DNA from: Caloenas nicobarica
Lineage: Eukaryota
Assembly: GCF_036013445.1 (NCBI RefSeq)
Contig: NC_088282.1
Span: forward strand, 133,631 to 197,630
Length of the DNA stretch: 64,000 nt
Direction of reading: 5' to 3'
In this document: positions 1-64,000 of the stretch, piece after piece
Position numbering within the stretch: position 1 is the stretch's first letter
How the letters are laid out: each line of letters starts with the position of its first letter
Translations under genes and position numbers: made by a program
The notes under the pieces: model-generated
What the model was told of the DNA's origin: nothing
Seen by the model: the letters and a program-made list of their open reading frames with translations, nothing else
The model's database searches: none

Positions 1-192
1 CTGGGCATACTGGTGGTGATGGACACCATGTTGATACTGGGGAAACTGGAGATACTGGTGAGCCTGGAGTTGACGCTGGTGCTGAACGTCCTGATGTTAC
101 TGGGGATACTGGGGATACTGGGGGCGGTGGTGACCCCGATGACATCGCGATGACATCACGATGACGTCACCGCCCCGGCCCCTCCCCCGCAG

Positions 193-256
193 GCCCGACC
201 ACCTCAACAGCCACGTCCGGCAGGTCCATTCCACCGAGAGGCCCTTCAAGTGCGAG
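193..256 (+). CDS. MAZ: MAZ zinc-finger exon (window starts inside the gene). Encodes (R)PDHLNSHVRQVHSTERPFKCE.
   Basis: The translation matches human MAZ SRPDHLNSHVRQVHSTERPFKCEK. Acceptor cag at 190-192, donor GTAC at 257. Confidence 0.8.
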
Positions 257-1185
257 GTACCCACCGCCCCACAGATCTGCCCCATAGATCTGCCCCACGG
301 ATCCCGCCCCACGGGCCCCGCTCGCTGCGTCGCTTCGCGCCCCAAACCGACCCAATTCCGGCCCGTTTTCCCCCAAACCGAGTCCCTTCGCTCTTCCCAC
401 ACCCCATAACCCGCCCCACACGTCCCTGACCCACATATCCCAGCCCCATAGATCCCGACCCCCGTTCTGACCCATAGAACTGACCCAGGGATCCTGTTTG
501 CTGCGTCAACTTCCCACCCCAAATGGACCCAATTTTGACCCGTTTTCCCCCAAACCCGAGTCCCTTTTTGCTTCCTGCACCCCATAACCCGCCCCATAGA
601 TCCCGCCCCACAGCTCCTGTCCATAACGTCCAATTCCTGCCCATTTCCCACTGAAAATGGACCCAATTCTGCCCCATTTTCCCCCAAACCCGAGTCCCTT
701 TTCGCTTCCTGCACCCCATAACCCGCCCCATAGATCCCACCCCATAGATCCTGCCCCACATCAACATCTTTCACACCATTTCCTGCCCCAAACCGACCCA
801 ATTCTGACCCATATTCCCCCAAACCCGCGTCCCCTTTCCCTCCCCGCGCCCCATAACCCGCCCCATAGATCCCACCCCACAGCTCCTGTCCGTGTCGTCA
901 AATTCCCTCCCATTCCCCATTGAAAATGGACCCAAATCCGCTCCGTTTTCCCCCAAACCCGCATCCCCTTTCCCTCCCCACGCCCCCCCACATCCCGCCC
1001 CACACCCAGCCCCATAACCCCCCCGCCGCAACCCCGAAACGCGCCCGTTTCTCCCCAAACCGAGCCCGTTTCTCCCCGAAACGCGCCCGTTTCTCCCCAA
1101 ACCGAGCCCGTTCTCGCTCCCCGCCCCCCCCCCCCAGCGCCCAGCCCCATAACCCAGCCCCATAACCTGCCCCCCCCACCCCAGA
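255..1185. repeat. Tandem array of a C-rich unit of about 130 bp (about 6 copies) in a MAZ intron. Motif CCCCATAACCCGCCCCATAGATCCC.
   Basis: Direct repeats of gacccaattctgccccattttcccccaaacccgagtcc...ccccataacccgccccatagatccc can be seen. Confidence 0.8.
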
Positions 1186-1353
1186 CGTGCGAGGCCGCGT
1201 TCGCCACCAAGGACCGGCTGCGGGCGCACGCCGTGCGGCACGAGGAGAAGGTTCCGTGTCACGTCTGCGGGAAACTGCTCAGCGCCGCCTACATCGGGGA
1301 CCACATGAAGGTGCACGGGGCGCCCGGGCACAGCTGCGAGCTCTGCAGCAAAG
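1185..1353 (+). CDS. MAZ: MAZ C2H2 zinc-finger exon. Encodes TCEAAFATKDRLRAHAVRHEEKVPCHVCGKLLSAAYIGDHMKVHGAPGHSCELCSK.
   Basis: Near-identical to human MAZ KCEAAFATKDRLRAHTVRHEEKVPCHVCGKMLSSAYISDHMKVH. Acceptor ccccag at 1184, donor aaag|gtgtgg at 1354. Exon ends in phase 1. Confidence 0.85.
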
Positions 1354-2275
1354 GTGTGGGGCGGGGTGTGGGGCAGGATCTATGGGGCAGGGGGGCGGGC
1401 GGGGGGTGGGTGCAGGGAGGGAAAAGGGGACGCGGGTTTGGGGGAAAACGGGGCGGAATTGGGGCCGGTTTAGGTGGGAATGGGTGGGAATTTGACGACA
1501 CGGACAGGAGGTGTGGGGCGGGATCTATGGGGCGGGTTGTGGGGTGCGGGGAGGGAAAGGGGACGGGGGTTTGGGGGAAAATGGGGCGGAATTGGGTTGG
1601 ATTTGGGCAGGAAATGGTGTGAAAGAGGTTGATGTGGGGCGGGATCTATGGGGCGGGTTATGGGGTGCGGGGAGGGAAAGGGGACGCGGGTTTGGGGAAA
1701 ATGGGGCGGAATTGGGTCCATTTTAGGTGGGAATGGGTGGGAATTTGACGACACGGACAGGAGGTGTGGGGCGGGATCTATGGGCGGGTTGTGGGGTGCG
1801 GGGAGGGAAAGGGGACGGGGGTTTGGGGGAAAATGGGGCGGAATTGGGTTGGATTGGGGCAGGAAATGGTGTGAAAGAGGTTGATGTGGGGCGGGATCTA
1901 TGGGGCGGGTTATGGGGTGCGGGGAGGGAAAGGGGACGCGGGTTTGGGGGAGAAGGGGGCGGAATTGGGTCCGTTTTAGGTGGAAATGGGTGGGAATTTG
2001 ACGACACGGACAGGAGCTGTGGGGTGGGATGTGGGGCGGGATCTGTGGGGCGGGTTATGGGGTGCGGTTGGGGGGGGAAAAGGGGGCGCGAGTTTGGGGG
2101 AAACCGGGGCGGAATTGGGCCAATTTTCATCGGGAAAGGGGCAGCGATTTGACGTCACAGGCAGGATCCATGGGGCGGGATCTATGGGTTGGGATCTATG
2201 GGGCGGGTTGCGGGCGGGATCTGTGGGGCGCAGATCTATGGGGTGACCCCCCCCTCCCCCCATCCCATCCCACCT
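1354..2275. repeat. Tandem array of a G-rich unit of about 245 bp (about 3.5 copies). It is the reverse complement of the 255-1185 family.
   Basis: gggatctatggggcgggttatggggtgcggggagggaaaggggac... is the reverse complement of the C-rich motif in the preceding intron. Confidence 0.8.
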
Positions 2276-2291
2276 CCTCCCCTCCCCCCAG

Positions 2292-2392
2292 GCGGTTCGT
2301 GCCCCCTGGCGCCCCCCGGCGGCCCCTCCCCCGCGGTGCCCGCGCTGCCCCTGGAGGGGGCGCCGGCGCTCGGCCCCACCCAGCCCTGGTGA
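2292..2392 (+). CDS. MAZ: MAZ terminal coding exon. Encodes ...GGSCPLAPPGGPSPAVPALPLEGAPALGPTQPW and the stop codon.
   Basis: In frame with the previous exon and ends ...QPW-stop, as human MAZ ends SQPW. Acceptor ccccccag at 2291, TGA at 2390-2392. Confidence 0.7.
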
Positions 2393-2760
2393 AGGGGGCG
2401 GGGCCTTGGGGGGGGGTGGGTGGGCGGGGCTTGGAGGGGGCGGGGCCTCACTGGAGGCTCCACCCCCCCCCCCGGTGGGATGGGGGGAGGGGAGGGGGGG
2501 GGGGCGGGGCCTTTTGTACCAATGGGACGAGACGTGACAATAAAACCCGAGAGGCGCCGGCTGAGGCTCCGCCACCGGGGGGAGGGGCTTGGAGGGGGCG
2601 GGGCCTAAAGGGGGTGGGGTTTAAAGGGGCGGGGTCTGGAGGGGGCGGAGTCAAAATGGGGGGGTGGGGTCTAAAGGGGGCGGGGCCTCCAGGGGGCTCT
2701 AAAGGGGGTGGAGTTTAAAGGGGCGGGGCCTAAAGGGGGCGGGGCTTCCTCCAGGCCACG
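2393..2760. repeat. Array of Sp1-type GC-boxes (GGGGCGGGGC, about 12 copies) spanning the MAZ 3' UTR and downstream.
   Basis: Repeated ggggcggggcct / aaagggggtggggtttaaaggggcggggtctggagggggcgg. Confidence 0.7.
2539..2544 (+). terminator. MAZ: AATAAA polyadenylation signal for MAZ.
   Basis: aataaa sits 147 nt downstream of the MAZ stop codon. Confidence 0.5.
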
Positions 2761-3049
2761 CCCACAAGGGGTCGCCATTCCACCCCCCCCAATTCCATGG
2801 AGTTTGACCCCAAAATGTGGGGGGTTTTCCCCAAAATTGTGGGGATTTTGAGCCAAGTTATGGGGCTTTTTGCCCCCCAAATCCTGTTTGATTTTTCCCC
2901 AAATTCCATTGGAGTTTTCCCAAAATTCTCTTGTATTTTTTTTTCCCCATTTTTTCTCCCCAAATCCCCATTTTTTCCCCCCAAATCAGCCTCTCACCCC
3001 CCAAAACCTTCATTTCTATTTTTCTTTTTATTCCCTGGGGGGGGGGTCG

Positions 3050-4100
3050 CTCAGAGGTCAAAGGTCACTTGGGGTTGTCAATCGCCAGCTGGTTGCTCCC
3101 ACGTGGGGTCACGTGGGGTCACTTGAGGTGTCAATCACTGCTTGGAGGTCAAAGGTCACGCGGGGATGTCAATCACCAGCTCGTCGTCCCCATCCAGGGT
3201 CACGTGGGGTCACAGGGGTCACGTGGGGTCGCTCGGGTTGTCAATCAATGGCCGCTCCGGGGTCACGTGGGGTCACAGGGGTCATGTGGGGTCACAGGGG
3301 TCACTCAGCTTGTCAATCAATCATCGCTCCGGGGTCACATGAGGTCACAGGGATCACATGGGGTCACAAAGGTCATGTGGGGTCACTAGGTTGTCAATCA
3401 ATGGCTGCTCCGGGGTCACGTGGGGTCACTAGGTTGTCAATCAATGGCCGCTCCGGGGTCACGTAGGGTCACAGGGGTCATGTGGGGTCACAGGGGTCAC
3501 TTGGCTTGTCAATCAATCATCACTCCGGGGTCACGTGGGGTCACAGGGGTCACTCCGGTTGTCAATCAATGGCCGCTCCGGGGTCACGTGAGGTCACAGG
3601 GGTCAGTCAGGTTGTCAATCAATCATCACTCCGGGGTCACGTGGGGTCACAGGGGTCACTCCGGTTGTCAATCATCACTCCGGGGTCACGTGGGGTCACA
3701 GGAGTCACTCCGGTTGTCAATCAATGGCCGCTCCGGGGTCACGTGAGGTCACAGGGGTCAGTCAGGTTGTCAATCAATCATCACTCCGGGGTCACGTGGG
3801 GTCACAGGGGTCACTCAGGTTGTCAATCAATGGCGGCTCCGGGGTCACGTGGGGTCACAGGGCTCACTCCGGTTGTCAATCATCACTCCGGGGTCACGTG
3901 GGGTCACAGGGCTCACTCCGGTTGTCAATCATCACTCCGGGGTCACGTGGGGTCACAGGGGTCACTCAGGTTGTCAATCAATGGCGGCTCCGGGGTCACG
4001 TGGGGTCACAGGGCTCACTCCGGTTGTCAATCATCACTCCGGGGTCACGTGGGGTCACAGGGGTCACTCCGGTTGTCAATCAGCGGCCGCTCCGGGGTCA
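3050..4100. repeat. Tandem array of a unit of about 55-58 bp (about 18 copies). Each unit has a CACGTG E-box and three GGGTCA half-sites.
   Basis: Unit ggggtcacgtggggtcacaggggtcactccggttgtcaatcaatggccgctcc. It lies between the convergent MAZ and INO80E 3' ends. Confidence 0.85.
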
Positions 4101-4104
4101 GAGG

Positions 4105-4344
4105 TCACTCGGGGATGTCAATCACCAGCTCGTCGTCCCCGTCCAGGGCGTCGTCCCCGCTGCCCTCCCCCCCCTCCCCCTCCCCCTCCCCCCCCCCGTG
4201 GCTCAGGAGCCTCCGGGGGACGGTGCTGGGGACGGGGGGAGGGGCGGGGGGCGGGGCGGGGGGCGGGGCCAGCGCGGGGGGGGGGAGGGGCCCGGCCTGG
4301 CCACGCCCCGGGGGGGGGAAGGGAAACGGGGGGGTGGGGGGGAC
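4105..4344 (-). CDS. INO80E: INO80E terminal exon. Encodes [20 protein letters not shown]...[45 protein letters not shown] and the stop codon.
   Basis: The C-terminus matches human ...[33 protein letters not shown]-stop. Stop codon (reverse complement TGA) at 4105-4107. Acceptor cccccccccag at 4345-4346. Confidence 0.75.
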   Translation of the reverse strand, partial: [79 protein letters not shown]

Positions 4345-4379
4345 CTGGGGGGGGGGGGGAAATAGGGGGGTCGGGGGGG

Positions 4380-4700
4380 GTCACGTGATGCACTGGGACA
4401 CGGCCCCGCCCCCAGCCCCACAAGTGACCCCCCCACCTCCGGACCCACAAGTGACCCGAAGTGACCCCCAAGTGCCCCGTAACTGCCCCCCCAGCCCCAC
4501 AGATTAACACCCCCAGGCCCGCAAGTGCCCCATAAGTGACCCCATGACCCCCCAGCTGCCCCATAAGTGACCTCATGATCCCCCAGCTGCCCCATAAGTG
4601 ATTTCAGCCCCATATATTGACCCCCAAGTGCCCCATAACTGCCCCCGCAACCCCACAAATTAGCCCCCCCAGGCCCCCAGCTGCCCCATAAGTGCCCCCC
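4380..4700. repeat. CCCCATAAGTGACC-type short tandem repeats.
   Basis: ccccataagtgaccccatgaccccccagctgccccataagtga. The same motif family recurs at 5700-6170 and 19400-20300 (there as its reverse complement). Confidence 0.6.
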
Positions 4701-4729
4701 CCCCCCCCCCCCCAGCGCCCCCCACGGAC

Positions 4730-4849
4730 CTGGGGGCGTCGGCTGCTGCGGCTGCGCCGGGCGGGGCCGGGGCGGGGCCGGGGTGGGCGGGGCCCGTCGG
4801 GCGGGGCCAGAATCTCATTGGGGAACGGGCTGAACGGGGGCGTGGCCAC
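4730..4849 (-). CDS. INO80E: INO80E exon 6. Encodes VATPPFSPFPNEILAPPDGPRPPRPRPGPARRSRSSRRPQ.
   Basis: Matches human [34 protein letters not shown]. Acceptor ccccccccag, donor cag|gtccgt. Phase 0 in and out. Confidence 0.6.
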
Positions 4850-4889
4850 CTGGGGGGGGGGGGCGGGGTCAGCTGGGGACACGCCCCCC

Positions 4890-5210
4890 CCCCCCCCGCT
4901 GCGATTGGCTGGAGAGGGTGGGGGGAGCCCAGACCACGCCCCCTCGCTGGGATTGGCTGGAGAGGGTGGGGGAGCTGAGACCACACCCCCTCACTGGGAT
5001 TGGCTGGGGGAAGAGGGGGCGGAGCCGGGGGGGGGGGGGGAGACCACGCCCCCCTCGCTGCCATTGGTTGAGGGTGAAGGGGGTGGAGCCACGCGGGGGG
5101 GGGGCAGACCACGCCCCCTCACTGGGATTGGTTGGGGGTTGGAGGGGGCGGAGTCACAGGGGGACTGGGACACGCCCCCTCGCTGGGATTGGCTGCGGGT
5201 AAAGGGGGCG
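4890..5210. repeat. Tandem repeat of about 62 bp (about 5 copies). Each unit carries gggattggctgg, an inverted CCAAT box.
   Basis: ccacgccccctcgctgggattggctggagagggtgggggagc repeated inside an INO80E intron. Confidence 0.7.
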
Positions 5211-5227
5211 GGGCCGCGGTCACTCAC

Positions 5228-5279
5228 CATATATGGAGCGGGCGGGGCCGGGAAGGCGGGGGGGGAGGGGCTGCGCTTC
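5228..5279 (-). CDS. INO80E: INO80E exon 5. Encodes (R)KRSPSPPAFPAPPAPYM.
   Basis: Matches human KRKRSPPLGGAPSPSS. Acceptor cccccccag, donor atg|gtgagt. Phase 2 in, phase 0 out. Confidence 0.6.
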
Positions 5280-5299
5280 CTGGGGGGGGGAGGAGGCGG

Positions 5300-5600
5300 G
5301 GTCAGGGGGGCGGGGCCAAGGCGGCAGCCATCTTGGAGCCCCGCCCACCTCCCCGGCGGCCATCTTGGCTGCTGGCAGCGGCCATATTGAAGCCTGGCAG
5401 CCATATTGGAGCCCCGCCCACCTCCCTGGCAGCCATATTGGATGCTGGCGGCGGCCATCTTGAAGCCTGGCGGCCATCTTGGAAGCCTTCCCACGACCCT
5501 GGCGGCCATCTTAGAAGCTGGCGGCGGCCATATTGAAGCCTGGCGGCCATCTTGGAGCCCCGCCCACCACCCCGGCGGCCATCTTGGCCCCGCCCCCCAC
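5300..5600. repeat. Tandem array of about 13 consensus YY1 sites (GGCGGCCATCTTGG and GCCATATTGG variants), unit about 20-24 bp.
   Basis: gcggcagccatcttggagccccgcccacctccccggcggccatcttggctgctggcagcggccatattgaagcctggcagccatattggagcc... It lies in INO80E intron 4. Confidence 0.85.
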
Positions 5601-5667
5601 CTCTTGCCGCCGTCGCTGCCTTTGTTCCCGTCCCCGTCGCTGTCGGACGTCGCCGTCGCCTCCGAAT
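5601..5667 (-). CDS. INO80E: INO80E exon 4. Encodes DSEATATSDSDGDGNKGSDGGK(R).
   Basis: Matches human [21 protein letters not shown]. Acceptor ccccag, donor aagag|gtgggg. Phases agree. Confidence 0.65.
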
Positions 5668-5699
5668 CTGGGGCGGGGAGGAGCCGATGGGGACCCATA

Positions 5700-6170
5700 G
5701 CGACCCCCAAGTCCCCCCCCAGCCCCACAAGTGCCTGAAATTGACCCATAATTGCCCCATAACGACTCCCCGGTGCCCCCCAACTTCCCCATGTTGACCC
5801 CTAAGTGCCCCCAAATGACCCATAAATGCCCCAAAGTGACCCATAAATGCCCCACAGCGACCCCCAAGTTCGCCCGCGGCCCCATAACTACCCCACAATG
5901 TCACCCGGCTGCCCCATACTGATCCCTGAACGACCCATAAATGCCCCAAATTGACCTACACCTGCCCCACAGCGACCCCCAAGTTCCCCCCCGCCCCATA
6001 AGTGCCTGAAACTGACCCATAAGTGCCCCATAGAGAGTCCCCAGTGCCCCCCATTGACCGTCAGCCTCCCCACATTGACCCCCAAGTGCCCCCAAATTGA
6101 CCCATAAATGCCCCAAATTGACCCGTAACTGCCCCATAGCGACCCCCAAGTTCCCCCCCAGCCCCATAAG
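5700..6170. repeat. Short tandem repeats of the CCCATAAGTG / CCCATAAATGCCCCAAAGTGAC type.
   Basis: gacccataaatgccccaaagtgacccataaatgccccacagcgacccccaagtt repeated. Confidence 0.6.
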
Positions 6171-6186
6171 TGTCGCTCCCCATTAC

Positions 6187-6239
6187 CCGTCGTCTCCTCG
6201 TCCACGTTCTCATAGAGCAGCAGCCGGTCCAGCAAATAA
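6187..6239 (-). CDS. INO80E: INO80E exon 3. Encodes (S)YLLDRLLLYENVDEETT.
   Basis: Matches human SFLLDRLLQYENVDED. Acceptor ccccag, donor acgg|gtaatg. Confidence 0.75.
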
Positions 6240-7135
6240 CTGGGGGGAGGGGAGCGGCCGTGAGGGACCCAGGCATCCGGGAGGGACCCAGGCGTTCGGG
6301 GGGGACCCAGGCGTCTGGGAGGGACCCAGGAGTTCGGGGAGGGACCCAGGCGTCCGGGAGGGACCCAGGCATCCGGGAGGGACCCAGGCGTCCGGGGGGA
6401 CCCAGGAGTTCGGGAGGGACCCAGGCGTCCGGGAGGGACCCAGGAGTTCGGGGGGAGACCCAGAAGTCCGGGGGGACCCAGGAGTTCAGGAGGGGACCCA
6501 GGAGTTTGGGAGGGGACCCAGGCGTCCGGGAGGGACCCAGGCGTCCAGGGGGACCCAGGAGTTCGGGAGGGACCCAGGCGTCCGGGAGGGACCCAGGAGT
6601 TCGGGGGGAGACCCAGAAGTCCGGGGGGACCCAGGAGTTCAGGAGGGGACCCAGGAGTTTGGGAGGGGACCCAGGCGTCCGGGAGGGACCCAAGAGTTCG
6701 GGGAGGGACCCAGGCGTCCGGGACGGTCCCAGGCGTCCGGGGGGACCCAGGAGTTCGGGAGGGGACCCAGGAGTTCGGGGAGGGACCCAGGCGTCCGGGG
6801 GAGGGACCCAGGAGTGCGGGAGGGACCCAGGAGTGCGGGGAGGGACCCAGGCGTTCGGGGGAGGGACCCAGGAGTGTGGAGGAGGGACCCAGGCGTCCGG
6901 GACGGTCCCAGGCGTCTGGGAGGGGACCCAGGAGTTTGGGAGGGGACCCAAGAGTCCAGGGAGGGACCCAGGAGTGCGGGAGGGACCCAGGAGTGCGGGA
7001 GGGACCCAGGAGTTCGGGGAGGGACCCAGGAGTCCAGGAGGGGACCCAGGCATTCGGGAGGGACCCAGGAGTTCAGGGAGGGACCCAGGAGTCCGGGAGG
7101 GGACCCAGAGGATGGATTTTGGGGCCGTTTTGAGG
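6240..7135. repeat. 20-bp minisatellite GGGACCCAGGCGTCCGGGAG, about 45 copies.
   Basis: A direct tandem array. The same 20-mer family recurs elsewhere in the window in both orientations. Confidence 0.9.
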
Positions 7136-7146
7136 GATTTTGGGAC

Positions 7147-7217
7147 CTTTTGTCGCGCGAAACCTTCAGGAGTTTGCGCTGGGCCCGACGCAGCTCGTCC
7201 TGGAAACATTCCTGCTC
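7147..7217 (-). CDS. INO80E: INO80E exon 2. Encodes [23 protein letters not shown].
   Basis: Matches human [24 protein letters not shown]. Acceptor ttag and donor aaaag|gtccca on the minus strand. Phases agree with the flanking exons. Confidence 0.8.
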
Positions 7218-7299
7218 CTAATCGAGCAAAAACGGGGGATTTGGGGGAAAAACAGGGAAAAACGTAGCTAGAAATACACAGAGACACCCCCAGGAACCC

Positions 7300-9180
7300 C
7301 CAAACCACCAATTTCAGCCCCCAAAAGCCCAATTTTGGTCCAAAACCCCCTAAATTTAAGCCCCTAAAGCCCCAATTTTAGACCCAAAAAATCAATTTCA
7401 GCCCCCAAAACCCCAATTTTGGTCTCCAAAAAATCACAATTTTGGCCCCAAAAAATGCCAGTTTGACTCCCAAAAGACCCAATTTCACCCCCAAAAAGCC
7501 CAATTTCATCCCCCAAATGCCCCACTTACCCCAAATTCCTCCAGAACCCCCAAGTTCCCCCAAATTTACCCCAGAATCCCTCAAATTCACCCCAAATTTC
7601 CCCAAATTCCCCCAATTTACTCCAGAACTCCTAAAATTTACCCCAAATCCCTCCAAATTTACCCCGAATTCCCCCAAATTCTTCCAGAACCCCCCTAATT
7701 TACCCCAGAACCCCCCAAATTCCCCCAGAACCACCAAATTTACCCCAAATTCCCCCAAATTTACCTTAAATTCCCCCTAATTTTACCCCAGAACCCCCAA
7801 ATTCCTCCAGAACCCCCAAATTTACCCCAAATTCCCCCAAATTTACCCCAGAATCCCTCAAATTTACCCCAAATTCATCTCAAATTCCCCCTAATTTACC
7901 CCAGAACCCCCCAAATTCCCCCAGAACCACCAAATTTACCCCAAATTCCCCCAAATTTACCTTAAATTCCCCATAATTTTACCCCAGAACCCCCAAATTC
8001 CTCCAGAACCCCCAAATTTACCCCAAATTCCCCCAAATTTACCCCAGAATCCCTCAAATTTACCCCAAATTCATCTCAAATTCCACCTAATTTACCCCAG
8101 AACCCCCCAAATTCCCCCAGAACCACCAAATTTACCCCAAATTCCCCCAAATTTACCTTAAATTCCCCATAATTTTACCCCAGAACCCCCAAATTCCTCC
8201 AGAACCCCCAAATTTACCCCAAATTCCCCCAAATTTACCCCAGAATCCCTCAAATTTACCCCAAATTCATCTCAAATTCCACCTAATTTACCTCAAATTC
8301 CCCCTAATTTACCCCAGAACCCCGCAAATTCCCCCCAAATTCCCCCAAATTTACCCCAGAACTCCCCAATTTCCCCCCAAATTCTCCAAATTTTTCCCCA
8401 AATTCCTCCAGAACTCCCAAATTTCCCCCACAACCCCCAAATTTCCCCCAGAATCCCTGAAATTAACCCCAGATTTCCCCCAAATTCCCCCCGATTTACC
8501 CCAAATATATCTCAAATTCCCCCCAATTTACCCCAGAACCCCCCAAATTCCCTCGACTTCCTCCAGAACCCCTAAATTTACCCCCAAACCTCCAAATTTA
8601 CCTCAAATCCCCCCACGTTCACCTCAAATTCCCCCTAATTTACCCCAGAACCCCCCAAATTCCCCCCAAATTCCCCCAAATTTACCCCAGAACTCCCCAA
8701 ATTCCCCCCGAATTCTCCAAAATTTCCCCCGAATCCCCCCAATTTACCCCCAAGTCCCCCCAATTTACCCCAATTTCCCCCCAATCTACACCAAATCCCC
8801 CTAATTTAGCTCAAATCCCCCCAAATCTCCCCAATTTCCCCCCCAATTTCCCCCCAATCCCCCCAATTTCCCCCCAATCCCCCCAATCTACCCCAAATCC
8901 CCCCAATTTACCCCCAATTTCCCCCAAATTTCCCCCAAATCCCCCCAATTCACCCCCAATTTCCCCCCAATCTACCCCAAATCCCCCTAATTTACCCCCA
9001 AATCCCCCCAATTTCCCCCAAATCCCCCCAATTTCCCCCCAATTTGCCCCCAGTTTCCCCCAAACCCCCCCCAATCCCCCCAATTTCCCCTAATTTACCT
9101 CAAATCCCCCCAATTTCCCCCAAATTTACCTCAAATCCCCCCAATTTCCCCCAATTTCCCCCCATTCCCCCCCCCCCCCA
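7300..9180. repeat. C-rich short-unit satellite (CCCCAAATTTACCCCAGAA, units 10-20 bp) of about 1.9 kb.
   Basis: aatttaccccaaattcccccaaatttaccccagaa repeated. The bottom strand is G-rich. Confidence 0.85.
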
Positions 9181-9264
9181 GCCCCGTTCGCGCCCGATCC
9201 CGCGCAAGCCCCGCCCCCCCCGCAAGCCCCGCCCCTCCTCCCGGCCCCGCCCCTTCCCGCTCAC

Positions 9265-9348
9265 GTAAAGCAGCAGCTTGAGGCGCCGCTTGAGCGCCCG
9301 GTAGCGCCGCTTGTAGCCGCCGCCATCCTGCTCGGCCGCCCCGTTCAT
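9265..9348 (-). CDS. INO80E: INO80E exon 1. Encodes MNGAAEQDGGGYKRRYRALKRRLKLLLY.
   Basis: Matches human INO80E [27 protein letters not shown]. ATG (reverse complement) at 9346-9348, donor tac|gtgagc. An upstream in-frame ATG at 9403-9405 lies inside a CCAAT box and is probably not used. Confidence 0.75.
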
Positions 9349-9720
9349 GGCCGCCGCTTCCGCCTCCTTCCCGGAAGCGCGCACCGCCTCCCCCTCGCTT
9401 CCCATTGGCTGGGCGGCGCCGCTCGCCCCGCCCTCTCGCTCCTCATTGGTGCGCCGCGCTGTCTCTCTCCCTGCCCCGGGTTCGCCCCGCCCTCTCGCTC
9501 CCCATTGGCTGGGCGGCGCCGCTCACCCCGCCCTCTCGCTCCTCATTGGTGCGCCGCGCTGTCTCTCTCCCTGCCCCGGGTTCGCCCCGCCCCCTCGCTC
9601 CCCATTGGCTCGCCCGCCTCCTCACGCCCCATTGACCCCTTGGTTCGCCCCGCCCCCTCCCTTCCCATTGACACAAGCGGTTCGCCCCGCCCTCTCGCTC
9701 CCCATTGGCCGCGGCGGGGG
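9349..9720. promoter_or_regulatory. INO80E: INO80E promoter carrying a tandem array of NF-Y sites.
   Basis: Sits immediately upstream of the INO80E ATG on the minus strand. Units of about 60-120 bp each carry CCATTGGCT or TCATTGGTG (ATTGG is the reverse complement of CCAAT), at least six copies. Confidence 0.55.
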
Positions 9721-9779
9721 CGGCGGGGGAACGCGATTGGCTGGCGCCGCCGCGAAGCCCCGCCCACCGCGCCATTCAG

Positions 9780-11700
9780 GGCTTTTCAAAGCAATTCTGG
9801 ACCATTTCAGTTGCTCTTTTGAGGCAAAACCCCCGATTTTTGGGTCATTTCGGGTGGTTTTTGGGCCATTTGAGGCGGTTTTGAGGCGTCCAGTGTTATT
9901 TGGGGGGGGATTCAAAGCGGTATTGGCATTTTTAGGGTTTATTTTTTGCATATTTGCGCCATTTTGGGGCCATTTCCCGTAAAATCTCGCAAAATGTCAC
10001 CAAAATCCCCCCAAAATTCCCCAAAACGCCACAAAATTTCCACGAGGTTTTAAAAAAGGCGCCCAAAATCCCGCAAAAATCTCCCGATTCCACAAAAATC
10101 CCACGAAAAAAGTCACAGAGCCCCAGGAAATTCCCCAGAATTCCCCCAAATCCCCCCAAATTTCGCCCAAATTTTAGAAAAATCTCACAAAAAATTCCCC
10201 AAAATCCGTTATTTTGGGGTTTGTCCGTCGGATCTTCAAATTTGCTCAAATTTCGCATCATTTCTCCCATTTTCTCCACACGTCGGGTCCATTTCTGAGG
10301 CGATTTTGGGTCGAAAACGCCGGTTTTTTGAGGCGAAAAAGACGTTTTTTGAGGCGAAAAAGCCAGTTTTGGGGTCATTTCAGCCGGTTTTGGGTCATTT
10401 TGGGTGGTTTTTGGGTTTGTCCATCACATCTTCATCAACATTTGCTGAATTTTTTGGTGCCAATCGCTCAAATCTTGGTTTTTTTGTCCCGTTTCTTTCC
10501 GCGCATTGGGCCCGTTCCTGAGGCGATTTTGGGTCGAAAACGCGGGTTTTGGGGTCGAAACCGCCGTTTTTTGAGGCGAAAAAGCCGGTTTTGGGGTCGT
10601 TTCAGCCGGTTTTGGGTCATTTTGGGTGGTTTTTGGGTTTGTCCATCACATCTTCATCAACATTTGCTGAATTTTTTGGTGCCAATCGCTCAAATTTTGT
10701 TCCACTTCTCCCGTTTCTTTCCGCGCGTCGGGCCCGTTCCTGAGGCGATTTTGGGTCGAAACGGCCGTTTTTTGAGGCAAAAAAGCCGGTTTTGGGGTCG
10801 TTTCAGCTGTTTTGGGTCATTTTGGGTGGTTTTCCTAAATTCTTCACGCCGATCTCTCGAATTTTGTTTCTTTTGTCCCGTTTCTTTCCGCGCGTCGGGC
10901 CCGTTCCTGAGGCGATTTTGGGTTGAAAACGCCGTTTTTTGAGGCGAAAAAGCCGGTTTTGGGGTCGTTTCAGCTGTTTTGGGTCATTTTGGGTGGTTTT
11001 CCTAAATTCTTCACGCCGATCTCGCAAATTTTGTTTCTTTTGTCCCGTCTCTTTCCGCGCGTCGGGCCCGTTCCTGAGGCGATTTTGGGTCGAAAACGCG
11101 GGTTTTGGGGTCGAAAACACCGTTTTTTGAGGTGAAAAAGCCGGTTTTGGGGTCGTTTCAGCTGTTTTGGGTCATTTTGGGTGGTTTTACTGAATTCTTC
11201 ACGCCGATCTCTCGAATTTTGTTTCTTTTGTCCCGTTTCTTTCCGCGCGTCGGGCCCGTTCCTGAGGCGATTTTAGGTCGAAAACGCGGGTTTTGGGGTC
11301 GAAACCGCCGGTTTTTGAGGCGAAAAAGCCGGTTTTGGGGTCGTTTCAGCTGTTTTGGGTTATTTTGGGTGTTTTTACTAAATTCGTCACGCCGATCTCT
11401 CGAATTTTGTTTCTTTTGTCCCGTTTCTTTCCGCGCGTCGGGCCCGTTCCTGAGGCGATTTTGGGTCGAAAACGCCATTTTTTGAGGCGAAAAAGCCGGT
11501 TTTGGGGTCGTTTCAGCTGTTTTGGGTCATTTTGGGTGGTTTTGCTAAATTCGTCACGCCGATCTCTCGAATTTTGTTTCTTTTGTCCCGTTTCTTTCCG
11601 CGCGTCGGGCCCGTTCCTGAGGCGATTTTGGGTCGAAACGGCCGTTTTTTTGAGGCGAAAAAGCCGTTTTCGGGGTGGGAAAAGCCGTTTTTCGAGGCGA
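9780..11700. repeat. Satellite with a unit of about 190 bp, about 10 copies, between the INO80E promoter and the PAGR1 3' end.
   Basis: Unit gaggcgaaaaagccggttttggggtcgtttcagctgttttgggtcattttgggtggtttt...ccgcgcgtcgggcccgttcctgaggcgattttgggtcgaaaacgcc repeated with minor variants. Confidence 0.9.
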
Positions 11701-11717
11701 AAACGGGGTTTTTCGGG

Positions 11718-11857
11718 TCAGAGCTTGCGCGGGCGCGGGCCGGGGGGGAAGAGGTCGCGGCCCGTGCGCAGGATCTGCTGCTCCAGCGCCTGGTGCCGCT
11801 TCATGTCCCAAAGCACCTTGTCCAGCGCCGCCCGGCGGAAAACGCGCCCGGAGGGGC
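11718..11857 (-). CDS. PAGR1: PAGR1 terminal exon. Encodes (G)[45 protein letters not shown] and the stop codon.
   Basis: Matches human [33 protein letters not shown]. Acceptor ttccag. Stop codon (reverse complement TGA) at 11718-11720. Confidence 0.8.
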
Positions 11858-12249
11858 CTGGAATCGCAAAAAACACACCTTTTCACCCAAAACCGCGGCG
11901 GCCCCCCGCGGGAAAAACGGGGGGGATTGTGGCGCCTTCTCGCCAAAAAAAAAAAAAAAGGCGAATCGGCGGAGGTTTTCTCGTCAGAGACCGTCGGGTT
12001 TTAGCGGTTTTTTGTGTCAGAAACGGGGAATTTGGAAAGTGAACCGAAAGTGGCGAATTTTTGCAGGCGGTTCACGGAAAACAGCGGGTTTTGAGGAGCG
12101 TCGCGCGCAAAACGTTGGGTTCTCGAAGGTGTTTTGCGCGCAGCAGTACGTCTTTAAGGGCTTATCGTCAAAATCGGGGAATTAAGAAGGATTTCGAACC
12201 AAGATAATGGCGCTTGGGAAGGTTTTAAATGAAAATTCGCTTTTGAAGT

Positions 12250-12580
12250 GTTTCCAGTGAAAACTATTTTTTAGAATAATTTATTTCATTTAGATTTTTA
12301 TGTTATTATTATTATATTATATTATATATATATAATAATATATATATAAAATATATTAAAATATATTAAATATATTAAATATATTAAATATATTAAATAT
12401 ATTAAAATATATTAAAATATTATATATATAACAATATATATATAAAATATTTATATTATATTATATTATTAGTATATATATTTTTATTATTGTATTTATA
12501 GTAGTAAAAATAAATTGAATACAATAACCATATCTATAATAAATACAGTAAAAATAACAAATCTAAAGAAAATACAATAT
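12250..12580. repeat. AT-only microsatellite block of (TA)n and (ATATTAAATAT)n.
   Basis: atattaaatatattaaatatattaaatatattaaa. This is a sharp AT island in a window that is otherwise about 65-70 percent GC. Confidence 0.9.
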
Positions 12581-12599
12581 AACATATATATAAAATATA

Positions 12600-13050
12600 C
12601 TGAAAAATTTCAGGTTTTAAAGCTTTTCAAGCAAAACTATTGAGTTTTTATTTAAAAACAGTTTCCTATAACCAAATCAACGTCTAAAAGTTCTTTATAA
12701 AAAAAAAAACAAACTATTTTTTTTTTTTTTTACCAAAAGCAACAAATTTTTTTAAGTTTCTTTGCGGGTAAAATCGAATTTTCAAACGATTTTTACCCAA
12801 AAAACCTGAATTTTTAAACGCTTCTTACTGAAAAAACTAAATTTTCAAAGCATTTTGCGCAAGGAACGGAACTTCCAATGATTTCCTACCGCAAATATTC
12901 AATTTCTAATGTTTCTTTACGAAAAACCCTAAAGTTTAAAGATTTTTACCGGAGAAATGGAAGTTTTGAAGATTTTTATCAAAAGCTCTGAAATTCTACA
13001 GGTGTTTTCGGCAAAAACGCTTCATTTTTTGTTAAGAAAAGCTGAATTTC
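12600..13050. repeat. AT-rich tandem repeat of about 48 bp, about 8 copies.
   Basis: Units of the form (tttt)acc..aaaacctgaatttttaaacgcttcttactgaaaaaactaaattttcaaag are repeated. Confidence 0.7.
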
Positions 13051-13067
13051 TAAAGGTTTGGACTCAC

Positions 13068-13150
13068 CGGGTGTTCGCCGTCGGTCGATGAGGGAACTTT
13101 TTGGGGTAACGGGCTCGTCGTCAAAATCAAATTCGGTCACAACGGGCGGC
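13068..13150 (-). CDS. PAGR1: PAGR1 exon 2. Encodes (K)[27 protein letters not shown](G).
   Basis: Matches human [29 protein letters not shown]. Acceptor ccgcag, donor cccg|gtgagt. Phases agree. Confidence 0.85.
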
Positions 13151-13179
13151 CTGCGGAAAATCACCAGAAATTCTCCTAA

Positions 13180-14570
13180 ATTTAAGGGTTTCCCCCCCAA
13201 AATCCCACAAACTCCCCCCCCCAAAATCCCCCAAACGCTACGAAATGCCCAAATTCTCGCAAAACGGCACCGAAATCCCACAGGAATTGAAGGAAAGTCC
13301 CCACAAAAACCTCCCCAAAATCCCGCGGAAATCTCGCCAAAATTGGCAAAAATCCCACGAAATCTGACGGAGTCCCACGAGAATTCCACCCGACTCCCAT
13401 AAAAATCCCCTCGAATCGCACCCAAATACCACAGATTTCACGAAAATCTCACAATATGCCATAAAAATGCCCCCGAAATTCTGCAAAATCCCACCGAATA
13501 TCCACAAAGTTCCCCCAAAATTGTACTAAATCTCAGAAAAATCCCCCAAAATCTCACAAAGCCTCGAAATCCCTCGAGATCCCCCAAATCTCAGAGAATT
13601 CCCCCAAATCTCACAATATCCAGAAAAATTACCACAAAAACCCCGCAACATCTCCACAAAATTTTGCCCAAATTTTACAAAACCTCACCAAAAAAAAAAA
13701 TCCTCCCCAAAATCTCAGAATCCCACAAAAATCTCCCCAAAATTCCACAAAACCCCACAAAGTCTCCACAAAATTTCCCAAGTTTTACAAAATCCCACAA
13801 ATTTCCCCCTCAATTTTACAAAACCTCCCCCAAATCTCACAAGATCTCCACAAAATTTCCCCCTAAATTTTACAAACCCCACACGTTTCCCCCTAAATTT
13901 CACAAAGTCTCCCCCAAATTTCACAAGATCGCCACAAAATTTCCCCCTAAATTTACAGAATCTCCACAAAACTTCACAAGACCTCCCCAAAATTTCCCCC
14001 AAACCCCACAAATTTCCCCCTAAATTTTACGAAATCTCCCCCAAATTTCAATCTCCCCAAAACTTCCCCAAAATTTCCCCCGAACTCCCCAAATTTCCCC
14101 CAACCCCCCCAAATTCCCCCCTAAACTTCACCAATTCCCTCCTCAATTTTACCAAACCCCCCAAAACTCCCCCCCCCAAATTTCACAAAACCTCCCCCAA
14201 ATTTCACAAGATCTCCACAAAATTTCCCCCTAAATTTTACAACCCCCCCCAAATTTCCCCCAAAATTTTACAAAATCTCCCCCAAATTTCAATCTCCCCA
14301 AAACTTCCCCAAAACTTCCCCAAGACCCCCCAAATTTCCCCTGAAACTTCACAAATTTCCCCCTCGATTTTACAAAACCCCCAAGTTTCCCCCGAAATTT
14401 CACACAATCTCCCAAATTTCCCCCGAAATTTCACACAATCTCCCAAATTTCCCCCGAAATTTCACAAAATCTCCCCCTCAATTTCACAAAATCTCCCCCA
14501 AATTCCACCACCCCTCCCCGAAATTTCCCCCAAACCCCCGCCGCCGCCCCCGAAATAAAAAACTTTTCCA
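13180..14570. repeat. C/A-rich short-unit satellite (CCCCAAATTTCACAAAATCTCC type) in the PAGR1 intron.
   Basis: Repeated caaaatctccccaaaattccacaaaaccccacaaagtctccacaaaatttccc. Confidence 0.8.
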
Positions 14571-14579
14571 GCTCTCTAC

Positions 14580-14974
14580 TTCTCCTGCTGCGGCAGCTGC
14601 GCGTCGGGCTCGGGCGCCTCCTCGCGCTGCTCGTCCCGCGGCGTCTCCGGGGTGGGCGGGCGGCGCGGCCGGGGGGGGCGGGCGAGGGCGACGGTTCCGT
14701 GTTGGGCGATGAGCTCGTAGAGGCGGCGGATTTCGGGGGGCGGCGGCTGCCACCCCCCCGCGGGCTCCCCCTCCTCGTCGCTGCAGGGGACGCCCCAGTC
14801 GTCGCCCTCGGCCCAGTCGGCGGCGGCGTAGTCGGCAGCGGCGTAGTCGGCGGCGGCGTAGTCGGCAGCGGCGGCGTCGCCCGTCATGGCCGCCGGCGCG
14901 GCGGGAACCGGGGGGTCGGCGGGGGACAGGGAGGGGAGAGACGGGGGCGGCGGCGCCTCGGCCTCGGCCGCCAT
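14580..14974 (-). CDS. PAGR1: PAGR1 exon 1. Encodes [11 protein letters not shown]...(DYAAA)x3 [58 protein letters not shown]...QQE(K).
   Basis: Matches human PAGR1 [60 protein letters not shown] (reverse complement) at 14972-14974. Donor gagaa|gtagag on the minus strand, phase 2. Confidence 0.8.
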
Positions 14975-14999
14975 GCCTGGGGAAACGGAGGAAAACGGA

Positions 15000-16880
15000 A
15001 TTCGTTTGCGTCGAGAATCGAATTATTTACCTCAAAAATTCAATTGTTTACCTCAAAAGATGAATGATTTACCTCAAAAATCCAATTGTTTACCTCAAAA
15101 GATGAATTATTTACCTCAAAAATTCAATTGTTTACCTCAAAAGAGGAATGATTTACCTCAAAAATCCAATTGTTTACCTCAAAAGATGAATTATTTACCT
15201 CAAAAATCCAATTGTTTACCTCAAAAGATGAATGATTTACCTCAAAAATCCAATTGTTTACCTCAAAAGATGAATTATTTACCTCAAAATTCAATTGTTT
15301 GCTTCAAAAGATGAATTATTTACCTCAAAAATTCAATTGTTTACCTCAAAAGATGAATTATTTACCTCAAAAATCCAATTGTTTACCTCAAAAGATGAAT
15401 TATTTACCTCAAAAATTCAATTGTTTACCTCAAAAGATGAATTATTTACCTCAAAATTCAATTGTTTGCTTCAAAAGATGAATTATTTACCTCAAAAATC
15501 CAATTGTTTACCTCAAAAGATGAATTATTTACCTCAAAAATCCAATTGTTTACCTCAAAAGATGAATTATTTACCTCAAAAATCCAATTGTTTACCTCAA
15601 AAGATGAATTATTTACCTCAAAAATCCAATTGTTTACCTCAAAAGATGAATTATTTACCTCAAAAATCCAATTGTTTACCTCAAAAGATGAATTATTTAC
15701 CTCAAAAATTCAATTGTTTACCTCAAAAGATGAATTATTTACCTCAAAGATCCAATTGTTTACCTCAAAAGATGAATTATTTACCTCAAAATTCAATTGT
15801 TTGCTTCAAAAGATGAATTATTTACCTCAAAAATTCAATTGTTTACCTCAAAAGATGAATTATTTACCTCAAAAATTCAATTGTTTACCCCAAAAGATGA
15901 ATAATTCAGCTCAAAAAACGAATTATTTACCTCAAAAGTTGCGTTATTTATCTCAAAAATCGAACTGCTTACGTTAAGACATCAACTGTTTCCCTCAAAA
16001 ATGGAATTATTTATCTCAAAAATTCAACTGTTTACATCAAAAATTAAATTATTTACCTCAAAAATTGAATTATTTACCTCAAAAACTGAGCTGTTCACCT
16101 CAAAAACTGGATTATTTACCTCAAAAATTAAATTATTTACCTCAAAAATTGAACTATTTGCCTCAAAAAATGAGTTGTTTGCCTCAAAAATGGGATTGTT
16201 TCCCTCAAAAAATGGATTATTTACCTCAAAAAATGAGTTATTTACCTCAGAAACTGAGTTGTTCGCCTCAAAAATTGCACCGTTTGCCTCGAAAAAATGG
16301 ATTATTTCTCTCAAAAAATGGATTATTTAGCTCGAAAGTTGAATTATTTGCCTCAAAAACAAAGCTATTCACCTCAAAAATTGGATTGTTTGCCTCAAAA
16401 ATGGATTATTTACCTCAAAAAATCAGCTATTTGCCTCAAAATTGAAATATTTACCTCAAAAATTGAATTATTTACCTCAAAACCTGAATTGTTTCCCCCC
16501 AAAATTGAATTATTTACCTCAAAAAATAAACCACCTCCAAAATTCAACTATTTACCTCAAAAACTGAACTATTTGTCTCAAAAATCGAATTATTTGCCTC
16601 AAAGCCTGAGCTGTTTGCCTCAAAAATTGGATTATTTACCTCAAAAAATGAGTTATTTACCTCAAAAAGTGAGTTGTTTGCCTCAAAAATGGAATTATTT
16701 ACCTCAAAAAACGAACTGTTCGCCTCAAAAATTGAATTATTTACCTCAAAAATTGAATTATTTACCTCAAAAACTAAGCTGTTTGCCCCCAAAAATGGAT
16801 TATTTACCTCAAAAAATGAATTATTTGCCTCAAAAATTGAATTATTTGCCTAAAACTGGGAACAGGGGGGATACCGGTGT
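15000..16880. repeat. AT-rich 21/42-bp satellite, about 45 dimers. It starts about 30 bp upstream of the PAGR1 start codon.
   Basis: tacctcaaaagatgaattatt + tacctcaaaaatccaattgtt repeated. The variant distal half is tacctcaaaaattgaattatt. Confidence 0.9.
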
Positions 16881-19000
16881 CAAACTGGGAATGTGGGGGG
16901 TCAAACTGGTGTCAAACTGGGAATGGGGGGGATACTGGGAATGAGGGGCTTATACTGGGAATGGGGGGGGTTACTGGGGCCGTACTGGTCCATACTGGTC
17001 CATACTGGGAATGGGGGGGTTGCTGGGGCCGTACTGGGCCATACTGGTCCATACTGGGAATGGGGGGGGTTACTGGGGCCGTACTGGGCCATACTGGTCC
17101 ATACTGGTCCATACTGGGGATGGAGGGGGGTTACTGGGGCCGTACTGGGGGTTAGTGGGGCCATACTGGTCCATACTGGTCCATACTGGGAACATACTGG
17201 GAATGGGGGGGGTTACTGGGTCATACTGGGGGTTACTGGGGCCATACTGGGCCATACTGGTCCATACTGGGAACATACTGGGAATGGGGGGGTTACTGGG
17301 GCCATACTGGGGGTTACTGGGGCCATACTGGTCCATACTGGTCCATACTGGGAATGGGGGGGTTACTGGGGCTGTACTGGGGGTTACTGGGGCCGTACTG
17401 GTCCATACTGGTCCATACTGGGGATGGAGGGGTTACTGGGGCCATACTGGGGGTTACTGGGGCCGTACTGGTCCATACTGGTCCATACTGGGAATGGGGG
17501 GGTTACTGGGGCCGTACTGGGGGTTACTGGGGCCGTACTGGTCCATACTGGTCCATACTGGTCCATACTGGGAATGGGGGGGGGTTACTGGGGCCATACT
17601 GGTCCATACTGGGAACATACTGGGAATGGGGGGGGTTACTGGGGCCGTACTGGGGGTTACTGGGGCCGTACTGGTCCATACTGGTCCATACTGGTCCATA
17701 CTGGGAATGGGGGGGGGTTACTGGGCCATACTGGGGGTTACTGGGGCCATACTGGTCCATACTGGTCCATACTGGGAATGGGGGGGTTACTGGGGCTGTA
17801 CTGGGGGTTACTGGGGCCATACTGGTCCATACTGGGAATGGGGGGGGGGGCAAACTGGTCCATACTGGGACCATACTGGGAATGGGGGGTGTTACTGGGG
17901 CTGTACTGGGGGTTACTGGGGCCATACTGGGCCATACTGGGCCATACTGGTCCATACTGGGAATGGGGGGGGTTACTGGGCCATACTGGGGGTTACTGGG
18001 GCCATACTGGTCCATACTGGTCCATACTGGGAATGGAGGGGTTACTGGGGCTGTACTGGGGGTTACTGGGGCCATACTGGTCCATACTGGGAATGGGGGG
18101 GGGGGCAAACTGGTCCATACTGGGACCATACTGGCAATGGGGGGGGTTACTGGGGCTGTACTGGGGGTTACTGGGGCCGTACTGGGCCATACTGGTCCAT
18201 ACTGGTCCATACTGGGGATGGGGGGGGGGGGTTACTGGGGCCGTACTGGGGGTTAGTGGGGCCGTACTGGTCCATACTGGTCCATACTGGTCCATACTGG
18301 GAATGGGGGGTGTTACTGGGGCCACACTGGGGGTTACTGGGGCCGTACTGGTCCATACTGGTCCATACTGGGAACATACTGGGAATGGGGGGGTTACTGG
18401 GGCCATACTGGGGGTTACTGGGGCCATACTGGTCCATACTGGTCCATACTGGGAATGGGGGGGGGTTACTGGGCCATACTGGGGGTTACTGGGGCCATAC
18501 TGGTCCATACTGGTCCATACTGGGAATGGGGGGGGTTACTGGGGCTGTACTGGGGGTTACTGGGGCCATACTGGTCCATACTGGGAATGGGGGGGGGGCA
18601 AACTGGTCCATACTGGGACCATACTGGGAATGGGGGGGGTTACTGGGGCTGTACTGGGGGTTACTGGGGCCATACTGGGCCATACTGGTCCATACTGGGA
18701 ATGGGGGGGGTTACTGGGGCCGTACTGGTCCATACTGGTCCATACTGGGGATGGGGGAACAAAACTGGTCCCTACTGGGGCCTTACTGGGCCGTACTGGG
18801 GCCCTACGGGGGCCGTACTGGTCCATACTGGGGGTCACCGGGGCCGTACTGGTCTGTACTGGTCTATACTGGCCTATACTGGTCTATACTGGTCCATACT
18901 GGGGGTCACTGGGCTCCTACCGGCTCCGGCGTCTCCTCGATGGCGGCGGCGGGAGGGGGGCGTGGCCACGCCAATCCCCGCCCACCCGCTCCCCCAATCA
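16880..19000. repeat. G-rich satellite of about 2.1 kb built from CCATACTGGT decamers and 35-bp GGGAATGGGGGGGTTACTGGGGCCGTACTGG units.
   Basis: tactggtccatactgggaatgggggggttactggggccgtactgggggttactggggcc repeated. It has G4-prone GGGG runs. Confidence 0.9.
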
Positions 19001-19200
19001 CCCAATCAGCGCCCTCTCCCTTCCCCTCTCCGCTCTCTGATTGGCCTCACCCCCCTTTAACCCCGCCCACTTTCTGGCACGCCCTCTCCCCTTTCCCTTC
19101 ACGCCCGCCGCACCGCGCATGCGCAACCCTTCCCCGCCCTCCCGCCGGCTTCCACTTCCGGTTTGCCGCCGGCGCCATCTTGGATTCGGGGCGGCGGGAA
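18960..19200 (+). promoter_or_regulatory. TAOK2: TAOK2 CpG-island promoter with CCAAT boxes, NRF1, ETS and YY1 sites.
   Basis: ccaatcc, cccaatcacccaatcagc and ctgattggcc lie at 18970-19046. The NRF1 palindrome gcgcatgcgca is at 19115-19125. ETS cttccacttccgg is at 19149-19161. The YY1 site gccatcttgg is at 19174-19183. This is a TATA-less housekeeping-type promoter. Confidence 0.5.
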
Positions 19201-19384
19201 AAGCGGCGGGACCGGGGGGGTTTCCCCCCCCCCCCAGGGTGATTTTTGGGGTGAAATCGGCGGTTTTTGGGGCTCCCCGGAGCGGAGGGGCGAGCGGAGC
19301 CCCCCCCCGGAGCTGCAGCAACCGGGGGGGGGGAAACGGGGCCGGGTCGGGACCCCCCGGAACCGGAGACGGAGGAGACGAGCG
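19180..19384 (+). other. TAOK2: Putative TAOK2 non-coding exon 1 (5' UTR). The transcription start is not determined.
   Basis: A GC-rich unique segment downstream of the promoter motifs ends at the donor agcg|gtgagg at 19385. The first coding exon has an acceptor at 20351-20354, 54 nt upstream of its ATG. Confidence 0.3.
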
Positions 19385-19399
19385 GTGAGGGGAACGGCG

Positions 19400-20300
19400 G
19401 CCTGGGCGCTTATGGGGCAGGATTTGGACTTTTGGCTCACTTATGGGGCAGAATAGGCAGCTCTGGGGCACTTATGGGGCAGGATTTCGACTTTTGGGTC
19501 CCTTATGGGGCAGAATAGGGATGTCTGGGGCACTTATGAGGCAGAATATGGGTCTCTGGGGCACTTATGGGGCAGGATTTGGACTTTTGGGTCACTTATG
19601 GGGCAGAATATGGATGTCTGCGGCACTTATGGGGCAGAAAAGGGATCTCTGTGGCACTTATGGGGCAGGATTTCTACTTTTGGGTCACTTATGGGGCAGG
19701 ATTTGGAGTCTTGTGTCACTTATGGGGCAGCATATGCATCTCTGGGGCACTTATGGGGCAGAATATGGATCTACGGGTCACTTATGGGGCAGGATTTGGA
19801 GTCTTGTGTCACTTATGGGGCAGAATATGCATCTCTGGGGCACTTATGGGGCAGAATAGGGATGTCTGGGGCACTTATGGGGCAGAATATGGGTCTCTGG
19901 GGCACTTATGGGGCAGGATTTGGATTTCTGAGTCACTTATGGGGCAGAATAGGGATCTCTGGGTCACTTATGGGGCAGAATATGGGTCTCTGTGGCACTT
20001 ATGGGGCAGAATACAGATCTCTGGGTCACTTATGGGGCAGAATACAGATCTCTGGGTCACTTATGGGGCAGAGTTGGGACCCTTGTGTCACTTATGGGGC
20101 AGAGTTGGGGCCTCTGAGTCACTTATGGGGCAGAATGTGGATCTCTGGGTCACTTATGGGGCAGAATATAGAGGCTTGTGTCATTTATGGGGCAGGATTT
20201 GGATCTCTGAGTCACTTATGGGGCAGGATTTGGATCTTTGAGTCACTTATGGGGCAGGATTTAGACCCCTGAGTCACTTATGGGGCAGGATTTGGACCAC
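19400..20300. repeat. 31-bp minisatellite CACTTATGGGGCAGGATTTGGATCTCTGGGT, about 29 copies, in TAOK2 intron 1.
   Basis: A direct tandem array with point variants. Confidence 0.9.
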
Positions 20301-20407
20301 CGAGTCACTTATGGGGCAGACTCTGACCCTCCTCGTCCCTCTCTCCGCTTCCAGGCCGGCTCCCCCCCGACTTGTGGGGCCGCCCCACGGAATCCGTGGG
20401 TCCCGCC

Positions 20408-20527
20408 ATGCCGTCGCTCAGCCCCACGGATCCGGCCGCCTCCCGCTTGTTCCGCCCCGAAGATCCCGAGACCCTTTTCGGCGACTTACGGGAAATCGGC
20501 CACGGCAGCTTCGGCGCCGTCTACTCC
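20408..20527 (+). CDS. TAOK2: TAOK2 first coding exon (the exon begins about 20355). Encodes [40 protein letters not shown].
   Basis: Matches human TAOK2 [33 protein letters not shown], including the kinase glycine loop. Acceptor ttccag at 20354, donor tcc|gtgagt at 20528. Confidence 0.8.
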
Positions 20528-20605
20528 GTGAGTTCCACCCCATAGCCGCCCCATAAGTGCCCCATAAGTGCCCCATAACCGCCCCACACATTCCCCCCCG
20601 CCCAG

Positions 20606-20677
20606 GCCCGCGACCTCCGCACTAACGAGCTCGTAGCAATTAAGAAAATGTCGTACGGCGGGAAACGATCGGATGAG
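20606..20677 (+). CDS. TAOK2: TAOK2 exon. Encodes ARDLRTNELVAIKKMSYGGKRSDE.
   Basis: Matches human ARDVRNSEVVAIKKMSYSGKQSNE. Acceptor cccag at 20605, donor gag|gtaacg. Confidence 0.85.
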
Positions 20678-20756
20678 GTAACGAGGCGGGGTGGGGGGCG
20701 GAGGGAGGACCCAGGCGTCCGGGCCCCACGGATCTGTGGGTCTCTGTGCCCCATAG

Positions 20757-20858
20757 AAATGGCGCGACATCGTGCGCGAGGTGTCGCTGCTGCAGCGGCT
20801 GCGGCACCCGAACACCGTGGGCTTCCGGGGCTGCTACCTCGGGGGACATACGGCCTGG
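20757..20858 (+). CDS. TAOK2: TAOK2 exon. Encodes KWRDIVREVSLLQRLRHPNTVGFRGCYLGGHTAW.
   Basis: Matches human [34 protein letters not shown]. Acceptor ccatag, donor tgg|gtgagc. Confidence 0.85.
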
Positions 20859-20859
20859 G

Positions 20860-21700
20860 TGAGCGACCCACAAGTGTGGGGCTGGACCCAGAAGTGTGGG
20901 GCTGGACCCATAAGTGTGGGGTGGGGGGGGGTTGGGGCCCAAAACTGGGGGTTTGGGAGCTCAGAAAGGGGGTTGTGGGGTCAGAAATGGGTCTCAAGGG
21001 GTGTTTCGGGACCCAGAAGTGTGGGGCGGGACCCAGAAGTGTGGGGCTGGACCCATAAGGGGGGGGGGGGGGGCCCAAAACTGGGGGTTGTGGGGTCAGA
21101 AATGGGCCTCACGGGGTGTTTCGGGACCCATAAGTGTGGGGCAGGACCCAGAAGTGTGGGGCTGGACCCATAAGTGTGGGGTGGGGGGGGGGGTGGGGCC
21201 CAAAACTGGGGGTTTGGGGGCTCAGAAAGGGGGGTTGTGGGGTCAGAAATGGGTCTCACGGGGTGTTTCGGGACCCAGAAGTGTGGGGCGGGAGCCAGAA
21301 GTGTGGGGCTGGACCCATAAGTGTGGGGTGGGGGGGGGAGTGGGGCCCAAAACTGGGGGTTTGGGGGCTCAGAAAGGGGGGTTGTGGGGTCAGAAATGGG
21401 TCTCAAGGGGTGTTTTGGGACCCATAAGTGTGGGGTGGGACCCATAAGTGTGTGGCAGGGGGGGATTTAGGGCCTAGAAATGAGGGTTGGGGGGACATTG
21501 GGCCCCACAGCTGTGGGGCAGGGGGATGTTGGGACCCATACGTGTGGGGCTGGACCCATACGTGTGGGGCGGGACCCATCAGTGTGGGACGGGGGGGGGG
21601 ATTTGGGGCCTAGAAATGAGGGTTTGGGGGACATTGGGCCCCACAGCTGTGGGGCAGGGGGGATGTTGGGCCCCATAGATGTGGGGCAGGGCATGTGGGG
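20860..21700. repeat. Tandem repeat of about 120 bp (gacccagaagtgtggggctggacccataagtgtggggtggggggg...) in a TAOK2 intron.
   Basis: About 6 direct copies. Confidence 0.8.
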
Positions 21701-21750
21701 CAGAGGGGCCGCCCCGCCCCACATCTATGGGGCAGGGCCGGTCTCCTCAG

Positions 21751-21796
21751 CTGGCCATGGAGCGCTGCCTGGGTTCGGCCGCCGACCTGCTGGAGG
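21751..21796 (+). CDS. TAOK2: TAOK2 exon. Encodes [15 protein letters not shown](G/V).
   Basis: Matches human LVMEYCLGSASDLLEV. Acceptor tcctcag, donor gagg|gtgagt. Confidence 0.8.
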
Positions 21797-21880
21797 GTGA
21801 GTGCCGTGGGGCGGCGCTATGGGGCGGCCCCATAGATCTCCCCGCCCCTCACCCCCCCACCTCACGCTCTGCCCCCCAAG

Positions 21881-21977
21881 TGCACAAGAAGCCGCTGCGG
21901 GAGGTGGAGATCGCGGCCGTCAGCCAGGGAGCGCTGCGGGGCCTGGCCTATCTGCACCAGCTCGGGGTCATCCACAG
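21881..21977 (+). CDS. TAOK2: TAOK2 exon. Encodes (V)[31 protein letters not shown](R).
   Basis: Matches human [33 protein letters not shown]. Acceptor ccccaag, donor cacag|gtgcgc. Confidence 0.8.
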
Positions 21978-21989
21978 GTGCGCCCCATA

Positions 21990-23100
21990 GATCTGCCCCA
22001 TAGATCGGACCCATAGATCCGGCCCCGTAGATCGGGAGCCAGAGCGGGACCCACAGCCCCTGTTGTGCTGGTTTCTTTGGGTGTTTTCTTGCTTGTGCTG
22101 CTTGGGGTTGGTTGTTCTGCCCCATAGCGTGCCCCATAAGCTGCCCCATAACCTGCCCCATAGATCAGGACCCATAGATCCGGACCCAGAGCAGGACCCA
22201 CAGCCCCTGTTGTGCTGGTTTCTTTGGGTGTTTTCTTGCTTGTGCTGCTTGGGGTTGGTTGTTCTGCCCCATAAGCTGCCCCATAGCCTGCCCCATAGAT
22301 CAGGACCCATAGATCCGGACCCAGAGCGGGACCCACAGCCCCTGTTGTGCTGGTTTCTTTGGGTGTTTTCTTGCTTGTGCTGCTTGTGGTTGGTTGTTCT
22401 GCCCCATAACCTGCCCCATAGCCTGCCCCATAGGCTGCCCCATAACCTGCCCCATAGATCAGGACCCATAGATCCGGACCCAGAGCGGGACCCACAGCCC
22501 CTGTTGTGTTGGTTTCTTTGGGTGTTTTCTTGCTTGTGCTGCTTGTGGTTGGTTGTTCTGCCCCATAGCCTGCCCCATAGCCTGCCCCATAACCTGCCCC
22601 ATAGATCAGGACCCATAGGTCCGGACCCAGAGCGGGACCCACAGCCCCTGTTGTGCTGGTTTCTTTGGGTGTTTTCTTGCTTGTGCTGCTTGTGGTTGGT
22701 TGTTCTGCCCCATAGCCTGCCCCATAGCCTGCCCCATAGATCCAGACCCATAGGTCCGGACCCACAGCGGGACCCACAGCGTCCGTTCTGCTGGTTTCTC
22801 TGGTGCTTTTCTTGCTTGTGCTTGGCAGTCCCGCCCCATAACCTGCCCCACAGAGCCCACCCCATAGATCCTGCCCCATAGAGTCCACCCTATAGAGCTC
22901 AACGCATAGCGTCCACCCCATAGATCCCGCCCCATAGATCCCGCCCCATAGACCCTGACCCAGGGAGCACACCCCATAGATCCCACCCCACAGAGCCCAC
23001 GGCATAGAGCTGCCCCATAGATCCTGCCCCATAGATCCCGCCCCATAGCGCCCGCCCCATAGAGCCGTACCCCATGAGCCCCCCCACCCCCACTGATCTC
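21990..23100. repeat. Tandem repeat of about 120 bp (about 7 copies), followed by CCCCATAGATCC 18-bp repeats.
   Basis: cagagcgggacccacagcccctgttgtgctggtttctttgggtgttttcttgcttgtgctgcttg...ccccatagatcaggacccatagatccggaccc repeated. Confidence 0.85.
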
Positions 23101-23254
23101 TGCCCCACTGATCTCTGCCCCACACACACGTCAAGGCCGGGAACATCCTCCTGACCCACTGATTCCCCCCCTAGCCCCACTGATCTCAGCCCCACCGACA
23201 TGCCCCGTTCCCCCAGCCCCACAGCGGCTGCCCCACTGATCCCTGCCCCACTGA

Positions 23255-23383
<129 letters not shown>

Positions 23384-23389
23384 TGAGCG

Positions 23390-24000
23390 ACCCCCAAGTG
23401 TGGGGCTGAGCCCCATAGTGCAGCCGGGTGTGATGTTTGCGACCCCCAAGCGTGGGGCTGAGCCCCATAGCGCAGCCGGGTGTGATGTTTGTGACCCCCA
23501 AGCGTGGGGCTGAGCCCCATAGCGCGGCCGGGTGTGATGTTTCCGCCCCCCAAGTGTGGGGCTGAGCCCCATAGCGTGGCCGGGTGTGATGTTTCCACCC
23601 CCCAAGTGTGGGGCCGAGCCTGATGTTTCCGCCCCCCAAGTGTGGGGCCGAGCCTGATGTTTCCGCCCCCCAAGTGTGGGGCCGAGCCTGATGTTTCCGC
23701 CCCCCAAGTGTGGGGCCGAGCCTGATGTTTCCGCCCCCCAAGTGTGGGGCTGAGCCTGATGTTTCTGCCCCCCAAGTGTGGGGCCGAGCCTGATGTTTCC
23801 ACCCCCCAAGTGTGGGGCCGAGCCTGATATTTCCACCCCCCAAGTGTGGGGCCGAGCCTGATGTTTCCACCCCCGAAGTGCAGATCCAGGCCTGATATTT
23901 CCGCCCCCTAAGTGTGCGCCTGGATTTTATGTTTCCACCCCCAAGTGTGGGGCCGGGTTTTATGTTTCCACCCCCCAAGTGTGGGGCCGGGCCTGATGTT
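23390..24000. repeat. Minisatellite of about 30 bp, CCCCCAAGTGTGGGGCCGAGCCTGATGTTTCCG, about 18 copies.
   Basis: A direct tandem array in a TAOK2 intron. Confidence 0.9.
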
Positions 24001-24012
24001 TGTGCCCCCCAG

Positions 24013-24104
24013 GATGGCTCCCGAGGTGATCGTGGCCGTGGACGAGGGGCCGTACGACGGGAGGGCCGACGTCTGGTCCATGGGCATCACCTGCATCGAG
24101 CTGG
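24013..24104 (+). CDS. TAOK2: TAOK2 exon. Encodes [30 protein letters not shown].
   Basis: Matches human [30 protein letters not shown]. Acceptor ccccccag at 24012, donor ctgg|gtgagc. Confidence 0.85.
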
Positions 24105-24300
24105 GTGAGCGCTATGGGGCTGCCCCACACGTCCGCCCCACAAGCGGCGCGGCGGCCGAGCCGGCGTTGGGTCGTTTGTATTGAGACCGGGGGGGCACTT
24201 AGGGGGCAGCTCCGGGACACTCGGGGGTCGGTTACAGCACAGTTAGAGGGGGGTTATGGGGCTTCTGTGGGGCTGCCCCACATGTGGCCGTGCCCCACAG

Positions 24301-24394
24301 CGGAGCGGAAGCCGCCGCTGTTCCACCTGAACGCCATGAGCGCCCTTTACCACATCGCCCAGAGCGACCCCCCCCGTCTGCAGGGACCCAACTG
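24301..24394 (+). CDS. TAOK2: TAOK2 exon. Encodes (A)[30 protein letters not shown](W).
   Basis: Matches human [32 protein letters not shown]. Acceptor ccccacag at 24300, donor actg|gtgagc. Confidence 0.85.
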
Positions 24395-24399
24395 GTGAG

Positions 24400-25060
24400 C
24401 CCGGACGCCTGGGTCCCCCCCCGGACGCCTGGGTTCCTTCCTGAACACCTGGGTCCCCTCCCTGAACTCCTGGGTCCCTTATTTGGGTCCCCCCCCCGGA
24501 CGCCTGGGTCCCGTCCTGAACTCCTGGGTCCCTTTTTGGGTGTCCCCCGCCGGATGCCTGGGTCCCCCCCCGGACACCTGGGTCCGTCCTGAACTCCTGG
24601 GTCCCCTCCCGGATACCTGGGTCCCTTCCCAAATGCCTGGGTCTGCTCCCTGAACTCCTGGGTCCCTTTTTGGGTCTCCCCCCCGGATGCCTGGGTCCCC
24701 CCCCGGACGCCTGGGTCTCTCCCAAACTCCTGGGTCCTTTATTTCGGTTTCCCCCCGGATGCCTGGGTCCCCCCCCGGATGCCTGGGTCCCCCCCCGGAC
24801 ACCTGGGTCCCCTCCCTGAACTCCCGGGTCCCTTATTTCGGTCCCCTGCCCAGACGCCTGGGTCCCCCCCCTGCACTCCTGGGTCCCCCCCCTGCACTCC
24901 TGGGTCCCCCCCGGACGCCTGGGTCCCTCCCGGACGCCTCGGTCCCTCCCGAACTCCTGGGTTCCCTCCACATTCTTGGGTCTCCCCCCGGACGCCTGGG
25001 TCTCCCCGCACTCCTGGGTCCCCCCCGGACGCCTGGGTCCCTCCCTCACGGGGGGTCCCA
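24400..25060. repeat. 20-bp minisatellite CCGGACGCCTGGGTCCCCCC (about 30 copies). It is the reverse complement of the 6240-7135 family.
   Basis: ccggacgcctgggtcccccccggacgcctgggttccttcctgaacacctgggtcccc. Confidence 0.9.
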
Positions 25061-25061
25061 G

Positions 25062-25143
25062 GTCCCCCAGTTTCCGGGGGTTCGTGGGTTCGTGTCTGCA
25101 GAAGCTGCCGCTGGATCGACCCACGGCCGAGGAGCTGCTGCAG
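25062..25143 (+). CDS. TAOK2: TAOK2 exon. Encodes (W)SPSFRGFVGSCLQKLPLDRPTAEELLQ.
   Basis: Matches human [28 protein letters not shown]. Acceptor tcccag at 25061, donor cag|gtaccg. Confidence 0.8.
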
Positions 25144-25149
25144 GTACCG

Positions 25150-26700
25150 GGCCAGCCCGCCCCGCCCCGTTGGCCCCGTTGGCCCGTTACCCGTTATCTC
25201 CTTGTGTCATTGTCCCGTTACCCGTTATCTGCTTGTGTCATTGTCCCGTTACCCGTTATCTGCTTGTGTCACGGTCCCGTTACCCGTTATCTCCTTGTGT
25301 CATTGTCCCATTACCCGTTATCTGCTTGTGTCATTGTCCCGTTACCCGTTATCTGCTTGTGTCACGGTCCCGTTACCCGTTATCTGCTTGTGTCACGGTC
25401 CCGTTACCCGTTATCTGCTTGTGTCACGGTCCCGTTACCCGTTATCTGCTTGTGTCATTGTCCCGTTACCCGTTATCCGCTTGTGTCATTGTCCCGTTAC
25501 CCGTTATCTGCTTGTGTCATTGTCCCGTTACCCGTTATCTGCTTGTGTCACGGTCCCGTTACCCGTTATCTGCTTGTGTCACGGTCCCGTTACCCGTTAT
25601 CTGCTTGTGTCACTGTCCCGTTACCCGTTATCTGCTTGTGTCACGGTCCCGTTACCCGTTATCTGCTTGTGTCACGGTCCCGTTACCCGTTATCTCCTTG
25701 TGTCATTGTCCCGTTACCCGTTATCCGCTTGTGTCATTGTCCCGTTACCCGTTATCTGCTTGTGTCATTGTCCCGTTACCCGTTATCTCCTTGTGTCATT
25801 GTCCCGTTACCCGTTATCTGCTTGTGTCACGGTCCCGTTACCCGTTATCTGCTTGTGTCACTGTCCCGTTACCCGTTATCTGCTTGTGTCACGGTCCCGT
25901 TACCCGTTATCTCCTTGTGTCATTGTCCCGTTACCCGTTATCTCCTTGTGTCACGGTCCCGTTACCCGTTATCTCCTTGTGTCATGGTCCCGTTACCCGT
26001 TATCTGCTTGTGTCATTGTCCCGTTACCCGTTATCTGCTTGTGTCACGGTCCCGTTACCCGTTATCTGCTTGTGTCACTGTCCCGTTACCCGTTATCTCC
26101 TTGTGTCACGGTCCCGTTACCCGTTATCTCCTTGTGTCATGGTCCCGTTACCCGTTATCTGCTTGTGTCATTGTCCCGTTACCCGTTATCTGCTTGTGTC
26201 ATGGTCCCGTTACCCGTTATCTGCTTGTGTCACTGTCCCGTTACCCGTTATCTGCTTGTGTCATTGTCCCGTTACCCGTTATCTGCTTGTGTCATTGTCC
26301 CGTTACCCGTTATCTCCTTGTGTCACTGTCCCGTTACCCGTTATCTGCTTGTGTCATTGTCCCGTTACCCGTTATCTGCTTGTGTCATTGTCCCGTTACC
26401 CGTTATCTCCTTGTGTCACTGTCCCGTTACCCGTTATCTCCTTGTGTCATTGTCCCGTTACCCGTTATCTGCTTGTGTCACGGTCCCGTTACCCGTTATC
26501 TGCTTGTGTCACTGTCCCGTTACCCGTTATCTGCTTGTGTCATTGTCCCGTTACCCGTTATCTGCTTGTGTCATTGTCCCGTTACCCGTTATCTGCTTGT
26601 GTCACTGTCCCGTTACCCGTTATCTCCTTGTGTCACTGTCCCGTTACCCGTTATCTCCTTGTGTCACGGTCCCGTTACCCGTTATCTCCTTGTGTCATTG
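25150..26700. repeat. 30-bp minisatellite CCGTTACCCGTTATCTGCTTGTGTCATTGT, about 50 copies.
   Basis: A very regular direct array in a TAOK2 intron. It creates the 1109-aa pseudo-ORF on the plus strand. Confidence 0.95.
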
Positions 26701-27950
26701 TCCCATCATCCGCATTATTCCCTTATCCCTTTGTCGCATTATCCCCGTCATCCCCGTCATCCCCGTTATCTCTGTTATCTCCGTTATCCCCATTATCCCG
26801 TTATCCCCATTATCCCGTTATCCCCGTTATCCCGTTATCTCCGTTATCCCCATTATCCCCATTATCCCGTTATCTCCATTATCCCGTTATCCTCATTATC
26901 CCATTATCCCATTATCTCCATTATCTCCATTATCCCCATTATATCAATTATCTCTATTATCTCCATTATCCCGTTATCTCCATTATCTCCATTATCCCAT
27001 TATCCTCTTATCTTCATTATCTCCATTATCTCCATTATCCCCATTATTTCCATTATCCCATTATCCCCATTATCTTCATTATCCCCGTTATCCCCGTTAT
27101 GTCCATTATCCCATTATCCCCATTATGTCCATTATCCCGTTATCTTCATTATCCCCGTTATCCCCGTTATGTCCATTATCCCATTGTCTCCGTTAACTTC
27201 ATTATCCCCATTATCTCCTTTATCCCCATTATCCCCATTATCCCCATTATCTCCATTATCTCCATTATCTCTATTATCCCATTATCTCCATTATCTCCAT
27301 TATGCCATTATCTCATTATCCCCGTTATCCCCGCTATCCCATTATCTCCATTATCCCATTATCCCCATTATCCCATTATCTGCATTATCCCCATTGTCCC
27401 ATTATCCCCATTATCCCATTATCTCCATTGTGCCTTTATCTTCATTATCCCATTATCTTCATTATGTCCATTATGTCTATTATCTCATTATCTCTATTAT
27501 CCCATTATCCCATTATCCCCATTATCTTTATTATCCTGTTGTCTCTTTTATCCCATTATTCCCTTGTGCCATTATCCTCATTATCTCCATTGTCCCTGTT
27601 ATCCCATTATTGTCATTGGCCCATTGTCCCCATTATCCTCATTATCCCATTATCCCATTGTCCCCATGTCCCCATTATCCCCATTACCCCATTGTCCCCA
27701 TTGTCCCATTGTTTCCATTGTCCCATTGTCCCCATTACCCCATTGTCCCCATTGTCCCCATTGTCCCCATTGTCCCCGTTATCCCATTGTCTCCGTTGTC
27801 CCCGTTATCCCATTGTTCCTATTACCCCATTGTTCCCATTACCCTATTGTCCCCATTGTCCCCATTATTCTCATTATCCCATTATCCCATTGTCCCCATT
27901 GTCCCATTGTCCCCATTACCCCATTGTCCCTGTTACCCCATTGTCCCCTT
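26700..27950. repeat. 9-bp satellite CCATTATCC / CCATTGTCC, about 130 copies.
   Basis: ccattatccccattatcccattatctccattatc repeated. Confidence 0.9.
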
Positions 27951-27967
27951 GGCCCCGCCCCCCCCAG

Positions 27968-28147
27968 CACCACTTCCTGCGGAGGCCCCGCCCCCCCCGC
28001 GTGCTCCTCGACCTGATTGGCCGAGCCCAGGCGGCCGCCCGCGCCCTGGACCAGCTGCACCTGCGGCCAATGAGGAAGCTGCTGCTCCCGGAAGGCCCCG
28101 CCCACTCCGGCCCCGCCCACCCCGGCCCCGCCCACCCCGGCCCGCAG
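27968..28147 (+). CDS. TAOK2: TAOK2 exon. Encodes HHFLRRPRPPRVLLDLIGRAQAAARALDQLHLRPMRKLLLPEGPAHSGPAHPGPAHPGPQ.
   Basis: Matches human [48 protein letters not shown]. Acceptor cccccag at 27967, donor cag|gtgggt. Confidence 0.8.
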
Positions 28148-28149
28148 GT

Positions 28150-29260
28150 GGGTGCCGACAATTTGGGGACATTTAGGGGGGTTTGGGGACGTTTAGGGGG
28201 GTTCTGAGGACATTTAGGGGGGTTTGGGGACATTCTGGGGATGTTTTGAGACATTTAGTGGGGTTTGGGGACATTTGGGGGACGTTTTGAGACATTTCGG
28301 GGGGATTTGGGGACATATCAGGTGGATTTGGGGACATTTAGGGGGTTTGGGGACATTTTGGGGGGATTTGGGGACATTTCGAGGGGATTTGGGAGGGATT
28401 TGGGGACATTCAGGCACATTTTGGGGACATATCGGGGGGATTTGGGGACATATCGGGTGGATTTGGGGACATTTCGGGGGGTTTGGGGACATTTTGGGGA
28501 CGTTTTGAGACATTTCGGGGGAGGTTTGGGACATTTAGGGGGGTTCTGAGGACATTTAGGGGGGTTTGGGGACATTTTGGGGATGTTTTGAGACATACTA
28601 GGTGGATTTGGGGACATTTTGGGGGGGTTTGGGGACATTTTGGGGGGGGTTGGGGACATTTAGGGGGGTTTGGGGACATTTCGGCGGGATTTGGGGACAT
28701 TTCGAGGGGATTTGGGGATATTTAGGGACATTTTGGGCACATTTCTGGGGGATTTGGGGACATTTCGGGGGGATTTGGGGACGTTTTGGGGGGATTTGGG
28801 GACATTTTGGGGACATCGTCCCTATTGTCTCATCGTCCGCATTGTCCCATTGTCCCCATCGTCCCCATTGTCCCATTGTCCCCATCATCGCCATTGTCCC
28901 ATTATCCCCATTGTCTCCATCATCCCCATTGTCCCATTGTCCCCATCGCCCCCATTGTCCCCATCGCCCCCATTGTCCCCATCGCCCCCATTGTCCCATT
29001 GTCCCCATTGTCCCATCGTCCCCATCATCCCCATCATCCCCATCATCCCCATCATCCCCATCGTCCCCATCGTCCCCATCGTCCCCATCGTCCCCATTGT
29101 CCCCATTGTCCCCATTGTCCCCATCGTCCCCATTGTCCCCATCGTCCCCATTGTCCCCATCATCCCCATTGTCCCATTGTCCCCATTGTCCCCATCGTCC
29201 CCATTGTCCCATTATCCCCATTGTCTCCATCATCCCCATTGTCCCATCGTCCCCATCGTC
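28150..29260. repeat. G-rich repeats of about 20 bp (GGGGACATTTCGGGGGGATTT), followed by CCATTGTCCCCATCGTCC repeats.
   Basis: A direct tandem array. The second family is related to the 26700-27950 array. Confidence 0.8.
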
Positions 29261-29265
29261 CCCAG

Positions 29266-29445
29266 GGGGCGGAGCCTCCGGGCGCCACCGAGCGCAGCCA
29301 TTGGCCGCCCAGCGCGTCCGTCAGCGCCTCCAGCAGCAGCAGCGGCGCCAGCGCGGCCAACGACGATGACGATGGTGACGACGACGATGACGACGATGAC
29401 GGTGACAACGAGGAACGTCCCCCATTGGCCGCCCAGCAGCCGCCC
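29266..29445 (+). CDS. TAOK2: TAOK2 serine/acidic-region exon. Encodes GAEPPGATERSHWPPSASVSASSSSSGASAANDDDDGDDDDDDDDGDNEERPPLAAQQPP.
   Basis: Corresponds to the human Ser-rich and poly-acidic segment SISASSQSSSVNSLADASDNEEEEEEEEEE. Acceptor cccag at 29265, donor ccc|gtgagc. Phase 0 in and out. Confidence 0.6.
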
Positions 29446-29639
29446 GTGAGCACAGAAGGGGACGGGGGTGGGGGGGACGGTCCCAAAGACCCAAAAAGGT
29501 CCCAAAACGGGGTTCGGGAAGCGGGAGAAGGGCCCAGGATGAGGCTCCACCAGCCCGAGGTGGATCCGGCACCACGAGAACGTCCCAAAATGGGGTTCAA
29601 CCACCACGGGAAGGTCCTAAAATGGGGTTTATCCACCGT

Positions 29640-31200
29640 GAGAAGCTCCTAAAATGAGTCTCAATCAACATTAGAAGGTTCTACGGTGGTTTCAACCACC
29701 ATGAGAAGGTTCTAAAATGGGGTTAAACCAACACTAGAAGGTTCCAAGGTGGTTCCAGCCCCATGAGAAGGTCCCAAAATGGGATTAAACCACCATGAGA
29801 AGGTTCTGAGGTGGTTTTTCCACCATGAAAAGGTCCTAAAATGGGGTTGAATCGACACTAGAAGGTTCTAAGGTGGTTCCACCGCCATGAAAAGGTCCTA
29901 AAATGGGATTAAACCACCATGAGAAGGTCCTAAAATGAGTCTCAACCAACACTAGAAGGTTCCAAGGTGGTTCCAGCCCCATGAGAAGGTCCCAAAATGG
30001 GATTAAACCCCCTTGAGAAGGTTCCAAGGTGGTTTTTCCACCTCGAGAAGGTCCTAAAATGGGGTTTATCCACCATGAGAAGTTCCTAAAATGGGATTAA
30101 ACCACCATGGGAAGGTTCTGAGGTGGTTTTTCCACCATGAAAAGGTCCTAAAATGGGGTTAAACCAACACTAGAAGGTTCCAAGATGGTTCCAGCCCCAT
30201 GAGAAGGTCCTAAAATGGGATTAAACCACCATGAGAAGGTCCTAAAATGAGTCTCAACCAACACTAGAAGGTTCCAAGGTGCTTCCACCACCATGAGAAG
30301 GTCCCAAAATGGGATTAAACCACCATGAGAAGGTTCTGAGGTGGTTTTTCCACCATGAAAAGGTCCTAAAATGGGGTTAAACCAACACTAGAAGGTTCTA
30401 AGGTGGTTCCACCACCATGAGAAGGTCCCAAAATGGGATTAAACCACCATGAGAAGGTCCTAAAATGAGTCTCAACCAACACTAGAAGGTTCCAAGGTGG
30501 TTCCAGCCCCATGAGAAGGTCCCAAAATGGGATTAAACCACCATGAGAAGGTTCCGAGGTGGTTTTTCCACCACGAGAAGGTCCTAAAATGGGGTTTATC
30601 CACCATGAGAAGTTCCTAAAATGGGATTAAACCACCATGAGAAGGTTCTGAGGTGGTTTTTCCACCATGAAAAGGTCCTGAAACGGGATTAAACCACCAT
30701 GAGAAGATCCTAAAATGAGTCTCAACCAACACTAGAAGGTTCCAAGGTGGTTCCACCACCATGAGAAGGTCCCAAAATGGGATTAAACCACCATGAGAAG
30801 GTTCCGAGGTGTTTTTTCCACCATGAAAAGGTCCTAAAATGGGGTTAAACCAACACTAGAAGGTTCTAAGGTGGTTCCACCACCATGAGAAGGTCCCAAA
30901 ATGGGATTAAACCCTCTTGAGAAGGTTCCAAGGTGGTTTTTCCACCTCGAGAAGGTCCTAAAATGGGGTTTATCCACCATGAGAAGTTCCTAAAATGGGA
31001 TTAAACCACCATGAGAAGGTTCTGAGGTGGTTTTTCCACCATGAAAAGGTCCTAAAATGGGGTTAAACCAACACTAGAAGGTTCCAAGATGGTTCCAGCC
31101 CCATGAGAAGGTCCTAAAATGGGATTAAACCACCATGAGAAGGTCCCAAAATGGGATTATGGGCTTAAACCCCCATGGGAAGGTCCCCAAACGGGGCTCA
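29640..31200. repeat. Satellite of 80 bp with a higher-order unit of about 160 bp, about 10 copies.
   Basis: ccaccatgagaaggtcctaaaatgggattaaaccaccatgagaaggttctgaggtggtttttccaccatgaaaaggtcctaaaatggggttaaaccaacactagaaggttccaaggtggttccagcc repeated. Confidence 0.9.
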
Positions 31201-31619
31201 ATCCCCCAGGAAGGCGCCAACGTGGGTTAGTGCTTCTCTATTGGCGGGGGGGAGCGTTTGACGCCCCCAAAAAGCCCCGAAATTCCCCCAAAACTGACCC
31301 CGAAACCTCCCGGGGTTGCCGGAAATTTCCCGGAACTCCCCAAAAATACCCAAAAAGACCCAAAACACCCCCAAAATAGCCCCAAAACCACCCCGAACAA
31401 GCCCGAAAACGGCCCCGAAATAACCCAACCGCCCCCCCAAAATTAAGCCAAACCAGCCCAAAATGAGCCCAAAAATTAGAGGGGGATATTTTGGGGGGTT
31501 TACGTCCCTATCTCAAGATTTTGGGGCTCAAAAGTGGAATTTTGGGGCGTTTCGTGTCATTATTTCAGCATTTTGGGGTCTCCGAGCCCCAAAAACCTCC
31601 GTTTTTCCCCCAATTTCAG

Positions 31620-33647
31620 GCGCGCCGGGACCAAGAATTTCCCCCCGTCGTTCATAACGAGGAAACGGGACAATTAGAGATTCAATTAACGAGCCCGCGG
31701 GGCCAATACGACCAGTATGACCAGTTCGACCAGTATGACCAGTACAACCAGTTCAACCCTGTAGGTGACACAGGGACCCGGGGGGGACGTTCCCGCCCCA
31801 AACCCCCAAATTCCGGCGATTTAGCCCCAAATTCCAGCAATTTAGCCCCAAATTCCCCCCGTTTTCCCCCCGATCCCTCCAGTTCCTCGCCCAGTTCCTC
31901 CCAGTTTCCTCCCAGTTCCTCCCAGTTTCCTCCCAGTTCCCACGTCCCCCCAAATTCCCCCGTTTCCCTCAATTTTCACCCCGATTTCCCCCCCAGTTCC
32001 CCCATTGATTCCCCCAGTTCTCCCAGTTCTGACCCCAATTTTCCCCCCAGTTTCCCCCCCATTAATTCCCCCAGTTCCCCCAGTTCCGACCCCAGTTCCA
32101 CCCCCAATTTCCCCTCCAGTTCCCCCATTAATTCCCCCATTTCTCCCCCAAATTCCTCTCCCAGTTCCCCCATTAACCCCCCCAGTTCCCCCAGTTTCTC
32201 CCCCGTTAATTCCCCCAGTTGCCCCATTAATCCCCCCGTTAATTGCTCCATTAATCCCCCCGGTTCCCCCCCAAATTTCCCCCCCAGTTCCCCCATTAAT
32301 CCTCCCAGTTCCCCCCCCAGTTCCCCCAGTTTCCCCCCCATTAATCCCCCCAGTTCCCCCATTAACCCCCCCAGTCCCCCCAGTTTCCCCCCCATTGATC
32401 CCCCCAGTTCCCCCATTAATCCCCCCAGTTTCCCCATTGATCCCCCCAGTTTCCCCCCCATTAATCCCCCCAGTTCCCCCATTAACCCCCCCAGTCCCCC
32501 CAGTTTCCCCCCCATTGATCCCCCCAGTTCCCCCATTAATCCCCCCAGTTTCCCCATTGATCCCCCCAGTTTCCCCCCCATTGATCCCCCCAGTTTCCCC
32601 CCCATTAATCCCCCCAGTTCCCCCATTAACCCCCCCAGTCCCCCCAGTTTCCTCCCCATTGATCCCCCCATTGATCCCCCCAGTTTCCCCATTAACCCTC
32701 CCATTGATCCCCCCAGTTCCCCCATTGATCCCCCCAGTTTCCCCCCCATTGATCCCCCCCTTGACCCCCCCGCGTTCCCCCCCATGCCCCGCCCCCTCCC
32801 CAAGCCCCGCCCCCCCGCCCTCCCCGCCCCTCTCCCATTGGCCGCCGCCCTGGCCGCCCTCTGGCTCCGCCCCTCCCTGCCCCTCCTCTTCCTCTTCCTG
32901 TTCCTCTTGCTCCTCCCCCGCGGGGGGCGTGGCCGGGCGGGGGGCGGGGCCGTGGGCGTGGCCTTGGCCTTGACCCTCCCGGCCCCGTTTTGGCGCTTCG
33001 GGGCCGTGACCTTGGCCTTGACCGGGGGGGTTTTGGGGCTCCTGGGGTTCCCCCCTCCCCGCGCTCGCGCTTACGCCCCCGTTTTCCTCTTGGCCGCCCA
33101 ATTTTTCCTCTTCCCGTGGCTCTTTTTGGCGCTTTATTTAGCCGGCTTGGGGGGCCGGGGGGTTTTGGGGGGCGCCGGGGGGCGGAACCGACTCCACCGC
33201 TGGTTATTCCGGGGGGTCCTCGCTTTACCCCCCCCGGTTTTCCGCCTCTTGTCCCGTTTGGGTTTCGTCAGCGAACGGCGATTTTTTCAATTTTTCCCCC
33301 GGGCTAAAAAAACGGGATTTCGGTCCCGTTTGCCCATCCCCCGCCGGGGACCCCCCCCGCCCCCCCGCCCCTCCCCCAACGCCTCTGGAGCCGCGTCCGG
33401 CGCTTCCTGGGGGGGAGGGGGGGGCGGGGGGGGGGGCGGGGGGGGGAACCCCCCAGCCGGATCCCCCGCCCCTCCCCCCGCCCCCCCCGAACCCCCCCGA
33501 GCGGGGGAGGGGGGGGGGGGAGGGGGGCGAAGGGGGGCGGGGGAGGGGGGAGGGGAACGGCCCCGCCCCCCCGCAAACCCTGGAGGTGACGCCGGCCCCT
33601 CCCCCCCACCCCCCCGCCGTGTTCTGGGGGAAAAATTGGGGAAATAG
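31620..33647 (+). CDS. TAOK2: Putative TAOK2 long terminal exon (isoform-1-like tail). It contains a proline-rich coding minisatellite and a multi-hydrophobic tail.
   Basis: One open frame runs from the acceptor cag at 31617-31619 to TAG at 33645-33647. The distal part reads [12 protein letters not shown]...[16 protein letters not shown]...[22 protein letters not shown]. This matches the human TAOK2 isoform-1 tail LLLLLLPLLAAQ...YPKTNKDGFRSRLPVPGPRRRNP. The proximal part [16 protein letters not shown] is only weakly similar to human SSIIHRLPGSDNLYDD. An internal donor cct|gtaggt at 31761 could mark an alternative boundary. The coiled-coil exons that belong between here and 29445 were not found. 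Confidence 0.4.
   Translation, partial: [675 protein letters not shown]
31800..32780 (+). repeat. TAOK2: Proline-rich coding minisatellite of about 30 bp inside the open reading frame of the putative TAOK2 tail exon.
   Basis: Repeated ccccccagttcccccattaatcccccagtt encodes [12 protein letters not shown]-type peptides. Confidence 0.7.
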
Positions 33648-33649
33648 GG

Positions 33650-35330
33650 ATTTGGGGGGGAAAAATTGAAAAAAGGGATTTCAGGGGAAAAATTTGAAAA
33701 AAGGGATTTGGGGGAAAAATTTGAAAAAAGGGATTTGGGGGGAAATTTGGGAAAAAAGGGTTTGGGGGGAAATTTGGGAAAAAAGGGTTTGGGGGGAAAA
33801 GTTGGAAAGAAAAAGGATTTGGGGGAAAATTGGAAAGAAAAGGGATTTGGGGGAAAAAAATTTAAAAAAGGGATTTGGGGGGAAAAATTTTAAGGGATTT
33901 GGGGGAAATTTGGGGAAAAAGGGTTTGGGGGGAAAAATTGGGAAAAAAGGGATTTGGGGGGAAAAAATAGAAAAAAGGAATCGGGGCAAAAAATTGGAAA
34001 AAAAAGGATTTGGGATGAAAAATTTAGAAAAAAAAGGATTCGGGGGAAGAATTAAAAAAGGATTTGGGGGGGAAAATTGGGAAAAAAAGGGATTTGGGGG
34101 AAAAATTGGGGAAAAAAAGGATTTGGGGAAAAAATTGAAAACAAAAAGGATTTTGGGGGAAAAATTGGGGAAAAAAAGGGATTTGGGGCAAAAACATGCC
34201 ATTTCAGGGAAAGAAAAAAAATTGGCGCTGAAACGGGGAATTTGGGGGGGGGAAGTTTAATTTTGGGGTGAAAAGCACAGATTTGGGGGAAAAAAAAATT
34301 GGGGTAGAAATCAGTGATTTGGGGCACAAAAATGGGCCCCAAAACTGGGAATTTTGGGGTGGAAAAGTGTAATTTGGGGGTGAAAAGCCCTAAATTTGGG
34401 GTCAGAAATCCCTGATTTGGGGAGGGAAAAAAAGCCCAAATTTGGGGGCAGAAACCCCCAATTTGAGGCAAAAAAATATATATATATTTGGGCCCTAAAA
34501 CACCGAATTTTGGGGCCAGAAAACTCCAATTTGGGGGCAAAAATCCCTAATTTGGGGAGAAAACAAAAAGCCCGAATTTGGGGGCAGAAATCCTCAATTT
34601 GGGGCAAAAAAAAAGAAAAAATTGTGGGCGCTGAAACCCCGAATTTTGGGGTCAGAAAACTCTAATTTTGGGGTGAAAACCCCTAATTTGGGGAGCTACA
34701 AACTCCCGATTTGGGGCCAGAAATGCCTAATTTGAGGGCCAGAAAAGTCCAATTTTGGGACCCAAACCCCCCCAGTTTTGGGACCCGAAACCCCCGATTA
34801 TTTTGGGGTCAGAAATCCCTGATTTGGGGGGGAAAAAAACCCCAAATTTGGGGCTAAAAGTCCCTAATTTGGGGGGCAGAAAACTCTAATTTTGGGACCT
34901 GAAACCCCCAGTTTTGGGGCCGGAAATTCCCAATTTTGGGGCCAGAATCCCCCAATTTGGGGGGCACAAAACTCTAATTTCGGGGGCGGAAATCCCCGAA
35001 TTTGCGGGCGGAAATCTGCGATTTAGGTTCGGAAATGCTCGATTTTGGGGCCAGAAATCCCCAATTTTGGGGGCCGGAAAGCCCAAATTTGGGACCCGAA
35101 AGTCACGATTTGGAGCCGGAAACTCCAGATTTGGGGTCAGGGAACCCCCAAAATTTGGGGACCCCCCCAAATTTTGGGCCCCCCCTCAATTGTAGGTCGC
35201 CGGGGGGTGGGGGCCGGGCAGCGTTTTTGGGGCAATTTCTCCCTTTTCCATCATTTCGCGTTATTTTTTTCCTCGCTCATTTTTCCCGATTTTCGTTGGT
35301 TTTGAGTTCGGAGTTTAATTTTATTTTATT
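33650..35330. repeat. G/A-rich repeats of 22-26 bp (GGGATTTGGGGGAAAAATTGAAAAAA), then CCCCAATTTTGGGGCCAGAAAT-type repeats.
   Basis: Direct tandem arrays. Confidence 0.8.
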
Positions 35331-35349
35331 TTATGTTAAATAGAATTAT

Positions 35350-38000
35350 TTAAACATCCCCCAAATTCATCCTTTTCGGGTTGTTTTTTTCGGGGCACCC
35401 ATGGGTGGGGGGCACCCAATGGGGACCCAACGATCGCCCAACAGGGACCCGACGCGGAGCCGAGAGCAATGAGCCAATGGGGAGCCAGAAATGGCTGAGG
35501 GACCCAACGATGAGCCAATGGGGACCGAGAGGTGGGTGAAGGGACCAATGGGGACCCAGCCATGAGCCGGTGGCCAATAGGGAGCCGGCGGGGTCTTGGT
35601 GGGGACGCGGGGGACCAATGGGGAGCAAGAGGTGGGCGAGGGAACCAATGGGGACCCAACGATGACCCAATGGGAGCCAACGGCCAATGGGGACCCAACG
35701 ATGACCCAACGGCCAATGGGGACCCAACAATGACCCAACGGCCAATGGGGACCCAACGATGACCCAATGGCCAATGGGGACCCAACATTGACCCAACGGC
35801 CAATGGGGACCCAACGATGACCCAATGGCCAATGGGGACCCAACAATGACCCAACGGCCAATGGGGACCCAACGATGACCCAATGGGAGCCAATGGGGAC
35901 CCAACGTTGACCCAATGGGACTCAATGGGACCCAACGATGACCCAATGGCCAATGGGGACCCAACGATGACCCAACAGCCAATGGGACCCCACGATGACC
36001 CAACGGCCAATGGGGACCCAACGTTGACCCAATGGGACTCAATGGGACCCAACGATGACCCAATGGGCAATGGGGACCCAACGATGACCCAACGGCCAAT
36101 GGGGACCCAATGATGACCCAATGGGGACCCAACGATGACCCAATGGGAGCCAATGGGGACCCAACGATGACCCAACGTTGACCCAATGGGACTCAATGGG
36201 ACCCAACGATGACCCAACGGCCAATGGGGACCCAACAATGACCCAATGGGACGCAAGGGCCAATGGGGACCCAATGGGGTCTTGATGGGGACGTGGGGAC
36301 CCAATGGGGACCCAACGATGACCCAATGGGGTCTTGATGGGGACATGGGGACTCAATGGGGATCCAATGGGGTCTTGAAGGGGTCTTGGGGACCCAATGC
36401 AGACCCAACGTTGACCCAATGGAGACCAAGAGGGGGGTGAAGGACCCAATGGGGACCCAACATTGACCCAACAAGGACCCAATGGGGGCTTGGGGACCCA
36501 ACATTGACCCAATGGGGACCCAACGGGGTCTTGATGGGGACACGGAGACCCAATGGGGTCTTGGTGGGGTCTTGGGGACCCAACAGTGACCCAATGGAGA
36601 ACAAGGAGTGGGTGCAGGACCCAATGGGGACCCAACATTGACCCAATGGGGACCCAATGGGGTCTTGGTGGGGTCTTGAGGACCCAACAATGACCCAACA
36701 TTGACCCAATGGGGACCAGGAGGTGGGTGAGGGACCCAATGGGGACCCAACGATGACCCAGTGGGGTCTTGCTGGGGACATGGGGACCCAACGATGACCC
36801 GACAAGGACCCAATGGGGTCTTGGGGACCCAACAATGGCCCAACATTGACCCAATGGGGACCAGGAGGTGGGTGAGGGACCCAATGGGGACCCAACGATG
36901 ACCCAACGGGGTCTTGGGGACCCAACGATGACCCAGTGGGGTCTTGGTGGGGTCTTGGGGACCCAACATTGACCCAACGGGGTTTTGGGCACCCAACAAT
37001 GACCCAACATTGTCCCAATGGGGACCCAATGGGGTCTTGATGGGGTCATGGGGACCCAACGATGACCCAACGATGACCCAATGGGGTCTTGGTGGGGTCT
37101 TGGGGACCCAATGGGGACCAGGAGGTGGGTGAGGGACCCAATGGGGACCCAACGATGACCCAACATTGTCCCAATGGGGACCCAACAATGACCCAGCAAG
37201 GACCCAATGGCCAATGGGGACCCAATGGGGTCTTGATGGGGACATGGGCACCCAATGGGGACCCAACGGGGTCTTGGGGACCCAACGGTGACCCAACGAT
37301 GACCCAATGGGGTCTTGGTGGGGTCTTGGGGACCCAATGGGGTTTTGGGCACGCAACAATGACCCAACATTGTCCCAATGGGGACCCAATGGGGTCTTGA
37401 TGGGGACATGGGGACCCAACGATGACCCAACGATGACCCAATGGGGTCTTGGTGGGGTCTTGGGGACCCAATGGGGACCAGGAGGTGGGTGAGGGACCCA
37501 ATGGGGACCCAACGATGACCCAATGGGGTCTTGGTGGGGTCTTGGGGACCCAACGATGACCCAATGGAGTCTTGGGGACCCAACAATGACCCAACATTGT
37601 CCCAATGGGGACCCAACAATGACCCAGCAAGGACCCAATGGCCAATGGGGACCCAATGGGGTCTTGATGGGGACATGGGCACCCAATGGGGACCCAACGG
37701 GGTCTTGGGGACCCAACAATGACCCAATGGGGTCTTGGGGACCCAATGGGGACCCAACATTGACCCAACAGGGTTTTGGGCACCCAACAATGACCCAACA
37801 TTGTCCCAATGGGGACCCAATGGGGTCTTGATGGGGTCATGGGGACCCAACGATGACCCAACGATGACCCAATGGGGTCTTGGTGGGGTCTTGGGGACCC
37901 AACAATGACCCAACATTGTCCCAATGGGGACCCAATGGGGACCCAACGATGACCCAACGGGGTCTTGGGGACCCAACAATGACCCCAAACGTGTGGGGTG
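35350..38000. repeat. Satellite of about 21 bp, GACCCAATGGGGACCCAACGAT, more than 100 copies over about 2.6 kb.
   Basis: gacccaacgatgacccaatggccaatggggacccaacaatgacccaacggccaatgggg repeated. Confidence 0.9.
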
Positions 38001-38760
38001 AGGGGTCCCCAAACCCCCATTTTTCCAATGGGGGGGATCCCCACACCCCCATTTTATTTGGAGGGGGGGGTCCCCAAACCCCCATTTTTCCATTGGGGGG
38101 GATCCCCAAACCCCAATTTTATTGGGGGGGGGATCCCCACACCCCCATTTTTATTGGGGGGGATCCCCAAACCCCCATTTTATTTGGGGAGGGGGTCCCC
38201 AAACCCCCATTTTTCCATTAGGGGGGATCCCCAAACCCCCATTTTATTGGGGGGGGGGGGTCCCCAAACCCCCATTTTTCCATTGGGGGGGATCCCCAAA
38301 CCCCCATTTTATTTGGGGGGGGGGTCCCCAAACCCCCATTTTTCCATTGGGGGGGATCCCCAAACCCCCATTTTTATTGGGGGGGGGTCCCCAACCCCCA
38401 TTTTATTTGGGGGGGGGGTCCCCAAACCCCCATTTTATTTGGGGTGGGGATCCCCACACCCCCATTTTTCCATTGGGGGGTCTCCAAACCCCCATTTTAA
38501 TGGGGGGAGGGGTCCCCAAACCCCCATTTTATTTGGGGGGGGGTCCCCAAACCCCCATTTTTCCATTGGGGGGGATCCCCAACCCCCATTTTATTTGGGG
38601 GGGGGTCCCCAAACCCCCATTTGGCTCCTTTGGGCCCCTCCCCTCCCCCCCAAAAAAAACCCATTTTATTTTGGGCAGCCCCAAAAATCCCCATTTTCTC
38701 TTTTTTTGGGGGGGGCCCTTCCCACCCCCCCCCCCAAGCCCCCGCCCTCCCCCCCTTTTT
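38000..38760. repeat. Tandem repeat of about 40 bp, GGGGGGATCCCCAAACCCCCATTTTATTTGG.
   Basis: A direct tandem array with alternating poly-G and poly-C runs. Confidence 0.85.
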
Positions 38761-38989
38761 TAACCGATTTTTAATTAAAATATGAACGAAAACCGAGTGG
38801 TTTTGAAGCCCCGCCCACTCTGTGACGCGCCCGGACGCCTGGGTCCTCCCGGAAGTGAGGGGGGGGGGGGCGTTAATTAAGGTTCTAATTAGCGGGGAGG
38901 CCCGGGGGGGGGGGGGGGGGGCTATGGGAGGCTCGGGGGAGGGGCTAATTACCCCCTTCATTAATTCCTCACGCGTTAATTAGCGATTT

Positions 38990-39253
38990 CCCGCCCCGTT
39001 GCCATGGAAACCGCGGCGGGAGCGGAACAGGCCGCGGCCCCGCGCGGGCGCGCGGGGGATGCCGGGAAGCGCCGCCCCTTTTGGGCGGGGCGGAGTGTGG
39101 AGGTGTGGGGGGGGAAGCGCCGCTGATTGGTCGCGGCGGGGGAGAGCGGGGCGCTGATTGGCTGCGGGCGGCGGGGAGGCGGGCGTTCCCGGGGTCACGT
39201 GGGAGGCGGGCGCTCTTAAAGGGGCCGCGGAGGGGCCGGGGGGTCGCGGGGCG
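38990..39253 (+). promoter_or_regulatory. CDIPT: CDIPT promoter with two inverted CCAAT boxes, a USF-type E-box and a TATA-like element.
   Basis: gctgattggtcg is at about 39125 and gctgattggctg at about 39155. ggtcacgtggg is at about 39193. ctcttaaagggg is at about 39218. The CDIPT ATG is at 39254. Confidence 0.5.
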
Positions 39254-39293
39254 ATGGGGGAGAACGTGCTGGTGTTTGTGCCCAACGTCATCG
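39254..39293 (+). CDS. CDIPT: CDIPT exon 1. Encodes MGENVLVFVPNVI(G).
   Basis: Matches human CDIPT MPDENIFLFVPNLIG. Donor atcg|gtgagg at 39294. Confidence 0.8.
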
Positions 39294-39299
39294 GTGAGG

Positions 39300-40800
39300 G
39301 GGCGGGGGACCGGGGGGGCTGGGATGGACTGGGGGGACTGGGATATACTGGGGGAACTGGGATGGACTGGGGGGACTGGGGGACCGGGGGGACTGGGATA
39401 TACTGGGGGAACTGGGAGGGATTGGGGGGAACTGGGATGGACTGGGGTAAACTGGGGGACTGGGAGGGACTGGGGGGACTGGGATATACTGGGGGAACTG
39501 GGAGGGACTGGGGGAACTGGGGGAACTGGGATATACTGGGGGAACTGAGATAAACTGGGATATACTGGGGGGAACTGGGATGGACTGGGGTAAACTGGGG
39601 GACTGGGGGGAACTGGGATATACTGGGGGAACTGGGAGGGACCGGGGGGACTGGGGGGAACTGGGATAAACTGGGGGACTGGGAGGGACTGGGATAAACT
39701 GGGATATACTGGGGGAACTGGGGGACTGGGAGGGACTGGGATAAACTGCGATATACTGGGGTAAACTGGGATGGACTGGGGGGAACTGGGATAAACTGAG
39801 GGGACTGGGAGGGACTGGGGGGAACTGGGAGGGACTGGGATATACTGGGGGGACCGGGGGGAACTGGGATAAACTGGGATATACTGGGGGGACTGGGAGG
39901 GACCGGGGGAACTGGGATATACTGGGTTATACTGGGGGAACTGGGGGGAACTGGGATATACTGGGTTATACTGGGGGAACTGGGAGGGACCGGGCGGACC
40001 GGGGTAAACTGGGATAAACTGGGGTGGACTGGGGGGAACTGGGATAAACTGGGGGACTGGGAGGGACTGGGGGGAACTCGGAGGGACTGGGGGACCAGTG
40101 GGAACTGGGATAAACTGGGATGAACTGGGGGGACTGGGATGAACTGGGGGGACTGGGATTGACTGGGGAACTGGGGGGAACTGGGATAAACTGGGATATA
40201 CTGGGGGGAACTGGGGGATTGGGATTAACTGGGGTAAACTGGGATAAACTGGGGGACTGGGATGTGCTGAGGGGACTGGGGGGAACTGGGATAAACTGGG
40301 ATATACTGGGATGGACTGGGGGGAATTGGGGGGACTGGGGTGAACTGGGGGGGACTGGGATAAACTGGAGGCACTGGGATGGACTGAGGGGACTGGGATA
40401 AACTGGGAGGACTGGGGGGGAACTGGGATGGACTGGGATAAACTGGAATGGACTGGGGGGGGGGACTGGGATGGACTGGGGGGGACTGGGGGGAATTGGG
40501 GGACTGGGGGGGACTGGGATAAACTGGGAGGACTGGGGGGGAACTGGGATGGACTGGAGGACTTGGGGGGGACTGGGGTAAACTGGGATAAACTGGGATG
40601 GACTCGGGGGGGACTGGGATGGACTGGGGGGACTGGGGGGAATTGGGGGGACTGGGGTAAACTGGGATAAACTGGGATGGACTGGGGGGGACTGGGATGG
40701 GCTGGGGGGACCGGGGGGAATTGGGGGGACTGGGATAAACTGGAGGCACTGGGATGGACTGGGGGGACTGGGATGAGCTGGGGGGGACGGGGGGGTTCAG
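39300..40800. repeat. Satellite of about 21 bp, GGGACTGGGATATACTGGGGGAACT, in CDIPT intron 1.
   Basis: A direct tandem array. The same family recurs at 44090-45530. Confidence 0.9.
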
Positions 40801-40825
40801 GGGTGACCCCCGTCCATCCCCCCAG

Positions 40826-40960
40826 GCTACGGCCGCCTGGCTCTGGCCGCCGCCTCCTTCTGGCTGATGCCGACGCGGCCGGGCCCGGCGGCCGCGCTCT
40901 ACGGGGCCAGCGCCCTGCTGGACGCCGTGGACGGCGCCGTGGCCCGGATGTTGGGCCAGG
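40826..40960 (+). CDS. CDIPT: CDIPT exon 2. Encodes (G)YGRLALAAASFWLMPTRPGPAAALYGASALLDAVDGAVARMLGQ.
   Basis: Matches human YARIVFAIISFYFMPCCPLTASSFYLLSGLLDAFDGHAARALNQ. Acceptor cccccag at 40825, donor cagg|gtgggc. Confidence 0.8.
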
Positions 40961-41650
40961 GTGGGCGGGGCTTCCGGGGGGCGGGGCCTCGGGGGGCGGG
41001 GCCGGGGGCGGGGCCTCGGGGGGGCGGAGCTAAGGGGGGAAGGGGGTCATACAGGGGGTGGGGGGGAAGAATGGTGCTGTTGGGGGCGTGGCTTAGAGGG
41101 AAGGGGCGTGGTTTGGAGGGGGCGTGGCTTATAGGGGTCTGAGGGGGCGGGGCCTGGGGGGGTGGAGCTAAGGGGGGTGGGGGAAGGGGGTGTATAGGGG
41201 GTGGGGGGTAAAGAATGGGGCTGTTGGGGGCGTGGCTTGGAGCGAAGGGGCGTGGTTTGGAGGGCAGGGGGCGTGGCCTGCAGGGGAGGGGTCTGAGGGG
41301 GCGGAGCTAAGGGGGGGAAGGGGGTCATACAGGGGGTGGGGGGGGAAGAATGGGGCTGTTGGGGGCGTGGCTTAGAGGGAAGGGGTGTGGTTTGGAGGGG
41401 GGCGTGGCTTATAGGGGTCTGAGGGGGCGGGGCCTCGGGGGGGCGGAGCTAAGGGGGAAGGGGGGTGTATCATAGGGGGTGGGGGTAAAGAATGGGGTGG
41501 GGGGCGTGGCTTGGAGAGAATGGGCGTGGTTTAGCGGGGAGGGGGCGTGGCTTGGAGGGGCGTGGCTTTAGGGGTGGGGAGTCGAGGGGAGGAGCCTGAG
41601 GGGGCGTGGCCTGGAGGGGGCGGAGCTTGGGGGGTAACTGGGGTGAATGG
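40960..41650. repeat. G-rich repeat of about 180 bp (about 3.5 copies) with GC-boxes (GGGGCGGGGC) and GGGGCGTGGC elements.
   Basis: ggggcggggcctcgggggggcggagctaagggggg...gggggcgtggcttagagggaaggggcgtggtttggagggg repeated in CDIPT intron 2. Confidence 0.8.
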
Positions 41651-42520
41651 GGGTGGGAGGGGCCATGGGGGGGCGGGGCCTCGAGGGGGCGGAGCCTGCA
41701 GGGGTCACTGGGGTGTATGGGGTGGGAAATGGTCCAAACTGGTTTATACTGGTTTGTACTGGAAATGGCATTAACAACGGTTATGGGGCTTTTTGGGGGC
41801 AGGGGGTGCCAGGGGGGTGTTAGGGGGTCACTGGGGGGTCCCACATGACCATTGGCGAGGTGAACTGGTCCATACTGGTCCATACTGGTTTATACTGGAA
41901 ATGGCATTAACAGCAGTTATGGGGGTTTTTGCGGGCAGGGGGTGTCGGGGAGGTGTTAGGGGGTCACTGGGAGGTCCCACATGACCATTGGTGAGGTGAA
42001 CTGGTCCATACTGGTCCATACTGGTCCATACTGGTTTATACTGGAAATGGCCTTAACAACAGTCATGGGGGTTTTTGTGGGCAGGGGGTGTTGGGGGGGG
42101 TCAGGGGGTCACTGGGGGGTCCCCCAGGACCCTTGGGGAGGTGAACTGGTCCATACTGGTCCATACTGGTGCATACTGGTCCATACTGGTTTATACTGGA
42201 AATGGCCTTAACAGCAGTTATGGGGGGTTTTGCGGGCAGGGGGAGTCGGGGGGGGTCAGGGGGTCACTTGGGGGTCCCCCAGGACCCTTGGGGAGGTGAA
42301 CTGGTCCATGCTGGTTTATACTGGTTTATACTGGAAATGACATTAACAGCAGTTATGGGGCTTTTTGTGGGCAGGGGGTGTCGGGGGGGTGTTAGGGGGT
42401 CACTGGGGGGTCCCCCAGGACCCTTGGGGAGGTGAACTGGTCCATACTGGTCCATACTGGTTTATACTGGAAATAGGCTTAACAGCAGTTATGGGGGGTT
42501 TTGCGGGCAGGGGGTGTCGG
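41650..42520. repeat. Tandem repeat of about 180 bp containing CCATACTGG decamers.
   Basis: ggtccatactggtttatactggaaatggcattaacagcagttatgggg...gtcactggggggtcccacatgaccattggcgaggtgaactggtcc repeated about 5 times. Confidence 0.8.
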
Positions 42521-42583
42521 GGGGGGTTCCGGGAGGGTCCCCGCCCCCCCGGTGGGCGTGTCCATCGCTGGCCCCGCCCCCAG

Positions 42584-42737
42584 GCTCGCGCTTCGGCGCC
42601 ATGCTGGACATGCTGACCGACCGGCTGAGCTCCATGTGCCTGTTGGTCAACCTGGCGCTGCTCTACCCGGCAACCGCCGCCCTGTTCCAGCTCAGCATGG
42701 CCCTGGACGTGGCCAGCCATTGGCTGCACGTGCACTG
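42584..42737 (+). CDS. CDIPT: CDIPT exon 3. Encodes (G)SRFGAMLDMLTDRLSSMCLLVNLALLYPATAALFQLSMALDVASHWLHVH.
   Basis: Matches human GTRFGAMLDMLTDRCSTMCLLVNLALLYPGATLFFQISMSLDVASHWLHLH. Acceptor cccccag at 42583, donor cactg|gtgggc. Confidence 0.85.
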
Positions 42738-42739
42738 GT

Positions 42740-43330
42740 GGGCGGGGCTTGGGGGAGGGGGTGGAGCCAAGGGAGGGGGCGGGGCTGGGGGGTGTGGCCT
42801 GGGGGGTGGGGCTAAGGGAGGGGGTGGGGCTTTGGGGGTGTGGTCTGGGGAGGGGGTGGAGCTAAGGGGGTGGGGATTGAGGGGGTGTGGCCAAAGGAGG
42901 GGGCGGAGCCAAGGGAGGGGGTGGGGCTGGGGGTGTGGCCTGGGGAGGGGGCGGAGCTAAGGGGGTGGGGATTGAGGAGGTGTGGCCAAGGGGGGAGGGG
43001 GTGGGGGGAGGGGGCGGGGCTAAGGAGGGGTGGGGATCGAGGGGGTGTGGCCATGGGGGGGCGGGGCTAAGGGGGGTGGGGAAAGGGGGAGGGGGTTGAG
43101 GGGGTGTGGCCAAAGGAGGGGGTGGGGCTAGAGAGGTGGGGCCAAGGGAGGGGGCGGGGCCAAGGGGGTGGGATTGGGGGTTGGTCAATGGGGAAGGGGG
43201 CGGAGCCTGGGGAAGGGGGTGGAGCTTGGGGAAGGGGGCGGGGCCTCGTGGTGGGCGGGCCCAGGGGCGGGTTTCCCATGGGCTGTATGGGGAGGGCGGG
43301 GCTTAACGCGGGGGGGCGTGGCCGCCGCCT
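42740..43330. repeat. GC/GT-box array (GGGGGCGGGGC, GGGGTGTGGCC, GGGGTGGAGC) with a unit of about 60 bp.
   Basis: gggggtggagccaagggagggggcggggctggggggtgtggcctgggg repeated in CDIPT intron 3. Confidence 0.8.
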
Positions 43331-43364
43331 GACCCCGCCCCCTCGCCCCTCCCCTCCCCCCCAG

Positions 43365-43446
43365 CACCACCCTGGAGGGCGGGGCCTCCCACAAGGCTGT
43401 GGGGGGGGAGGGGCACCCGCTGCTGCGGCTGTACTACAGCTCCAGG
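43365..43446 (+). CDS. CDIPT: CDIPT exon 4. Encodes (C)TTLEGGASHKAVGGEGHPLLRLYYSSR.
   Basis: Matches human SSVVRGSESHKMIDLSGNPVLRIYYTSR. Acceptor ccccccag at 43364, donor tccagg|gtgagg. Confidence 0.8.
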
Positions 43447-43449
43447 GTG

Positions 43450-43980
43450 AGGGGGGAGGGGTGGGGGGAGGGGTCGGGATGGGGGAGGGGTCGGGGGAGG
43501 GGGAGGGGCTGGGGGGGAGGGGGAGAGAGGAGGGGGAGGGGCCAAGGGGGGGAGGGACCTTGAGGGGGGAGGGGTTGGGGGGGGTCAAGGGGTTGGGGGG
43601 AGGGGTCGGGGTGGGGGAGGGGTGGGGGTGGGGCCAAGGGGGGGATGGGGTGGGGGAGGGGCTGGGGGAGGGGCTGGGGATGGGGGAGGGGCCTTGGGGA
43701 GGGAGGGGGGTGGGGGAGGGGCAAAGGGGGTGGGGGGGAGGGGACTTGGGGAGGGGGTGGGGGCGGGGGTGGGGGGAGGGGCCAAGGGGGGAGGGTTTGG
43801 GGGAGGGGGGAAAGGGGAGGGGTCGGGGGTGGGGGAGGGGCCAAGGGGGAGGAGGGGTTGGGGGGAGGGGCTGGAGGTGGGGGAGGGGTTGGGGGTGTTG
43901 TCAGGGAGTGGAGGGGGGGGAGGGGTAAAAGGGAGGGGGGGGGAGGGGCAAAGGGGGTGGGGGCGGGGCCTGTGTGGCTG
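43450..43980. repeat. GGGGAGGGG-rich repeats (unit about 30-40 bp).
   Basis: gggggaggggtcggggtgggggaggggccaagggggg repeated in CDIPT intron 4. Confidence 0.7.
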
Positions 43981-43994
43981 ACCCCGCCCCCCAG

Positions 43995-44076
43995 CCGCTG
44001 CTGTTCCTGGTGTGCGCGGGGAACGAGGCGTTTTACTGCAGCCTGTACCTGCTGAGCTTCACGGAGGGACCCCCCG
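43995..44076 (+). CDS. CDIPT: CDIPT exon 5. Encodes PLLFLVCAGNEAFYCSLYLLSFTEGPP(G).
   Basis: Matches human PALFTLCAGNELFYCLLYLFHFSEGPLVG. Acceptor ccccccag at 43994, donor ccccg|gtgaga. Confidence 0.8.
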
Positions 44077-44089
44077 GTGAGAGCCGGAG

Positions 44090-45530
44090 GGGCTGGGAGG
44101 GACTGGGAGGGACTGGGATATACTGGGAAGGAACTGGGAAAGACTGGGAGGGAACTGGGATATACTGGGAGGGAACTGGGATATACTGGGAGGAGATTGG
44201 GATGGACTGGGAGGGAACTGGGAGGCACTGGGATATACTGGGAGGGAACTGGGAGGAGATTGGGATGGACTGGGAGGGACTGGGATATACTGGGAGGGAA
44301 CTGGGAGGAGATTGGGATGGACTGGGAGGGAACTGGGAGGGACTGGGATATACTGGGAGGGAACTGGGAGGAGATTGGGATGGACTGGGAGGGAACTGGG
44401 AGGGACTGGGAGGGGACTGGGAGAGACTGGGGGGGACTGGAAGGGACTGGGAGGGGACTGGGATATACTGGGAGGGGACTGGGAGAGACTGGGAGGGAAC
44501 TGGGAGGGGATTGGGATGGACTGGGAGGGAACTGGGAGGCACTGGGATATACTGGGAGGGAACTGGGAGGAGATTGGGATGGACTGGGAGGGAACTGGGA
44601 GGCACTGGGATATACTGGGAGGGAACTGGGAGGAGATTGGGATGGACTGGGAGGGAACTGGGATATACTGGGAGGGAACTGGGAGGAGATTGGGATGGAC
44701 TGGGAGGGAACTGGGAGGGACTGGGATATACTGGGAAGGACTGGGAGGGGACTGGGAGAGACTGGGGGGGACTGGAAGGGACTGGGAGGGGACTGGGATA
44801 TACTGGGAGGGGACTGGGAGGGAACTGGGAGAGACTGGGAGGGGATTGGGATGGACTGGGAGGGAACTGGGAGGCACTGGGAGGGACTGGGATATACTGG
44901 GAGGGACTGGGAGGAGATTGGGATGGATTGGGATATACTGGGAGGGACTGGGGGGAACTGGGAGGGACTGGGAGGGGACTGGGAGAGACTGGGAGGGACT
45001 GGGAGGGACTGGGATATACTGGGATGGACTTGGGGGTCAGTGGGATATACTGGGATGGAGCTGGGGGGATACTGGGATGAACTGGGGGGATACTGGGATA
45101 TACTGGGGTGGAGTTGGGGGTCAGTGGGATATACTGGGATGAACTGGGGGGATACTGGGATATACTGGGATGGACTTGGGGGGCACTGGGATGAACTGGG
45201 GGGATACTGGGATATACTGGGATGGACTTGGGGGTCACTGGGATGAACTGGGAGGATACTGGGATATACTGGGATGGACTTGGGGGTCACTGGGATGAAC
45301 TGGGGGGATACTGGGATATACTGGGATGGACTTGGGGGTCACTGGGATATACTGGGATGGAGTTGGGGGGCACTGAGATGAACTGGGGGGATACTGGGAT
45401 ATACTGGGATGGACTTGGGGGTCACTGGGATGAACTGGGATGGACTTGGGGGTCACTGGGATGAACTGGGGGGATACTGGGATATACTGGGCTGGAGTTG
45501 GGGGGATACTGGGATGAACGGGGGGATACT
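44090..45530. repeat. Satellite of about 21 bp, GGGACTGGGATATACTGGGAGGGAACT, the same family as 39300-40800.
   Basis: A direct tandem array in CDIPT intron 5. Confidence 0.9.
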
Positions 45531-45560
45531 GGTGTGAACTGGTCCGTACTGGTGTCCCAG

Positions 45561-45733
45561 TGCTCCCGGGGGGCCCGGGGCTGTTCCGGGTCGTTCTGTG
45601 GGTCGCGACCCCCACGGCCGCCCTCAAGTTCCTGCTGAACCTGCTGCAGTTGGGCGGAGCCGCCACGCGATTGGCCGCCCTGGACGCCGCTGCCAGGCGA
45701 TTGGCTGAGCCCCCCAGACCCAAAACCCAATGA
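45561..45733 (+). CDS. CDIPT: CDIPT terminal exon. Encodes (V)LPGGPGLFRVVLWVATPTAALKFLLNLLQLGGAATRLAALDAAARRLAEPPRPKTQ and the stop codon.
   Basis: Matches human SVGLFRMGLWVTAPIALLKSLISVIHLITAARNMAALDAADRAKKK. Acceptor tcccag at 45560, TGA at 45731-45733. Confidence 0.8.
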
Positions 45734-45869
45734 ATTCGCCCCAAAATACAAACCCCGTCCCCCCCACCCCGGAACCCCTGGGGAAAATCCCCAAAGCGAC
45801 CCCGAAAAGGACGCCCGATAAACGGCGCTGGTGCCCCCGCCCGCCTGGGTCCTTCGGTGTTGGCTCGTT

Positions 45870-46400
45870 AAGACCTTGGCCAATCAATGGGGGGTTAATT
45901 AGGGGTTAATTAAGAGCAAGGAGAGGCCTCCCGAATATCTAGACCCCATAACTACCAATGTCATGGAGACACGATGACCTTGAACCCCATGGACACCCAA
46001 CAACCCCTTGAGATGTTTCTTCACCACTGACTCGTCAAGACCTTGGCCAATCAATGGGGGGTTAATTAGGGGTTAATTAAGAGCGGGGAGGGGCCTCCCG
46101 ACCTTCTAGACCCCATAACTACCAATGTCATGGAGACACGATGACCTTGAACCCCATGGACACCCAATAACCCCTTGAGATGTTTCTTCACCATTGACTC
46201 ATCAAGACCTTGGCCAATCAATGGGGGGTTAATTAGGGGTTAATTAAGAGCGGGGAGGGGCCTCCCGACCTTCTAGACCCCATAACTACCAATGTCATGG
46301 AGACACGAAGACCGTGAACCCCATGGACACCCAACAACCACCAACCCCTTGAGATGTTTCTCCACCATTGACTCGTTAAGACCTTGGCCAATCAAGAAGG
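45870..46400. repeat. Tandem repeat of about 180 bp, 3 copies. Each copy carries a CCAAT box and two TTAATTAG motifs.
   Basis: tcgttaagaccttggccaatcaatggggggttaattaggggttaattaagagcggggagggg...catggacacccaacaaccccttgagatgtttcttcaccattgac repeated. It lies between the convergent CDIPT and MFAP4 3' ends. Confidence 0.85.
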
Positions 46401-46446
46401 GGGTTTAATTGCGTGCACGGGGGAGGGGCGAGGAGGGGGAGGGGCC

Positions 46447-46694
46447 TCAGAGCCGCCGGATCTTCATCTCGCTCTTCTTGAGCGAGTAGTAGAAGCCCTT
46501 CCACTGGGCCCAGTTGATGCCGTTGGCGTAGGAGAGGTGGGCGCCCCCCAGGTAGAAGCCGTTGAGGTTGGAGAAGTGGCAGCTCTTGAACCACCAGGCG
46601 CCCGAGGAGAGGGCGGCGCAGTTCTGCACGTACAGGTCCTGGTCGCGGTCGAACGTGGAGAATTTCTGCCCGTTGTGGTAGCTCAGGGAGTCGC
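46447..46694 (-). CDS. MFAP4: MFAP4 terminal exon (fibrinogen C-terminal domain). Encodes (G)[81 protein letters not shown] and the stop codon.
   Basis: Near-identical to human MFAP4 [81 protein letters not shown]. The stop codon (reverse complement TGA) begins at 46447. Confidence 0.9.
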
Positions 46695-46699
46695 CTGGG

Positions 46700-49330
46700 G
46701 GGGGGGGGGGGTTGGGGACATCACGGGGGGGGCGGCGGCGCCGCTGTGGACCTGGGGTCCCCACATCGTGGGCAACGTTGACCTGTTGTCCCCTCCGTTG
46801 ACCTGGGGTCCCCTCCCCATGGTCCATGTTGACCTGGGGTCCCTTCTATTGACCTGGGGTCTCCATTGACCTGGGGTCCCCTTCCCATGGTCCACGTTGA
46901 CCTGGGGTCTCCATTGACCTGGGGTCTCCTTCCCATGGTCTATGTTGACCTGTTGTCCCCTCCATTGACCTGGAGTACCCTCCCCATGGTCCATGTTGAC
47001 CTGGGGTCTCCATTGATCTGTTGTCCCCTCCATTGACCTGTTGTCCCCTCCATTGACCTGGGGTCCCCTCCCCATGGTCCATGTTGACCTGGGGTCTATA
47101 TTGACCTGGGGTCTCCGTTGACCTGGGGTCCCCTTCCCATGGTCTACGTTGACCTGTCGTCCCCTCAGTTGACCTGGGGTCCCCTCCCCATGGTCTATGT
47201 TGACCTGGGGTCTCCATTGACCTGGGGTCCCCTTCCCATGGTCTCGTTGACCTGTTGTCCCCTCTGTTGACCTGGGGTCCGCTCCCCGTGGTCCATGTTG
47301 ACCTGGGGTCTCCATTGATCTGTTGTCCCCTCCATTGACCTGTTGTCCCCTCCATTGACCTGGGGTCCCCTTCCCATGGTCTACGTTGACCTGTTGTCCC
47401 CTCCGTTGACCTGGGGTCCCCTCCCCATGGTCTATGTTGACCTGGGGTCTCCATTGACCTGTTGTCCCCTCCATTGACCTGGGGTCCCCTCCCCATGGTC
47501 CATGTTGACCTGGGGTCCCTTCTATTGACCTGGGGTCTCCATTGACCTGGGGTCCCCTTCCCATGGTCCACGTTGACCTGGGGTCTCCATTGACCTGGGG
47601 TCTCCATTGACCTGGGGTCTCCTTCCCATGGTCTATGTTGACCTGTTGTCCCCTCCGTTGACCTGGGGTCCCCTCCCCATGGTCCATGTTGACCTGGGGT
47701 CTCCATTGACCTGTTGTCCCCTCCATTGACCTGGAGTCCCCTTCCCATGGTCTACGTTGACCTGTTGTCCCCTCTGCTGACCTGGGGTCCCCTCCCCATG
47801 GTCCATGTCGACCTGGGGTCCCCTCCATTGACCTGGGGTCTCCTCCCCGTGGTCCATGTTGACCTGGGGTCTCCATTGACCTGTTGTCCCCTCCATTGAC
47901 CTGGGGTCCCCTTCCCATGGTCCATGTTGACCTGGGGTCTCCATTGACCTGGGGTCTCCATTGACCTGGGGTCCCCTTCCCATGGTCTACGTTGACCTGT
48001 TGTCCCCTCCGTTGACCTGGGGTCCCCTCCCCATGGTCCATGTTGACCTGGGGTCCCTTCTATTGACCTGGGGTCTCCATTGACCTGGGGTCCCCTTCCC
48101 ATGGTCTACGTTGACCTGGGGTCCCTTCTATTGACCTGGGGTCTCCATTGACCTGGGGTCCCCTTCCCATGGTCTATGTTGACCTGTTGTCCCCTCCATT
48201 GACCTGGGGTCCGCTCCCCGTGGTCCATGTTGACCTGGGGTCTCCATTGACCTGTTGTCCCCTCCATTGACCTGGGGTCCCCTTCCCATGGTCCATGTTG
48301 ACCTGGGGTCTCCATTGACCTGGGGTCCCCTTCCCATGGTCTCGTTGACCTGTTGTCCCCTCCATTGACCTGGGGTCCCCTCCCCATGGTCCATGTTGAC
48401 CTGGGGTCTCCATTGACCTGGGGTCCCCTCCTCATGGTCCACAGTGACCTGGTGTCCCCCCATCATTGTCTACGTTCACCTGGGGTCCCCCCACCTCGTC
48501 CCCATGCCCAGTGTTGACCCATTGACCCCCCATGGCCAACGTTGACTTCGTGACCCCTCCCCATGGCCAATCTTGACTTGGTGTCCCCTCCCCATGCCCC
48601 CCATTGACCCCTTGACCCCCCATGGCCAACGTTGACCCCTTGACCCCCCATTGACCCATTGACCCTTCCCCATGCCCCCCATTGACCCCTTGCCCCCCAT
48701 GGCCAATGTTGACCCATTGACCCCTCCCCATGCCCCCCATTGACCCCCCATGGCCAATATTGACTTGGTGTCCCCTCCCCACATCCCCCATTGACCCATT
48801 GACCCCCCATGGCCAACGTTGACTTCATGACCCCTCCCCAAGCCCCACATTGACCCCCCATGGCCAACGTTGCCCCATTGACCCCCCATGGCCAACGTTG
48901 ACCCATTGACCCCCCATGGCCAACGTTGCCCCATTGACCCCCCATGGCCAACGTTGCCCCATTGACCCCCCATGGCCAACGTTGACTTCATGACCCCTCC
49001 CCACGCCCCCCATGCCAATATTGACTTGGTGTCCCCTCCCCATTGACCCATTGACCCCCCATGGCCAACGTTGACTTCATGACCCCTCCCCAAGCCCCAC
49101 ATTGACCCATTGACCCCCCATGGCCAACGTTGCCCCATTGACCCCCCATGGCCAACGTTGACTTCATGACCCCTCCCCAAGCCCCACATTGACCCATTGA
49201 CCCCCCATGGCCAACGTTGACTTCATGACCCCTCCCCAAGCCCCACATTGACCCCCCATGGCCAACGTTGCCCCATTGACCCCCCCATGGCCAACGCTGA
49301 CTTCATGACCCTTCCCCACGCCCCCCATTG
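46700..49330. repeat. Two adjacent satellites. A unit of about 60 bp, GACCTGGGGTCTCCATTGACCTGGGGTCCCCTTCCCATGGTC, runs 46700-48450. CCCCATGGCCAACGTTGACCCATTGA units run 48450-49330.
   Basis: Direct tandem arrays fill the last MFAP4 intron. Confidence 0.85.
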
Positions 49331-49399
49331 ACCCATTGCCCCCCACGCCCCAACGTTGCCCCACGGACCCCTCCGTGGGGCGCCCCCCCGCGCTCTCAC

Positions 49400-49582
49400 C
49401 GGCGCCCCCGTCCACGAAGCCCCCCACGTGCAGGGTGTATCCGTCCTCCTCGGCGCTGACCGCGTGGGGCGAGAGCGCGAAGCTGCCGTAGGTGGCGGCC
49501 GCCGTGTTGTTCTCGAAGTCCTCGAGCTCCACGCGCAGCTCGTAGCGGCCCTGCAGCGTCAGCAGGTGCAGCGTCTGCAGCC
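49400..49582 (-). CDS. MFAP4: MFAP4 exon. Encodes (G)LQTLHLLTLQGRYELRVELEDFENNTAAATYGSFALSPHAVSAEEDGYTLHVGGFVDGGA(G).
   Basis: Matches human LQNMHLLTLKQKYELRVDLEDFENNTAYAKYADFSISPNAVSAEEDGYTLFVAGFEDGGAG. Acceptor ccccccag, donor gccg|gtgaga on the minus strand. Confidence 0.9.
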
Positions 49583-49599
49583 CTGGGGGGCACAGCGGG

Positions 49600-50250
49600 G
49601 CGGATGTGGGGCGGGGTGTGGGGCAAATGGGGCGGGATGTGGGGCAGGACGTGGGGCACGGTGGGGTGGGATTTCGGGCAGGATCTGGGCACGATGCGGG
49701 GCAGATAGGGTAGGATGGGGGGCGGGATGTGGGGTGGGGTTTGGGGCACAGTGGGGTGGGATGTGGGGCACAATGTGGGGTGGGATGTGGGGCAAGCGGG
49801 GCAGGATGTGGGGCGGGGTGTGGGGCAGAAATGGGGCACAGTGGGGCACAAATGGGGCGCAGTGGGGCGGGATGTGGGGTACAAAGTGGGGTGCGGTGGG
49901 GTGGGATTTCAGGCAGGATCTGGGGCAACGTGTGGGTGGGATGTGGGGTAGATGTGGGGCAGGATGTGGGGCAGGATTTGGGGTACCACATGGGTGGGAT
50001 GTGGGGCATAATGTGGGGTGGGATTTGGGGCAAATGGGGCGGGATGTGGGGCAGGATTTGGGGTCTACGACGGGGCGCAGTGGGGCAGGCGCTGGGGCAT
50101 GGAGGGGGGGATGTGGGGCAGGATCTATGGGGCAGCTTATGGGGCAGAACCGAGGAGACAAAACCCCCCGAAGCAACAGGAGCTGCTGCAAACCCAGGAC
50201 TGGGGAGGGGAGTGGGAGCAACTGGGGGCTACTGGGGCGTAACTGGGGGC
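49600..50250. repeat. GGGGCAGGATGTGGGGCGGGGTGTGGGGCA-type G-rich repeats.
   Basis: A direct tandem array in an MFAP4 intron. Confidence 0.75.
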
Positions 50251-50290
50251 TACTGGTTTATACTGGGAGGGCCCGTTGCTCGTTGCTCAC

Positions 50291-50387
50291 CCAGCCAGTA
50301 CTCGCCGTCGGCGCGCCCGAAGCCCTGCTTGTAATCGTTCCAGCCCCGGAAAAAACTGACGGATCCGTTAAATCGCTTCTGAAAAAC
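50291..50387 (-). CDS. MFAP4: MFAP4 exon. Encodes [32 protein letters not shown](G).
   Basis: Identical to human [33 protein letters not shown] apart from one residue. Acceptor aaattcag, donor ctgg|gtgagc on the minus strand. Confidence 0.9.
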
Positions 50388-50399
50388 CTGAATTTGTGG

Positions 50400-51060
50400 G
50401 GAAGGGGTTGGGGGGATCCCTCCCCGAACTCCTGGGTCCCTCCCCGAACTCCTGGGTCCCTCCTCGAACTCCTGGGTCCCACCCGGATGCCTGGGTCCCT
50501 CCTCGAACTCCTGGGTCCCTCCCCGAACGCCTGGGTCCCACCCGGATGCCTGGGTCCCTCCTCGAACTCCTGGGTCCCTCCCCGCACTCCTGGGTCCCTC
50601 CCGGATGCCTGGGTCCCCCCTAAAACTCCCGGATTCCCCCCTGAAATTAGTGGGTCTCCCAGGGAGACCAGGTCTATCCCGGACCCACCCGGGGCCACCA
50701 GGTCTACTCAGGATCCCCAGGGCCACCAGGTCTACCCTGCACTCAGCCCTCCTGGGTCCCTCCAGCACTCCTGTGTTCTTCCCCGCATTCCTGGGTCCCT
50801 CCGCCCTACTGGGTCCCTCCCGCACTCCTGGGTCCCCCCGCAAACTCCCGGGTCCCCCCTGAACGCTTAGATCCCACAGGGAGACCAGGTCTACCCAGGA
50901 CCCGCCCAGAGCCACTAGGTCTACCCAGGACCCTCCCAGAGCCACCAGGTCTACCCAGGATCCCCAGGGCCACCAGGTCTATCCCGCACTCTGGTCCCTC
51001 CCGCACTCCTGGGTCCCCCCGCACTCCTGGGTCCCCCCCCGCACTCCTGGGTCCCCGGTA
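50400..51060. repeat. 20-bp minisatellite of the CGAACTCCTGGGTCCCTCCC / GGACGCCTGGGTCCC family.
   Basis: The same family as 6240-7135 and 24400-25060. Confidence 0.85.
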
Positions 51061-51061
51061 C

Positions 51062-51222
51062 CGTCCAGACGTGTCCCAGGGTGCTCATGTCGCAGAACAC
51101 GGGCAGCGGGGCCGCCCCCGCGCCCCCCGGGTACACCAGGTAGACGCCGTCGCCGCGTCCCCCCCCCGCGTGGATGTCGTGACAGTCGCGGGGGGGCGGG
51201 GGGACCTCGCAGGGGGGAGGGG
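51062..51222 (-). CDS. MFAP4: MFAP4 exon. Encodes ...PPCEVPPPPRDCHDIHAGGGRGDGVYLVYPGGAGAAPLPVFCDMSTLGHVWT.
   Basis: Matches human MFAP4 PLDCDDIYAQGYQSDGVYLIYPSGPSVPVPVFCDMTTEGGKWT. It contains an RGD. Acceptor tgtccccag, donor acg|gtaccg on the minus strand. Confidence 0.75.
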
Positions 51223-51239
51223 CTGGGGACAGGGACAGG

Positions 51240-52100
51240 GGGAGGGGGGACTTGGGGGGGTTGTCCCCAGTGTCCCCGTCCCATTGTCCCCATTGTCCCA
51301 TTATCCCCTTATCCCATTATCCCATTATCCCATTGTCCCCATTGTCCCATTCTCCCATTATCCCCATTATCCCATTGTCCCCATTATCCCATTGTCCCCA
51401 TTGTCCCCTTATCCCATTATCCCCATTATCCCATTGTCGCCATTATCCCCATTATCCCATTATCCCATTGTCCCATTGTCCCATTGTCCCCATCATCCCG
51501 TTATCCCCATTATCCCATTGTCCCCATTATCCCATTGTCCCCGTTGTCCCCTTATCCCATTATCTCATTATCTCATTATCCCATTGTCCCATTGTCCCAT
51601 TATCCCATTATCTCATTATCCCATTCTCCCATTATCCCCATTATCCCATTATCCCCATTACCCCATCGTCCCCATTGTCCCATTGTCCCCATTTTCCCAT
51701 TTTCCCGTTATCCCCATTGTCCCCATTGTCCCATTGTCCCCATTACCCCATTATCTCATTATCTATCTCGTTATCCCATTATCCCATTGTCCCATTATCC
51801 CATTATCTCATTATCCCATTATCCCCATTGTCCCCATTATCCCATTGTCCCATTGTCCCCATTTTCCCATTTTCCCGTTATCCCCATTACCCCATTATCC
51901 CATTATCTCATTATCCCGTTATCCCATTATCCCATTGTCCCATTATCCCATTATCTCACTATCCCATTATCCCCATTATCCCATTGTCCCCCCGTCCGTG
52001 TGTCCGTGTGTCCGTGTGTCCGTGTGTCCGTGTGTCCGTGTGTCCGTGTCCGTGTGTCCGTGTGTCCGTGTGTCCGTGTGTCCGTGTGTCCGTGTCCGTG
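51240..52100. repeat. 9-bp CCCATTATC/CCCATTGTC satellite, then a (CCGTGTGT)n microsatellite.
   Basis: The first part is the same family as 26700-27950. (tccgtgtg)n runs 51985-52100. Confidence 0.85.
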
Positions 52101-52116
52101 TGTCCGTGTGTCTCAC

Positions 52117-52185
52117 CTCGGGGGGCGATCGGCTGCCCCCGTCCCAGCGTCCCCAGTGTCCCCAGCGCCAGCAGCACCCACAGTG
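52117..52185 (-). CDS. MFAP4: Putative MFAP4 signal-peptide exon. Encodes ...ALWVLLALGTLGTLGRGQPIAPR. The 5' limit and start codon are unresolved.
   Basis: A hydrophobic signal-like segment ends at the donor cgag|gtgaga on the minus strand at 52115-52116. It is in phase with the next exon. No in-frame ATG lies directly upstream. Confidence 0.35.
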
Positions 52186-52199
52186 CCTGGGGACGGGGG

Positions 52200-53340
52200 G
52201 CACGGTCCCTATAGGATCCATAGGGGGGTCCCTATAGGATCCATAGGAGGGTCCCAGGTCCCTATAGGATCCATGGGGGGGGTCCCAGGTCCCTATAGGA
52301 TCCATAGGGGGGTCCCTATAGGATCCATAGGAGGGTCCCAGGTCCCTATAGGATCCATGGGGGGGGTCCCAGGTCCCTATAGGATCCATAGGGGGGTCCC
52401 TATAGGACCCATGGGGGGGTCCCAGGTCCCTATAGGATCCACGGGGGGTCCCTATAGGATCCATAGAGGGAAGGTCCCAGGTCCCTATAGGATCCATAGG
52501 GGGGTCCCTATAGGATCCATGGGGGGGGTCCCAGGTCCCTATAGGATCCATAGGAGGGTCCCTATAGGATCCATGGGGGGGGTCCCAGGTCCCTATAGAA
52601 TCCATGGGGGGGAGGTCCCAGGTCCCTATAAGATCCATGGGGGGTTCTCGGGTCCCTATAGGATCCACAGGAGGGTCCCTATAGGATCCATAGGGGCTCC
52701 CAGGTCCCTATAGGATCCATGGGGGGGGTCCCAGGTCCCTATAGGATCCATAGGAGGGTCCCTATAGGATCCATAGGGGCTCCCAGGTCCCTATAGGATC
52801 CATGGGGGGGGTCCCAGGTCCCTATAGGATCCATAGGAGGGTCCCTATAGGATCCATGGGGGGGTCCCGATAAGACCCACGAGGGGCAATTCGGTCCCTA
52901 TAGGATCCATAGGGGGGTCGGTTTGATCCCTATAGGATCCGTGGGGGGATCTGGTGGTCCCTATATGATCCATAGAGGGGGTCTCAGGTCCCTATAGGAC
53001 CCATGGGGGGGGCTCAGGTCCCTATAGGATCCATAGGAGGGTCCCTATAGAATCTATGGGGGGGGGGTCCCAGGCCCCTATAGGATCCACGGGGGGTCCC
53101 TATAGGATCCGTGGGGGCGGTCCCAGGTCCCTATAGGATCCATAGGAGGGTCCCTATAGAATCCATGGGGGGGGGGGTCCCAGGTCCCTATAGGATCCAT
53201 AGGGGGGTCCCTATGGGATCCAGGGGGGGTCCCAGGTCCCTATAGGATCCATAGGGGGTTCTCGGGTCCCTATAGGATCCATAGGAGGGTCCCTATAGGA
53301 TCCAGAGGGGGGGTCCCAGGTCCCTATAGGATCCAGGGGG
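52200..53340. repeat. GGTCCCTATAGGATCCATAGGGG minisatellite with units of 21-35 bp.
   Basis: A direct tandem array upstream of MFAP4. Confidence 0.9.
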
Positions 53341-53639
53341 GTCCCTATGGGATCCCCGGGCCCCCGCGTCCGTCCGTCCGTCCGGCCGCCCTACCTCCGT
53401 CCGTCCGTCCATGGCGCCGCCGCCGCCGCCCCCCGCCCCTCCCCCACCCCGGGGGGGCCCCGCCGAGGGGGGAGGGGGCGCCCGGACGCCTGGGTCCCTT
53501 CCCGGACGCCTGGGTCCCTTCCCGGACGCCTGGGTTCCCCCGGCGGCGGGAGGCCCCGATGGGGGAAACGGCCTCGAAACGAGGGCTCTACGGGCAATTT
53601 GGGGGGGTTTGGGGGAAAAACGCCCGAAATTTGGGGTTC

Positions 53640-54360
53640 TATAGGGGAAACGCCCCGAATTTGGGGTTTTTAGAGTAAATTATGTTTGTTTTATACATTT
53701 TAGTGCTTATATGTCGTGTTTTTAAGGCTTAATCGGGGGATTTTGTGAGGAAAAGAGCCCGAAATCGGCGTTTCTATAGGGGAAACGCCCTGAATTTTGG
53801 GGTTTTTAGAGTAAATTATGTTTATTTTAAACATTTTAGTGCTTATATATTGTGTTTTTAAGGCTTAATCGGGAATTTTATAGGGAAAAGAGCCCGAAAT
53901 CGGCGTTTCTATAGGGGAAACGCCCTGAATTTGGGGTTTTTAGAGCAGATTATAGTTATTTTATAAATTTTATCCCTTATATATTGTGGTTTTAAGGCTT
54001 AATCGGGGGATTTTGTGAGGAAAAGAGCCCGAAATCGGCGTTTCTATAGGGGAAACGCCCTGAATTTGGGGTTTTTAGACCAGATTGTAGTTATTTTATA
54101 TATTTTAGTGATTATATATTGTGTTTTTAAAGCTTAATCAGGGGATTTTGTGAGGAAAAGAGCCCGAAATCGGCGTTTCTATAGGGGAAACGCCTTAAAT
54201 TTGGGGTTTTTAGAGCGGATTATATTTGTTTTATATATTTTAGTGATTATATATTGTGTTTTTAAGGCTTAATCGGGGGATTTTATAGGGAAAAGAGCCC
54301 GAAATCGGCGTTTCTATAGGGGAAACGCCTTAAATTTGGGGGTTTCTATAGGGAGAAGTT
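53640..54360. repeat. AT-rich tandem repeat of about 125 bp, about 6 copies.
   Basis: ggggtttttagagtaaattatgtttgttttatacattttagtgcttatatgtcgtgtttttaaggcttaatcgggggattttgtgaggaaaagagcccgaaatcggcgtttctataggggaaacgccc repeated. Confidence 0.85.
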
Positions 54361-54699
54361 GCTGCAATCTGTATTTTTATAGGGGTTTATCCGAATTATT
54401 TCTCCTAATTTAGGCTAAAACCCCCTAATTTCGCCGCTTTCTGGGAAATACCCCTTTAAATCTACTGTACCTCTGGGTAATACACCCTGGGAAGCGCTTA
54501 TATTTAACCGATATACCTTAAATTTGGGGTTTCTATAGGGGAGACGCCCTGAACTGTGGTGCCTGCGCGGGGTTGTGGCCACAACTTCGCTCCCTACGGC
54601 GAATATACCTTTAAATTTGCCTGGCTATAGGTCCAGGCCTTACCTCCGCCCCCTATTTATACGTAGTTTTAAAAATATGAAGTTTTATAGTCTTTTATA

Positions 54700-55060
54700 T
54701 ATATATATATATATAGGGACGCCAGGCCGCCTCACAAGATGGCGGCCCCGCGCGGGGCACGCTGGGAGTTGTAGTCCCGTCCCCCATTAACCCCAATGCG
54801 CCCCGGCCCTCGGCGGACTACAACTCCCAGCGTCCCCCGCGCGGGGCAACGGCGGCCGCCGCCACAAGATGGCGGGGGAGGCCGCGGTGCACGCTGGGAG
54901 TTGTAGTCCGCGCGTCCATTAAAACACACGGGGAGGGCGGGGCCGGAGGACTACACTTCCCGGCGTGCCCCGCGGGGGCGCATGCGCGCTGACTTCCGGC
55001 TCTCGGCGGGACCGGAAGAGAAAGGCGGAGAGAGGGAGTTGGGGGGGGTGCGCGCGTGGC
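54700..55060 (+). promoter_or_regulatory. SRRM2: SRRM2 CpG-island promoter with a duplicated YY1 plus ZNF143-SBS module, an NRF1 site and ETS sites.
   Basis: The YY1 site cacaagatggcgg occurs at 54733-54745 and 54863-54875. A ZNF143-type ACTACAAxTCCCAGCG motif occurs four times: 54761-54777 (reverse complement), 54817-54832, 54892-54909 (reverse complement) and 54951-54966. NRF1 gcgcatgcgcgc is at 54979-54990. ETS/GABP gacttccggc and accggaag are at 54991-55018. The module of about 130 bp is duplicated. Confidence 0.55.
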
Positions 55061-55160
55061 GTCGCCCTCTCGCGTCTCCGGGGGTTTTCTTTTATCTTTT
55101 TTTAATCTTTTTGAGGGAAAAAAGAGGCGAAAACTCCTCAAATCGGCGGCGGAGGAGCCG
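55000..55160 (+). other. SRRM2: Putative SRRM2 non-coding exon 1. The transcription start is uncertain.
   Basis: The donor gagccg|gtgagg lies at 55161, downstream of the promoter module. The next exon's acceptor, ccccccgcag at 58078-58080, is 15 nt before the ATG. Confidence 0.3.
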
Positions 55161-55169
55161 GTGAGGACC

Positions 55170-58060
55170 CCGGGGGGGGTTTTGGGTTTTTTTGGGGTTT
55201 TTTTTGGGGGGTTTTTGGGGATAGTTGGGCGTTGAGGCCCGCGCGGTGCGGGGAAAATGGCGGGTTGGGGGGAAAAAGGGCTAAAAAAGGGGTTTTTTTG
55301 GGGAAAAATGGGGTTTTATGAGGAAAAAAGGGGGGGTTATGAGGGAAAAATGGGGGTTTTGTGAGGAAAAGTGGGGGTTTCGTGGGGAAAAATGGGGGGT
55401 TGGGGGTGGGGGGAGGGGAATGGGGGGAAAAAGTGGCTTTTTTGGGGTTTTTTTTGAGGGGAAAAAGGGGGTTTTGGGGGTTTTGTGAGGGGGAAAGGGG
55501 GGGGGAGGGGGAAATGGGGTTTGGGGGAGTTTTGGGGTGAAAAAGTGGGATTTTGGGGGAGATTTGGGGAGAAAATGGGATTTTGGGGGAGATTTGGGGA
55601 GAAAATGGGATTTTGGGGCGAATTTTGAGGGAAAAAGTGGGTTTTGGGGGGAGATTTGAGGGAAAAAAGTGGGTTTTGGGGGGAGAAGGAAAGTTTTTTA
55701 AAGAGGATTTTTGAAGCAAAAAGGGTCTTTTCGTGGGAGGTTTTGAGGAAAAAAAGTGGGTTTTGGGGAAAAATATGAAGGTTTTGGGAGGAAAAAGAGG
55801 TTTTTTGGGGGTGATGAGGGAAAAAGGGCAATTTTGGGGAGTTTTGAGGGAAAAAAGTGGAGTTTTGGGAGGGGAAAAGTGGGAAGTTTTGAGGGAAAAG
55901 CGAATTTTGGGGGGAAAAAAGTGGTTTTGGGGTTTATGAAGGAAAATGTGGGGAGTTGTGAGGAAAAAAGTGGAATTTGGGGGTGAGTTTGAGGGGTAAA
56001 AGTGGCGTTTTGGGGCAGTTCTAAGGAGAAAAAAATGGGGGTTTTGGGAAAAATCGAAGTTTTTGGGGAAAGAAAATCAGGTTTGGGGGAAAAAAAAGAT
56101 GATTTTGGGGGAATTTTGAGGGGAAAAAGTGGTTTTTTGGGGGGTAATGAAGCGGAAAGGGGGTTTTGGGGCACTTTTTGAGGAGAAAAAGCCGTTTTTT
56201 GGGGTTGGAAGAGGCTGGGGGGGGGTGGGGGTGGGCGGGAAAAGGGGCAGTTTGGGGGGAAAAGAGGGAAAATTGGGCAAAATGGGGGAGGGGGGTGGGT
56301 TTGGGGGGAAATGGGGGAAAATTGGGAGGGAAATTGGGGGGAATTGGGAGGGAAATGGGGGAAATTGGGGTGCAAAGGGGGGGAAATTTGGGGGAAATGG
56401 GAGGAAATGGTGGGAATTTGGGGGGGAAATGGGGAAAATTTGGGGGGAAAATGGGGGAAATTGGGGCAAAATGGGGGAAATTGGGATGCAAAGGGGGAAA
56501 TTGGGAGGAAATGGGGAAAATTTGGGGGGAAAATGGGAAATTGGGGTGCAAATGGGGAAATTTGGGGGGGAAATGGGGGAAATTTGGGGGGGAAATGGGG
56601 GAAATTGGGGCAAAATGGGGGAAATTGGGATGCAAAGGGGGGGAAATTGGGAGGGGAAATTGGGAGGAAATGGGGGAAAATTGGGTGCAAATGGAAAATG
56701 GGGGAAATTGGGAGGGAAATGGGGGAAATTGGGGTGCAAAGTGGGGGAAATTTGGGGGAAATGGGAGGAAATGGTGGGAATTTGGGGCAAAATGGGGGAA
56801 ATTGGGAGGCAAAGGGGGGGAAATTGGGGCAAAATGGGGAAAATTTGGGGGGAAATGGGAGAAATTGGGGGGGAAATGGGGGTGCAAGGGGGTGGGAAAG
56901 GGGGAAATGGGGGCACAGGGTGGGCAGAAAAGGGGGGACATGGGGGTGGGACAAGGGGGTGCGGGGCGGGCTGGGGTGTAATAACGGAGGGTTTGGGGGG
57001 CGGGGAATGGGGAGAAATGGGGTGGGAGAAATTGGGGTGCAGGGAGGGGGGGAAAGGGGGAAAATGGGGCTGCAGGGAATGGGGAAAAGGGGGCGCGGGG
57101 GGTGGGAAATTGGGGTGCAGGGGATGGGAGAGGGGGAAAATGGGGGTGCGGGGCGGAGAGAAACTGGGGTGCAGAGGCAGAGAAAAGGGGGTGTGGGGGG
57201 AGAAAAGGGGGACATGGGGGTGCAGGGAAGGGCTGGGGGTGTAATAACGGGGGGTTTGGGGGGTGGGCAAAGGGGTTTTGGGGGGCAGGGGGTTTTGGGG
57301 GGCGGGCAGAGGGGTTTTGGGGGGCCGGGAGGTTTTGGGGGGCAGGCAAAGGGGTTTTGGGGGGCAGGCAAAGGGGTTTTGGGGGGCAGGCAAAGGGGTT
57401 TTGGGGGCCGGGGGATTTTGGGTGGTGGGGGTTTTGGGGGGCAGGCAAAGGGGTTTTGGGGGACTGGGGGTTTTGGGGGGCTGAGGGTTTTGAGGGGCAG
57501 GCAAACGGGTTTTGGGGGGCAGGAGGTTTTGGGGGGCAGGCAAAGGGGGTTTTGGGGGTGGGGGGTTTTGGGTGGTGGGGGTTTTGGGGGCCGGGCAAAG
57601 GGGTTTTGGGGGGCTGAGGGTTTTGAGGGGCAGGCAAAGGGGTTTTGGGGGACTGGGGGTTTTGGGGGGCTGAGGGTTTTGGGGGCAGGAGGTTTTGGGG
57701 GGCAGGCAAAGGGGGTTTTGGGGGTGGGGGGGTTTGGGTGGTGGGGGTTTTGGGGGGCAGGCAAAGGGGTTTTGGGGGGCAGGGGGTTTTGGGGGGCAGG
57801 CAGAGGGGGTTTTGGGGGGGGTTTGGGTGGTGGGGGTTTTGGGGGGCAGGCAAAGAGGGTTTTGGGGGGCAGGCAAAGAGGGTTTTGGGGGGCAGGCAAA
57901 GAGGGTTTTGGGGGGCAGGCAAAGGGGTTTTGGGGGCAGGCAAAGGGGTTTTGGGGGGCAGGGGTTTTGGGGGGCAGGCAAAGGGGTTTTGGGGGGCCGG
58001 GAGGTTTTGGGGGCAGGCAAAGGGGTTTTGGGGGACGAGGGTTCTGGGGGGCGGGGGGTG
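55170..58060. repeat. G-rich satellites of about 2.9 kb filling SRRM2 intron 1. GGGGTTTTGGGG-type, GGGAAATTGGGG-type and 30-bp GGGGCAGGCAAAGGGGTTTTGG units.
   Basis: Direct tandem arrays of G4-prone T4G4-like motifs. Confidence 0.85.
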
Positions 58061-58095
58061 GCTGACGCGTCCCCCCGCAGGGGGCTTTTGGGGCC

Positions 58096-58373
58096 ATGTA
58101 CAATGGGATCGGGCTGGCGACGCCGCGGGGCAGCGGCACCAACGGCTACGTCCAGCGCAACCTCTCGGCCCTGCGGGGCAAACGGGAACCCAGAACCGGC
58201 AGCACCGGGACCGGCAGCACCGGAGACCCCCCCGGGGGGGAGCAGGAGGAGCCGCGCAGGCTGGAGGCCGGGGGGCTGCTCCGCAAACCCAACCCCGACA
58301 TCCTCGACCACCAGCGCAAGAGGAAGGTGGAGCTGAAATGCCTGGAGCTGGCCGAGCTCATGGAGGAACAGGG
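58096..58373 (+). CDS. SRRM2: SRRM2 first coding exon. Encodes [35 protein letters not shown]...LLRKPNPDILDHQRKRKVELKCLELAELMEEQ(G).
   Basis: Matches human SRRM2 [28 protein letters not shown]...RPNPDILDHERKRRVELRCLELEEMMEEQG. ATG at 58096-58098, donor cagg|ggtgagc (GT at 58374). Confidence 0.85.
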
Positions 58374-58379
58374 GTGAGC

Positions 58380-59915
58380 GACCCGAAAACGGGCAGAAAC
58401 GGCCCAAAAATGTGCCCAAACGACCCGAAAATGTGCCCAGACGGCCCAGAAATGTGCCTACGTGGCCCAAAAATGTGCCCAGATGGCCCAGAAATGCACC
58501 CAAACAACCCGAAAATGTGACTAGACGGCCCAAAAACGTGACCAGGTGGCCCAAAAATGCGCCCAAAGAGCCCAAAAATGCGCCCAAAGAGCCCAAAAAT
58601 GTGCCCAGGTGGCCCGAAAATGTGCCTAGATGGCCCAGAAATGTGCCTACGTGGCCCAAAAATGTGACTGGACAGCCCAAAAATGTGCCCAAAGAGCCCA
58701 AAAATGTGCCTAGATGGCCCAGAAATGCACCCAAAGAGCCCAAAAATGTGCCCAGGTGCCCCAAAAAATGTGCCCCCCAAAAATCCCCTAAGTCCCCCCA
58801 AAATCCCCCCATATCCCCCCCCCCCAAAATTATTACATATTCCGAACTTTTCCTGTGTCCCCCAACTTCTGGATCCCCAAAACTCCCCCATACGCCCCCA
58901 AAACCCCTCTAGACCCTTCCAGCCCCCCAAAAATCCCCCCGTTCCCCCCCAAAAATTTTTCCAGCACCCCCCAAAAGCTTCATCTGGATCCTTTTCCTGC
59001 ATCCCTGAACTCTCGCACCCCCAAAACTCCCCCGTGTGCCCCAAAACCCCCTGTAGACCCCTCCAGCCCCCCCAAAATCCCCCCAGCACCCCAAAAATTC
59101 CCCCGGTCCCCCCCACATTCCCCCAACACCCCAAAAATCCCCGAAGTCCCCCCCCAAAATTCCCCCCATATTCTCCAAATAAATTACTATGCGTTCCGAA
59201 CTTCTCCCACGTCCCCAAACTTTTTGGCCCCCAAAACTCCCCCGTGTGTCCCCAAAACCCCCTCTAGACCCCCCCCAGCCCCCCAAAAATCCCCCCAGCA
59301 CCCCAAAAATCCCCCTGGTCCTCCCCAAATTCCCCCAACACCCCCAAATTCCCCCCACATCCCCAAAAACTTCACCTGGATCCTCCAAACTTTTCCTGCA
59401 TCCCCCAACTTCTGCGCCCCCAAAACTCCCCTGTGCGCCCCCAAATCCCCACCCTGCACCCCCAAAACCCCCTCTAGACCCCCCCAGCCCCCCCAAAATC
59501 CCCCCAGCCCCCCCAAACTTCCCCCGGTCCCCCCAAATTCCCTCCAGTCCCCCCAAAATCCCCCCATATTCCCCCCGCACTCTCCAAATAAATTACTACA
59601 AGTTCTGAACTTCTCCCGCGTCCCCAAACTTTTGGGCCCCCAAAACTCCCCCGTGCGCCCCCAAAACGCCCTCTAGACCCCCCCAGCCCCCCAAAAATAT
59701 CTCCCTGGTCCCCCCCAAATTCACCCAACACCCCCAAAAACTCCGCCTGGATCCTCCAAACTTTTCCTGCATCCCCCAACTTCTGCGCCCCCAAAACTCC
59801 CCTGTGCGCCCCCAAAACTCGCCCGTGTGCCCCCAAACCGCCTCCCTGCGCCCCCCAAACCCCCCCAGCCCCCCCAAAAATCCCCCCAGCCCCCCAAAAA
59901 CCCCCTTTTTTCCCC
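58380..59915. repeat. C-rich satellites in SRRM2 intron 2. A 30-bp unit CCCAAAAATGTGCCCAGATGGCCCAGAAATGTGC is followed by a unit of about 190 bp, CCCCAAAACTCCCCCGTGTGCCCCCAAAACCCCCTCTAGACCC.
   Basis: Direct tandem arrays. Confidence 0.85.
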
Positions 59916-59924
59916 CCCTCGCAG

Positions 59925-60023
59925 GTACACGGAGAGCGAAATCCAGGAGAAAGTCTCCACCTTCCGCACGATGCTGCTGGAGCGCGACGTGGCGCTGGCC
60001 GACCCGGCCGACCCCAAACCCGC
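59925..60023 (+). CDS. SRRM2: SRRM2 exon. Encodes (G)YTESEIQEKVSTFRTMLLERDVALADPADPKP(A).
   Basis: Matches human YEEQQIQEKVATFRLMLLEKDVNPGGKEETPGQRPA. Acceptor ctcgcag at 59924, donor ccgc|gtgagt. Confidence 0.8.
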
Positions 60024-60111
60024 GTGAGTTCCCCCCAAAAAACCCGCCCCCCGAACCCCCAAAAATCACTGATTACCGCCCCCTTCTTAACGAGCCGCGT
60101 GCCCTCGTTAG

Positions 60112-60267
60112 CGTGACGGAGACTCATCAGCTGGCGGAAGCTAACGAGAAGAAGAACGAGCGGCTGCGGGCGGCGTTCGGTATCAGCGACGCCTACGTGG
60201 ACGGCAGCTCCTTCGACCCCGCTCGCCGCGCCAAGGAGAACCCCCCGGAGCCCCCCGAGCCCCCCAG
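60112..60267 (+). CDS. SRRM2: SRRM2 exon. Encodes (A)VTETHQLAEANEKKNERLRAAFGISDAYVDGSSFDPARRAKENPPEPPEPP(R).
   Basis: Matches human AVTETHQLAELNEKKNERLRAAFGISDSYVDGSSFDPQRRAREAKQPAPEPPKPY. Acceptor cgttag at 60111, donor cccag|gtacgc. Confidence 0.85.
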
Positions 60268-60269
60268 GT

Positions 60270-61390
60270 ACGCATGGGGGGGGTCCCCAAAACTCCCCTG
60301 GACCCCCCAAAATTGTCCTGACCTCCCCAAAATTGTCCTGGACCCCCCAAAATTGTCCCCAGCCCCCCAAACCCACCGGAGTCCCGTCAAGCTCGTGTTA
60401 GTGTCTCCAACCTCCCTGATCCCCCCAAAACACACCTGAGCTCCCCCCAGAGCCCCCCAGGTACCCACAGGGGGAGATTTGGGGGTACGGGGGGGTCCCC
60501 AAAACCCACCTGACCCCCCTAATATTGTCCTGGACCCCCCAAAATTGTCTCGTGTCCCCCGAATGCCCCAGAGTCCCGTCAAGCTCTTGTTAGTGTCTCC
60601 AACCTCCCTGATCCTCCCAGGGAGGATTTGGGGGTACAGGGAGGTCCCCAAAACTCACCTGAGTCCCCCAAAAACCTTTAAGCCCCCCCAGGTACCTCCC
60701 AGGGCGCATTTAGGGGTACGGGGGGGTCCCCAAAAAGTCCCCCGAGCGCCCCCCAGGTGCCCATTGTGTGTGTGTGTGGGGATTTTGGGGTACAGGGGGG
60801 TCCCCCAAAACTCTTAATCCCCCTCAGGGATATATTGGGGTACAGGGGGGTCCCCATTCCCTCCTAGGGATATATTGGGGTGCGGGGGGGGTCCCCAAAC
60901 CCCCATAGGGATATATTGGGGTATGGGGGGGTCCCCAAACCCCCATAGGGATATATTGGGGTACAGAGGGGTCCCCATTCCTCCATAGGGATATATTGGG
61001 GTGCGGGGGGGTCCCCAAACCTCCATAGGGATATATTGGGGTACGGGGGGGTCCCCATTCCCCCATAGGGATATATTGGGGTACGGGGGGGGTCCCTAAA
61101 CCCCCCTAGGGATATATTGGGGTGCGGGGGGGGTCCCCAAACCTCCATAGGAATATATTGGGGTACAGGGGGGTCCCCAAACCTCCATAGGGATATATTG
61201 GGGTACGGGGGGGGTCCCTAAACCCCCATAGGGATATATTGGGGTGCGGGGGGGGTCCCCATTCCCCCATAGGATATATTGGGGTGCGGGGGGGGTCCCC
61301 ATTCCCCCATAGGGATATATTGGGGTACGGGGGGGGGGGTCCCCATCCCCCCTAGGGATATATTGGGGTGCGGGGGGGTCCCCAAAGCCC
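60270..61390. repeat. CCCCAAAATTGTCCTGGACC repeats of about 90 bp, then 30-bp CCATAGGGATATATTGGGGTACGGGGGGGTCC repeats.
   Basis: Direct tandem arrays in SRRM2 intron 4. Confidence 0.85.
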
Positions 61391-61416
61391 CTGACCCCCA
61401 TGTTTTGCGCCCCCAG

Positions 61417-61494
61417 CGCGGGGCGGGAGGACTCGAGCTCCCGGTCGCCGTCGCCCAAGCAGAAAAAGAAGAAAAAGAAGAAGGATCGGGGCAG
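61417..61494 (+). CDS. SRRM2: SRRM2 exon. Encodes (S)AGREDSSSRSPSPKQKKKKKKKDRG(R).
   Basis: Matches human SLVRESSSSRSPTPKQKKKKKKKDRGR. Acceptor cccccag at 61416, donor ggcag|gtgagg. Confidence 0.8.
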
Positions 61495-61619
61495 GTGAGG
61501 GCGATTCGGGGCCAAAAAGGAGCATTTTGGGGCCGGGGGGGGCGGAAAAAGGGGGTTTTGGGGAGGAAAAGGGGGTTTTGGGGGGTGTTTTGGCCCCATG
61601 GAATCTGTGGGTCCCGCAG

Positions 61620-61673
61620 GTCGGCCAGTCGCTCCGGGGAGAGGAAGAAAAGCTCCAAGAAGAAGAAACACAG
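61620..61673 (+). CDS. SRRM2: SRRM2 exon. Encodes (R)SASRSGERKKSSKKKKH(R).
   Basis: Matches human RSESSSPRRERKKSSKKKKHR. Acceptor cccgcag at 61619, donor cacag|gtagga. Confidence 0.8.
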
Positions 61674-61679
61674 GTAGGA

Positions 61680-61910
61680 TCTGTGGGGCACGATCTATGG
61701 GGCGGGATCTATGGGTCAGGATCCATAGGGCAGGTCTATAGGGTGGGATCTGTGGGTCAGGATCCATAGGGTGGGATCTACGGGGTGGGATCTACGGGTC
61801 AGATTTACAGGCGGGATCTATGGGGCGGGATCTATGGGGCAGGATCTATGGGGCAGGATCTATAGGGCAGATTTCTTAGTGGGATCTATGGGGCGGGATC
61901 TATGGGGCCG
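61680..61910. repeat. GGGATCTATGGGGCG 15-bp repeats.
   Basis: gatctgtggggcacgatctatggggcgggatctatgggtcaggatccatagggcag repeated. The motif is shared with the MAZ and TAOK2 intron arrays. Confidence 0.85.
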
Positions 61911-61937
61911 CCCCTCACCCCCATTTCGCCCCCCCAG

Positions 61938-61970
61938 GTCGGAGTCGGAGGCCAAGAAGCGGAAGCACCG
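61938..61970 (+). CDS. SRRM2: SRRM2 micro-exon. Encodes (R)SESEAKKRKH(R).
   Basis: Matches human SESESKKRKHR. Acceptor cccccccag at 61937, donor accg|gtgagg. Confidence 0.75.
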
Positions 61971-62094
61971 GTGAGGGGGGGGGGGTGTCGGATTTTGGGG
62001 GGATTTGGGGGGATTTGGGGGTCGGTGGTGACGTCACTGCTGACGTCACTGCTGACGTCACCGCTGACCTCCCGCTGACGTCATCTCCCCCCAG

Positions 62095-62145
62095 CTCTCC
62101 CAGCCCCAAGAGCAAACATAAGGCCAAGGAGAAGAAGCGCAAGAG
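62095..62145 (+). CDS. SRRM2: SRRM2 exon. Encodes (R)SPSPKSKHKAKEKKRK(R).
   Basis: Matches human SPTPKSKRKSKDKKRKR. Acceptor ccccccag at 62094, donor aagag|gtgaga. Confidence 0.75.
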
Positions 62146-62149
62146 GTGA

Positions 62150-63250
62150 GACCCCCCACTGTCCCCCCTGTGTCCCCCAATGTCCCCCTGTGTCCCCCCA
62201 ATGTCCTCGTTGTGTCCCCCCCAATGTCCCCCAATGTGTCCCCCCCATGTCCCCCTGTGTCCCCCAATGTCCTCGTTGTGTCCCCCCTGTGTCCCCCCCA
62301 CGTTCCCCCATGTCCCCAGTGCGTCCCCATTATGTCCCCCCGTGTCCCCCGCCATGTCCCCCCATGTGTCCTCTCAGTGTCCCCGTTGTGTCCCCCCATG
62401 GTGTCCCCCAGTGTCCCCATTGTGTCTCCCCCATTGTCCCCCATGTCCCCATTGTGTCCCCCCATTGTGTCCCCCCGTGTCCCCATTATGCCCCCACTGT
62501 GTCCCCCCATGTCCCCATTGTCCCCCCACATTGTGCCCCCTCCATGTCCCCATGGTGTGGCCCCCCTATGTCCCCATTGTGGCCCCCCCCATTGTATGTC
62601 CCATGTCCCCATTGCGTCCCCATTGTCTGTCCCCATTGTGTGTCCCCCCCATGTCCCCATTGTGTGTCCCCCCATGTCCCCATTGCCCCCCACATTGTGT
62701 GTCCCCCCATGTCCCCATTGTCCCCCACATTGTGTCCCCCCCATGTCCCCATGGTGTGTCCCTTCATGTCCCCATTGTGTCCCCATTGTGTCCCCCACTG
62801 TGTCCCCCCATGTCCCCATTGTGGCCCCCCCCATTGTATGTCCCATGTCCCCATTGCGTCCCCATTGTCTGTCCCCATGGTGTGTCCCCCCGTGTCCCCA
62901 TTGCCCCCCACATTGTGTGTCCCCCCGTGTCCCCATGGTGTGTCCCCCCATGTCCCCATGGTGTGTCCCCCCGTGTCCCCATTGCCCCCCACATTGTGTC
63001 CCCCCCATGTCCCCATGGTGTGTCCCCCCCATGGTGTGTCCCCCCCATGGTGTGTCCCCCATGTCCCCATTGTCCCCCCGCATTGTCCCCCTGCATTGTC
63101 CCCCCGCATTGTGTGTCCCCCCACGTCCCCATTGTGTGTCCCCCCACGTCCCCATTGCCCCCCACGTTGTGTCCCCCCACATTGTGTCCCCCCATGTCCC
63201 CATGGTGTGTCCCCCCCATTGTGCCCCCCCATTGTCCCCCATGTCCCCCG
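62150..63250. repeat. C-rich minisatellite of about 24 bp, CCCCATTGTGTCCCCCCATGTC.
   Basis: A direct tandem array in SRRM2 intron 8. It creates the long TVSP-rich pseudo-ORFs. Confidence 0.85.
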
Positions 63251-63259
63251 TGCCCCCCC

Positions 63260-63361
63260 AGGCTCACCGTCCCCGTCCCGCCCCCCAGATCCACCAGCGA
63301 ATCAGCTTCCCAGAAGAGCCGCCGCGAGGACGGCCCCTCCTCCTCAGGCTCCTCCCCCTCC
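63260..63361 (+). CDS. SRRM2: SRRM2 exon. Encodes (R)LTVPVPPPRSTSESASQKSRREDGPSSSGSSPS(R).
   Basis: Matches human SRSTTPAPKSRRAHRSTSADSASSSDTSRSRS. Acceptor cccccccag at 63259, donor cccg|gtaagt. An alternative in-frame acceptor ccccccag sits 27 nt downstream at 63286. Confidence 0.6.
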
Positions 63362-63442
63362 CGGTAAGTCCCGCCCCCCGCCCCCCAACCCCCCCCCGCC
63401 CCCCAGACCCCCCAAAAACCGACCCCCCCGTCCCCCCCGCAG

Positions 63443-63488
63443 GTCCCAGCGCCAGGAGGAGGAGCCGGCGCCGCCCCCCGCACCCCAG
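63443..63488 (+). CDS. SRRM2: SRRM2 small exon. Encodes (R)SQRQEEEPAPPPAPQ.
   Basis: In phase with its neighbours. Acceptor cccgcag at 63442, donor cag|gtgagc at 63489. Confidence 0.5.
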
Positions 63489-63607
63489 GTGAGCGCCGGG
63501 GGGGCCGGGACCACCCCCATCGCCCCCAAAAATCCCCTTTTTTCACCTCATTTCTTCTATCTCTTTTTGGTTTTTTTTTTGTTTTGTTTTGTTTCGTTTT
63601 CCCCCAG

Positions 63608-64000
63608 GGGGAGCCGCAGCCGCAGCCGCAGCCCAACCCCCCCCCGGCGGCCCCGGACCCGCCCGTGAGCCCCGCCCCCCCCGCCGCCCCTCCCCCCACC
63701 ACCGCCGCCCCCTCCCCTCCCCCGCCGCCCCCACCCCCCCCGCCGCCCCCTCCCCCGCCCCCAAAACCCCCACCCCCCCCCGCGACCCCTCCCCCACCCC
63801 CCCCCCAAAACGCTCGCGGGCCGGGGGAGGGGGGGGACGCCGCTCCCCCTCCCCCTCCCCCCCTATATCGCGACGGAACCGCTCGCCCTCCCCCGTATCG
63901 CGACGCAACCGCTCGCCCTCCCCGGTATCGCGACGCAACCGCTCGCCCTCGTCGCGCCGGAACCGCTCGCCCTCCCCGGTATCGCGCCGCAACCGCTCGC
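63608..64000 (+). CDS. SRRM2: Start of the large proline/arginine-rich SRRM2 exon, truncated by the window end. Encodes GEPQPQPQPNPPPAAPDPPVSPAPP...PPYRDATARPPRYRDATARP.
   Basis: The frame stays open from the acceptor cccccag at 63605-63607 to the window end. The proline-rich and YRDATARP-repeat composition fits the giant RS-domain exon of SRRM2. Confidence 0.4.

Follow-up and report, generated by a model that had tools for sequence, protein, structure and literature searches.

A partial copy of TAOK2 exon 6 in a minisatellite-filled intron of the Nicobar pigeon: a probable single-copy exon stutter

A fragment resembling the start of a protein kinase exon lies just 5' of the exon itself in a 64-kb stretch of DNA (64,000 nucleotides, hereafter the window) from the Nicobar pigeon, Caloenas nicobarica. 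Its presence raises three questions: whether it is a true duplicate of the exon, by what route it arose, and whether it could take part in splicing. A previous reading, made from the letters of the window alone (the sequence-only reading), had described a recent local tandem duplication of part of a TAOK2 exon that created a decoy, namely a non-functional pseudo-exon without an acceptor AG.

The kinase-domain exons were found by tblastn with a human TAOK2 query, and their borders were placed at canonical AG/GT dinucleotides. These exons lie on the + strand between 20420 and 28138. The resulting ten-exon model has canonical AG/GT sites and an intact kinase-domain reading frame, and all 333 aa of its translation are identical (100%) to the NCBI serine/threonine-protein kinase TAO2 of Caloenas nicobarica, for which the Pfam domains PF00069/PF07714 have been precomputed. 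Given this identity, the window contains the Nicobar pigeon TAOK2 gene, which encodes a STE20-family kinase, and the gene assignment made in the sequence-only reading is borne out. Exon 5 (21881-21977, + strand) ends in ATC CAC AG followed by gtgcgc, and gives the first two bases of an Arg codon that is finished by exon 6 (23269-23382, + strand). Exon 6 contributes (R) plus 38 residues, comprising the catalytic-loop and DFG segment (...KLGDFGS...GTPYW) and including the DVKAGNIL sequence previously read from it, and ends in TTG before the donor gtgagc. Since exon 5 ends in CAC AG|gt and exon 6 begins with A GAC GTC, the acceptor used is the AG at 23267-23268.

A repeat search and MAFFT alignment showed that positions 23088-23157 match positions 23231-23300 over 70 nt without a gap, with 65 of 70 bases identical (93%) and a start-to-start offset of 143 nt. 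This block is the full extent of the similarity between the two copies, with nothing alike beyond it in the MAFFT alignment. The homology runs from 38 nt 5' of the acceptor to 32 nt into exon 6, that is, across the intron-exon junction, such that in each copy the first 38 nt are intronic (two CCCCACTGATCTCTG units, CCCCAC and two further bases) and the last 32 nt are the exon start. The five mismatches, given as copy/source, are T/C at 23099/23242, which sits within a repeat unit, and C/G at 23125/23268, 23127/23270, 23150/23293 and 23155/23298. Within the 64-kb window the exonic 22-mer ACGTCAAGGCCGGGAACATCCT occurs at 23128 and 23271 only, where 0 occurrences are expected, and no match to it was found in 100 dinucleotide shuffles even with 3 mismatches permitted, which rules out chance similarity. 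The flanking 15-mer CCCCACTGATCTCTG was found in the same window, at up to 1 mismatch, only at 23088, 23103, 23175, 23231 and 23246; one more site, at 20724, appears at 2 mismatches. The upstream segment is therefore confirmed as a genuine duplicate, local and partial, of the junction at the exon 6 acceptor. The sequence-only reading was right about its presence and about its divergence after some 30 nt of exon, and needs correction in extent (23088-23157 in place of 23090-23165) and in spacing (an offset of 143 nt rather than 130 nt).

The source of the intronic part (23231-23268, + strand) contains the 15-mer 2.6 times, with a branch-point-like CTGAT in every unit, and runs into the true acceptor ...CCCCACAG. 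Its homologue in the copy (23088-23125, + strand) consists of two CCCCACTGATCTCTG units plus CCCCACAC, with C at 23125 in place of the acceptor G at 23268. The exon-derived part (23126-23157, + strand; ACACGTCAAGGCCGGGAACATCCTCCTGACCC) corresponds to bases 1-32 of exon 6 and carries G>C at 23127, 23150 and 23155. Overall, the copy thus holds 2.4 intronic 15-mers, an acceptor region in which AGAG has become ACAC, and ~30 nt of exon. The real junction reads CCCCACAG|AGACGTC and the copy reads CCCCACACACACGTC, with both G's of AGAG replaced by C (23125 and 23127). No AG is present at the homologous acceptor position (CCCCACACAC in the copy where the true acceptor is CCCCACAGAG), as had been noted previously. 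Past ...CATCCTCCTGACCC the copy passes directly into the repeat-like sequence ACTGATTCCCCCCCTAG..., and an in-frame TGA follows at 23160-23162, right after the exon-derived part. The only GT dinucleotides in 23088-23268 are those of GTCAAG (23130) and GTTCCC (23207), both unlike a donor, so that no donor-like GT was found in this interval. A hypothetical splice of exon 5 to the homologous position would give a product that runs into this stop. No match to the remainder of exon 6 was found near the copy by blastn-short. Between the two copies is a 73-nt spacer (23158-23230, + strand) of degenerate 15-mer-like units, with AGs at 23173, 23188, 23215 and 23223, which lies outside the duplication.

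Pseudoexons and decoy exons of the classical kind carry a plausible splice site on either side, 3' and 5'. The TAOK2 fragment is similar to these in being exon-like sequence within an intron near a real exon, but differs from them in having neither splice site and in deriving from duplication of the neighboring exon rather than from chance motifs. Assignment to a functional decoy or pseudoexon class, which requires an AG, a polypyrimidine tract and a bounding GT, was rejected because the copy has ACAC for AGAG and no donor-like GT; the term "decoy" in its functional sense is not supported for an element with no splice-site pair. Judged from these features, the copy could not serve as a defined exon, and its use would be harmful. 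Most likely it is inert and spliced out together with the rest of intron 5. The description as a non-functional pseudo-exon therefore appears sound as regards the lack of function, given the missing acceptor AG, the missing donor and the in-frame stop.

The sequence-only reading missed the repeat context of the duplicate. Tandem repeats called by TRF cover 75% of the window, 91% of intron 5 and 99% of intron 6, and 70-99% of the TAOK2 introns longer than 600 nt; coverage of kinase-domain exons 1-9 is 0%. Intron 5 (21978-23268) holds a higher-order repeat of 135-159 nt and an array of 14-mers, after which come the 15-mer units. The 14-nt minisatellite array (unit TCCCGCCCCATAGA, ~17 copies; 22829-23087, + strand, with the TRF array extending to 23063) fills the 3' part of the intron up to the insertion site. 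On the other side of the exon, the arrays of intron 6 (a 52-mer ×4.5, then a 34-mer ×12.5; 23387-24011, + strand) begin 4 nt past the exon 6 donor. The copy is real, yet it is ordinary for repeat-filled DNA of this kind.

Exon stuttering, or sequence stuttering, has been described for genes on chicken dot chromosomes (Genome Biol Evol 2026;18:evag038, PMC12954441). In that study, exons were compared with introns by blastn-short without dust, and matches in the adjacent intron were retained at a length of at least 20 and a score above 42.1 bits, the maximum of the shuffled controls. [quoted passage not shown] In Caloenas, bases 3-29 of exon 6 matched 23128-23154 over 27 nt at 96.3% identity with a blastn-short score of 46.1 bits, above the 42.1 threshold, and the best of 20 shuffles reached 24.3 bits. 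This was the only proximal-intron match among exons 1-10, no other TAOK2 exon fragment being found in the introns by blastn-short for these ten exons. Matches to exon 10 were discarded as candidate intronic fragments, as they represent a low-complexity GPAHP-coding repeat elsewhere in the window.

As in the chicken cases, a lateral part of a coding exon has been copied together with the adjacent splice-site region into a neighboring intron that is GC-rich and made up almost entirely of imperfect local tandem repeats, and the real exon is unchanged. By contrast, there is one extra copy rather than a median of 4, and the copied acceptor AG has been destroyed, where the chicken study stresses potential alternative splice sites (PMC12954441). 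Species and gene also differ, and TAOK2 is not named in the text of PMC12954441 or in two of its text supplements. By its bit score, its location in the adjacent intron, its span of the junction and the repeat cover of its host intron, the TAOK2 fragment fits the published phenomenon. The surroundings also resemble those reported for zebra finch dot chromosomes, where tandem repeats make up >70% of intron sequence, the minisatellite units measure 10-30 nt and G4 motifs occur alongside them (bioRxiv 10.1101/2025.10.17.683159; 10.1101/2025.10.14.682431); the long TAOK2 introns are similarly repetitive, and C-run/G4 motifs flank the insertion. Those reports deal with composition and not with copies of exon fragments, and the G4 motifs of TAOK2 intron 5 lie on the template (-) strand, in contrast to the coding-strand excess in zebra finch introns.

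The copy is very probably a single-copy exon stutter that arose as a templated insertion of ~67-70 nt within the repeat array, for which we infer a template-switch or mis-aligned repair mechanism. Deleting 23088-23154 in silico leaves an ordinary repeat unit, ...GAGCCCCCCCAC|CCCACTGATTCCC..., across the join. CCCCAC stands at the start of the insert and CCCAC just after its end, the exon reads CTGAGCCC where the switch would have occurred, and both edges fall within C-run clusters with CCCAC microhomology on the flanks. The left edge lies in a cluster at 23070-23091 (+ strand; CCCCATGAGCCCCCCCACCCCC), which a regex scan identified as a G-quadruplex motif on the - strand, and the right edge in a cluster at 23155-23178 (+ strand; CCCACTGATTCCCCCCCTAGCCCC) that becomes contiguous with 23070-23087 once the copy is removed. 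The position of the insertion in a C-run/G4 cluster is a hint and no more, since G4 motifs cover ~10% of intron 5 and both edges of the copy represent one pre-insertion site, such that p is ~0.1; no significant association of the breakpoints with G4 motifs is claimed.

Under the proposed model, the event would have taken place during repair or replication inside the C-rich minisatellite of TAOK2 intron 5. A nascent strand ending in a CCCCAC unit would mis-pair with the last repeat units beside exon 6, synthesis would run for ~67-70 nt, past the acceptor and through ~30 nt of exon, before the strand returned to the array at a short CCC/CCCAC microhomology. The outcome would be an intronic fragment 143 nt 5' of the real exon. 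Four G>C changes would have been gained during the event or later, two of which abolish both acceptor AGs. Microhomology-mediated template switching in minisatellites and mis-aligned synthesis-dependent repair, including templated insertions of the polymerase-theta type at G4 sites, form a recognized class of event. The TAOK2 copy resembles these in being a short, local templated insertion with 3-6 nt of microhomology (CCCAC/CCCCAC) in an array with G4 potential, although the mechanism rests here on a single junction. For chicken, it has been proposed that stuttering stems from replication stress where DNA is G4-prone or from non-crossover resolution of a mis-aligned strand invasion, and a template-switch or templated-insertion route is named as a possibility (PMC12954441).

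An alternative closer to the sequence-only reading is a plain head-to-tail tandem duplication of a 143-bp unit, half of which was later overwritten by minisatellite turnover. The two copies are indeed direct repeats at a fixed offset of 143 nt, and arrays in such introns turn over fast: intron 5 of Caloenas and that of Columba livia cannot be aligned with each other, and stuttering introns in chicken are highly length-polymorphic (PMC12954441). However, only 70 of the 143 nt are homologous. In local alignments, the 73-nt spacer scored 21 against 23015-23087 (shuffle mean 17.4; 67 of 500 shuffles as good) and 16 against 23301-23373 (99 of 500 shuffles as good). The other 73 nt of the supposed unit rise above shuffles in neither phasing, whereas the retained 70 nt keep 93% identity. 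Tandem duplication is therefore unlikely and, as the mode proposed in the sequence-only reading, is not upheld.

The age of the templated insertion was approached by comparison with orthologs from Columba livia, the parrot Pezoporus flaviventris and Indicator, the last inspected by eye only. The Columba ortholog has all ten exons, with exon 6 at 16445-16558 of its sequence and 87% identical to that of Caloenas, and the last ~750 nt of its intron 5, next to exon 6, are an array of a related 13-mer, (CCCCACTGAYCYG)n. No second exon 6 fragment was found in Columba, where GGGAACATCCT occurs once and exon 6 scores ≤24.3 bits against its own introns. The introns of Pezoporus likewise contain no exon 6 copy (best exon-versus-intron score, 24.3 bits), and none was seen by eye in the 550 nt 5' of exon 6 in Indicator. 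Pezoporus TAOK2 is compact, with introns 5 and 6 of ~185 and ~85 nt, respectively, which already consist of GCCCCATAG-type units (4736-5120 of its sequence). The motif family therefore predates the large expansions in pigeons.

Exon 6 opens with G in Columba, Pezoporus and Indicator, but both Caloenas copies carry A there. The most parsimonious order of events places the duplication after this Caloenas-specific change, and hence after the Caloenas/Columba split. Given that the real exon carries G, in agreement with Columba and Indicator, at the sites homologous to 23150 and 23155, the C's at these two positions are derived in the copy, as would fit a constrained exon and a drifting fragment. 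The event, previously called recent, is recent in that it follows the split, but only in relative terms, as the copy is already 7% diverged.

Two further explanations were considered. One is an error of assembly or consensus calling, this minisatellite region being difficult to sequence; in its favor are the HiFi coverage drop-outs and difficult assembly of dot-chromosome euchromatin, and the probable 1-nt indel that the Columba model carries in exon 6 as well. Against this, the copy differs from its source by five defined substitutions and its junctions are clean, exon 6 itself is intact and matches the annotated protein exactly, and collapse or expansion errors normally alter the number of identical units rather than place a diverged exon fragment in an array. 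An artefact is thus highly improbable.

The loss of the acceptor AGs bears on the last explanation, that the copy is a functional intronic element, either a true decoy exon or a splicing-regulatory copy of exon 6 enhancer sequence that modulates use of the real acceptor or intron retention. The copy does combine 30 nt of genuine exon sequence with branch-point-like and polypyrimidine units 143 nt 5' of the real acceptor, and two of the five differences fall on both G's of AGAG (p = 0.004 under uniform mutation), which could reflect selection on splicing. All four polarizable differences are, however, G>C, and with the 15 G's as targets the p value for loss of the AGs weakens to ~0.06 by our own calculation, so that AG loss was set aside as a sign of selection. 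Because of this value, and because 29 CCCCAYAG acceptor-like motifs are already tolerated in intron 5, to which one more would be an unremarkable addition, no selection against a cryptic acceptor is claimed. A functional role is further opposed by the lack of an AG/GT pair able to define an exon and by the absence of the copy from Columba, Pezoporus and Indicator. The RNA fold of 23080-23430 is weakly stable and marginally above shuffles (z = -2.36; 4 of 100 shuffles as stable), and a search of the whole window against Rfam at the gathering threshold returned no match to a structured RNA. We regard such a role as very improbable.

A bolder form of the stutter reading would take the locus as a one-step snapshot of the onset of stuttering, in which a single microhomology-mediated template switch in a G-quadruplex-prone C-run cluster was followed by selection that removed the copied acceptor. 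This is speculative and, in our judgment, doubtful. If it were true and general, stuttered exon copies across bird dot chromosomes would systematically lose their splice dinucleotides; instability would then impose a measurable splicing load that could add to gene decay on these chromosomes.

On its own the copy matters little, being in all likelihood a piece of inert exon scrap in a repeat-saturated intron. As a probable exon stutter, it would extend a phenomenon so far described only in chicken to a pigeon, and to TAOK2. With its readable junctions and good preservation, a single copy also documents the initiating event more clearly than do the chicken cases with several copies. For annotation, it serves as a warning that exon predictors and read aligners can be misled by fragments of this kind in GC-rich bird genes.

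Several additional features of the gene were observed. In the annotated 457-aa TAO2 model, the final coding exon (35445-35495) heads a degenerate array of ~2.5 kb made up of GGGACCCAACGATGAGCCAATGGGGA-like units (35410-37960), and both flanks of this exon recur many times downstream. A tblastn search of the whole window returned no exons for the conserved TAOK coiled-coil C-terminus. The 3' end of the model could be artefactual; alternatively, the gene could be truncated or run on past the window. In Columba, exon 6 differs from that of Caloenas by 1 nt in length (115 aligned columns for 114 nt; 16520-16545), and the deposited protein shifts out of frame at this point (...AAPQRSLRGDALL...). 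The difference is probably an assembly indel in a GC-rich stretch.

Other observations concern the repeats themselves. The acceptors of exons 3, 6, 7 and 8 (at 20756, 23268, 24012 and 24300) read TGCCCCATAG, TGCCCCACAG, TGCCCCCCAG and TGCCCCACAG, respectively, and share sequence with the intronic minisatellite unit (CCCCAYAG), such that the TAOK2 introns look like arrays of 3' splice-site-like modules. Introns 3 and 6 open with a common stretch of 26 nt, GTGAGCGACCCNCAAGTGTGGGGCTG (20859-20884 and 23383-23408; 25 of 26 identical, 0 expected), which directly precedes arrays made from it, a 20-mer array at 20865-20921 and the 52-mer array at 23387-23620. Since these two introns share GTGAGCGACCCNCAAGTGTGGGGCTG, repeat seeds are common to non-adjacent introns and are not strictly local.

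Exon 6 also contains (at 23300-23313) the sequence CCTATGGGGCAGGT, the 12-nt core of which, when reverse-complemented, exactly matches the minisatellite unit of intron 5, CCTGCCCCATAG. This core has 11 inverted copies in intron 5 (22152-23034, - strand) and 16 matches in the window, against 0 expected. In Columba, exon 6 reads CCGTGGGGCAGG and the intron unit CCTGCCCCACTG, with ~100 inverted 10-nt matches; a change of GCCGTG to CCTATG (AV>PM) in Caloenas makes the match between exon 6 and intron 5 perfect. A mutation introduced by template switching to the intronic repeat could account for this, as could RNA pairing between intron and exon; statistically the case is weak. Finally, exon 6 is bracketed by partly complementary repeats, CTGCCCCAC... 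on the 5' side (23100-23125 and 23243-23267) and GTGTGGGGCTGAG on the 3' side (23398-23423, and in the 34-mer array to 23856), with arms of 13-26 nt that are 72-92% complementary and that could pair across the exon in the pre-mRNA.

Follow-up and report, generated by a model that had tools for sequence, protein, structure and literature searches.

The homeodomain-type word TAATTA lies in clusters on both sides of the CDIPT gene of the Nicobar pigeon, Caloenas nicobarica, which raises the question of whether one element, regulatory or mobile, gave rise to both clusters or whether they have nothing to do with each other. Here, we describe a 64-kb stretch of this genome (the window, whose coordinates are used throughout) and its counterparts in other birds, and conclude that each cluster is a thing of its own, with its own history, and that neither marks a mobile element. 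Our whole account, a regulatory module upstream of CDIPT and a separate duplication of the MFAP4 3' end downstream, is one that we hold with moderate confidence.

The CDIPT locus and its TAATTA clusters

A sequence-only reading had named CDIPT and a convergent MFAP4, and both calls are right, CDIPT lying on the + strand and MFAP4 on the - strand, with exons and stop codon located (Table 1). The predicted CDIPT protein is 100% identical to Caloenas nicobarica CDIPT isoform X2 (P0001) over 88% of the prediction, and the final 81 residues of MFAP4 are the same in Caloenas, Cuculus and Grus. The strings quoted in that reading are all present at the coordinates it gave and the clusters are real: the window holds 11 TAATTA, every one within the two clusters. 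The total is not enriched (7.6 +/- 2.7 expected, 13 of 100 shuffles reaching 11), whereas the clustering is extreme, the upstream patch having five sites where its own composition predicts 0.022 (0 of 20000 shuffles reach five) and a single downstream repeat unit two where 0.036 are expected (10 of 20000 shuffles); GTTAATTA occurs eight times against 0.94 expected. The base composition given earlier needs correction, as the supposedly GC-poor patch has 57% GC overall, against a window mean of 58%, and is made up of G-runs interspersed with AT words, and the surroundings, put at about 70 percent GC, measure 58-66%. No structured RNA was found at the two clusters.

Table 1. Features around CDIPT in the Caloenas window
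Feature	Position	Strand	Details
Upstream TAATTA cluster	38772-38982		sites at 38772, 38874, 38886, 38946, 38977
TAATTA site 1	38766..38780	+	TTTTTAATTAAAAT; overlaps canonical ATTAAA 38774-38779
GC-box / CRE half-site / ETS-like block	38810..38860	+	CCCCGCCCACTCTGTGACGCGCC ... CCGGAAGTG; alignment A1
Paired homeodomain-type sites	38872..38893	.	GTTAATTAAGGTTCTAATTAGC
Three further TAAT-core sites	38944..38985	.	CTAATTAC, CATTAATTC, GTTAATTAG
RFX-type X-box	38998..39011	.	GTTGCCATGGAAAC
CDIPT core promoter region	39055..39222	+	GGGGATGCCGGGAAGCGCCGCC; inverted CCAAT boxes (CTGATTGG) 39123, 39154; CACGTG 39197-39202; CTCTTAAAGG 39213-39222
CDIPT coding region	39254..45733	+	six exons: 39254-39293, 40826-40960, 42584-42737, 43365-43446, 43995-44076, 45561-45733
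Tandem array	45860..46395	.	167-bp period, 3.2 copies, 93% matches (Tandem Repeats Finder); CCAAT boxes 45880, 46047, 46214, 46388
Downstream TAATTA cluster	45896-46246		pairs 45896/45907, 46063/46074, 46230/46241; two per unit, three copies
Terminal partial copy (MFAP4 3' UTR + poly(A) region)	46345..46446	-	
MFAP4 last coding exon	46447..46695	-	convergent to CDIPT; stop 46447-46449 (+ strand TCA)

The upstream patch in other birds

The upstream patch (38766-39011) has an orthologous place in seven birds including emu, always 200-660 bp before the CDIPT ATG, and its blocks are colinear in alignment A1. TAATTA counts are five in Patagioenas (L001 9527-9761), three in the crane Grus, eight in the sparrow Zonotrichia and four in Cuculus; the cormorant Phalacrocorax has two together with ATTAAT/TCATTA words, and the emu Dromaius two together with three HNF1-like palindromes. 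In each species' 23-31 kb locus, most TAATTA outside repeats, or all of them, are at this place. From 5' to 3' the order is the GC-box/CRE/ETS-like block, the TAAT island, the RFX X-box and the CCAAT / CACGTG / CTCTTAAAGG promoter. The first block matches emu L004 9249-9303 (77% over 62 bp, E = 5e-6, BLAST) and its CCGCCCACTTTGTGACGCG is the same word in crane and sparrow. The paired sites correspond to GGTTAATTAAGGGTCTAATTAAG in Patagioenas, GTTAATTAATGGGTTAATTAA in Zonotrichia and a single site in Grus. Palindromes resembling the HNF1 consensus (GTTAATNATTAAC) occur in the patch of several species, and the middle one of the three further Caloenas sites aligns with GTTAATTATTGAC, GTTAATAATTAAT and GTTAATTATTAAT of other birds, the Caloenas palindromes having decayed (none within two mismatches). 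The X-box, for which the RFX consensus is GTTGCCATGGCAAC, has counterparts in Grus (GTTGCCATGGTAAC at 9661), Zonotrichia (GTTGCCACGGCAAC at 9542) and Patagioenas (GTCGCCATGGGAAC). Minisatellite expansions lie 5' of the patch, with none between patch and promoter.

Judged from sequence, these comparisons show that the patch is a noncoding element whose orthologues are conserved among birds, with an island of TAAT cores. Against crane it is 71% identical over 157 bp (E = 1e-13, BLAST), which is not above the third-codon-position identity of the adjacent MFAP4 exon (74%), so the case for constraint rests on the persistence of motif content in a GC-rich setting and not on a rate test. The chicken contig has no such patch, and neither have a bat and a gecko. 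In turtle, GTTGCCATAGCAAC follows the only two TAATTA by about 115 bp and may mark an equivalent, an element that BLAST did not align. The chicken contig has a different upstream neighbour and still carries the CDIPT core promoter, whose elements are the same and in the same order in all birds examined; thus either basal CDIPT expression does not need the patch, or the patch pertains to the upstream gene.

Regulatory module or 3'-end zone

Most probably the patch is a regulatory module lying upstream of the promoter, and it may overlap the upstream gene's poly(A) site. It would recruit homeodomain-class and RFX factors and modulate CDIPT or possibly the upstream neighbour. The ATTAAA at 38774-38779, included in TAATTAAA and followed by GTGGTTTTG, may be the poly(A) signal of the + strand gene upstream, in which case the first patch site would do double duty. 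The same observation opens a different reading, which we regard as rather unlikely, that the patch is mainly a 3'-end processing and termination zone of that gene rather than a platform for transcription factors, its live and decayed poly(A) signals being kept since transcription must stop before the CDIPT promoter. In five of the seven birds, the + strand AATAAA/ATTAAA that occur after the upstream CDS and before the CDIPT ATG fall inside the patch (the Caloenas interval has one additional ATTAAA, at 34051, outside it), Zonotrichia has four canonical hexamers within 110 bp, and the chicken contig, with its other neighbour, is without a patch. Moreover, a poly(A) signal gave rise to the downstream cluster, and AT-rich islands of this GC-rich region thus tend toward 3' ends. 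However, in crane and emu the TAAT cluster persists although the interval holds no canonical hexamer, four of the Caloenas sites, out of five, do not form poly(A) hexamers, and polyadenylation makes no use of the conserved X-box or the HNF1-like palindromes. In addition, the patch lies anywhere from 130 bp to more than 4 kb beyond the upstream CDS end, yet stays near the CDIPT promoter. A regulatory module thus remains our preferred reading of the patch.

The downstream array and the MFAP4 3' end

Downstream, the earlier description of a repeat of about 180 bp in three copies, each with a CCAAT box, was right about the copies and the boxes, but the period is 167 bp. The array fills almost the entire gap between the two convergent genes and, extended to the MFAP4 stop (45860-46446), is shown by alignment to be a head-to-tail duplication of the MFAP4 3' UTR, the poly(A) signal ATTAAA and roughly 100 bp beyond it. 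On the - strand the terminal copy reads stop codon, some 40 nt of G/C-rich UTR, GCAATTAAAC (with ATTAAA at 46404-46409), TTGATTGGCCAAGGTCTT and a GU-rich stretch. The internal copies align with it end to end (alignment A2), up to the base beside the MFAP4 stop (GGGGAGGGGCCTC then CCG versus GGGGAGGGGCCTC then AGAG). Where the terminal copy has GTTTAATTG on the + strand, that is CAATTAAAC with its ATTAAA on the - strand, internal copies have GTTAATTA; the alignment thus shows a predicted working hexamer kept in the MFAP4-adjoining copy and changed in the others. The ATTAAA is at the same position in Caloenas, Patagioenas, Grus, Cuculus and cormorant (TTTAATAGCG), and emu has AATAAA there.

Each internal copy carries GGGGTTAATTAGGGGTTAATTAAG, an exact 11-bp tandem duplication (e.g. 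45891-45901 plus 45902-45912). In the reconstruction that the copies show, this pigeon microduplication (GGGGTTAATTA twice) doubled the TAATTA word and array expansion multiplied it, to 3.2 copies in Caloenas and 9.4 copies of about 176 bp in Patagioenas (L001 17722-19397). Cuculus has two internal copies and a terminal one, the internal ones with a single TTAATTA; paired TAATTA are found in pigeons only. Pigeon and cuckoo internal copies agree in their duplication junction, GGGGAGGGGTC(A/T)CCTGACCT, and in the derived word TTAATTA, and the distal copy in crane retains TTTAATTG. As the array is shared by pigeons, cuckoo and crane, with copy number varying by species, it is old, and it would have arisen once, before these lineages diverged. 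The cormorant has the terminal copy only, with no array adjacent to CDIPT, and emu shows no trace of the 167-bp unit. A Patagioenas minisatellite with 50 TAATTA is about 71% identical to a window stretch that has none, so array growth alone can multiply such words.

Most likely the internal copies have no function and would be by-products occupying the space that separates the two convergent poly(A) sites. It is doubtful that the array is instead maintained by selection, either as a multi-copy enhancer (each unit having a CCAAT/NF-Y box, an AAGGTC nuclear-receptor half-site, an AP-1-like TGACTCA and a homeodomain site, TTAATTA) or as a pause or termination buffer between CDIPT and MFAP4. The first 112 bp or so of the unit are nearly invariant over 12 copies from two genera, and the core is the only noncoding piece between CDIPT and MFAP4 that aligns between cuckoo and pigeon (83% over 64 bp), either of which could mean that internal copies are constrained rather than neutral; the derived state of the internal copies in pigeons and cuckoo, the distal crane copy and a dense crane run of CCAAT boxes (about 16 tandem GAAGACCTTGGCCAATCAAC units) point the same way. 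Yet core identity to Caloenas (0.69-0.83 in Cuculus, 0.86-0.90 in Patagioenas, 0.77-0.81 in Grus) was judged not above the third-codon identity of the neighbouring MFAP4 exon (0.84, 0.93 and 0.74, respectively), unit length and copy number vary freely, the cormorant has the terminal copy alone, and the motif matches are short and were picked out by eye. We therefore retain the by-product reading of the internal copies.

One element or two

The sequence-only reading had proposed that both clusters may be shared regulatory or insulator-like elements, or mobile termini bracketing CDIPT. A common origin is suggested by two TAATTA 11-12 bp apart, followed in the same orientation by GCGGGGAGG..CC, in both clusters (81% over 37 bp, E = 0.014, BLAST), but this is their sole similarity and is limited to the paired motif and G-runs. 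The downstream pair is the pigeon-only microduplication within an MFAP4 3'-end paralogue, whereas the upstream pair is also present in sparrow and is thus older. The patch occurs without an array beside CDIPT in cormorant and without any trace of the unit in emu, and what would be the insert is CDIPT itself, a conserved host gene of six exons that all birds have in the same place. No mobile-element signature and no CTCF-like motif was found at either cluster, the latter speaking against a CTCF-type insulator, and there are no other copies of either element in the 64-kb window or of the 167-bp unit in seven loci (L001-L007, about 184 kb). We therefore consider a single shared or mobile element extremely improbable; a regulatory role is plausible for the patch itself. 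The data likewise contradict a satellite spread over the genome without regard to genes, both clusters being tied to genes and orthologous in other birds.

Comparison with known systems

Like transposable-element termini (LTRs or TIRs), the clusters flank a segment with similar short AT-rich words that point the same way. They differ in lacking target-site duplication logic, in enclosing a conserved host gene, in the independent origin of the flanks and in the absence of dispersed copies, for both elements from the window and for the 167-bp unit from L001-L007.

The array resembles minisatellites or tandem arrays formed when a gene's 3' end is duplicated locally (tandem poly(A)-site duplications): it is head-to-tail, homologous to adjacent unique sequence and begins at the base beside the stop codon, its copy number differs among species, and a functional hexamer is predicted only in the gene-attached copy. 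Unlike these, it is old (pigeons, cuckoo and crane), nearly fills the gap between convergent genes, and has internal copies that share the derived TTAATTA instead of decaying at random.

The patch departs from conserved non-exonic elements and promoter-proximal cis-regulatory modules in that its neighbour is not a developmental regulator but a housekeeping lipid-synthesis gene, in being missing from the chicken contig, bat and gecko, and in having a first site that may double as a poly(A) signal. It is like them, as a candidate from sequence alone, in its above-chance TAAT cores, in an orthologous position kept in Neoaves and a palaeognath while sites turn over and motif content persists, and in the X-box that adjoins the cluster directly upstream of a CCAAT/E-box housekeeping promoter.

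Gene setting and comparison set

The two TAATTA clusters lie on either side of CDIPT, whose stop codon is 713 bp from that of the convergent gene MFAP4, and the predicted CDIPT protein is 100% identical to Caloenas nicobarica CDIPT isoform X2 (P0001) over 88% of its length. CDIPT was formerly among the genes believed to be lost from chicken, and the microchromosome regions that bird assemblies lacked until recently are GC-rich and repeat-laden, a character that the window shares (PMC5470226). The comparison set comprised the CDIPT loci of ten other species: six other birds that carry the upstream patch (Patagioenas fasciata, a second pigeon genus; the cormorant Phalacrocorax carbo; the crane Grus japonensis; the emu Dromaius; the sparrow Zonotrichia; and the cuckoo Cuculus), a chicken contig, green turtle, bat and gecko. 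Protein divergence of the convergent neighbours is very unequal: in CDIPT the two pigeon genera share only 86% identity and other birds 69-81%, and the last 81 residues of MFAP4 show no differences among Caloenas, cuckoo and crane.

Upstream of CDIPT, a long open reading frame encodes, after a proline-rich repeat, hydrophobic segments of membrane-like character; it has no match in Pfam or NCBIfam and aligns to the upstream gene of Patagioenas (locus L001, 5394-6915). The C-terminal exon of the kinase gene found upstream in the cuckoo, a gene that may be TAOK2, was detected in the crane and emu loci but in neither the window nor the loci of Patagioenas, sparrow and cormorant. The CDIPT introns are filled with ACTGG-based G-rich minisatellites, ACTGG occurring in the Caloenas window at 42 per kb within CDIPT, 3.4 outside it and 0.3 antisense. 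In six other birds including emu (fetched loci L001, L002, L003, L004, L007 and L010) it occurs at 14-48 per kb and is likewise gene- and strand-specific, a pattern that the chicken contig, turtle, gecko and bat do not show; the CDIPT gene body of these six birds has a GC skew of +0.26 to +0.55.

Features of the window (window positions)
Feature	Position	Strand	Description
C-rich array	7509-9171		TCCCCCAAAT, ~160 copies, no TAATTA
AT-rich satellite	15016-16855		42-bp unit, ~44 copies, 27-33% GC, no TAATTA
Stretch matched by the Patagioenas 70-bp minisatellite	~26700-28100		no TAATTA
Open reading frame	31491-33647	+	aligns to Patagioenas upstream gene
Further ATTAAA	34051		
Satellite block	36000-37985		complex 11-bp-based CCAATGGGGAC array
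Satellite block	37994-38622		32/62-bp GGGGATCCCCAAACCCCCATTTT array
Upstream patch	38760-38990		231 bp; with the X-box, to 39011
ATTAAA in first TAATTA site	38774		within TAATTAAA
RFX X-box	38998-39011		GTTGCCATGGAAAC
CDIPT	39254-45733	+	six exons
CDIPT-intron minisatellites	39306-40792, 41864-42525, 44086-45540	sense only	include GGGACTGGGA (~154 copies), GGAGGGACTG (~134 copies) and ACTGGTCCAT
Downstream array	45860-46395		tandem units
Paired TAATTA of the array unit	45891-45901, 45902-45912		GGGGTTAATTA, each 11 bp
Terminal-copy hexamer	46404-46409	-	ATTAAA
MFAP4 last exon	46447-46695	-	convergent to CDIPT; earlier exons to ~51187
CTCF core match	54862		sole match in window (<=1 mismatch)

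TAATTA words are confined to two clusters

The sequence-only reading had described conspicuous clusters of TAATTA on both flanks of CDIPT, and the observation holds, the strings that it cited all being present where it placed them; its interpretation is supported only in part. The window total of 11 TAATTA is not above chance (7.6 +/- 2.7 expected; at least 11 in 13 of 100 shuffles), and all 11 are confined to the two clusters. Five lie in the upstream patch, where its own base composition predicts 0.022 (none of 20000 shuffles reaches five), a clustering of TAAT cores beyond chance. The patch had been called GC-poor, a description that does not survive measurement, as its overall GC content is 57% and the mean of the window is 58%. 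TAATTA does not occur in the AT-rich satellites (25-33% GC) found elsewhere in the window. Immediately 5' of the patch are two satellite blocks. The other six TAATTA are downstream, where a unit repeated in tandem contributes two in each of three copies. Tandem copies on the 3' side of CDIPT had also been proposed and are real, with a period of 167 bp rather than about 180 (Tandem Repeats Finder; 3.2 copies, 93% matches).

A conserved element upstream of the CDIPT promoter

In Caloenas and in the six other birds, including emu, an island of TAAT cores precedes the CDIPT ATG by 200-660 bp. In each of the six other loci (23-31 kb each), it accounts for most or all TAATTA outside tandem repeats. 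The patch contains five TAATTA in Patagioenas, eight in Zonotrichia, four in Cuculus, three in Grus, two together with ATTAAT/TCATTA words in Phalacrocorax, and two together with three HNF1-like palindromes in emu. Its blocks are colinear between birds, both in an alignment of the patches (alignment A1) and by BLAST, in which the Caloenas patch matches crane at 71% over 157 bp and emu at 77% over 62 bp. Read towards the gene, these blocks are an AT-rich start; CCGCCCACTTTGTGACGCG with an ETS-like CCGGAAGTG; paired TAATTA; a G-run; a GTTAATTAYTNAC block; an RFX X-box; GGGGATGCCGGGAAGCGCCGCC; and finally two inverted CCAAT boxes, CACGTG and CTCTTAAAGG, followed by the ATG. The X-box is a conserved palindrome, with crane, sparrow and turtle matching the pattern GTNRCC(N0-3)RGYAAC strictly and Caloenas one base off. 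The HNF1-type palindrome GTTAATNATTAAC is found in the patch with at most one mismatch in emu (three), crane (one) and sparrow (one), and at two mismatches in cormorant (two) and Patagioenas (one), and within these five loci such palindromes are nearly confined to the patch. A consensus scan of the Caloenas patch finds none within two mismatches, the palindrome having decayed there.

These comparisons show the patch to be an orthologous element that has been retained since before the palaeognath-neognath split. Individual sites in it turn over, whereas its complement of motifs endures amid GC-rich sequence. Its identity to crane is 71% over the 157 bp; for the last exon of MFAP4, the figure at third codon positions is 74%. 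Beyond birds, the sole X-box (GTTGCCATAGCAAC) and the sole two TAATTA in 25 kb of green turtle sequence lie within ~150 bp of each other, and the ATG exon, which is preceded by a splice-acceptor-like sequence, lies 8 kb downstream of this segment. The motif order and the sole TAATTA pair and X-box are only suggestive of orthology to the bird patch, because the segment gives no BLAST alignment to the bird patches. The patch is absent from the chicken contig, which keeps the core promoter and has a different upstream neighbour, and from the bat and gecko CDIPT loci, in which synteny differs.

We favour the view that the patch is a promoter-upstream regulatory module, a function that we infer because it stays near the CDIPT promoter and contains an X-box, GC-box/ETS and homeodomain-type words. 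Minisatellite expansion is seen only on the side of the patch away from this promoter. A serious rival is that the patch serves, instead or in addition, in 3'-end formation of the upstream plus-strand gene: in five of seven birds the canonical hexamers between the end of the upstream coding sequence and the CDIPT ATG lie inside the patch, and the first Caloenas TAATTA site itself includes an ATTAAA; Caloenas has one further ATTAAA, outside the patch.

The downstream array consists of MFAP4 3'-end copies

The copy that adjoins MFAP4 differs from the others in the array. The terminal copy reads CCATTGACTCGTTAAGACCTTGGCCAATCAAGAAGGGGGTTTAATTGCGTGCACGGGGGAGGGGC...GGGGCC and then TCA, the MFAP4 stop codon, and the internal copies read ...CCAATCAATGGGGGGTTAATTAGGGGTTAATTAAGAGCGGGGAGGGGCC and then TCCCG; terminal and internal copies align end to end (alignment A2, which compares the two, and a further alignment), with homology up to the stop codon. 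In MFAP4 strand order, the stop codon is followed in the terminal copy by ~40 nt of G/C-rich UTR, GCAATTAAAC, TTGATTGGCCAAGGTCTT and a GU-rich run, placing ATTAAA ~38 nt past the stop codon, and this is the layout of a predicted poly(A) site. The hexamer position is conserved in six other birds, among them Patagioenas, crane, cuckoo and cormorant with ATTAAA and emu with AATAAA. The internal copies contain neither AATAAA nor ATTAAA, and read TTAATTAAC on the minus strand and TTAATTAAG on the plus strand. Because of the end-to-end alignment, together with the poly(A) layout and conserved hexamer of the terminal copy, each internal unit is paralogous to the entire MFAP4 3' UTR with its putative poly(A) region. 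The array is made up of head-to-tail copies homologous to the adjoining 3' UTR/poly(A) region, the arrangement of a tandem 3'-end duplication. On the CDIPT side, only variant hexamers (AATGAA, AATACA, GATAAA) are seen between the Caloenas stop codon and the array. In the cuckoo, AATAAA overlaps the CDIPT stop codon (locus L010, 12937-12942; GCCAATAAACC), which suggests an extremely short CDIPT 3' UTR.

In Patagioenas the same array, at the same place, comprises 9.4 copies of a unit of about 176 bp. The cuckoo array consists of two internal copies with one GGGGTTAATTA each and a terminal copy with GGGGTTTAATTG, the crane has a distal copy bearing GGGTTTAATTG and ~16 tandem GAAGACCTTGGCCAATCAAC sub-units, and the cormorant has the terminal copy alone. 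The crane GAAGACCTTGGCCAATCAAC run (locus L003, 18690-19040; 20-21-bp unit) lies directly downstream of the MFAP4 poly(A) signal and forms a dense series of consensus CCAAT boxes that stem from this MFAP4 3'-end module. The internal copies of pigeon and cuckoo have in common both a derived TTAATTA and the junction of the duplication, GGGGAGGGGTC(A/T)CCTGACCT. The orders of pigeons, cuckoos and cranes split near the base of Neoaves. As the array and its derived features extend beyond pigeons, the duplication is most simply explained by a single old event.

The pigeon pair is an exact 11-bp tandem duplication within the 3'-end copies. The six downstream TAATTA thus go back to a single MFAP4 poly(A) hexamer, mutated by a TTTAATTG-to-TTAATTA change, which a slip of 11 bp doubled and expansion of the array then tripled. 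A 70-bp minisatellite in Patagioenas (locus L001, 1253-2943) has 50 TAATTA and is ~71% identical to a stretch of the window that has none; this natural example shows that TAATTA words can easily be multiplied by array growth alone.

Whether selection maintains the internal copies was judged against MFAP4. Over 12 copies in two genera, the initial ~112 bp are nearly invariant, an invariance that goes beyond the TAATTA words, and the array core is the sole noncoding stretch between CDIPT and MFAP4 that can be aligned between cuckoo and pigeon (83% over 64 bp). The identity of the repeat core to Caloenas is 0.86-0.90 in Patagioenas, 0.69-0.83 in Cuculus and 0.77-0.81 in Grus, and the third codon positions of the last MFAP4 exon give 0.93, 0.84 and 0.74, respectively; core identity is thus not better than that at third positions of this adjoining exon. 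The internal copies are therefore treated as probably neutral filler that separates two convergent poly(A) sites. That they act as an enhancer or terminator is a minority possibility. We consider it improbable that the array is a selectively kept multi-copy module between CDIPT and MFAP4 that predates the pigeon-cuckoo-crane split, in which disabled poly(A)-site units with CCAAT, AAGGTC, TGACTCA and TTAATTA would, on a GC-rich microchromosome dense in genes, buffer transcription termination or serve both genes as a 3' enhancer. Folding of the 167-bp unit has no unusual stability (z = -0.15 on the plus strand, +0.28 on the minus strand), and an Rfam scan gave no match, its only sub-threshold hits (MIMT1_1 and S35, in the satellite at 38.4-38.7 kb) being noise.

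Relation of the two clusters

The sequence-only reading had considered the clusters as shared regulatory or insulator-like elements, or as the termini of a mobile element. Similarity between them amounts to only 81% over 37 bp (E = 0.014), made up of the paired motif and G-runs, which does not bear out a shared element. The upstream TAATTA pair is common to Caloenas and sparrow, whereas the downstream pair is a pigeon-only microduplication within an MFAP4 3'-end copy, and the two clusters are unrelated, of differing ages and origins. An insulator role finds no backing in a CTCF core, as CCASYAGRKGGCR is absent from both clusters; the shared-insulator reading was rejected, the clusters being unrelated and without a CTCF-like motif. 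Mobile-element termini were also rejected: the flanks are of different origin, with a conserved six-exon gene between them, the cormorant has the patch without the array beside CDIPT, and the emu has the patch with no trace of the unit. Further copies, as a mobile element or common satellite might leave, were sought by self-BLAST, and the window contains none of either element, the hits besides the 37-bp match being only G-run or minisatellite noise; the 167-bp unit has no further copy in seven fetched loci (about 184 kb). TAATTA-bearing intronic arrays in the sparrow were dismissed as relatives, being unrelated ACTGG-type minisatellites.

Conclusions

In the GC-rich, repeat-laden sequence of bird microchromosomes, rare AT-rich words are informative landmarks, here of a promoter-upstream element conserved among birds and of a putative poly(A) site that was tandemly duplicated and later amplified. 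An apparent cluster of transcription factor motifs can have a mechanical origin, which calls for caution in motif-based enhancer calling. Modest points of interest are, in our view, the age of the array, this mechanical origin and the use of AT-rich words as landmarks; if the array or the patch were functional, it would bear on how interference is prevented among tightly packed tandem and convergent genes. A literature search found nothing specific on either the patch or the array. By its features, the upstream patch fits conserved promoter-upstream elements, and the downstream array fits tandem duplications of gene 3' ends.

What the first reader, a model, noticed from the sequence alone, without database searches (positions are those of the whole stretch)
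54700..55060. SRRM2 promoter built from a duplicated ZNF143-SBS plus YY1 module with NRF1 and GABP sites
Two copies of a module of about 130 bp each contain a YY1 site (cacaagatggcgg) and two ACTACAAxTCCCAGCG motifs. Those motifs are the extended ZNF143 / Staf binding site. The copies are followed by an NRF1 palindrome gcgcatgcgcgc and the ETS sites cttccgg and ccggaag. This is a textbook but unusually dense housekeeping promoter, and the ZNF143 motif appears four times within 200 bp.
Basis: partly seen in the sequence, partly recalled or inferred. Interest (0 to 1): 0.5.

Follow-up and report, generated by a model that had tools for sequence, protein, structure and literature searches.

The report
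Conserved duplicated SRRM2 housekeeping promoter
This is the ordinary CpG-rich promoter of the splicing-speckle gene SRRM2 in a pigeon; its only unusual feature is a tandemly duplicated block of YY1 and ZNF143/THAP11 binding motifs that birds, and in part a snake and a bat, have kept in the same order and spacing.

Summary
The window is the SRRM2 locus of the Nicobar pigeon (Caloenas nicobarica). Window 54733-55018 holds two ~130-bp modules. Each module has a forward YY1 site followed by two ACTACA-type Staf/ZNF143 sites. Downstream of the modules lie an NRF1 palindrome and two ETS sites.

The four ZNF143-type sites are the only ones in 64 kb (0.04 expected by chance). Each fits the 25-nt ACTACA+SBS consensus at all but one position.

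A spliced bird cDNA starts about 20 nt downstream of the second ETS site and ends its first exon at the donor at 55160. The motif block therefore lies about 20 to 300 nt upstream of the supported transcript start. The SRRM2 ATG is 3 kb downstream, in exon 2.

The same motif order and spacing occur in Columba, Colius and Sturnus. Motif positions are 80-92% conserved and spacers 41-64%. A snake and a bat keep the pattern in degraded form.

No covariation supports a selected hairpin. A sub-threshold Rfam mir-1805 hit is not an orthologue.

Factor occupancy is inferred, not shown. The finding is an ordinary housekeeping promoter, notable only for being dense and deeply conserved.

The parts
54696..54715 (.). 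(TA)10 microsatellite marking the upstream edge of the GC-rich promoter. It is pigeon-specific and absent in Colius and Sturnus.
54733..54747 (+). YY1 site a (CACAAGATGGCGGCC)
   Evidence: 93-100% identical in Columba, Colius and Sturnus.
54751..54777 (-). SBS1: ACTACA-type Staf/ZNF143-THAP11 site (GGACTACAACTCCCAGCGTGCCCCGCG) in reverse orientation. It starts 15 nt after the start of the YY1a core.
54778..54814 (.). Poorly conserved spacer 1 between the two ACTACA ends. Its length is conserved but its sequence is not.
54815..54841 (+). SBS2: ACTACA-type SBS in forward orientation (GGACTACAACTCCCAGCGTCCCCCGCG)
54863..54877 (+). YY1 site b (CACAAGATGGCGGGG)
54883..54909 (-). SBS3: ACTACA-type SBS in reverse orientation
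54934..54944 (+). GC box (AGGGCGGGGCC, Sp1-like) inside spacer 2. Also present in Columba and, as GGGGCGGAGC, in Sturnus.
   Evidence: Read from the sequence; no separate statistics were run.
54948..54974 (+). SBS4: ACTACA-type SBS in forward orientation (GGACTACACTTCCCGGCGTGCCCCGCG). Its first 14 nt, ACTACACTTCCCGG, are identical in the bat.
54978..54989 (.). NRF1 palindrome GCGCATGCGCGC. Conserved in Colius and Sturnus; replaced by GCGCTTCCGCGC in Columba.
54993..54999 (-). ETS/GABP core (CCGGAAG on the - strand)
   Evidence: Conserved in Columba.
55012..55018 (+). ETS/GABP core CCGGAAG. Colius and Sturnus carry CGGAAGTG at the equivalent place.
55039..55160 (+). Non-coding SRRM2 exon 1. The 5' limit is the end of the homologous cDNA, so it is a minimum. 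The exon contains the conserved block GCGTGGCGTCGC at 55054. The splice donor GT is at 55161-62.
55161..58080 (+). Intron 1, made almost wholly of G-rich tandem repeats
58081..58375 (+). SRRM2 exon 2, with the ATG at 58096 and the start of the cwf21 domain

Best explanation
Window 54716-55160 is the TATA-less CpG-island promoter and non-coding first exon of SRRM2 in the Nicobar pigeon.

Proposed mechanism (inferred from sequence and literature). Two tandem units each carry a YY1 site followed by a back-to-back pair of ACTACA-type Staf binding sites. These sites recruit YY1 and ZNF143 together with THAP11. Just downstream, an NRF1 site and an ETS/GABP pair sit next to the start site. In human cells YY1, ZNF143/THAP11 and GABP are the three motif classes found under HCFC1 peaks at active CpG-island promoters. 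The array would therefore act as a multi-site platform for HCFC1 and its chromatin-modifying partners, keeping the promoter open and driving strong, constitutive transcription that starts about 20 nt or less downstream of the second ETS site.

Shown here: motif presence, non-random clustering, gene identity, exon 1 position, and conservation of motifs, order and spacing.

Inferred: which proteins bind and what they do.

The duplication is old. It is shared by four bird genera in three orders, and the -,+,-,+ site pattern is also seen in a snake. The long inverted repeats are a by-product of placing two copies of a 25-nt motif in opposite orientation.
For: Gene and exon structure:
- SRRM2 N-terminus at 58096; the spliced query is 100% identical to Caloenas nicobarica SRRM2.
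- The bird cDNA contig L007 begins at the position homologous to window ~55039, and its exon 1 ends at the 55160 donor.

Motifs:
- Four ACTACANNTCCC sites, the only ones in 64 kb (0.04 expected).
- Each matches the ACTACA+STAF composite with one mismatch (0.01 expected at 3 or fewer mismatches). The consensus is from PMC5006282.
- YY1, NRF1 and ETS sites are present.
- The region is a CpG island: GC 0.73 and CpG o/e 1.03 over 54716-55080, against 0.41 and 0.85 just upstream.

Conservation:
- The order YY1>, <SBS, SBS>, YY1>, <SBS, SBS> recurs in Columba, Colius and Sturnus, followed by NRF1 in Colius and Sturnus.
- Motif columns are 80-92% identical and spacers 41-64% (Fisher p 6e-8 to 6e-11).
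- Spacing inside the unit is conserved. YY1 to SBS is 14-17 nt and ACTACA to ACTACA is 41-44 nt in all 8 bird pairs. The linker between units varies from 17 to 32 nt.
- The snake has two -/+ pairs, with a YY1-like site before the second pair. The bat has a YY1-like site plus three SBS, one of which (ACTACACTTCCCGG) is identical to pigeon SBS4.

Literature:
- HCFC1-bound promoters carry ZNF143/THAP11, GABP and YY1 motifs (PMC3668359).
- The M4/ACTACA motif peaks at about -89 from the TSS (PMC5006282). SBS4 lies 81-121 nt upstream of the conserved exon-1 block in the four birds.
Against: - No binding, chromatin or TSS-mapping data exist for this species.
- The cDNA comes from another, unidentified bird, and the 5' end of an RNA-seq contig gives only a minimum upstream extent.
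- From my own knowledge (Xi et al. 2007, not verified in the library), YY1 motifs of this form are usually enriched just downstream of TSSs. Here they sit about 170 and 300 nt upstream of the supported start, which could mean additional upstream starts.
- The ETS 7-mer alone is no more frequent than chance.
- The NRF1 site is not conserved in Columba.
- JASPAR matrices could not be run.
- No paper in the searchable library links SRRM2 to ZNF143 or THAP11.
- Srrm2 was not found in the held supplement text of the ZFP143 degron study. That text may not contain the target lists.
Confidence: 0.8

Rival explanations
1. Each module is its own core promoter. Transcription would also start just upstream of each YY1 site, placing YY1 at about +10 to +25, with the preceding forward SBS about 25-50 nt upstream. 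The region would then be an array of two or three tandem start-site clusters feeding the same exon-1 donor, possibly allowing TSS switching.
For: - Both YY1 sites are in the sense orientation.
- SBS2 ends 25 nt before YY1b in both pigeons.
- From my own knowledge, YY1 motifs of this form are enriched just downstream of TSSs.
- ZNF143's own promoter uses multiple SBS to switch TSS (PMC3936768).
Against: - The only transcript evidence (L007) starts downstream of the whole array.
- The SBS2-to-YY1b linker is the least constrained spacing, ranging from 17 to 32 nt.
- No upstream exon sequence is seen in the cDNA.
Confidence: 0.12
2. The block is a bidirectional promoter. The reverse-oriented SBS (SBS1 and SBS3) would drive an upstream antisense transcript, either a non-coding RNA or the neighbouring minus-strand fibrinogen-domain gene.
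For: - SBS are enriched in bidirectional promoters, and a single SBS is sufficient for bidirectional activity (PMC3082894).
- A Fibrinogen_C gene lies upstream on the minus strand in this window (about 49.1-51.3 kb), in Colius and in Sturnus.
- The Sturnus gene model starts inside the promoter block.
Against: - The nearest recognisable fibrinogen-domain exon is about 3.4 kb away. The interval is filled with a 135-bp tandem repeat and other repeats.
- The 5' parts of the Colius and Sturnus gene models translate to low-complexity or stop-containing sequence and look like prediction artefacts.
- No antisense transcript was available.
Confidence: 0.15
3. The inverted repeats are selected as hairpins. 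Each module would form a cruciform or a promoter-proximal RNA stem-loop, such as a TSS-associated or mir-1805-like small-RNA precursor, rather than serving only as protein binding sites.
For: - Module 1 folds far better than shuffles (RNA z = -7.9, DNA z = -7.65).
- There are sub-threshold Rfam hits to mir-1805 (39.2 bits, E 3.9e-6) and to mir-5408. The consensus arms of both families are themselves ACTACA/GGGAGTTGTAGT-like.
Against: - The scores are well below the gathering thresholds (39 vs 64 bits; 31.5 vs 90 bits).
- The mature gga-miR-1805-3p sequence (PMC9876980) is absent, even allowing 5 or fewer substitutions, from the window and from all orthologous loci.
- Across 8 modules there is no covariation beyond column composition: 78.6% of cells paired against 77.0% in shuffles, with 85 of 500 shuffles as high.
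- Hairpin stability decays to background in Colius M1 (z -0.9) and Sturnus M2 (z -0.3) although the motifs persist there.
- On the cDNA evidence the hairpins lie upstream of the transcript start.
Confidence: 0.05
4. The duplication is a recent, neutral tandem repeat or a fragment of a dispersed element in this genome, with no regulatory meaning.
For: The region is surrounded by tandem repeats: a 135-bp array at 53614-54345, (TA)10, and G-rich arrays in the intron.
Against: - Both modules occur at the orthologous position in Columba, Colius and Sturnus, with module-specific signatures.
- There are no other copies in the 64-kb window.
- Motifs are conserved much more strongly than spacers.
Confidence: 0.02

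Closest known systems
HCFC1-type active CpG-island promoters carrying ZNF143/THAP11, GABP and YY1 motifs (Michaud et al. 2013, PMC3668359)
   Same: All three HCFC1-associated motif classes are present within 290 bp of a CpG-island promoter, just upstream of the transcript start. The gene is a broadly needed nuclear-speckle and splicing factor.
   Different: Each class is present in multiple copies (4 SBS, 2 YY1, 2 ETS) in a fixed, duplicated arrangement. Occupancy has not been measured, and the organism is a bird.
ACTACA-extended Staf binding site (M4 motif, 'SBS2', RRACTACAN+SBS) bound by THAP11/HCF-1 with ZNF143 (PMC5006282, PMC3082894)
   Same: All four sites carry GGACTACA(A/C) followed by an 18-nt SBS that matches YWCCCRNMATSCMYYRCR at 17 of 18 positions. 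The 3' half, TGCCCCGCG, is identical to that of the Xenopus tRNA-Sec SBS quoted in PMC5006282.
   Different: Consensus position 9 (A) is G in all four sites. The sites come as back-to-back inverted pairs with 41-44 nt between the ACTACA ends. I did not find this arrangement described in the papers I read.
BUB1B promoter and bidirectional promoters with two functional SBS (Anno et al. 2011, PMC3082894)
   Same: There is more than one ACTACA-SBS in a short promoter fragment, and the SBS can act in either orientation.
   Different: There are four sites rather than two, they are combined with abutting YY1 sites, and no divergent partner gene has been demonstrated.
Rfam mir-1805 (RF03779) and mir-5408 (RF04264) precursor families
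   Same: They share hairpin geometry and arm sequences (GGAGUUGUAGUC ... ACUACAnCUCC), and the mir-1805 model has a 37-nt loop like module 1.
   Different: The scores are far below the gathering thresholds, the mature miR-1805 sequence is absent, base pairing is not conserved across birds, and the element lies upstream of the SRRM2 transcript start.

Membership tests
SRRM2 gene (promoter assignment) | The downstream coding exons encode the SRRM2 N-terminal cwf21 domain on the same strand. | tested here: met
   MYNGIG... starts at 58096 on the + strand. The spliced exons are 100% identical to Caloenas nicobarica SRRM2 and carry PF08312.
SRRM2 gene (promoter assignment) | Transcript evidence shows that exon 1 and the start site adjoin the motif block. 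| tested here: met
   The spliced cDNA contig L007 from another bird aligns over nt 3-43 to window 55041-85, and its exon 1 ends at the 55160 donor. This is indirect evidence; there is no CAGE for this species.
Staf/ZNF143 binding site (SBS) | An 18-nt consensus YWCCCRNMATSCMYYRCR, with CCCR at positions 3-6 and C at position 12. | tested here: met
   All four sites match at 17 of 18 positions, with CCCR and C12 intact. The consensus comes from PMC5006282 and PMC3082894.
M4 / ACTACA-SBS (THAP11-HCFC1-ZNF143 composite) | ACTAYRNNNCCCR, with RRACTACAN placed immediately 5' of the SBS. | tested here: met
   GGACTACAA or GGACTACAC precedes the SBS in all four sites.
M4 / ACTACA-SBS (THAP11-HCFC1-ZNF143 composite) | A promoter-proximal location, with a published peak near -89 from the TSS. 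| tested here: met
   SBS4 starts about 89 nt upstream of the position homologous to the cDNA 5' end (54950 vs ~55039). The other three sites lie at about -130 to -290.
M4 / ACTACA-SBS (THAP11-HCFC1-ZNF143 composite) | In vivo occupancy by ZNF143, THAP11 and HCFC1. | not testable with these tools
   No ChIP data were accessible. No paper in the library links SRRM2 to these factors.
YY1 site | Core consensus AAGATGGCGGC (GCCATnTT on the other strand). | tested here: met
   There is an exact match at 54736 and a one-mismatch match at 54866. Both are conserved in three other birds.
YY1 site | The typical position just downstream of the TSS in sense orientation (own knowledge, Xi et al. 2007). | tested here: inconclusive
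   The orientation is sense, but the sites lie about 170 and 300 nt upstream of the only supported start. Upstream minor starts cannot be excluded.
NRF1 site | The palindrome GCGCATGCGC. | tested here: met
   It is at 54978-87, one of two in the window (0.00 expected). It is conserved in Colius and Sturnus but lost in Columba.
GABP/ETS site pair | Two CCGGAAG cores close together near the TSS. | tested here: met
   The cores are at 54993-99 (-) and 55012-18 (+), and both are conserved in Columba. The 7-mer alone is not above chance in the window, so support comes from position and conservation.
CpG-island promoter | GC above 0.5 and CpG observed/expected above 0.6 over at least 200 bp. | tested here: met
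   Window 54716-55080 has GC 0.73 and CpG o/e 1.03.
Bidirectional promoter | A second gene's TSS on the opposite strand within 1 kb. | tested here: inconclusive
   The nearest minus-strand coding exon (Fibrinogen_C) is about 3.4 kb away. The neighbour gene models in Colius and Sturnus have unreliable 5' ends.
mir-1805 microRNA precursor (RF03779) | A score at or above the Rfam gathering threshold of 64 bits. | tested here: not met
   The score is 39.2 bits.
mir-1805 microRNA precursor (RF03779) | Presence of the mature miR-1805-3p sequence. | tested here: not met
   TGTATTGGAACACTACAGCTCC has no match with 5 or fewer substitutions in the window or in loci L001-L007.

The most novel reading that the evidence does not exclude
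The unit [YY1 site, 15 nt to a reverse ACTACA-SBS, about 42 nt (four helical turns) to a forward ACTACA-SBS] may be a fixed-geometry composite element. It would be kept in two tandem copies at SRRM2 since before the bird-squamate split, and possibly before the bird-mammal split. Its function would be to assemble a stereospecific multi-protein complex, for example two ZNF143-THAP11-HCFC1 units bridged with YY1, rather than to act as a loose cluster of independent sites.

The snake pairs, at 50 and 53 nt (about five turns), would fit helical phasing.

A more speculative extension is that such inverted SBS pairs give rise to promoter hairpins that have been annotated as microRNAs, such as mir-1805 and mir-5408.
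Probability: 0.15. Interest if true: 0.5.

Novelty: new member of a known kind. Interest (0 to 1): 0.3.

Why it matters
SRRM2 is a core scaffold of nuclear speckles and needs high, constitutive expression. This locus gives a clean, phylogenetically footprinted example of how that expression may be hard-wired: through multiple copies of the three motif classes linked to HCFC1 at active CpG-island promoters.

The practical value is modest. The finding supplies precise, conserved sites for reporter mutagenesis. It also supplies a natural test case for whether the orientation and spacing of ACTACA-type ZNF143/THAP11 sites matter. It does not reveal a new kind of element.

Tried and rejected
1. JASPAR matrix scanning was not possible offline. 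Literature IUPAC consensus patterns with shuffle controls were used in its place.

2. Human, chicken, turtle and fish orthologues could not be retrieved. Look-ups for Fukomys, Miniopterus, Lycodopsis and the window's own protein returned nothing. The turtle gene range was too long. The frog locus is an odd assembly with no motifs. The deep-conservation claim therefore rests on one snake and one bat.

3. The hairpin/miRNA idea was rejected. The Rfam hits are sub-threshold, the mature miR-1805 is absent, there is no covariation, and hairpin stability is not conserved.

4. A metagenome-wide scan for the composite of YY1 plus reverse SBS (AAGATGGCGG N16-22 GGGANNNGTAGT) gave 28 hits. All look like chance matches in unrelated, mostly coding-like DNA, and none has a paired downstream SBS.

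5. I tried to define the 5' end of the upstream fibrinogen-domain gene from the Colius and Sturnus gene models. This gave only low-complexity translations and tblastn noise.

6. The pigeon (TA)10 as a TATA box for an upstream start was rejected as a conserved feature, because it is absent in Colius and Sturnus.

7. Literature searches for SRRM2 with ZNF143 or THAP11, and for miR-5408, found nothing relevant. Srrm2 was not found in the held supplements of the ZFP143 degron paper.

8. I first misread the '83%' as pairwise identity. It is the mean majority fraction per column; true pairwise identity of the two modules is about 66-69%.

Full report
**What is in the sequence**

Window 54716-55080 is a sharp GC-rich island (GC 0.73, CpG o/e 1.03). 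It starts right after a (TA)10 microsatellite and an AT-rich, repeat-filled stretch.

- CACAAGATGGCGG occurs at 54733 and 54863.
- ACTACANNTCCC occurs four times: 54764-75 (-), 54817-28 (+), 54896-907 (-) and 54950-61 (+). These are the only four in the 64-kb window, against 0.04 expected.
- GCGCATGCGC is at 54978-87.
- CCGGAAG is at 54993-99 (-) and 55012-18 (+).

I tested the four ZNF143-type sites against the full composite given in the literature. That composite is ACTACA, one free base, then the 18-nt STAF consensus YWCCCRNMATSCMYYRCR (PMC5006282). Each of the four sites has a single mismatch. Nothing else in the window comes within three mismatches (0.01 expected).

The two modules are spaced 130-133 nt apart. 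Overall they are about 66-69% identical, and the identity sits in the motifs.

Each module is therefore also a long inverted repeat: 33 nt at 97% complementarity in module 1 and 28 nt at 86% in module 2.

**Which gene, and where transcription starts**

The SRRM2 N-terminus ([23 protein letters not shown]...) is encoded from 58096 on the + strand. It sits in an exon whose acceptor is at 58079-80. Further cwf21-domain exons follow.

A 177-aa spliced query built from these exons is 100% identical to 'serine/arginine repetitive matrix protein 2 [Caloenas nicobarica]'. The window is therefore Nicobar pigeon, or something indistinguishable from it.

The ATG lies in exon 2, so the promoter must sit upstream of a non-coding exon 1. 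A 924-nt Logan contig (L007, run SRR21676487) is a spliced SRRM2 cDNA from another bird. Its nt 3-43 align to window 55041-85, including the block GCGTGGCGTCGC that all four birds share. Its first exon ends ...GAGCCG, exactly at the window's 55160|GTGAGG donor, which Columba also has.

The supported start is therefore at or a little upstream of about 55039, roughly 20 nt past the second ETS site. That places:
- NRF1 at about -55;
- SBS4 at about -89, matching the published positional peak of the M4 motif (PMC5006282);
- the rest of the array out to about -300.

Intron 1 (55161-58080) consists almost wholly of G-rich tandem repeats.

**Conservation**

I retrieved orthologous loci through exact-protein look-ups:
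- Columba livia (L001), Colius striatus (L002) and Sturnus vulgaris (L003);
- the pit viper Protobothrops (L004);
- the bat Cnephaeus nilssonii (L005).

All three other birds carry the same series in the same orientation: YY1>, <SBS, SBS>, YY1>, <SBS, SBS>. NRF1 follows in Colius and Sturnus. An ETS site follows in all three.

In the four-bird alignment, motif columns are 80-92% identical to Caloenas and the spacers 41-64% (Fisher p 6e-8 to 6e-11).

Spacing inside the unit is tighter than spacing between units:
- YY1 start to the reverse SBS: 14-17 nt.
- ACTACA end to ACTACA end: 41-44 nt in all eight bird pairs, although the intervening sequence is not conserved.
- Linker from one unit to the next: 17-32 nt.

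Within Columbidae, module 1 pairs with module 1 and module 2 with module 2 (0.83 identity each, against 0.59-0.69 across modules). The duplication therefore predates that split. By parsimony it also predates the divergence of the three Neoaves orders sampled.

The snake has two -/+ pairs (7707-7808 and 8163-8261) at 3-6 mismatches to the composite. A YY1-like AAATGGCGGCC lies before the second pair.

The bat has a YY1-like site, a forward SBS with the module-1 signature (ACCACAACTCCCAG), and a -/+ pair. The forward member of that pair begins ACTACACTTCCCGG, identical to pigeon SBS4.

This suggests the arrangement is older than birds, but it rests on one species each. Human, chicken, turtle and fish loci could not be fetched.

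**How it most likely works**

In HeLa cells, the DNA under HCFC1 peaks at about 5400 active CpG-island promoters yields three motifs: ZNF143/THAP11, GABP and YY1. About 90% of those promoters are bound by at least one of the four factors (PMC3668359). The ACTACA part engages THAP11/HCF-1 and the adjoining 18-mer engages ZNF143 (PMC5006282, PMC3082894).

The SRRM2 promoter here carries all three classes in multiple copies, plus NRF1 and a GC box. The best-supported reading is a redundant recruitment platform for HCFC1 and its chromatin-modifying partners, which keeps a highly expressed housekeeping gene constitutively on. This step is inference from sequence and literature. No occupancy data were available, and I found no paper that links SRRM2 to these factors.

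Published counts give 1175 SBS in 938 promoters (PMC3082894), about 1.25 per SBS-containing promoter. I could not test that genome-wide.

**Rivals**

(a) Hairpin or microRNA.
- For: module 1 folds far better than shuffles (z about -7.7 to -7.9). An E-value-thresholded Rfam scan gives sub-threshold hits to mir-1805 (39.2 bits against a 64-bit threshold) and mir-5408. The consensus arms of both families are themselves ACTACA/GGGAGTTGTAGT-like.
- Against: the mature gga-miR-1805-3p sequence (PMC9876980) is absent. Base pairing across eight modules is no better than column shuffles, 78.6% against 77.0%, with 85 of 500 shuffles as high. Hairpin stability falls to background in Colius M1 and Sturnus M2 while the motifs persist.
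- Conclusion: the inverted repeat is best explained as two opposed copies of a long protein-binding motif.

(b) Bidirectional promoter.
- For: SBS favour bidirectional activity (PMC3082894). A fibrinogen-domain gene lies upstream on the minus strand in three birds.
- Against: its nearest credible exon is about 3.4 kb away, and the neighbour gene models' 5' ends look artefactual.
- Conclusion: open. This rival is not exclusive of the main reading.

(c) Tandem core promoters with YY1 just downstream of extra start sites.
- Conclusion: possible, but unsupported by the one cDNA.

(d) A neutral recent repeat.
- Conclusion: contradicted by the cross-species data.

**Verdict**

- the species is identified;
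- the sites are the composite ACTACA-SBS type;
- the sites within each module are in inverted orientation;
- the exon 1 and TSS position are defined;
- the duplication is old and its internal spacing is conserved.

This is a well-preserved example of a known promoter class, not a new kind of element.

Noticed in passing
window 5300-5600: A dense tandem array of about 11 YY1-type motifs (GCGGCCATCTTGG / GCAGCCATATTGG; AAGATGGCCGC on the - strand) is interleaved with CCCCGCCCAC boxes. The arrangement resembles clustered YY1-site arrays. The associated gene was not identified.
   Followed up: partly
window 19100-19185: A second housekeeping-type promoter cluster: NRF1 palindrome GCGCATGCGC (19115), tandem ETS CTTCCACTTCCGG (19150-61) and a YY1-like GGCGCCATCTTGG (19171-81). 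All are oriented for a minus-strand gene. A weaker YY1-like plus ETS pair lies at 9319-9377.
   Followed up: partly
window 53614-54345: A 135-bp AT-rich tandem repeat (5.4 copies, 90% matches) lies directly upstream of the promoter. Related 'GGTTTCTATAGGGG' units continue to about 54545.
   Followed up: no
window 55166-58080: SRRM2 intron 1 is almost wholly G-rich tandem repeats (GGGGTTTT, GGGGGAAAT and 22-39-nt GGGGTTTTGGGGGGCAGGCAAA units), with GC skew of +0.78 to +0.87 on the coding strand. This gives strong G-quadruplex potential right after exon 1.
   Followed up: no
window 54754-54837 and 54815-54909: The Rfam families mir-1805 and mir-5408 give sub-threshold hits because their own consensus arms look like inverted ACTACA-SBS motifs. 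The mir-5408 consensus is GGACUACAACUCCCAUAAUGC.... This raises the possibility that those annotated microRNA hairpins derive from inverted ZNF143/THAP11 site pairs.
   Followed up: partly
window ~49100-51300 (- strand); L002:1-1220; L003:1-5277: A fibrinogen C-terminal-domain gene lies head-to-head upstream of SRRM2, with synteny conserved in Colius and Sturnus. The 5' ends of the public gene models look unreliable.
   Followed up: partly
L001:6140-6152 (Columba livia): The NRF1 palindrome seen in Caloenas, Colius and Sturnus is replaced in Columba by GCGCTTCCGCGC, which contains an ETS-like CTTCCG core. This is an apparent site turnover within Columbidae.
   Followed up: no
window 54785-54791 and 54916-54922; L001:~6086-6092; L003:~5092-5098; L005:~7327-7334; L004:~7739-7747: A short A/T-rich patch recurs in the otherwise unconserved spacers, starting about 8-20 nt beyond the ACTACA end of the reverse SBS: CCATTAA in both Caloenas spacers, CGTTAAG in Columba M2, CGTTATG in Sturnus M1, CGTAATTG in the bat and CTATAAAAG in the snake. 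It is unexplained and may be chance.
   Followed up: no
L006:7600-10001 (Mantella aurantiaca): The MYNGIG-encoding start of SRRM2 appears 12 times within about 2.4 kb in this frog contig. This is either an assembly artefact or a tandem amplification of the first coding exon. No promoter motifs were found upstream.
   Followed up: no
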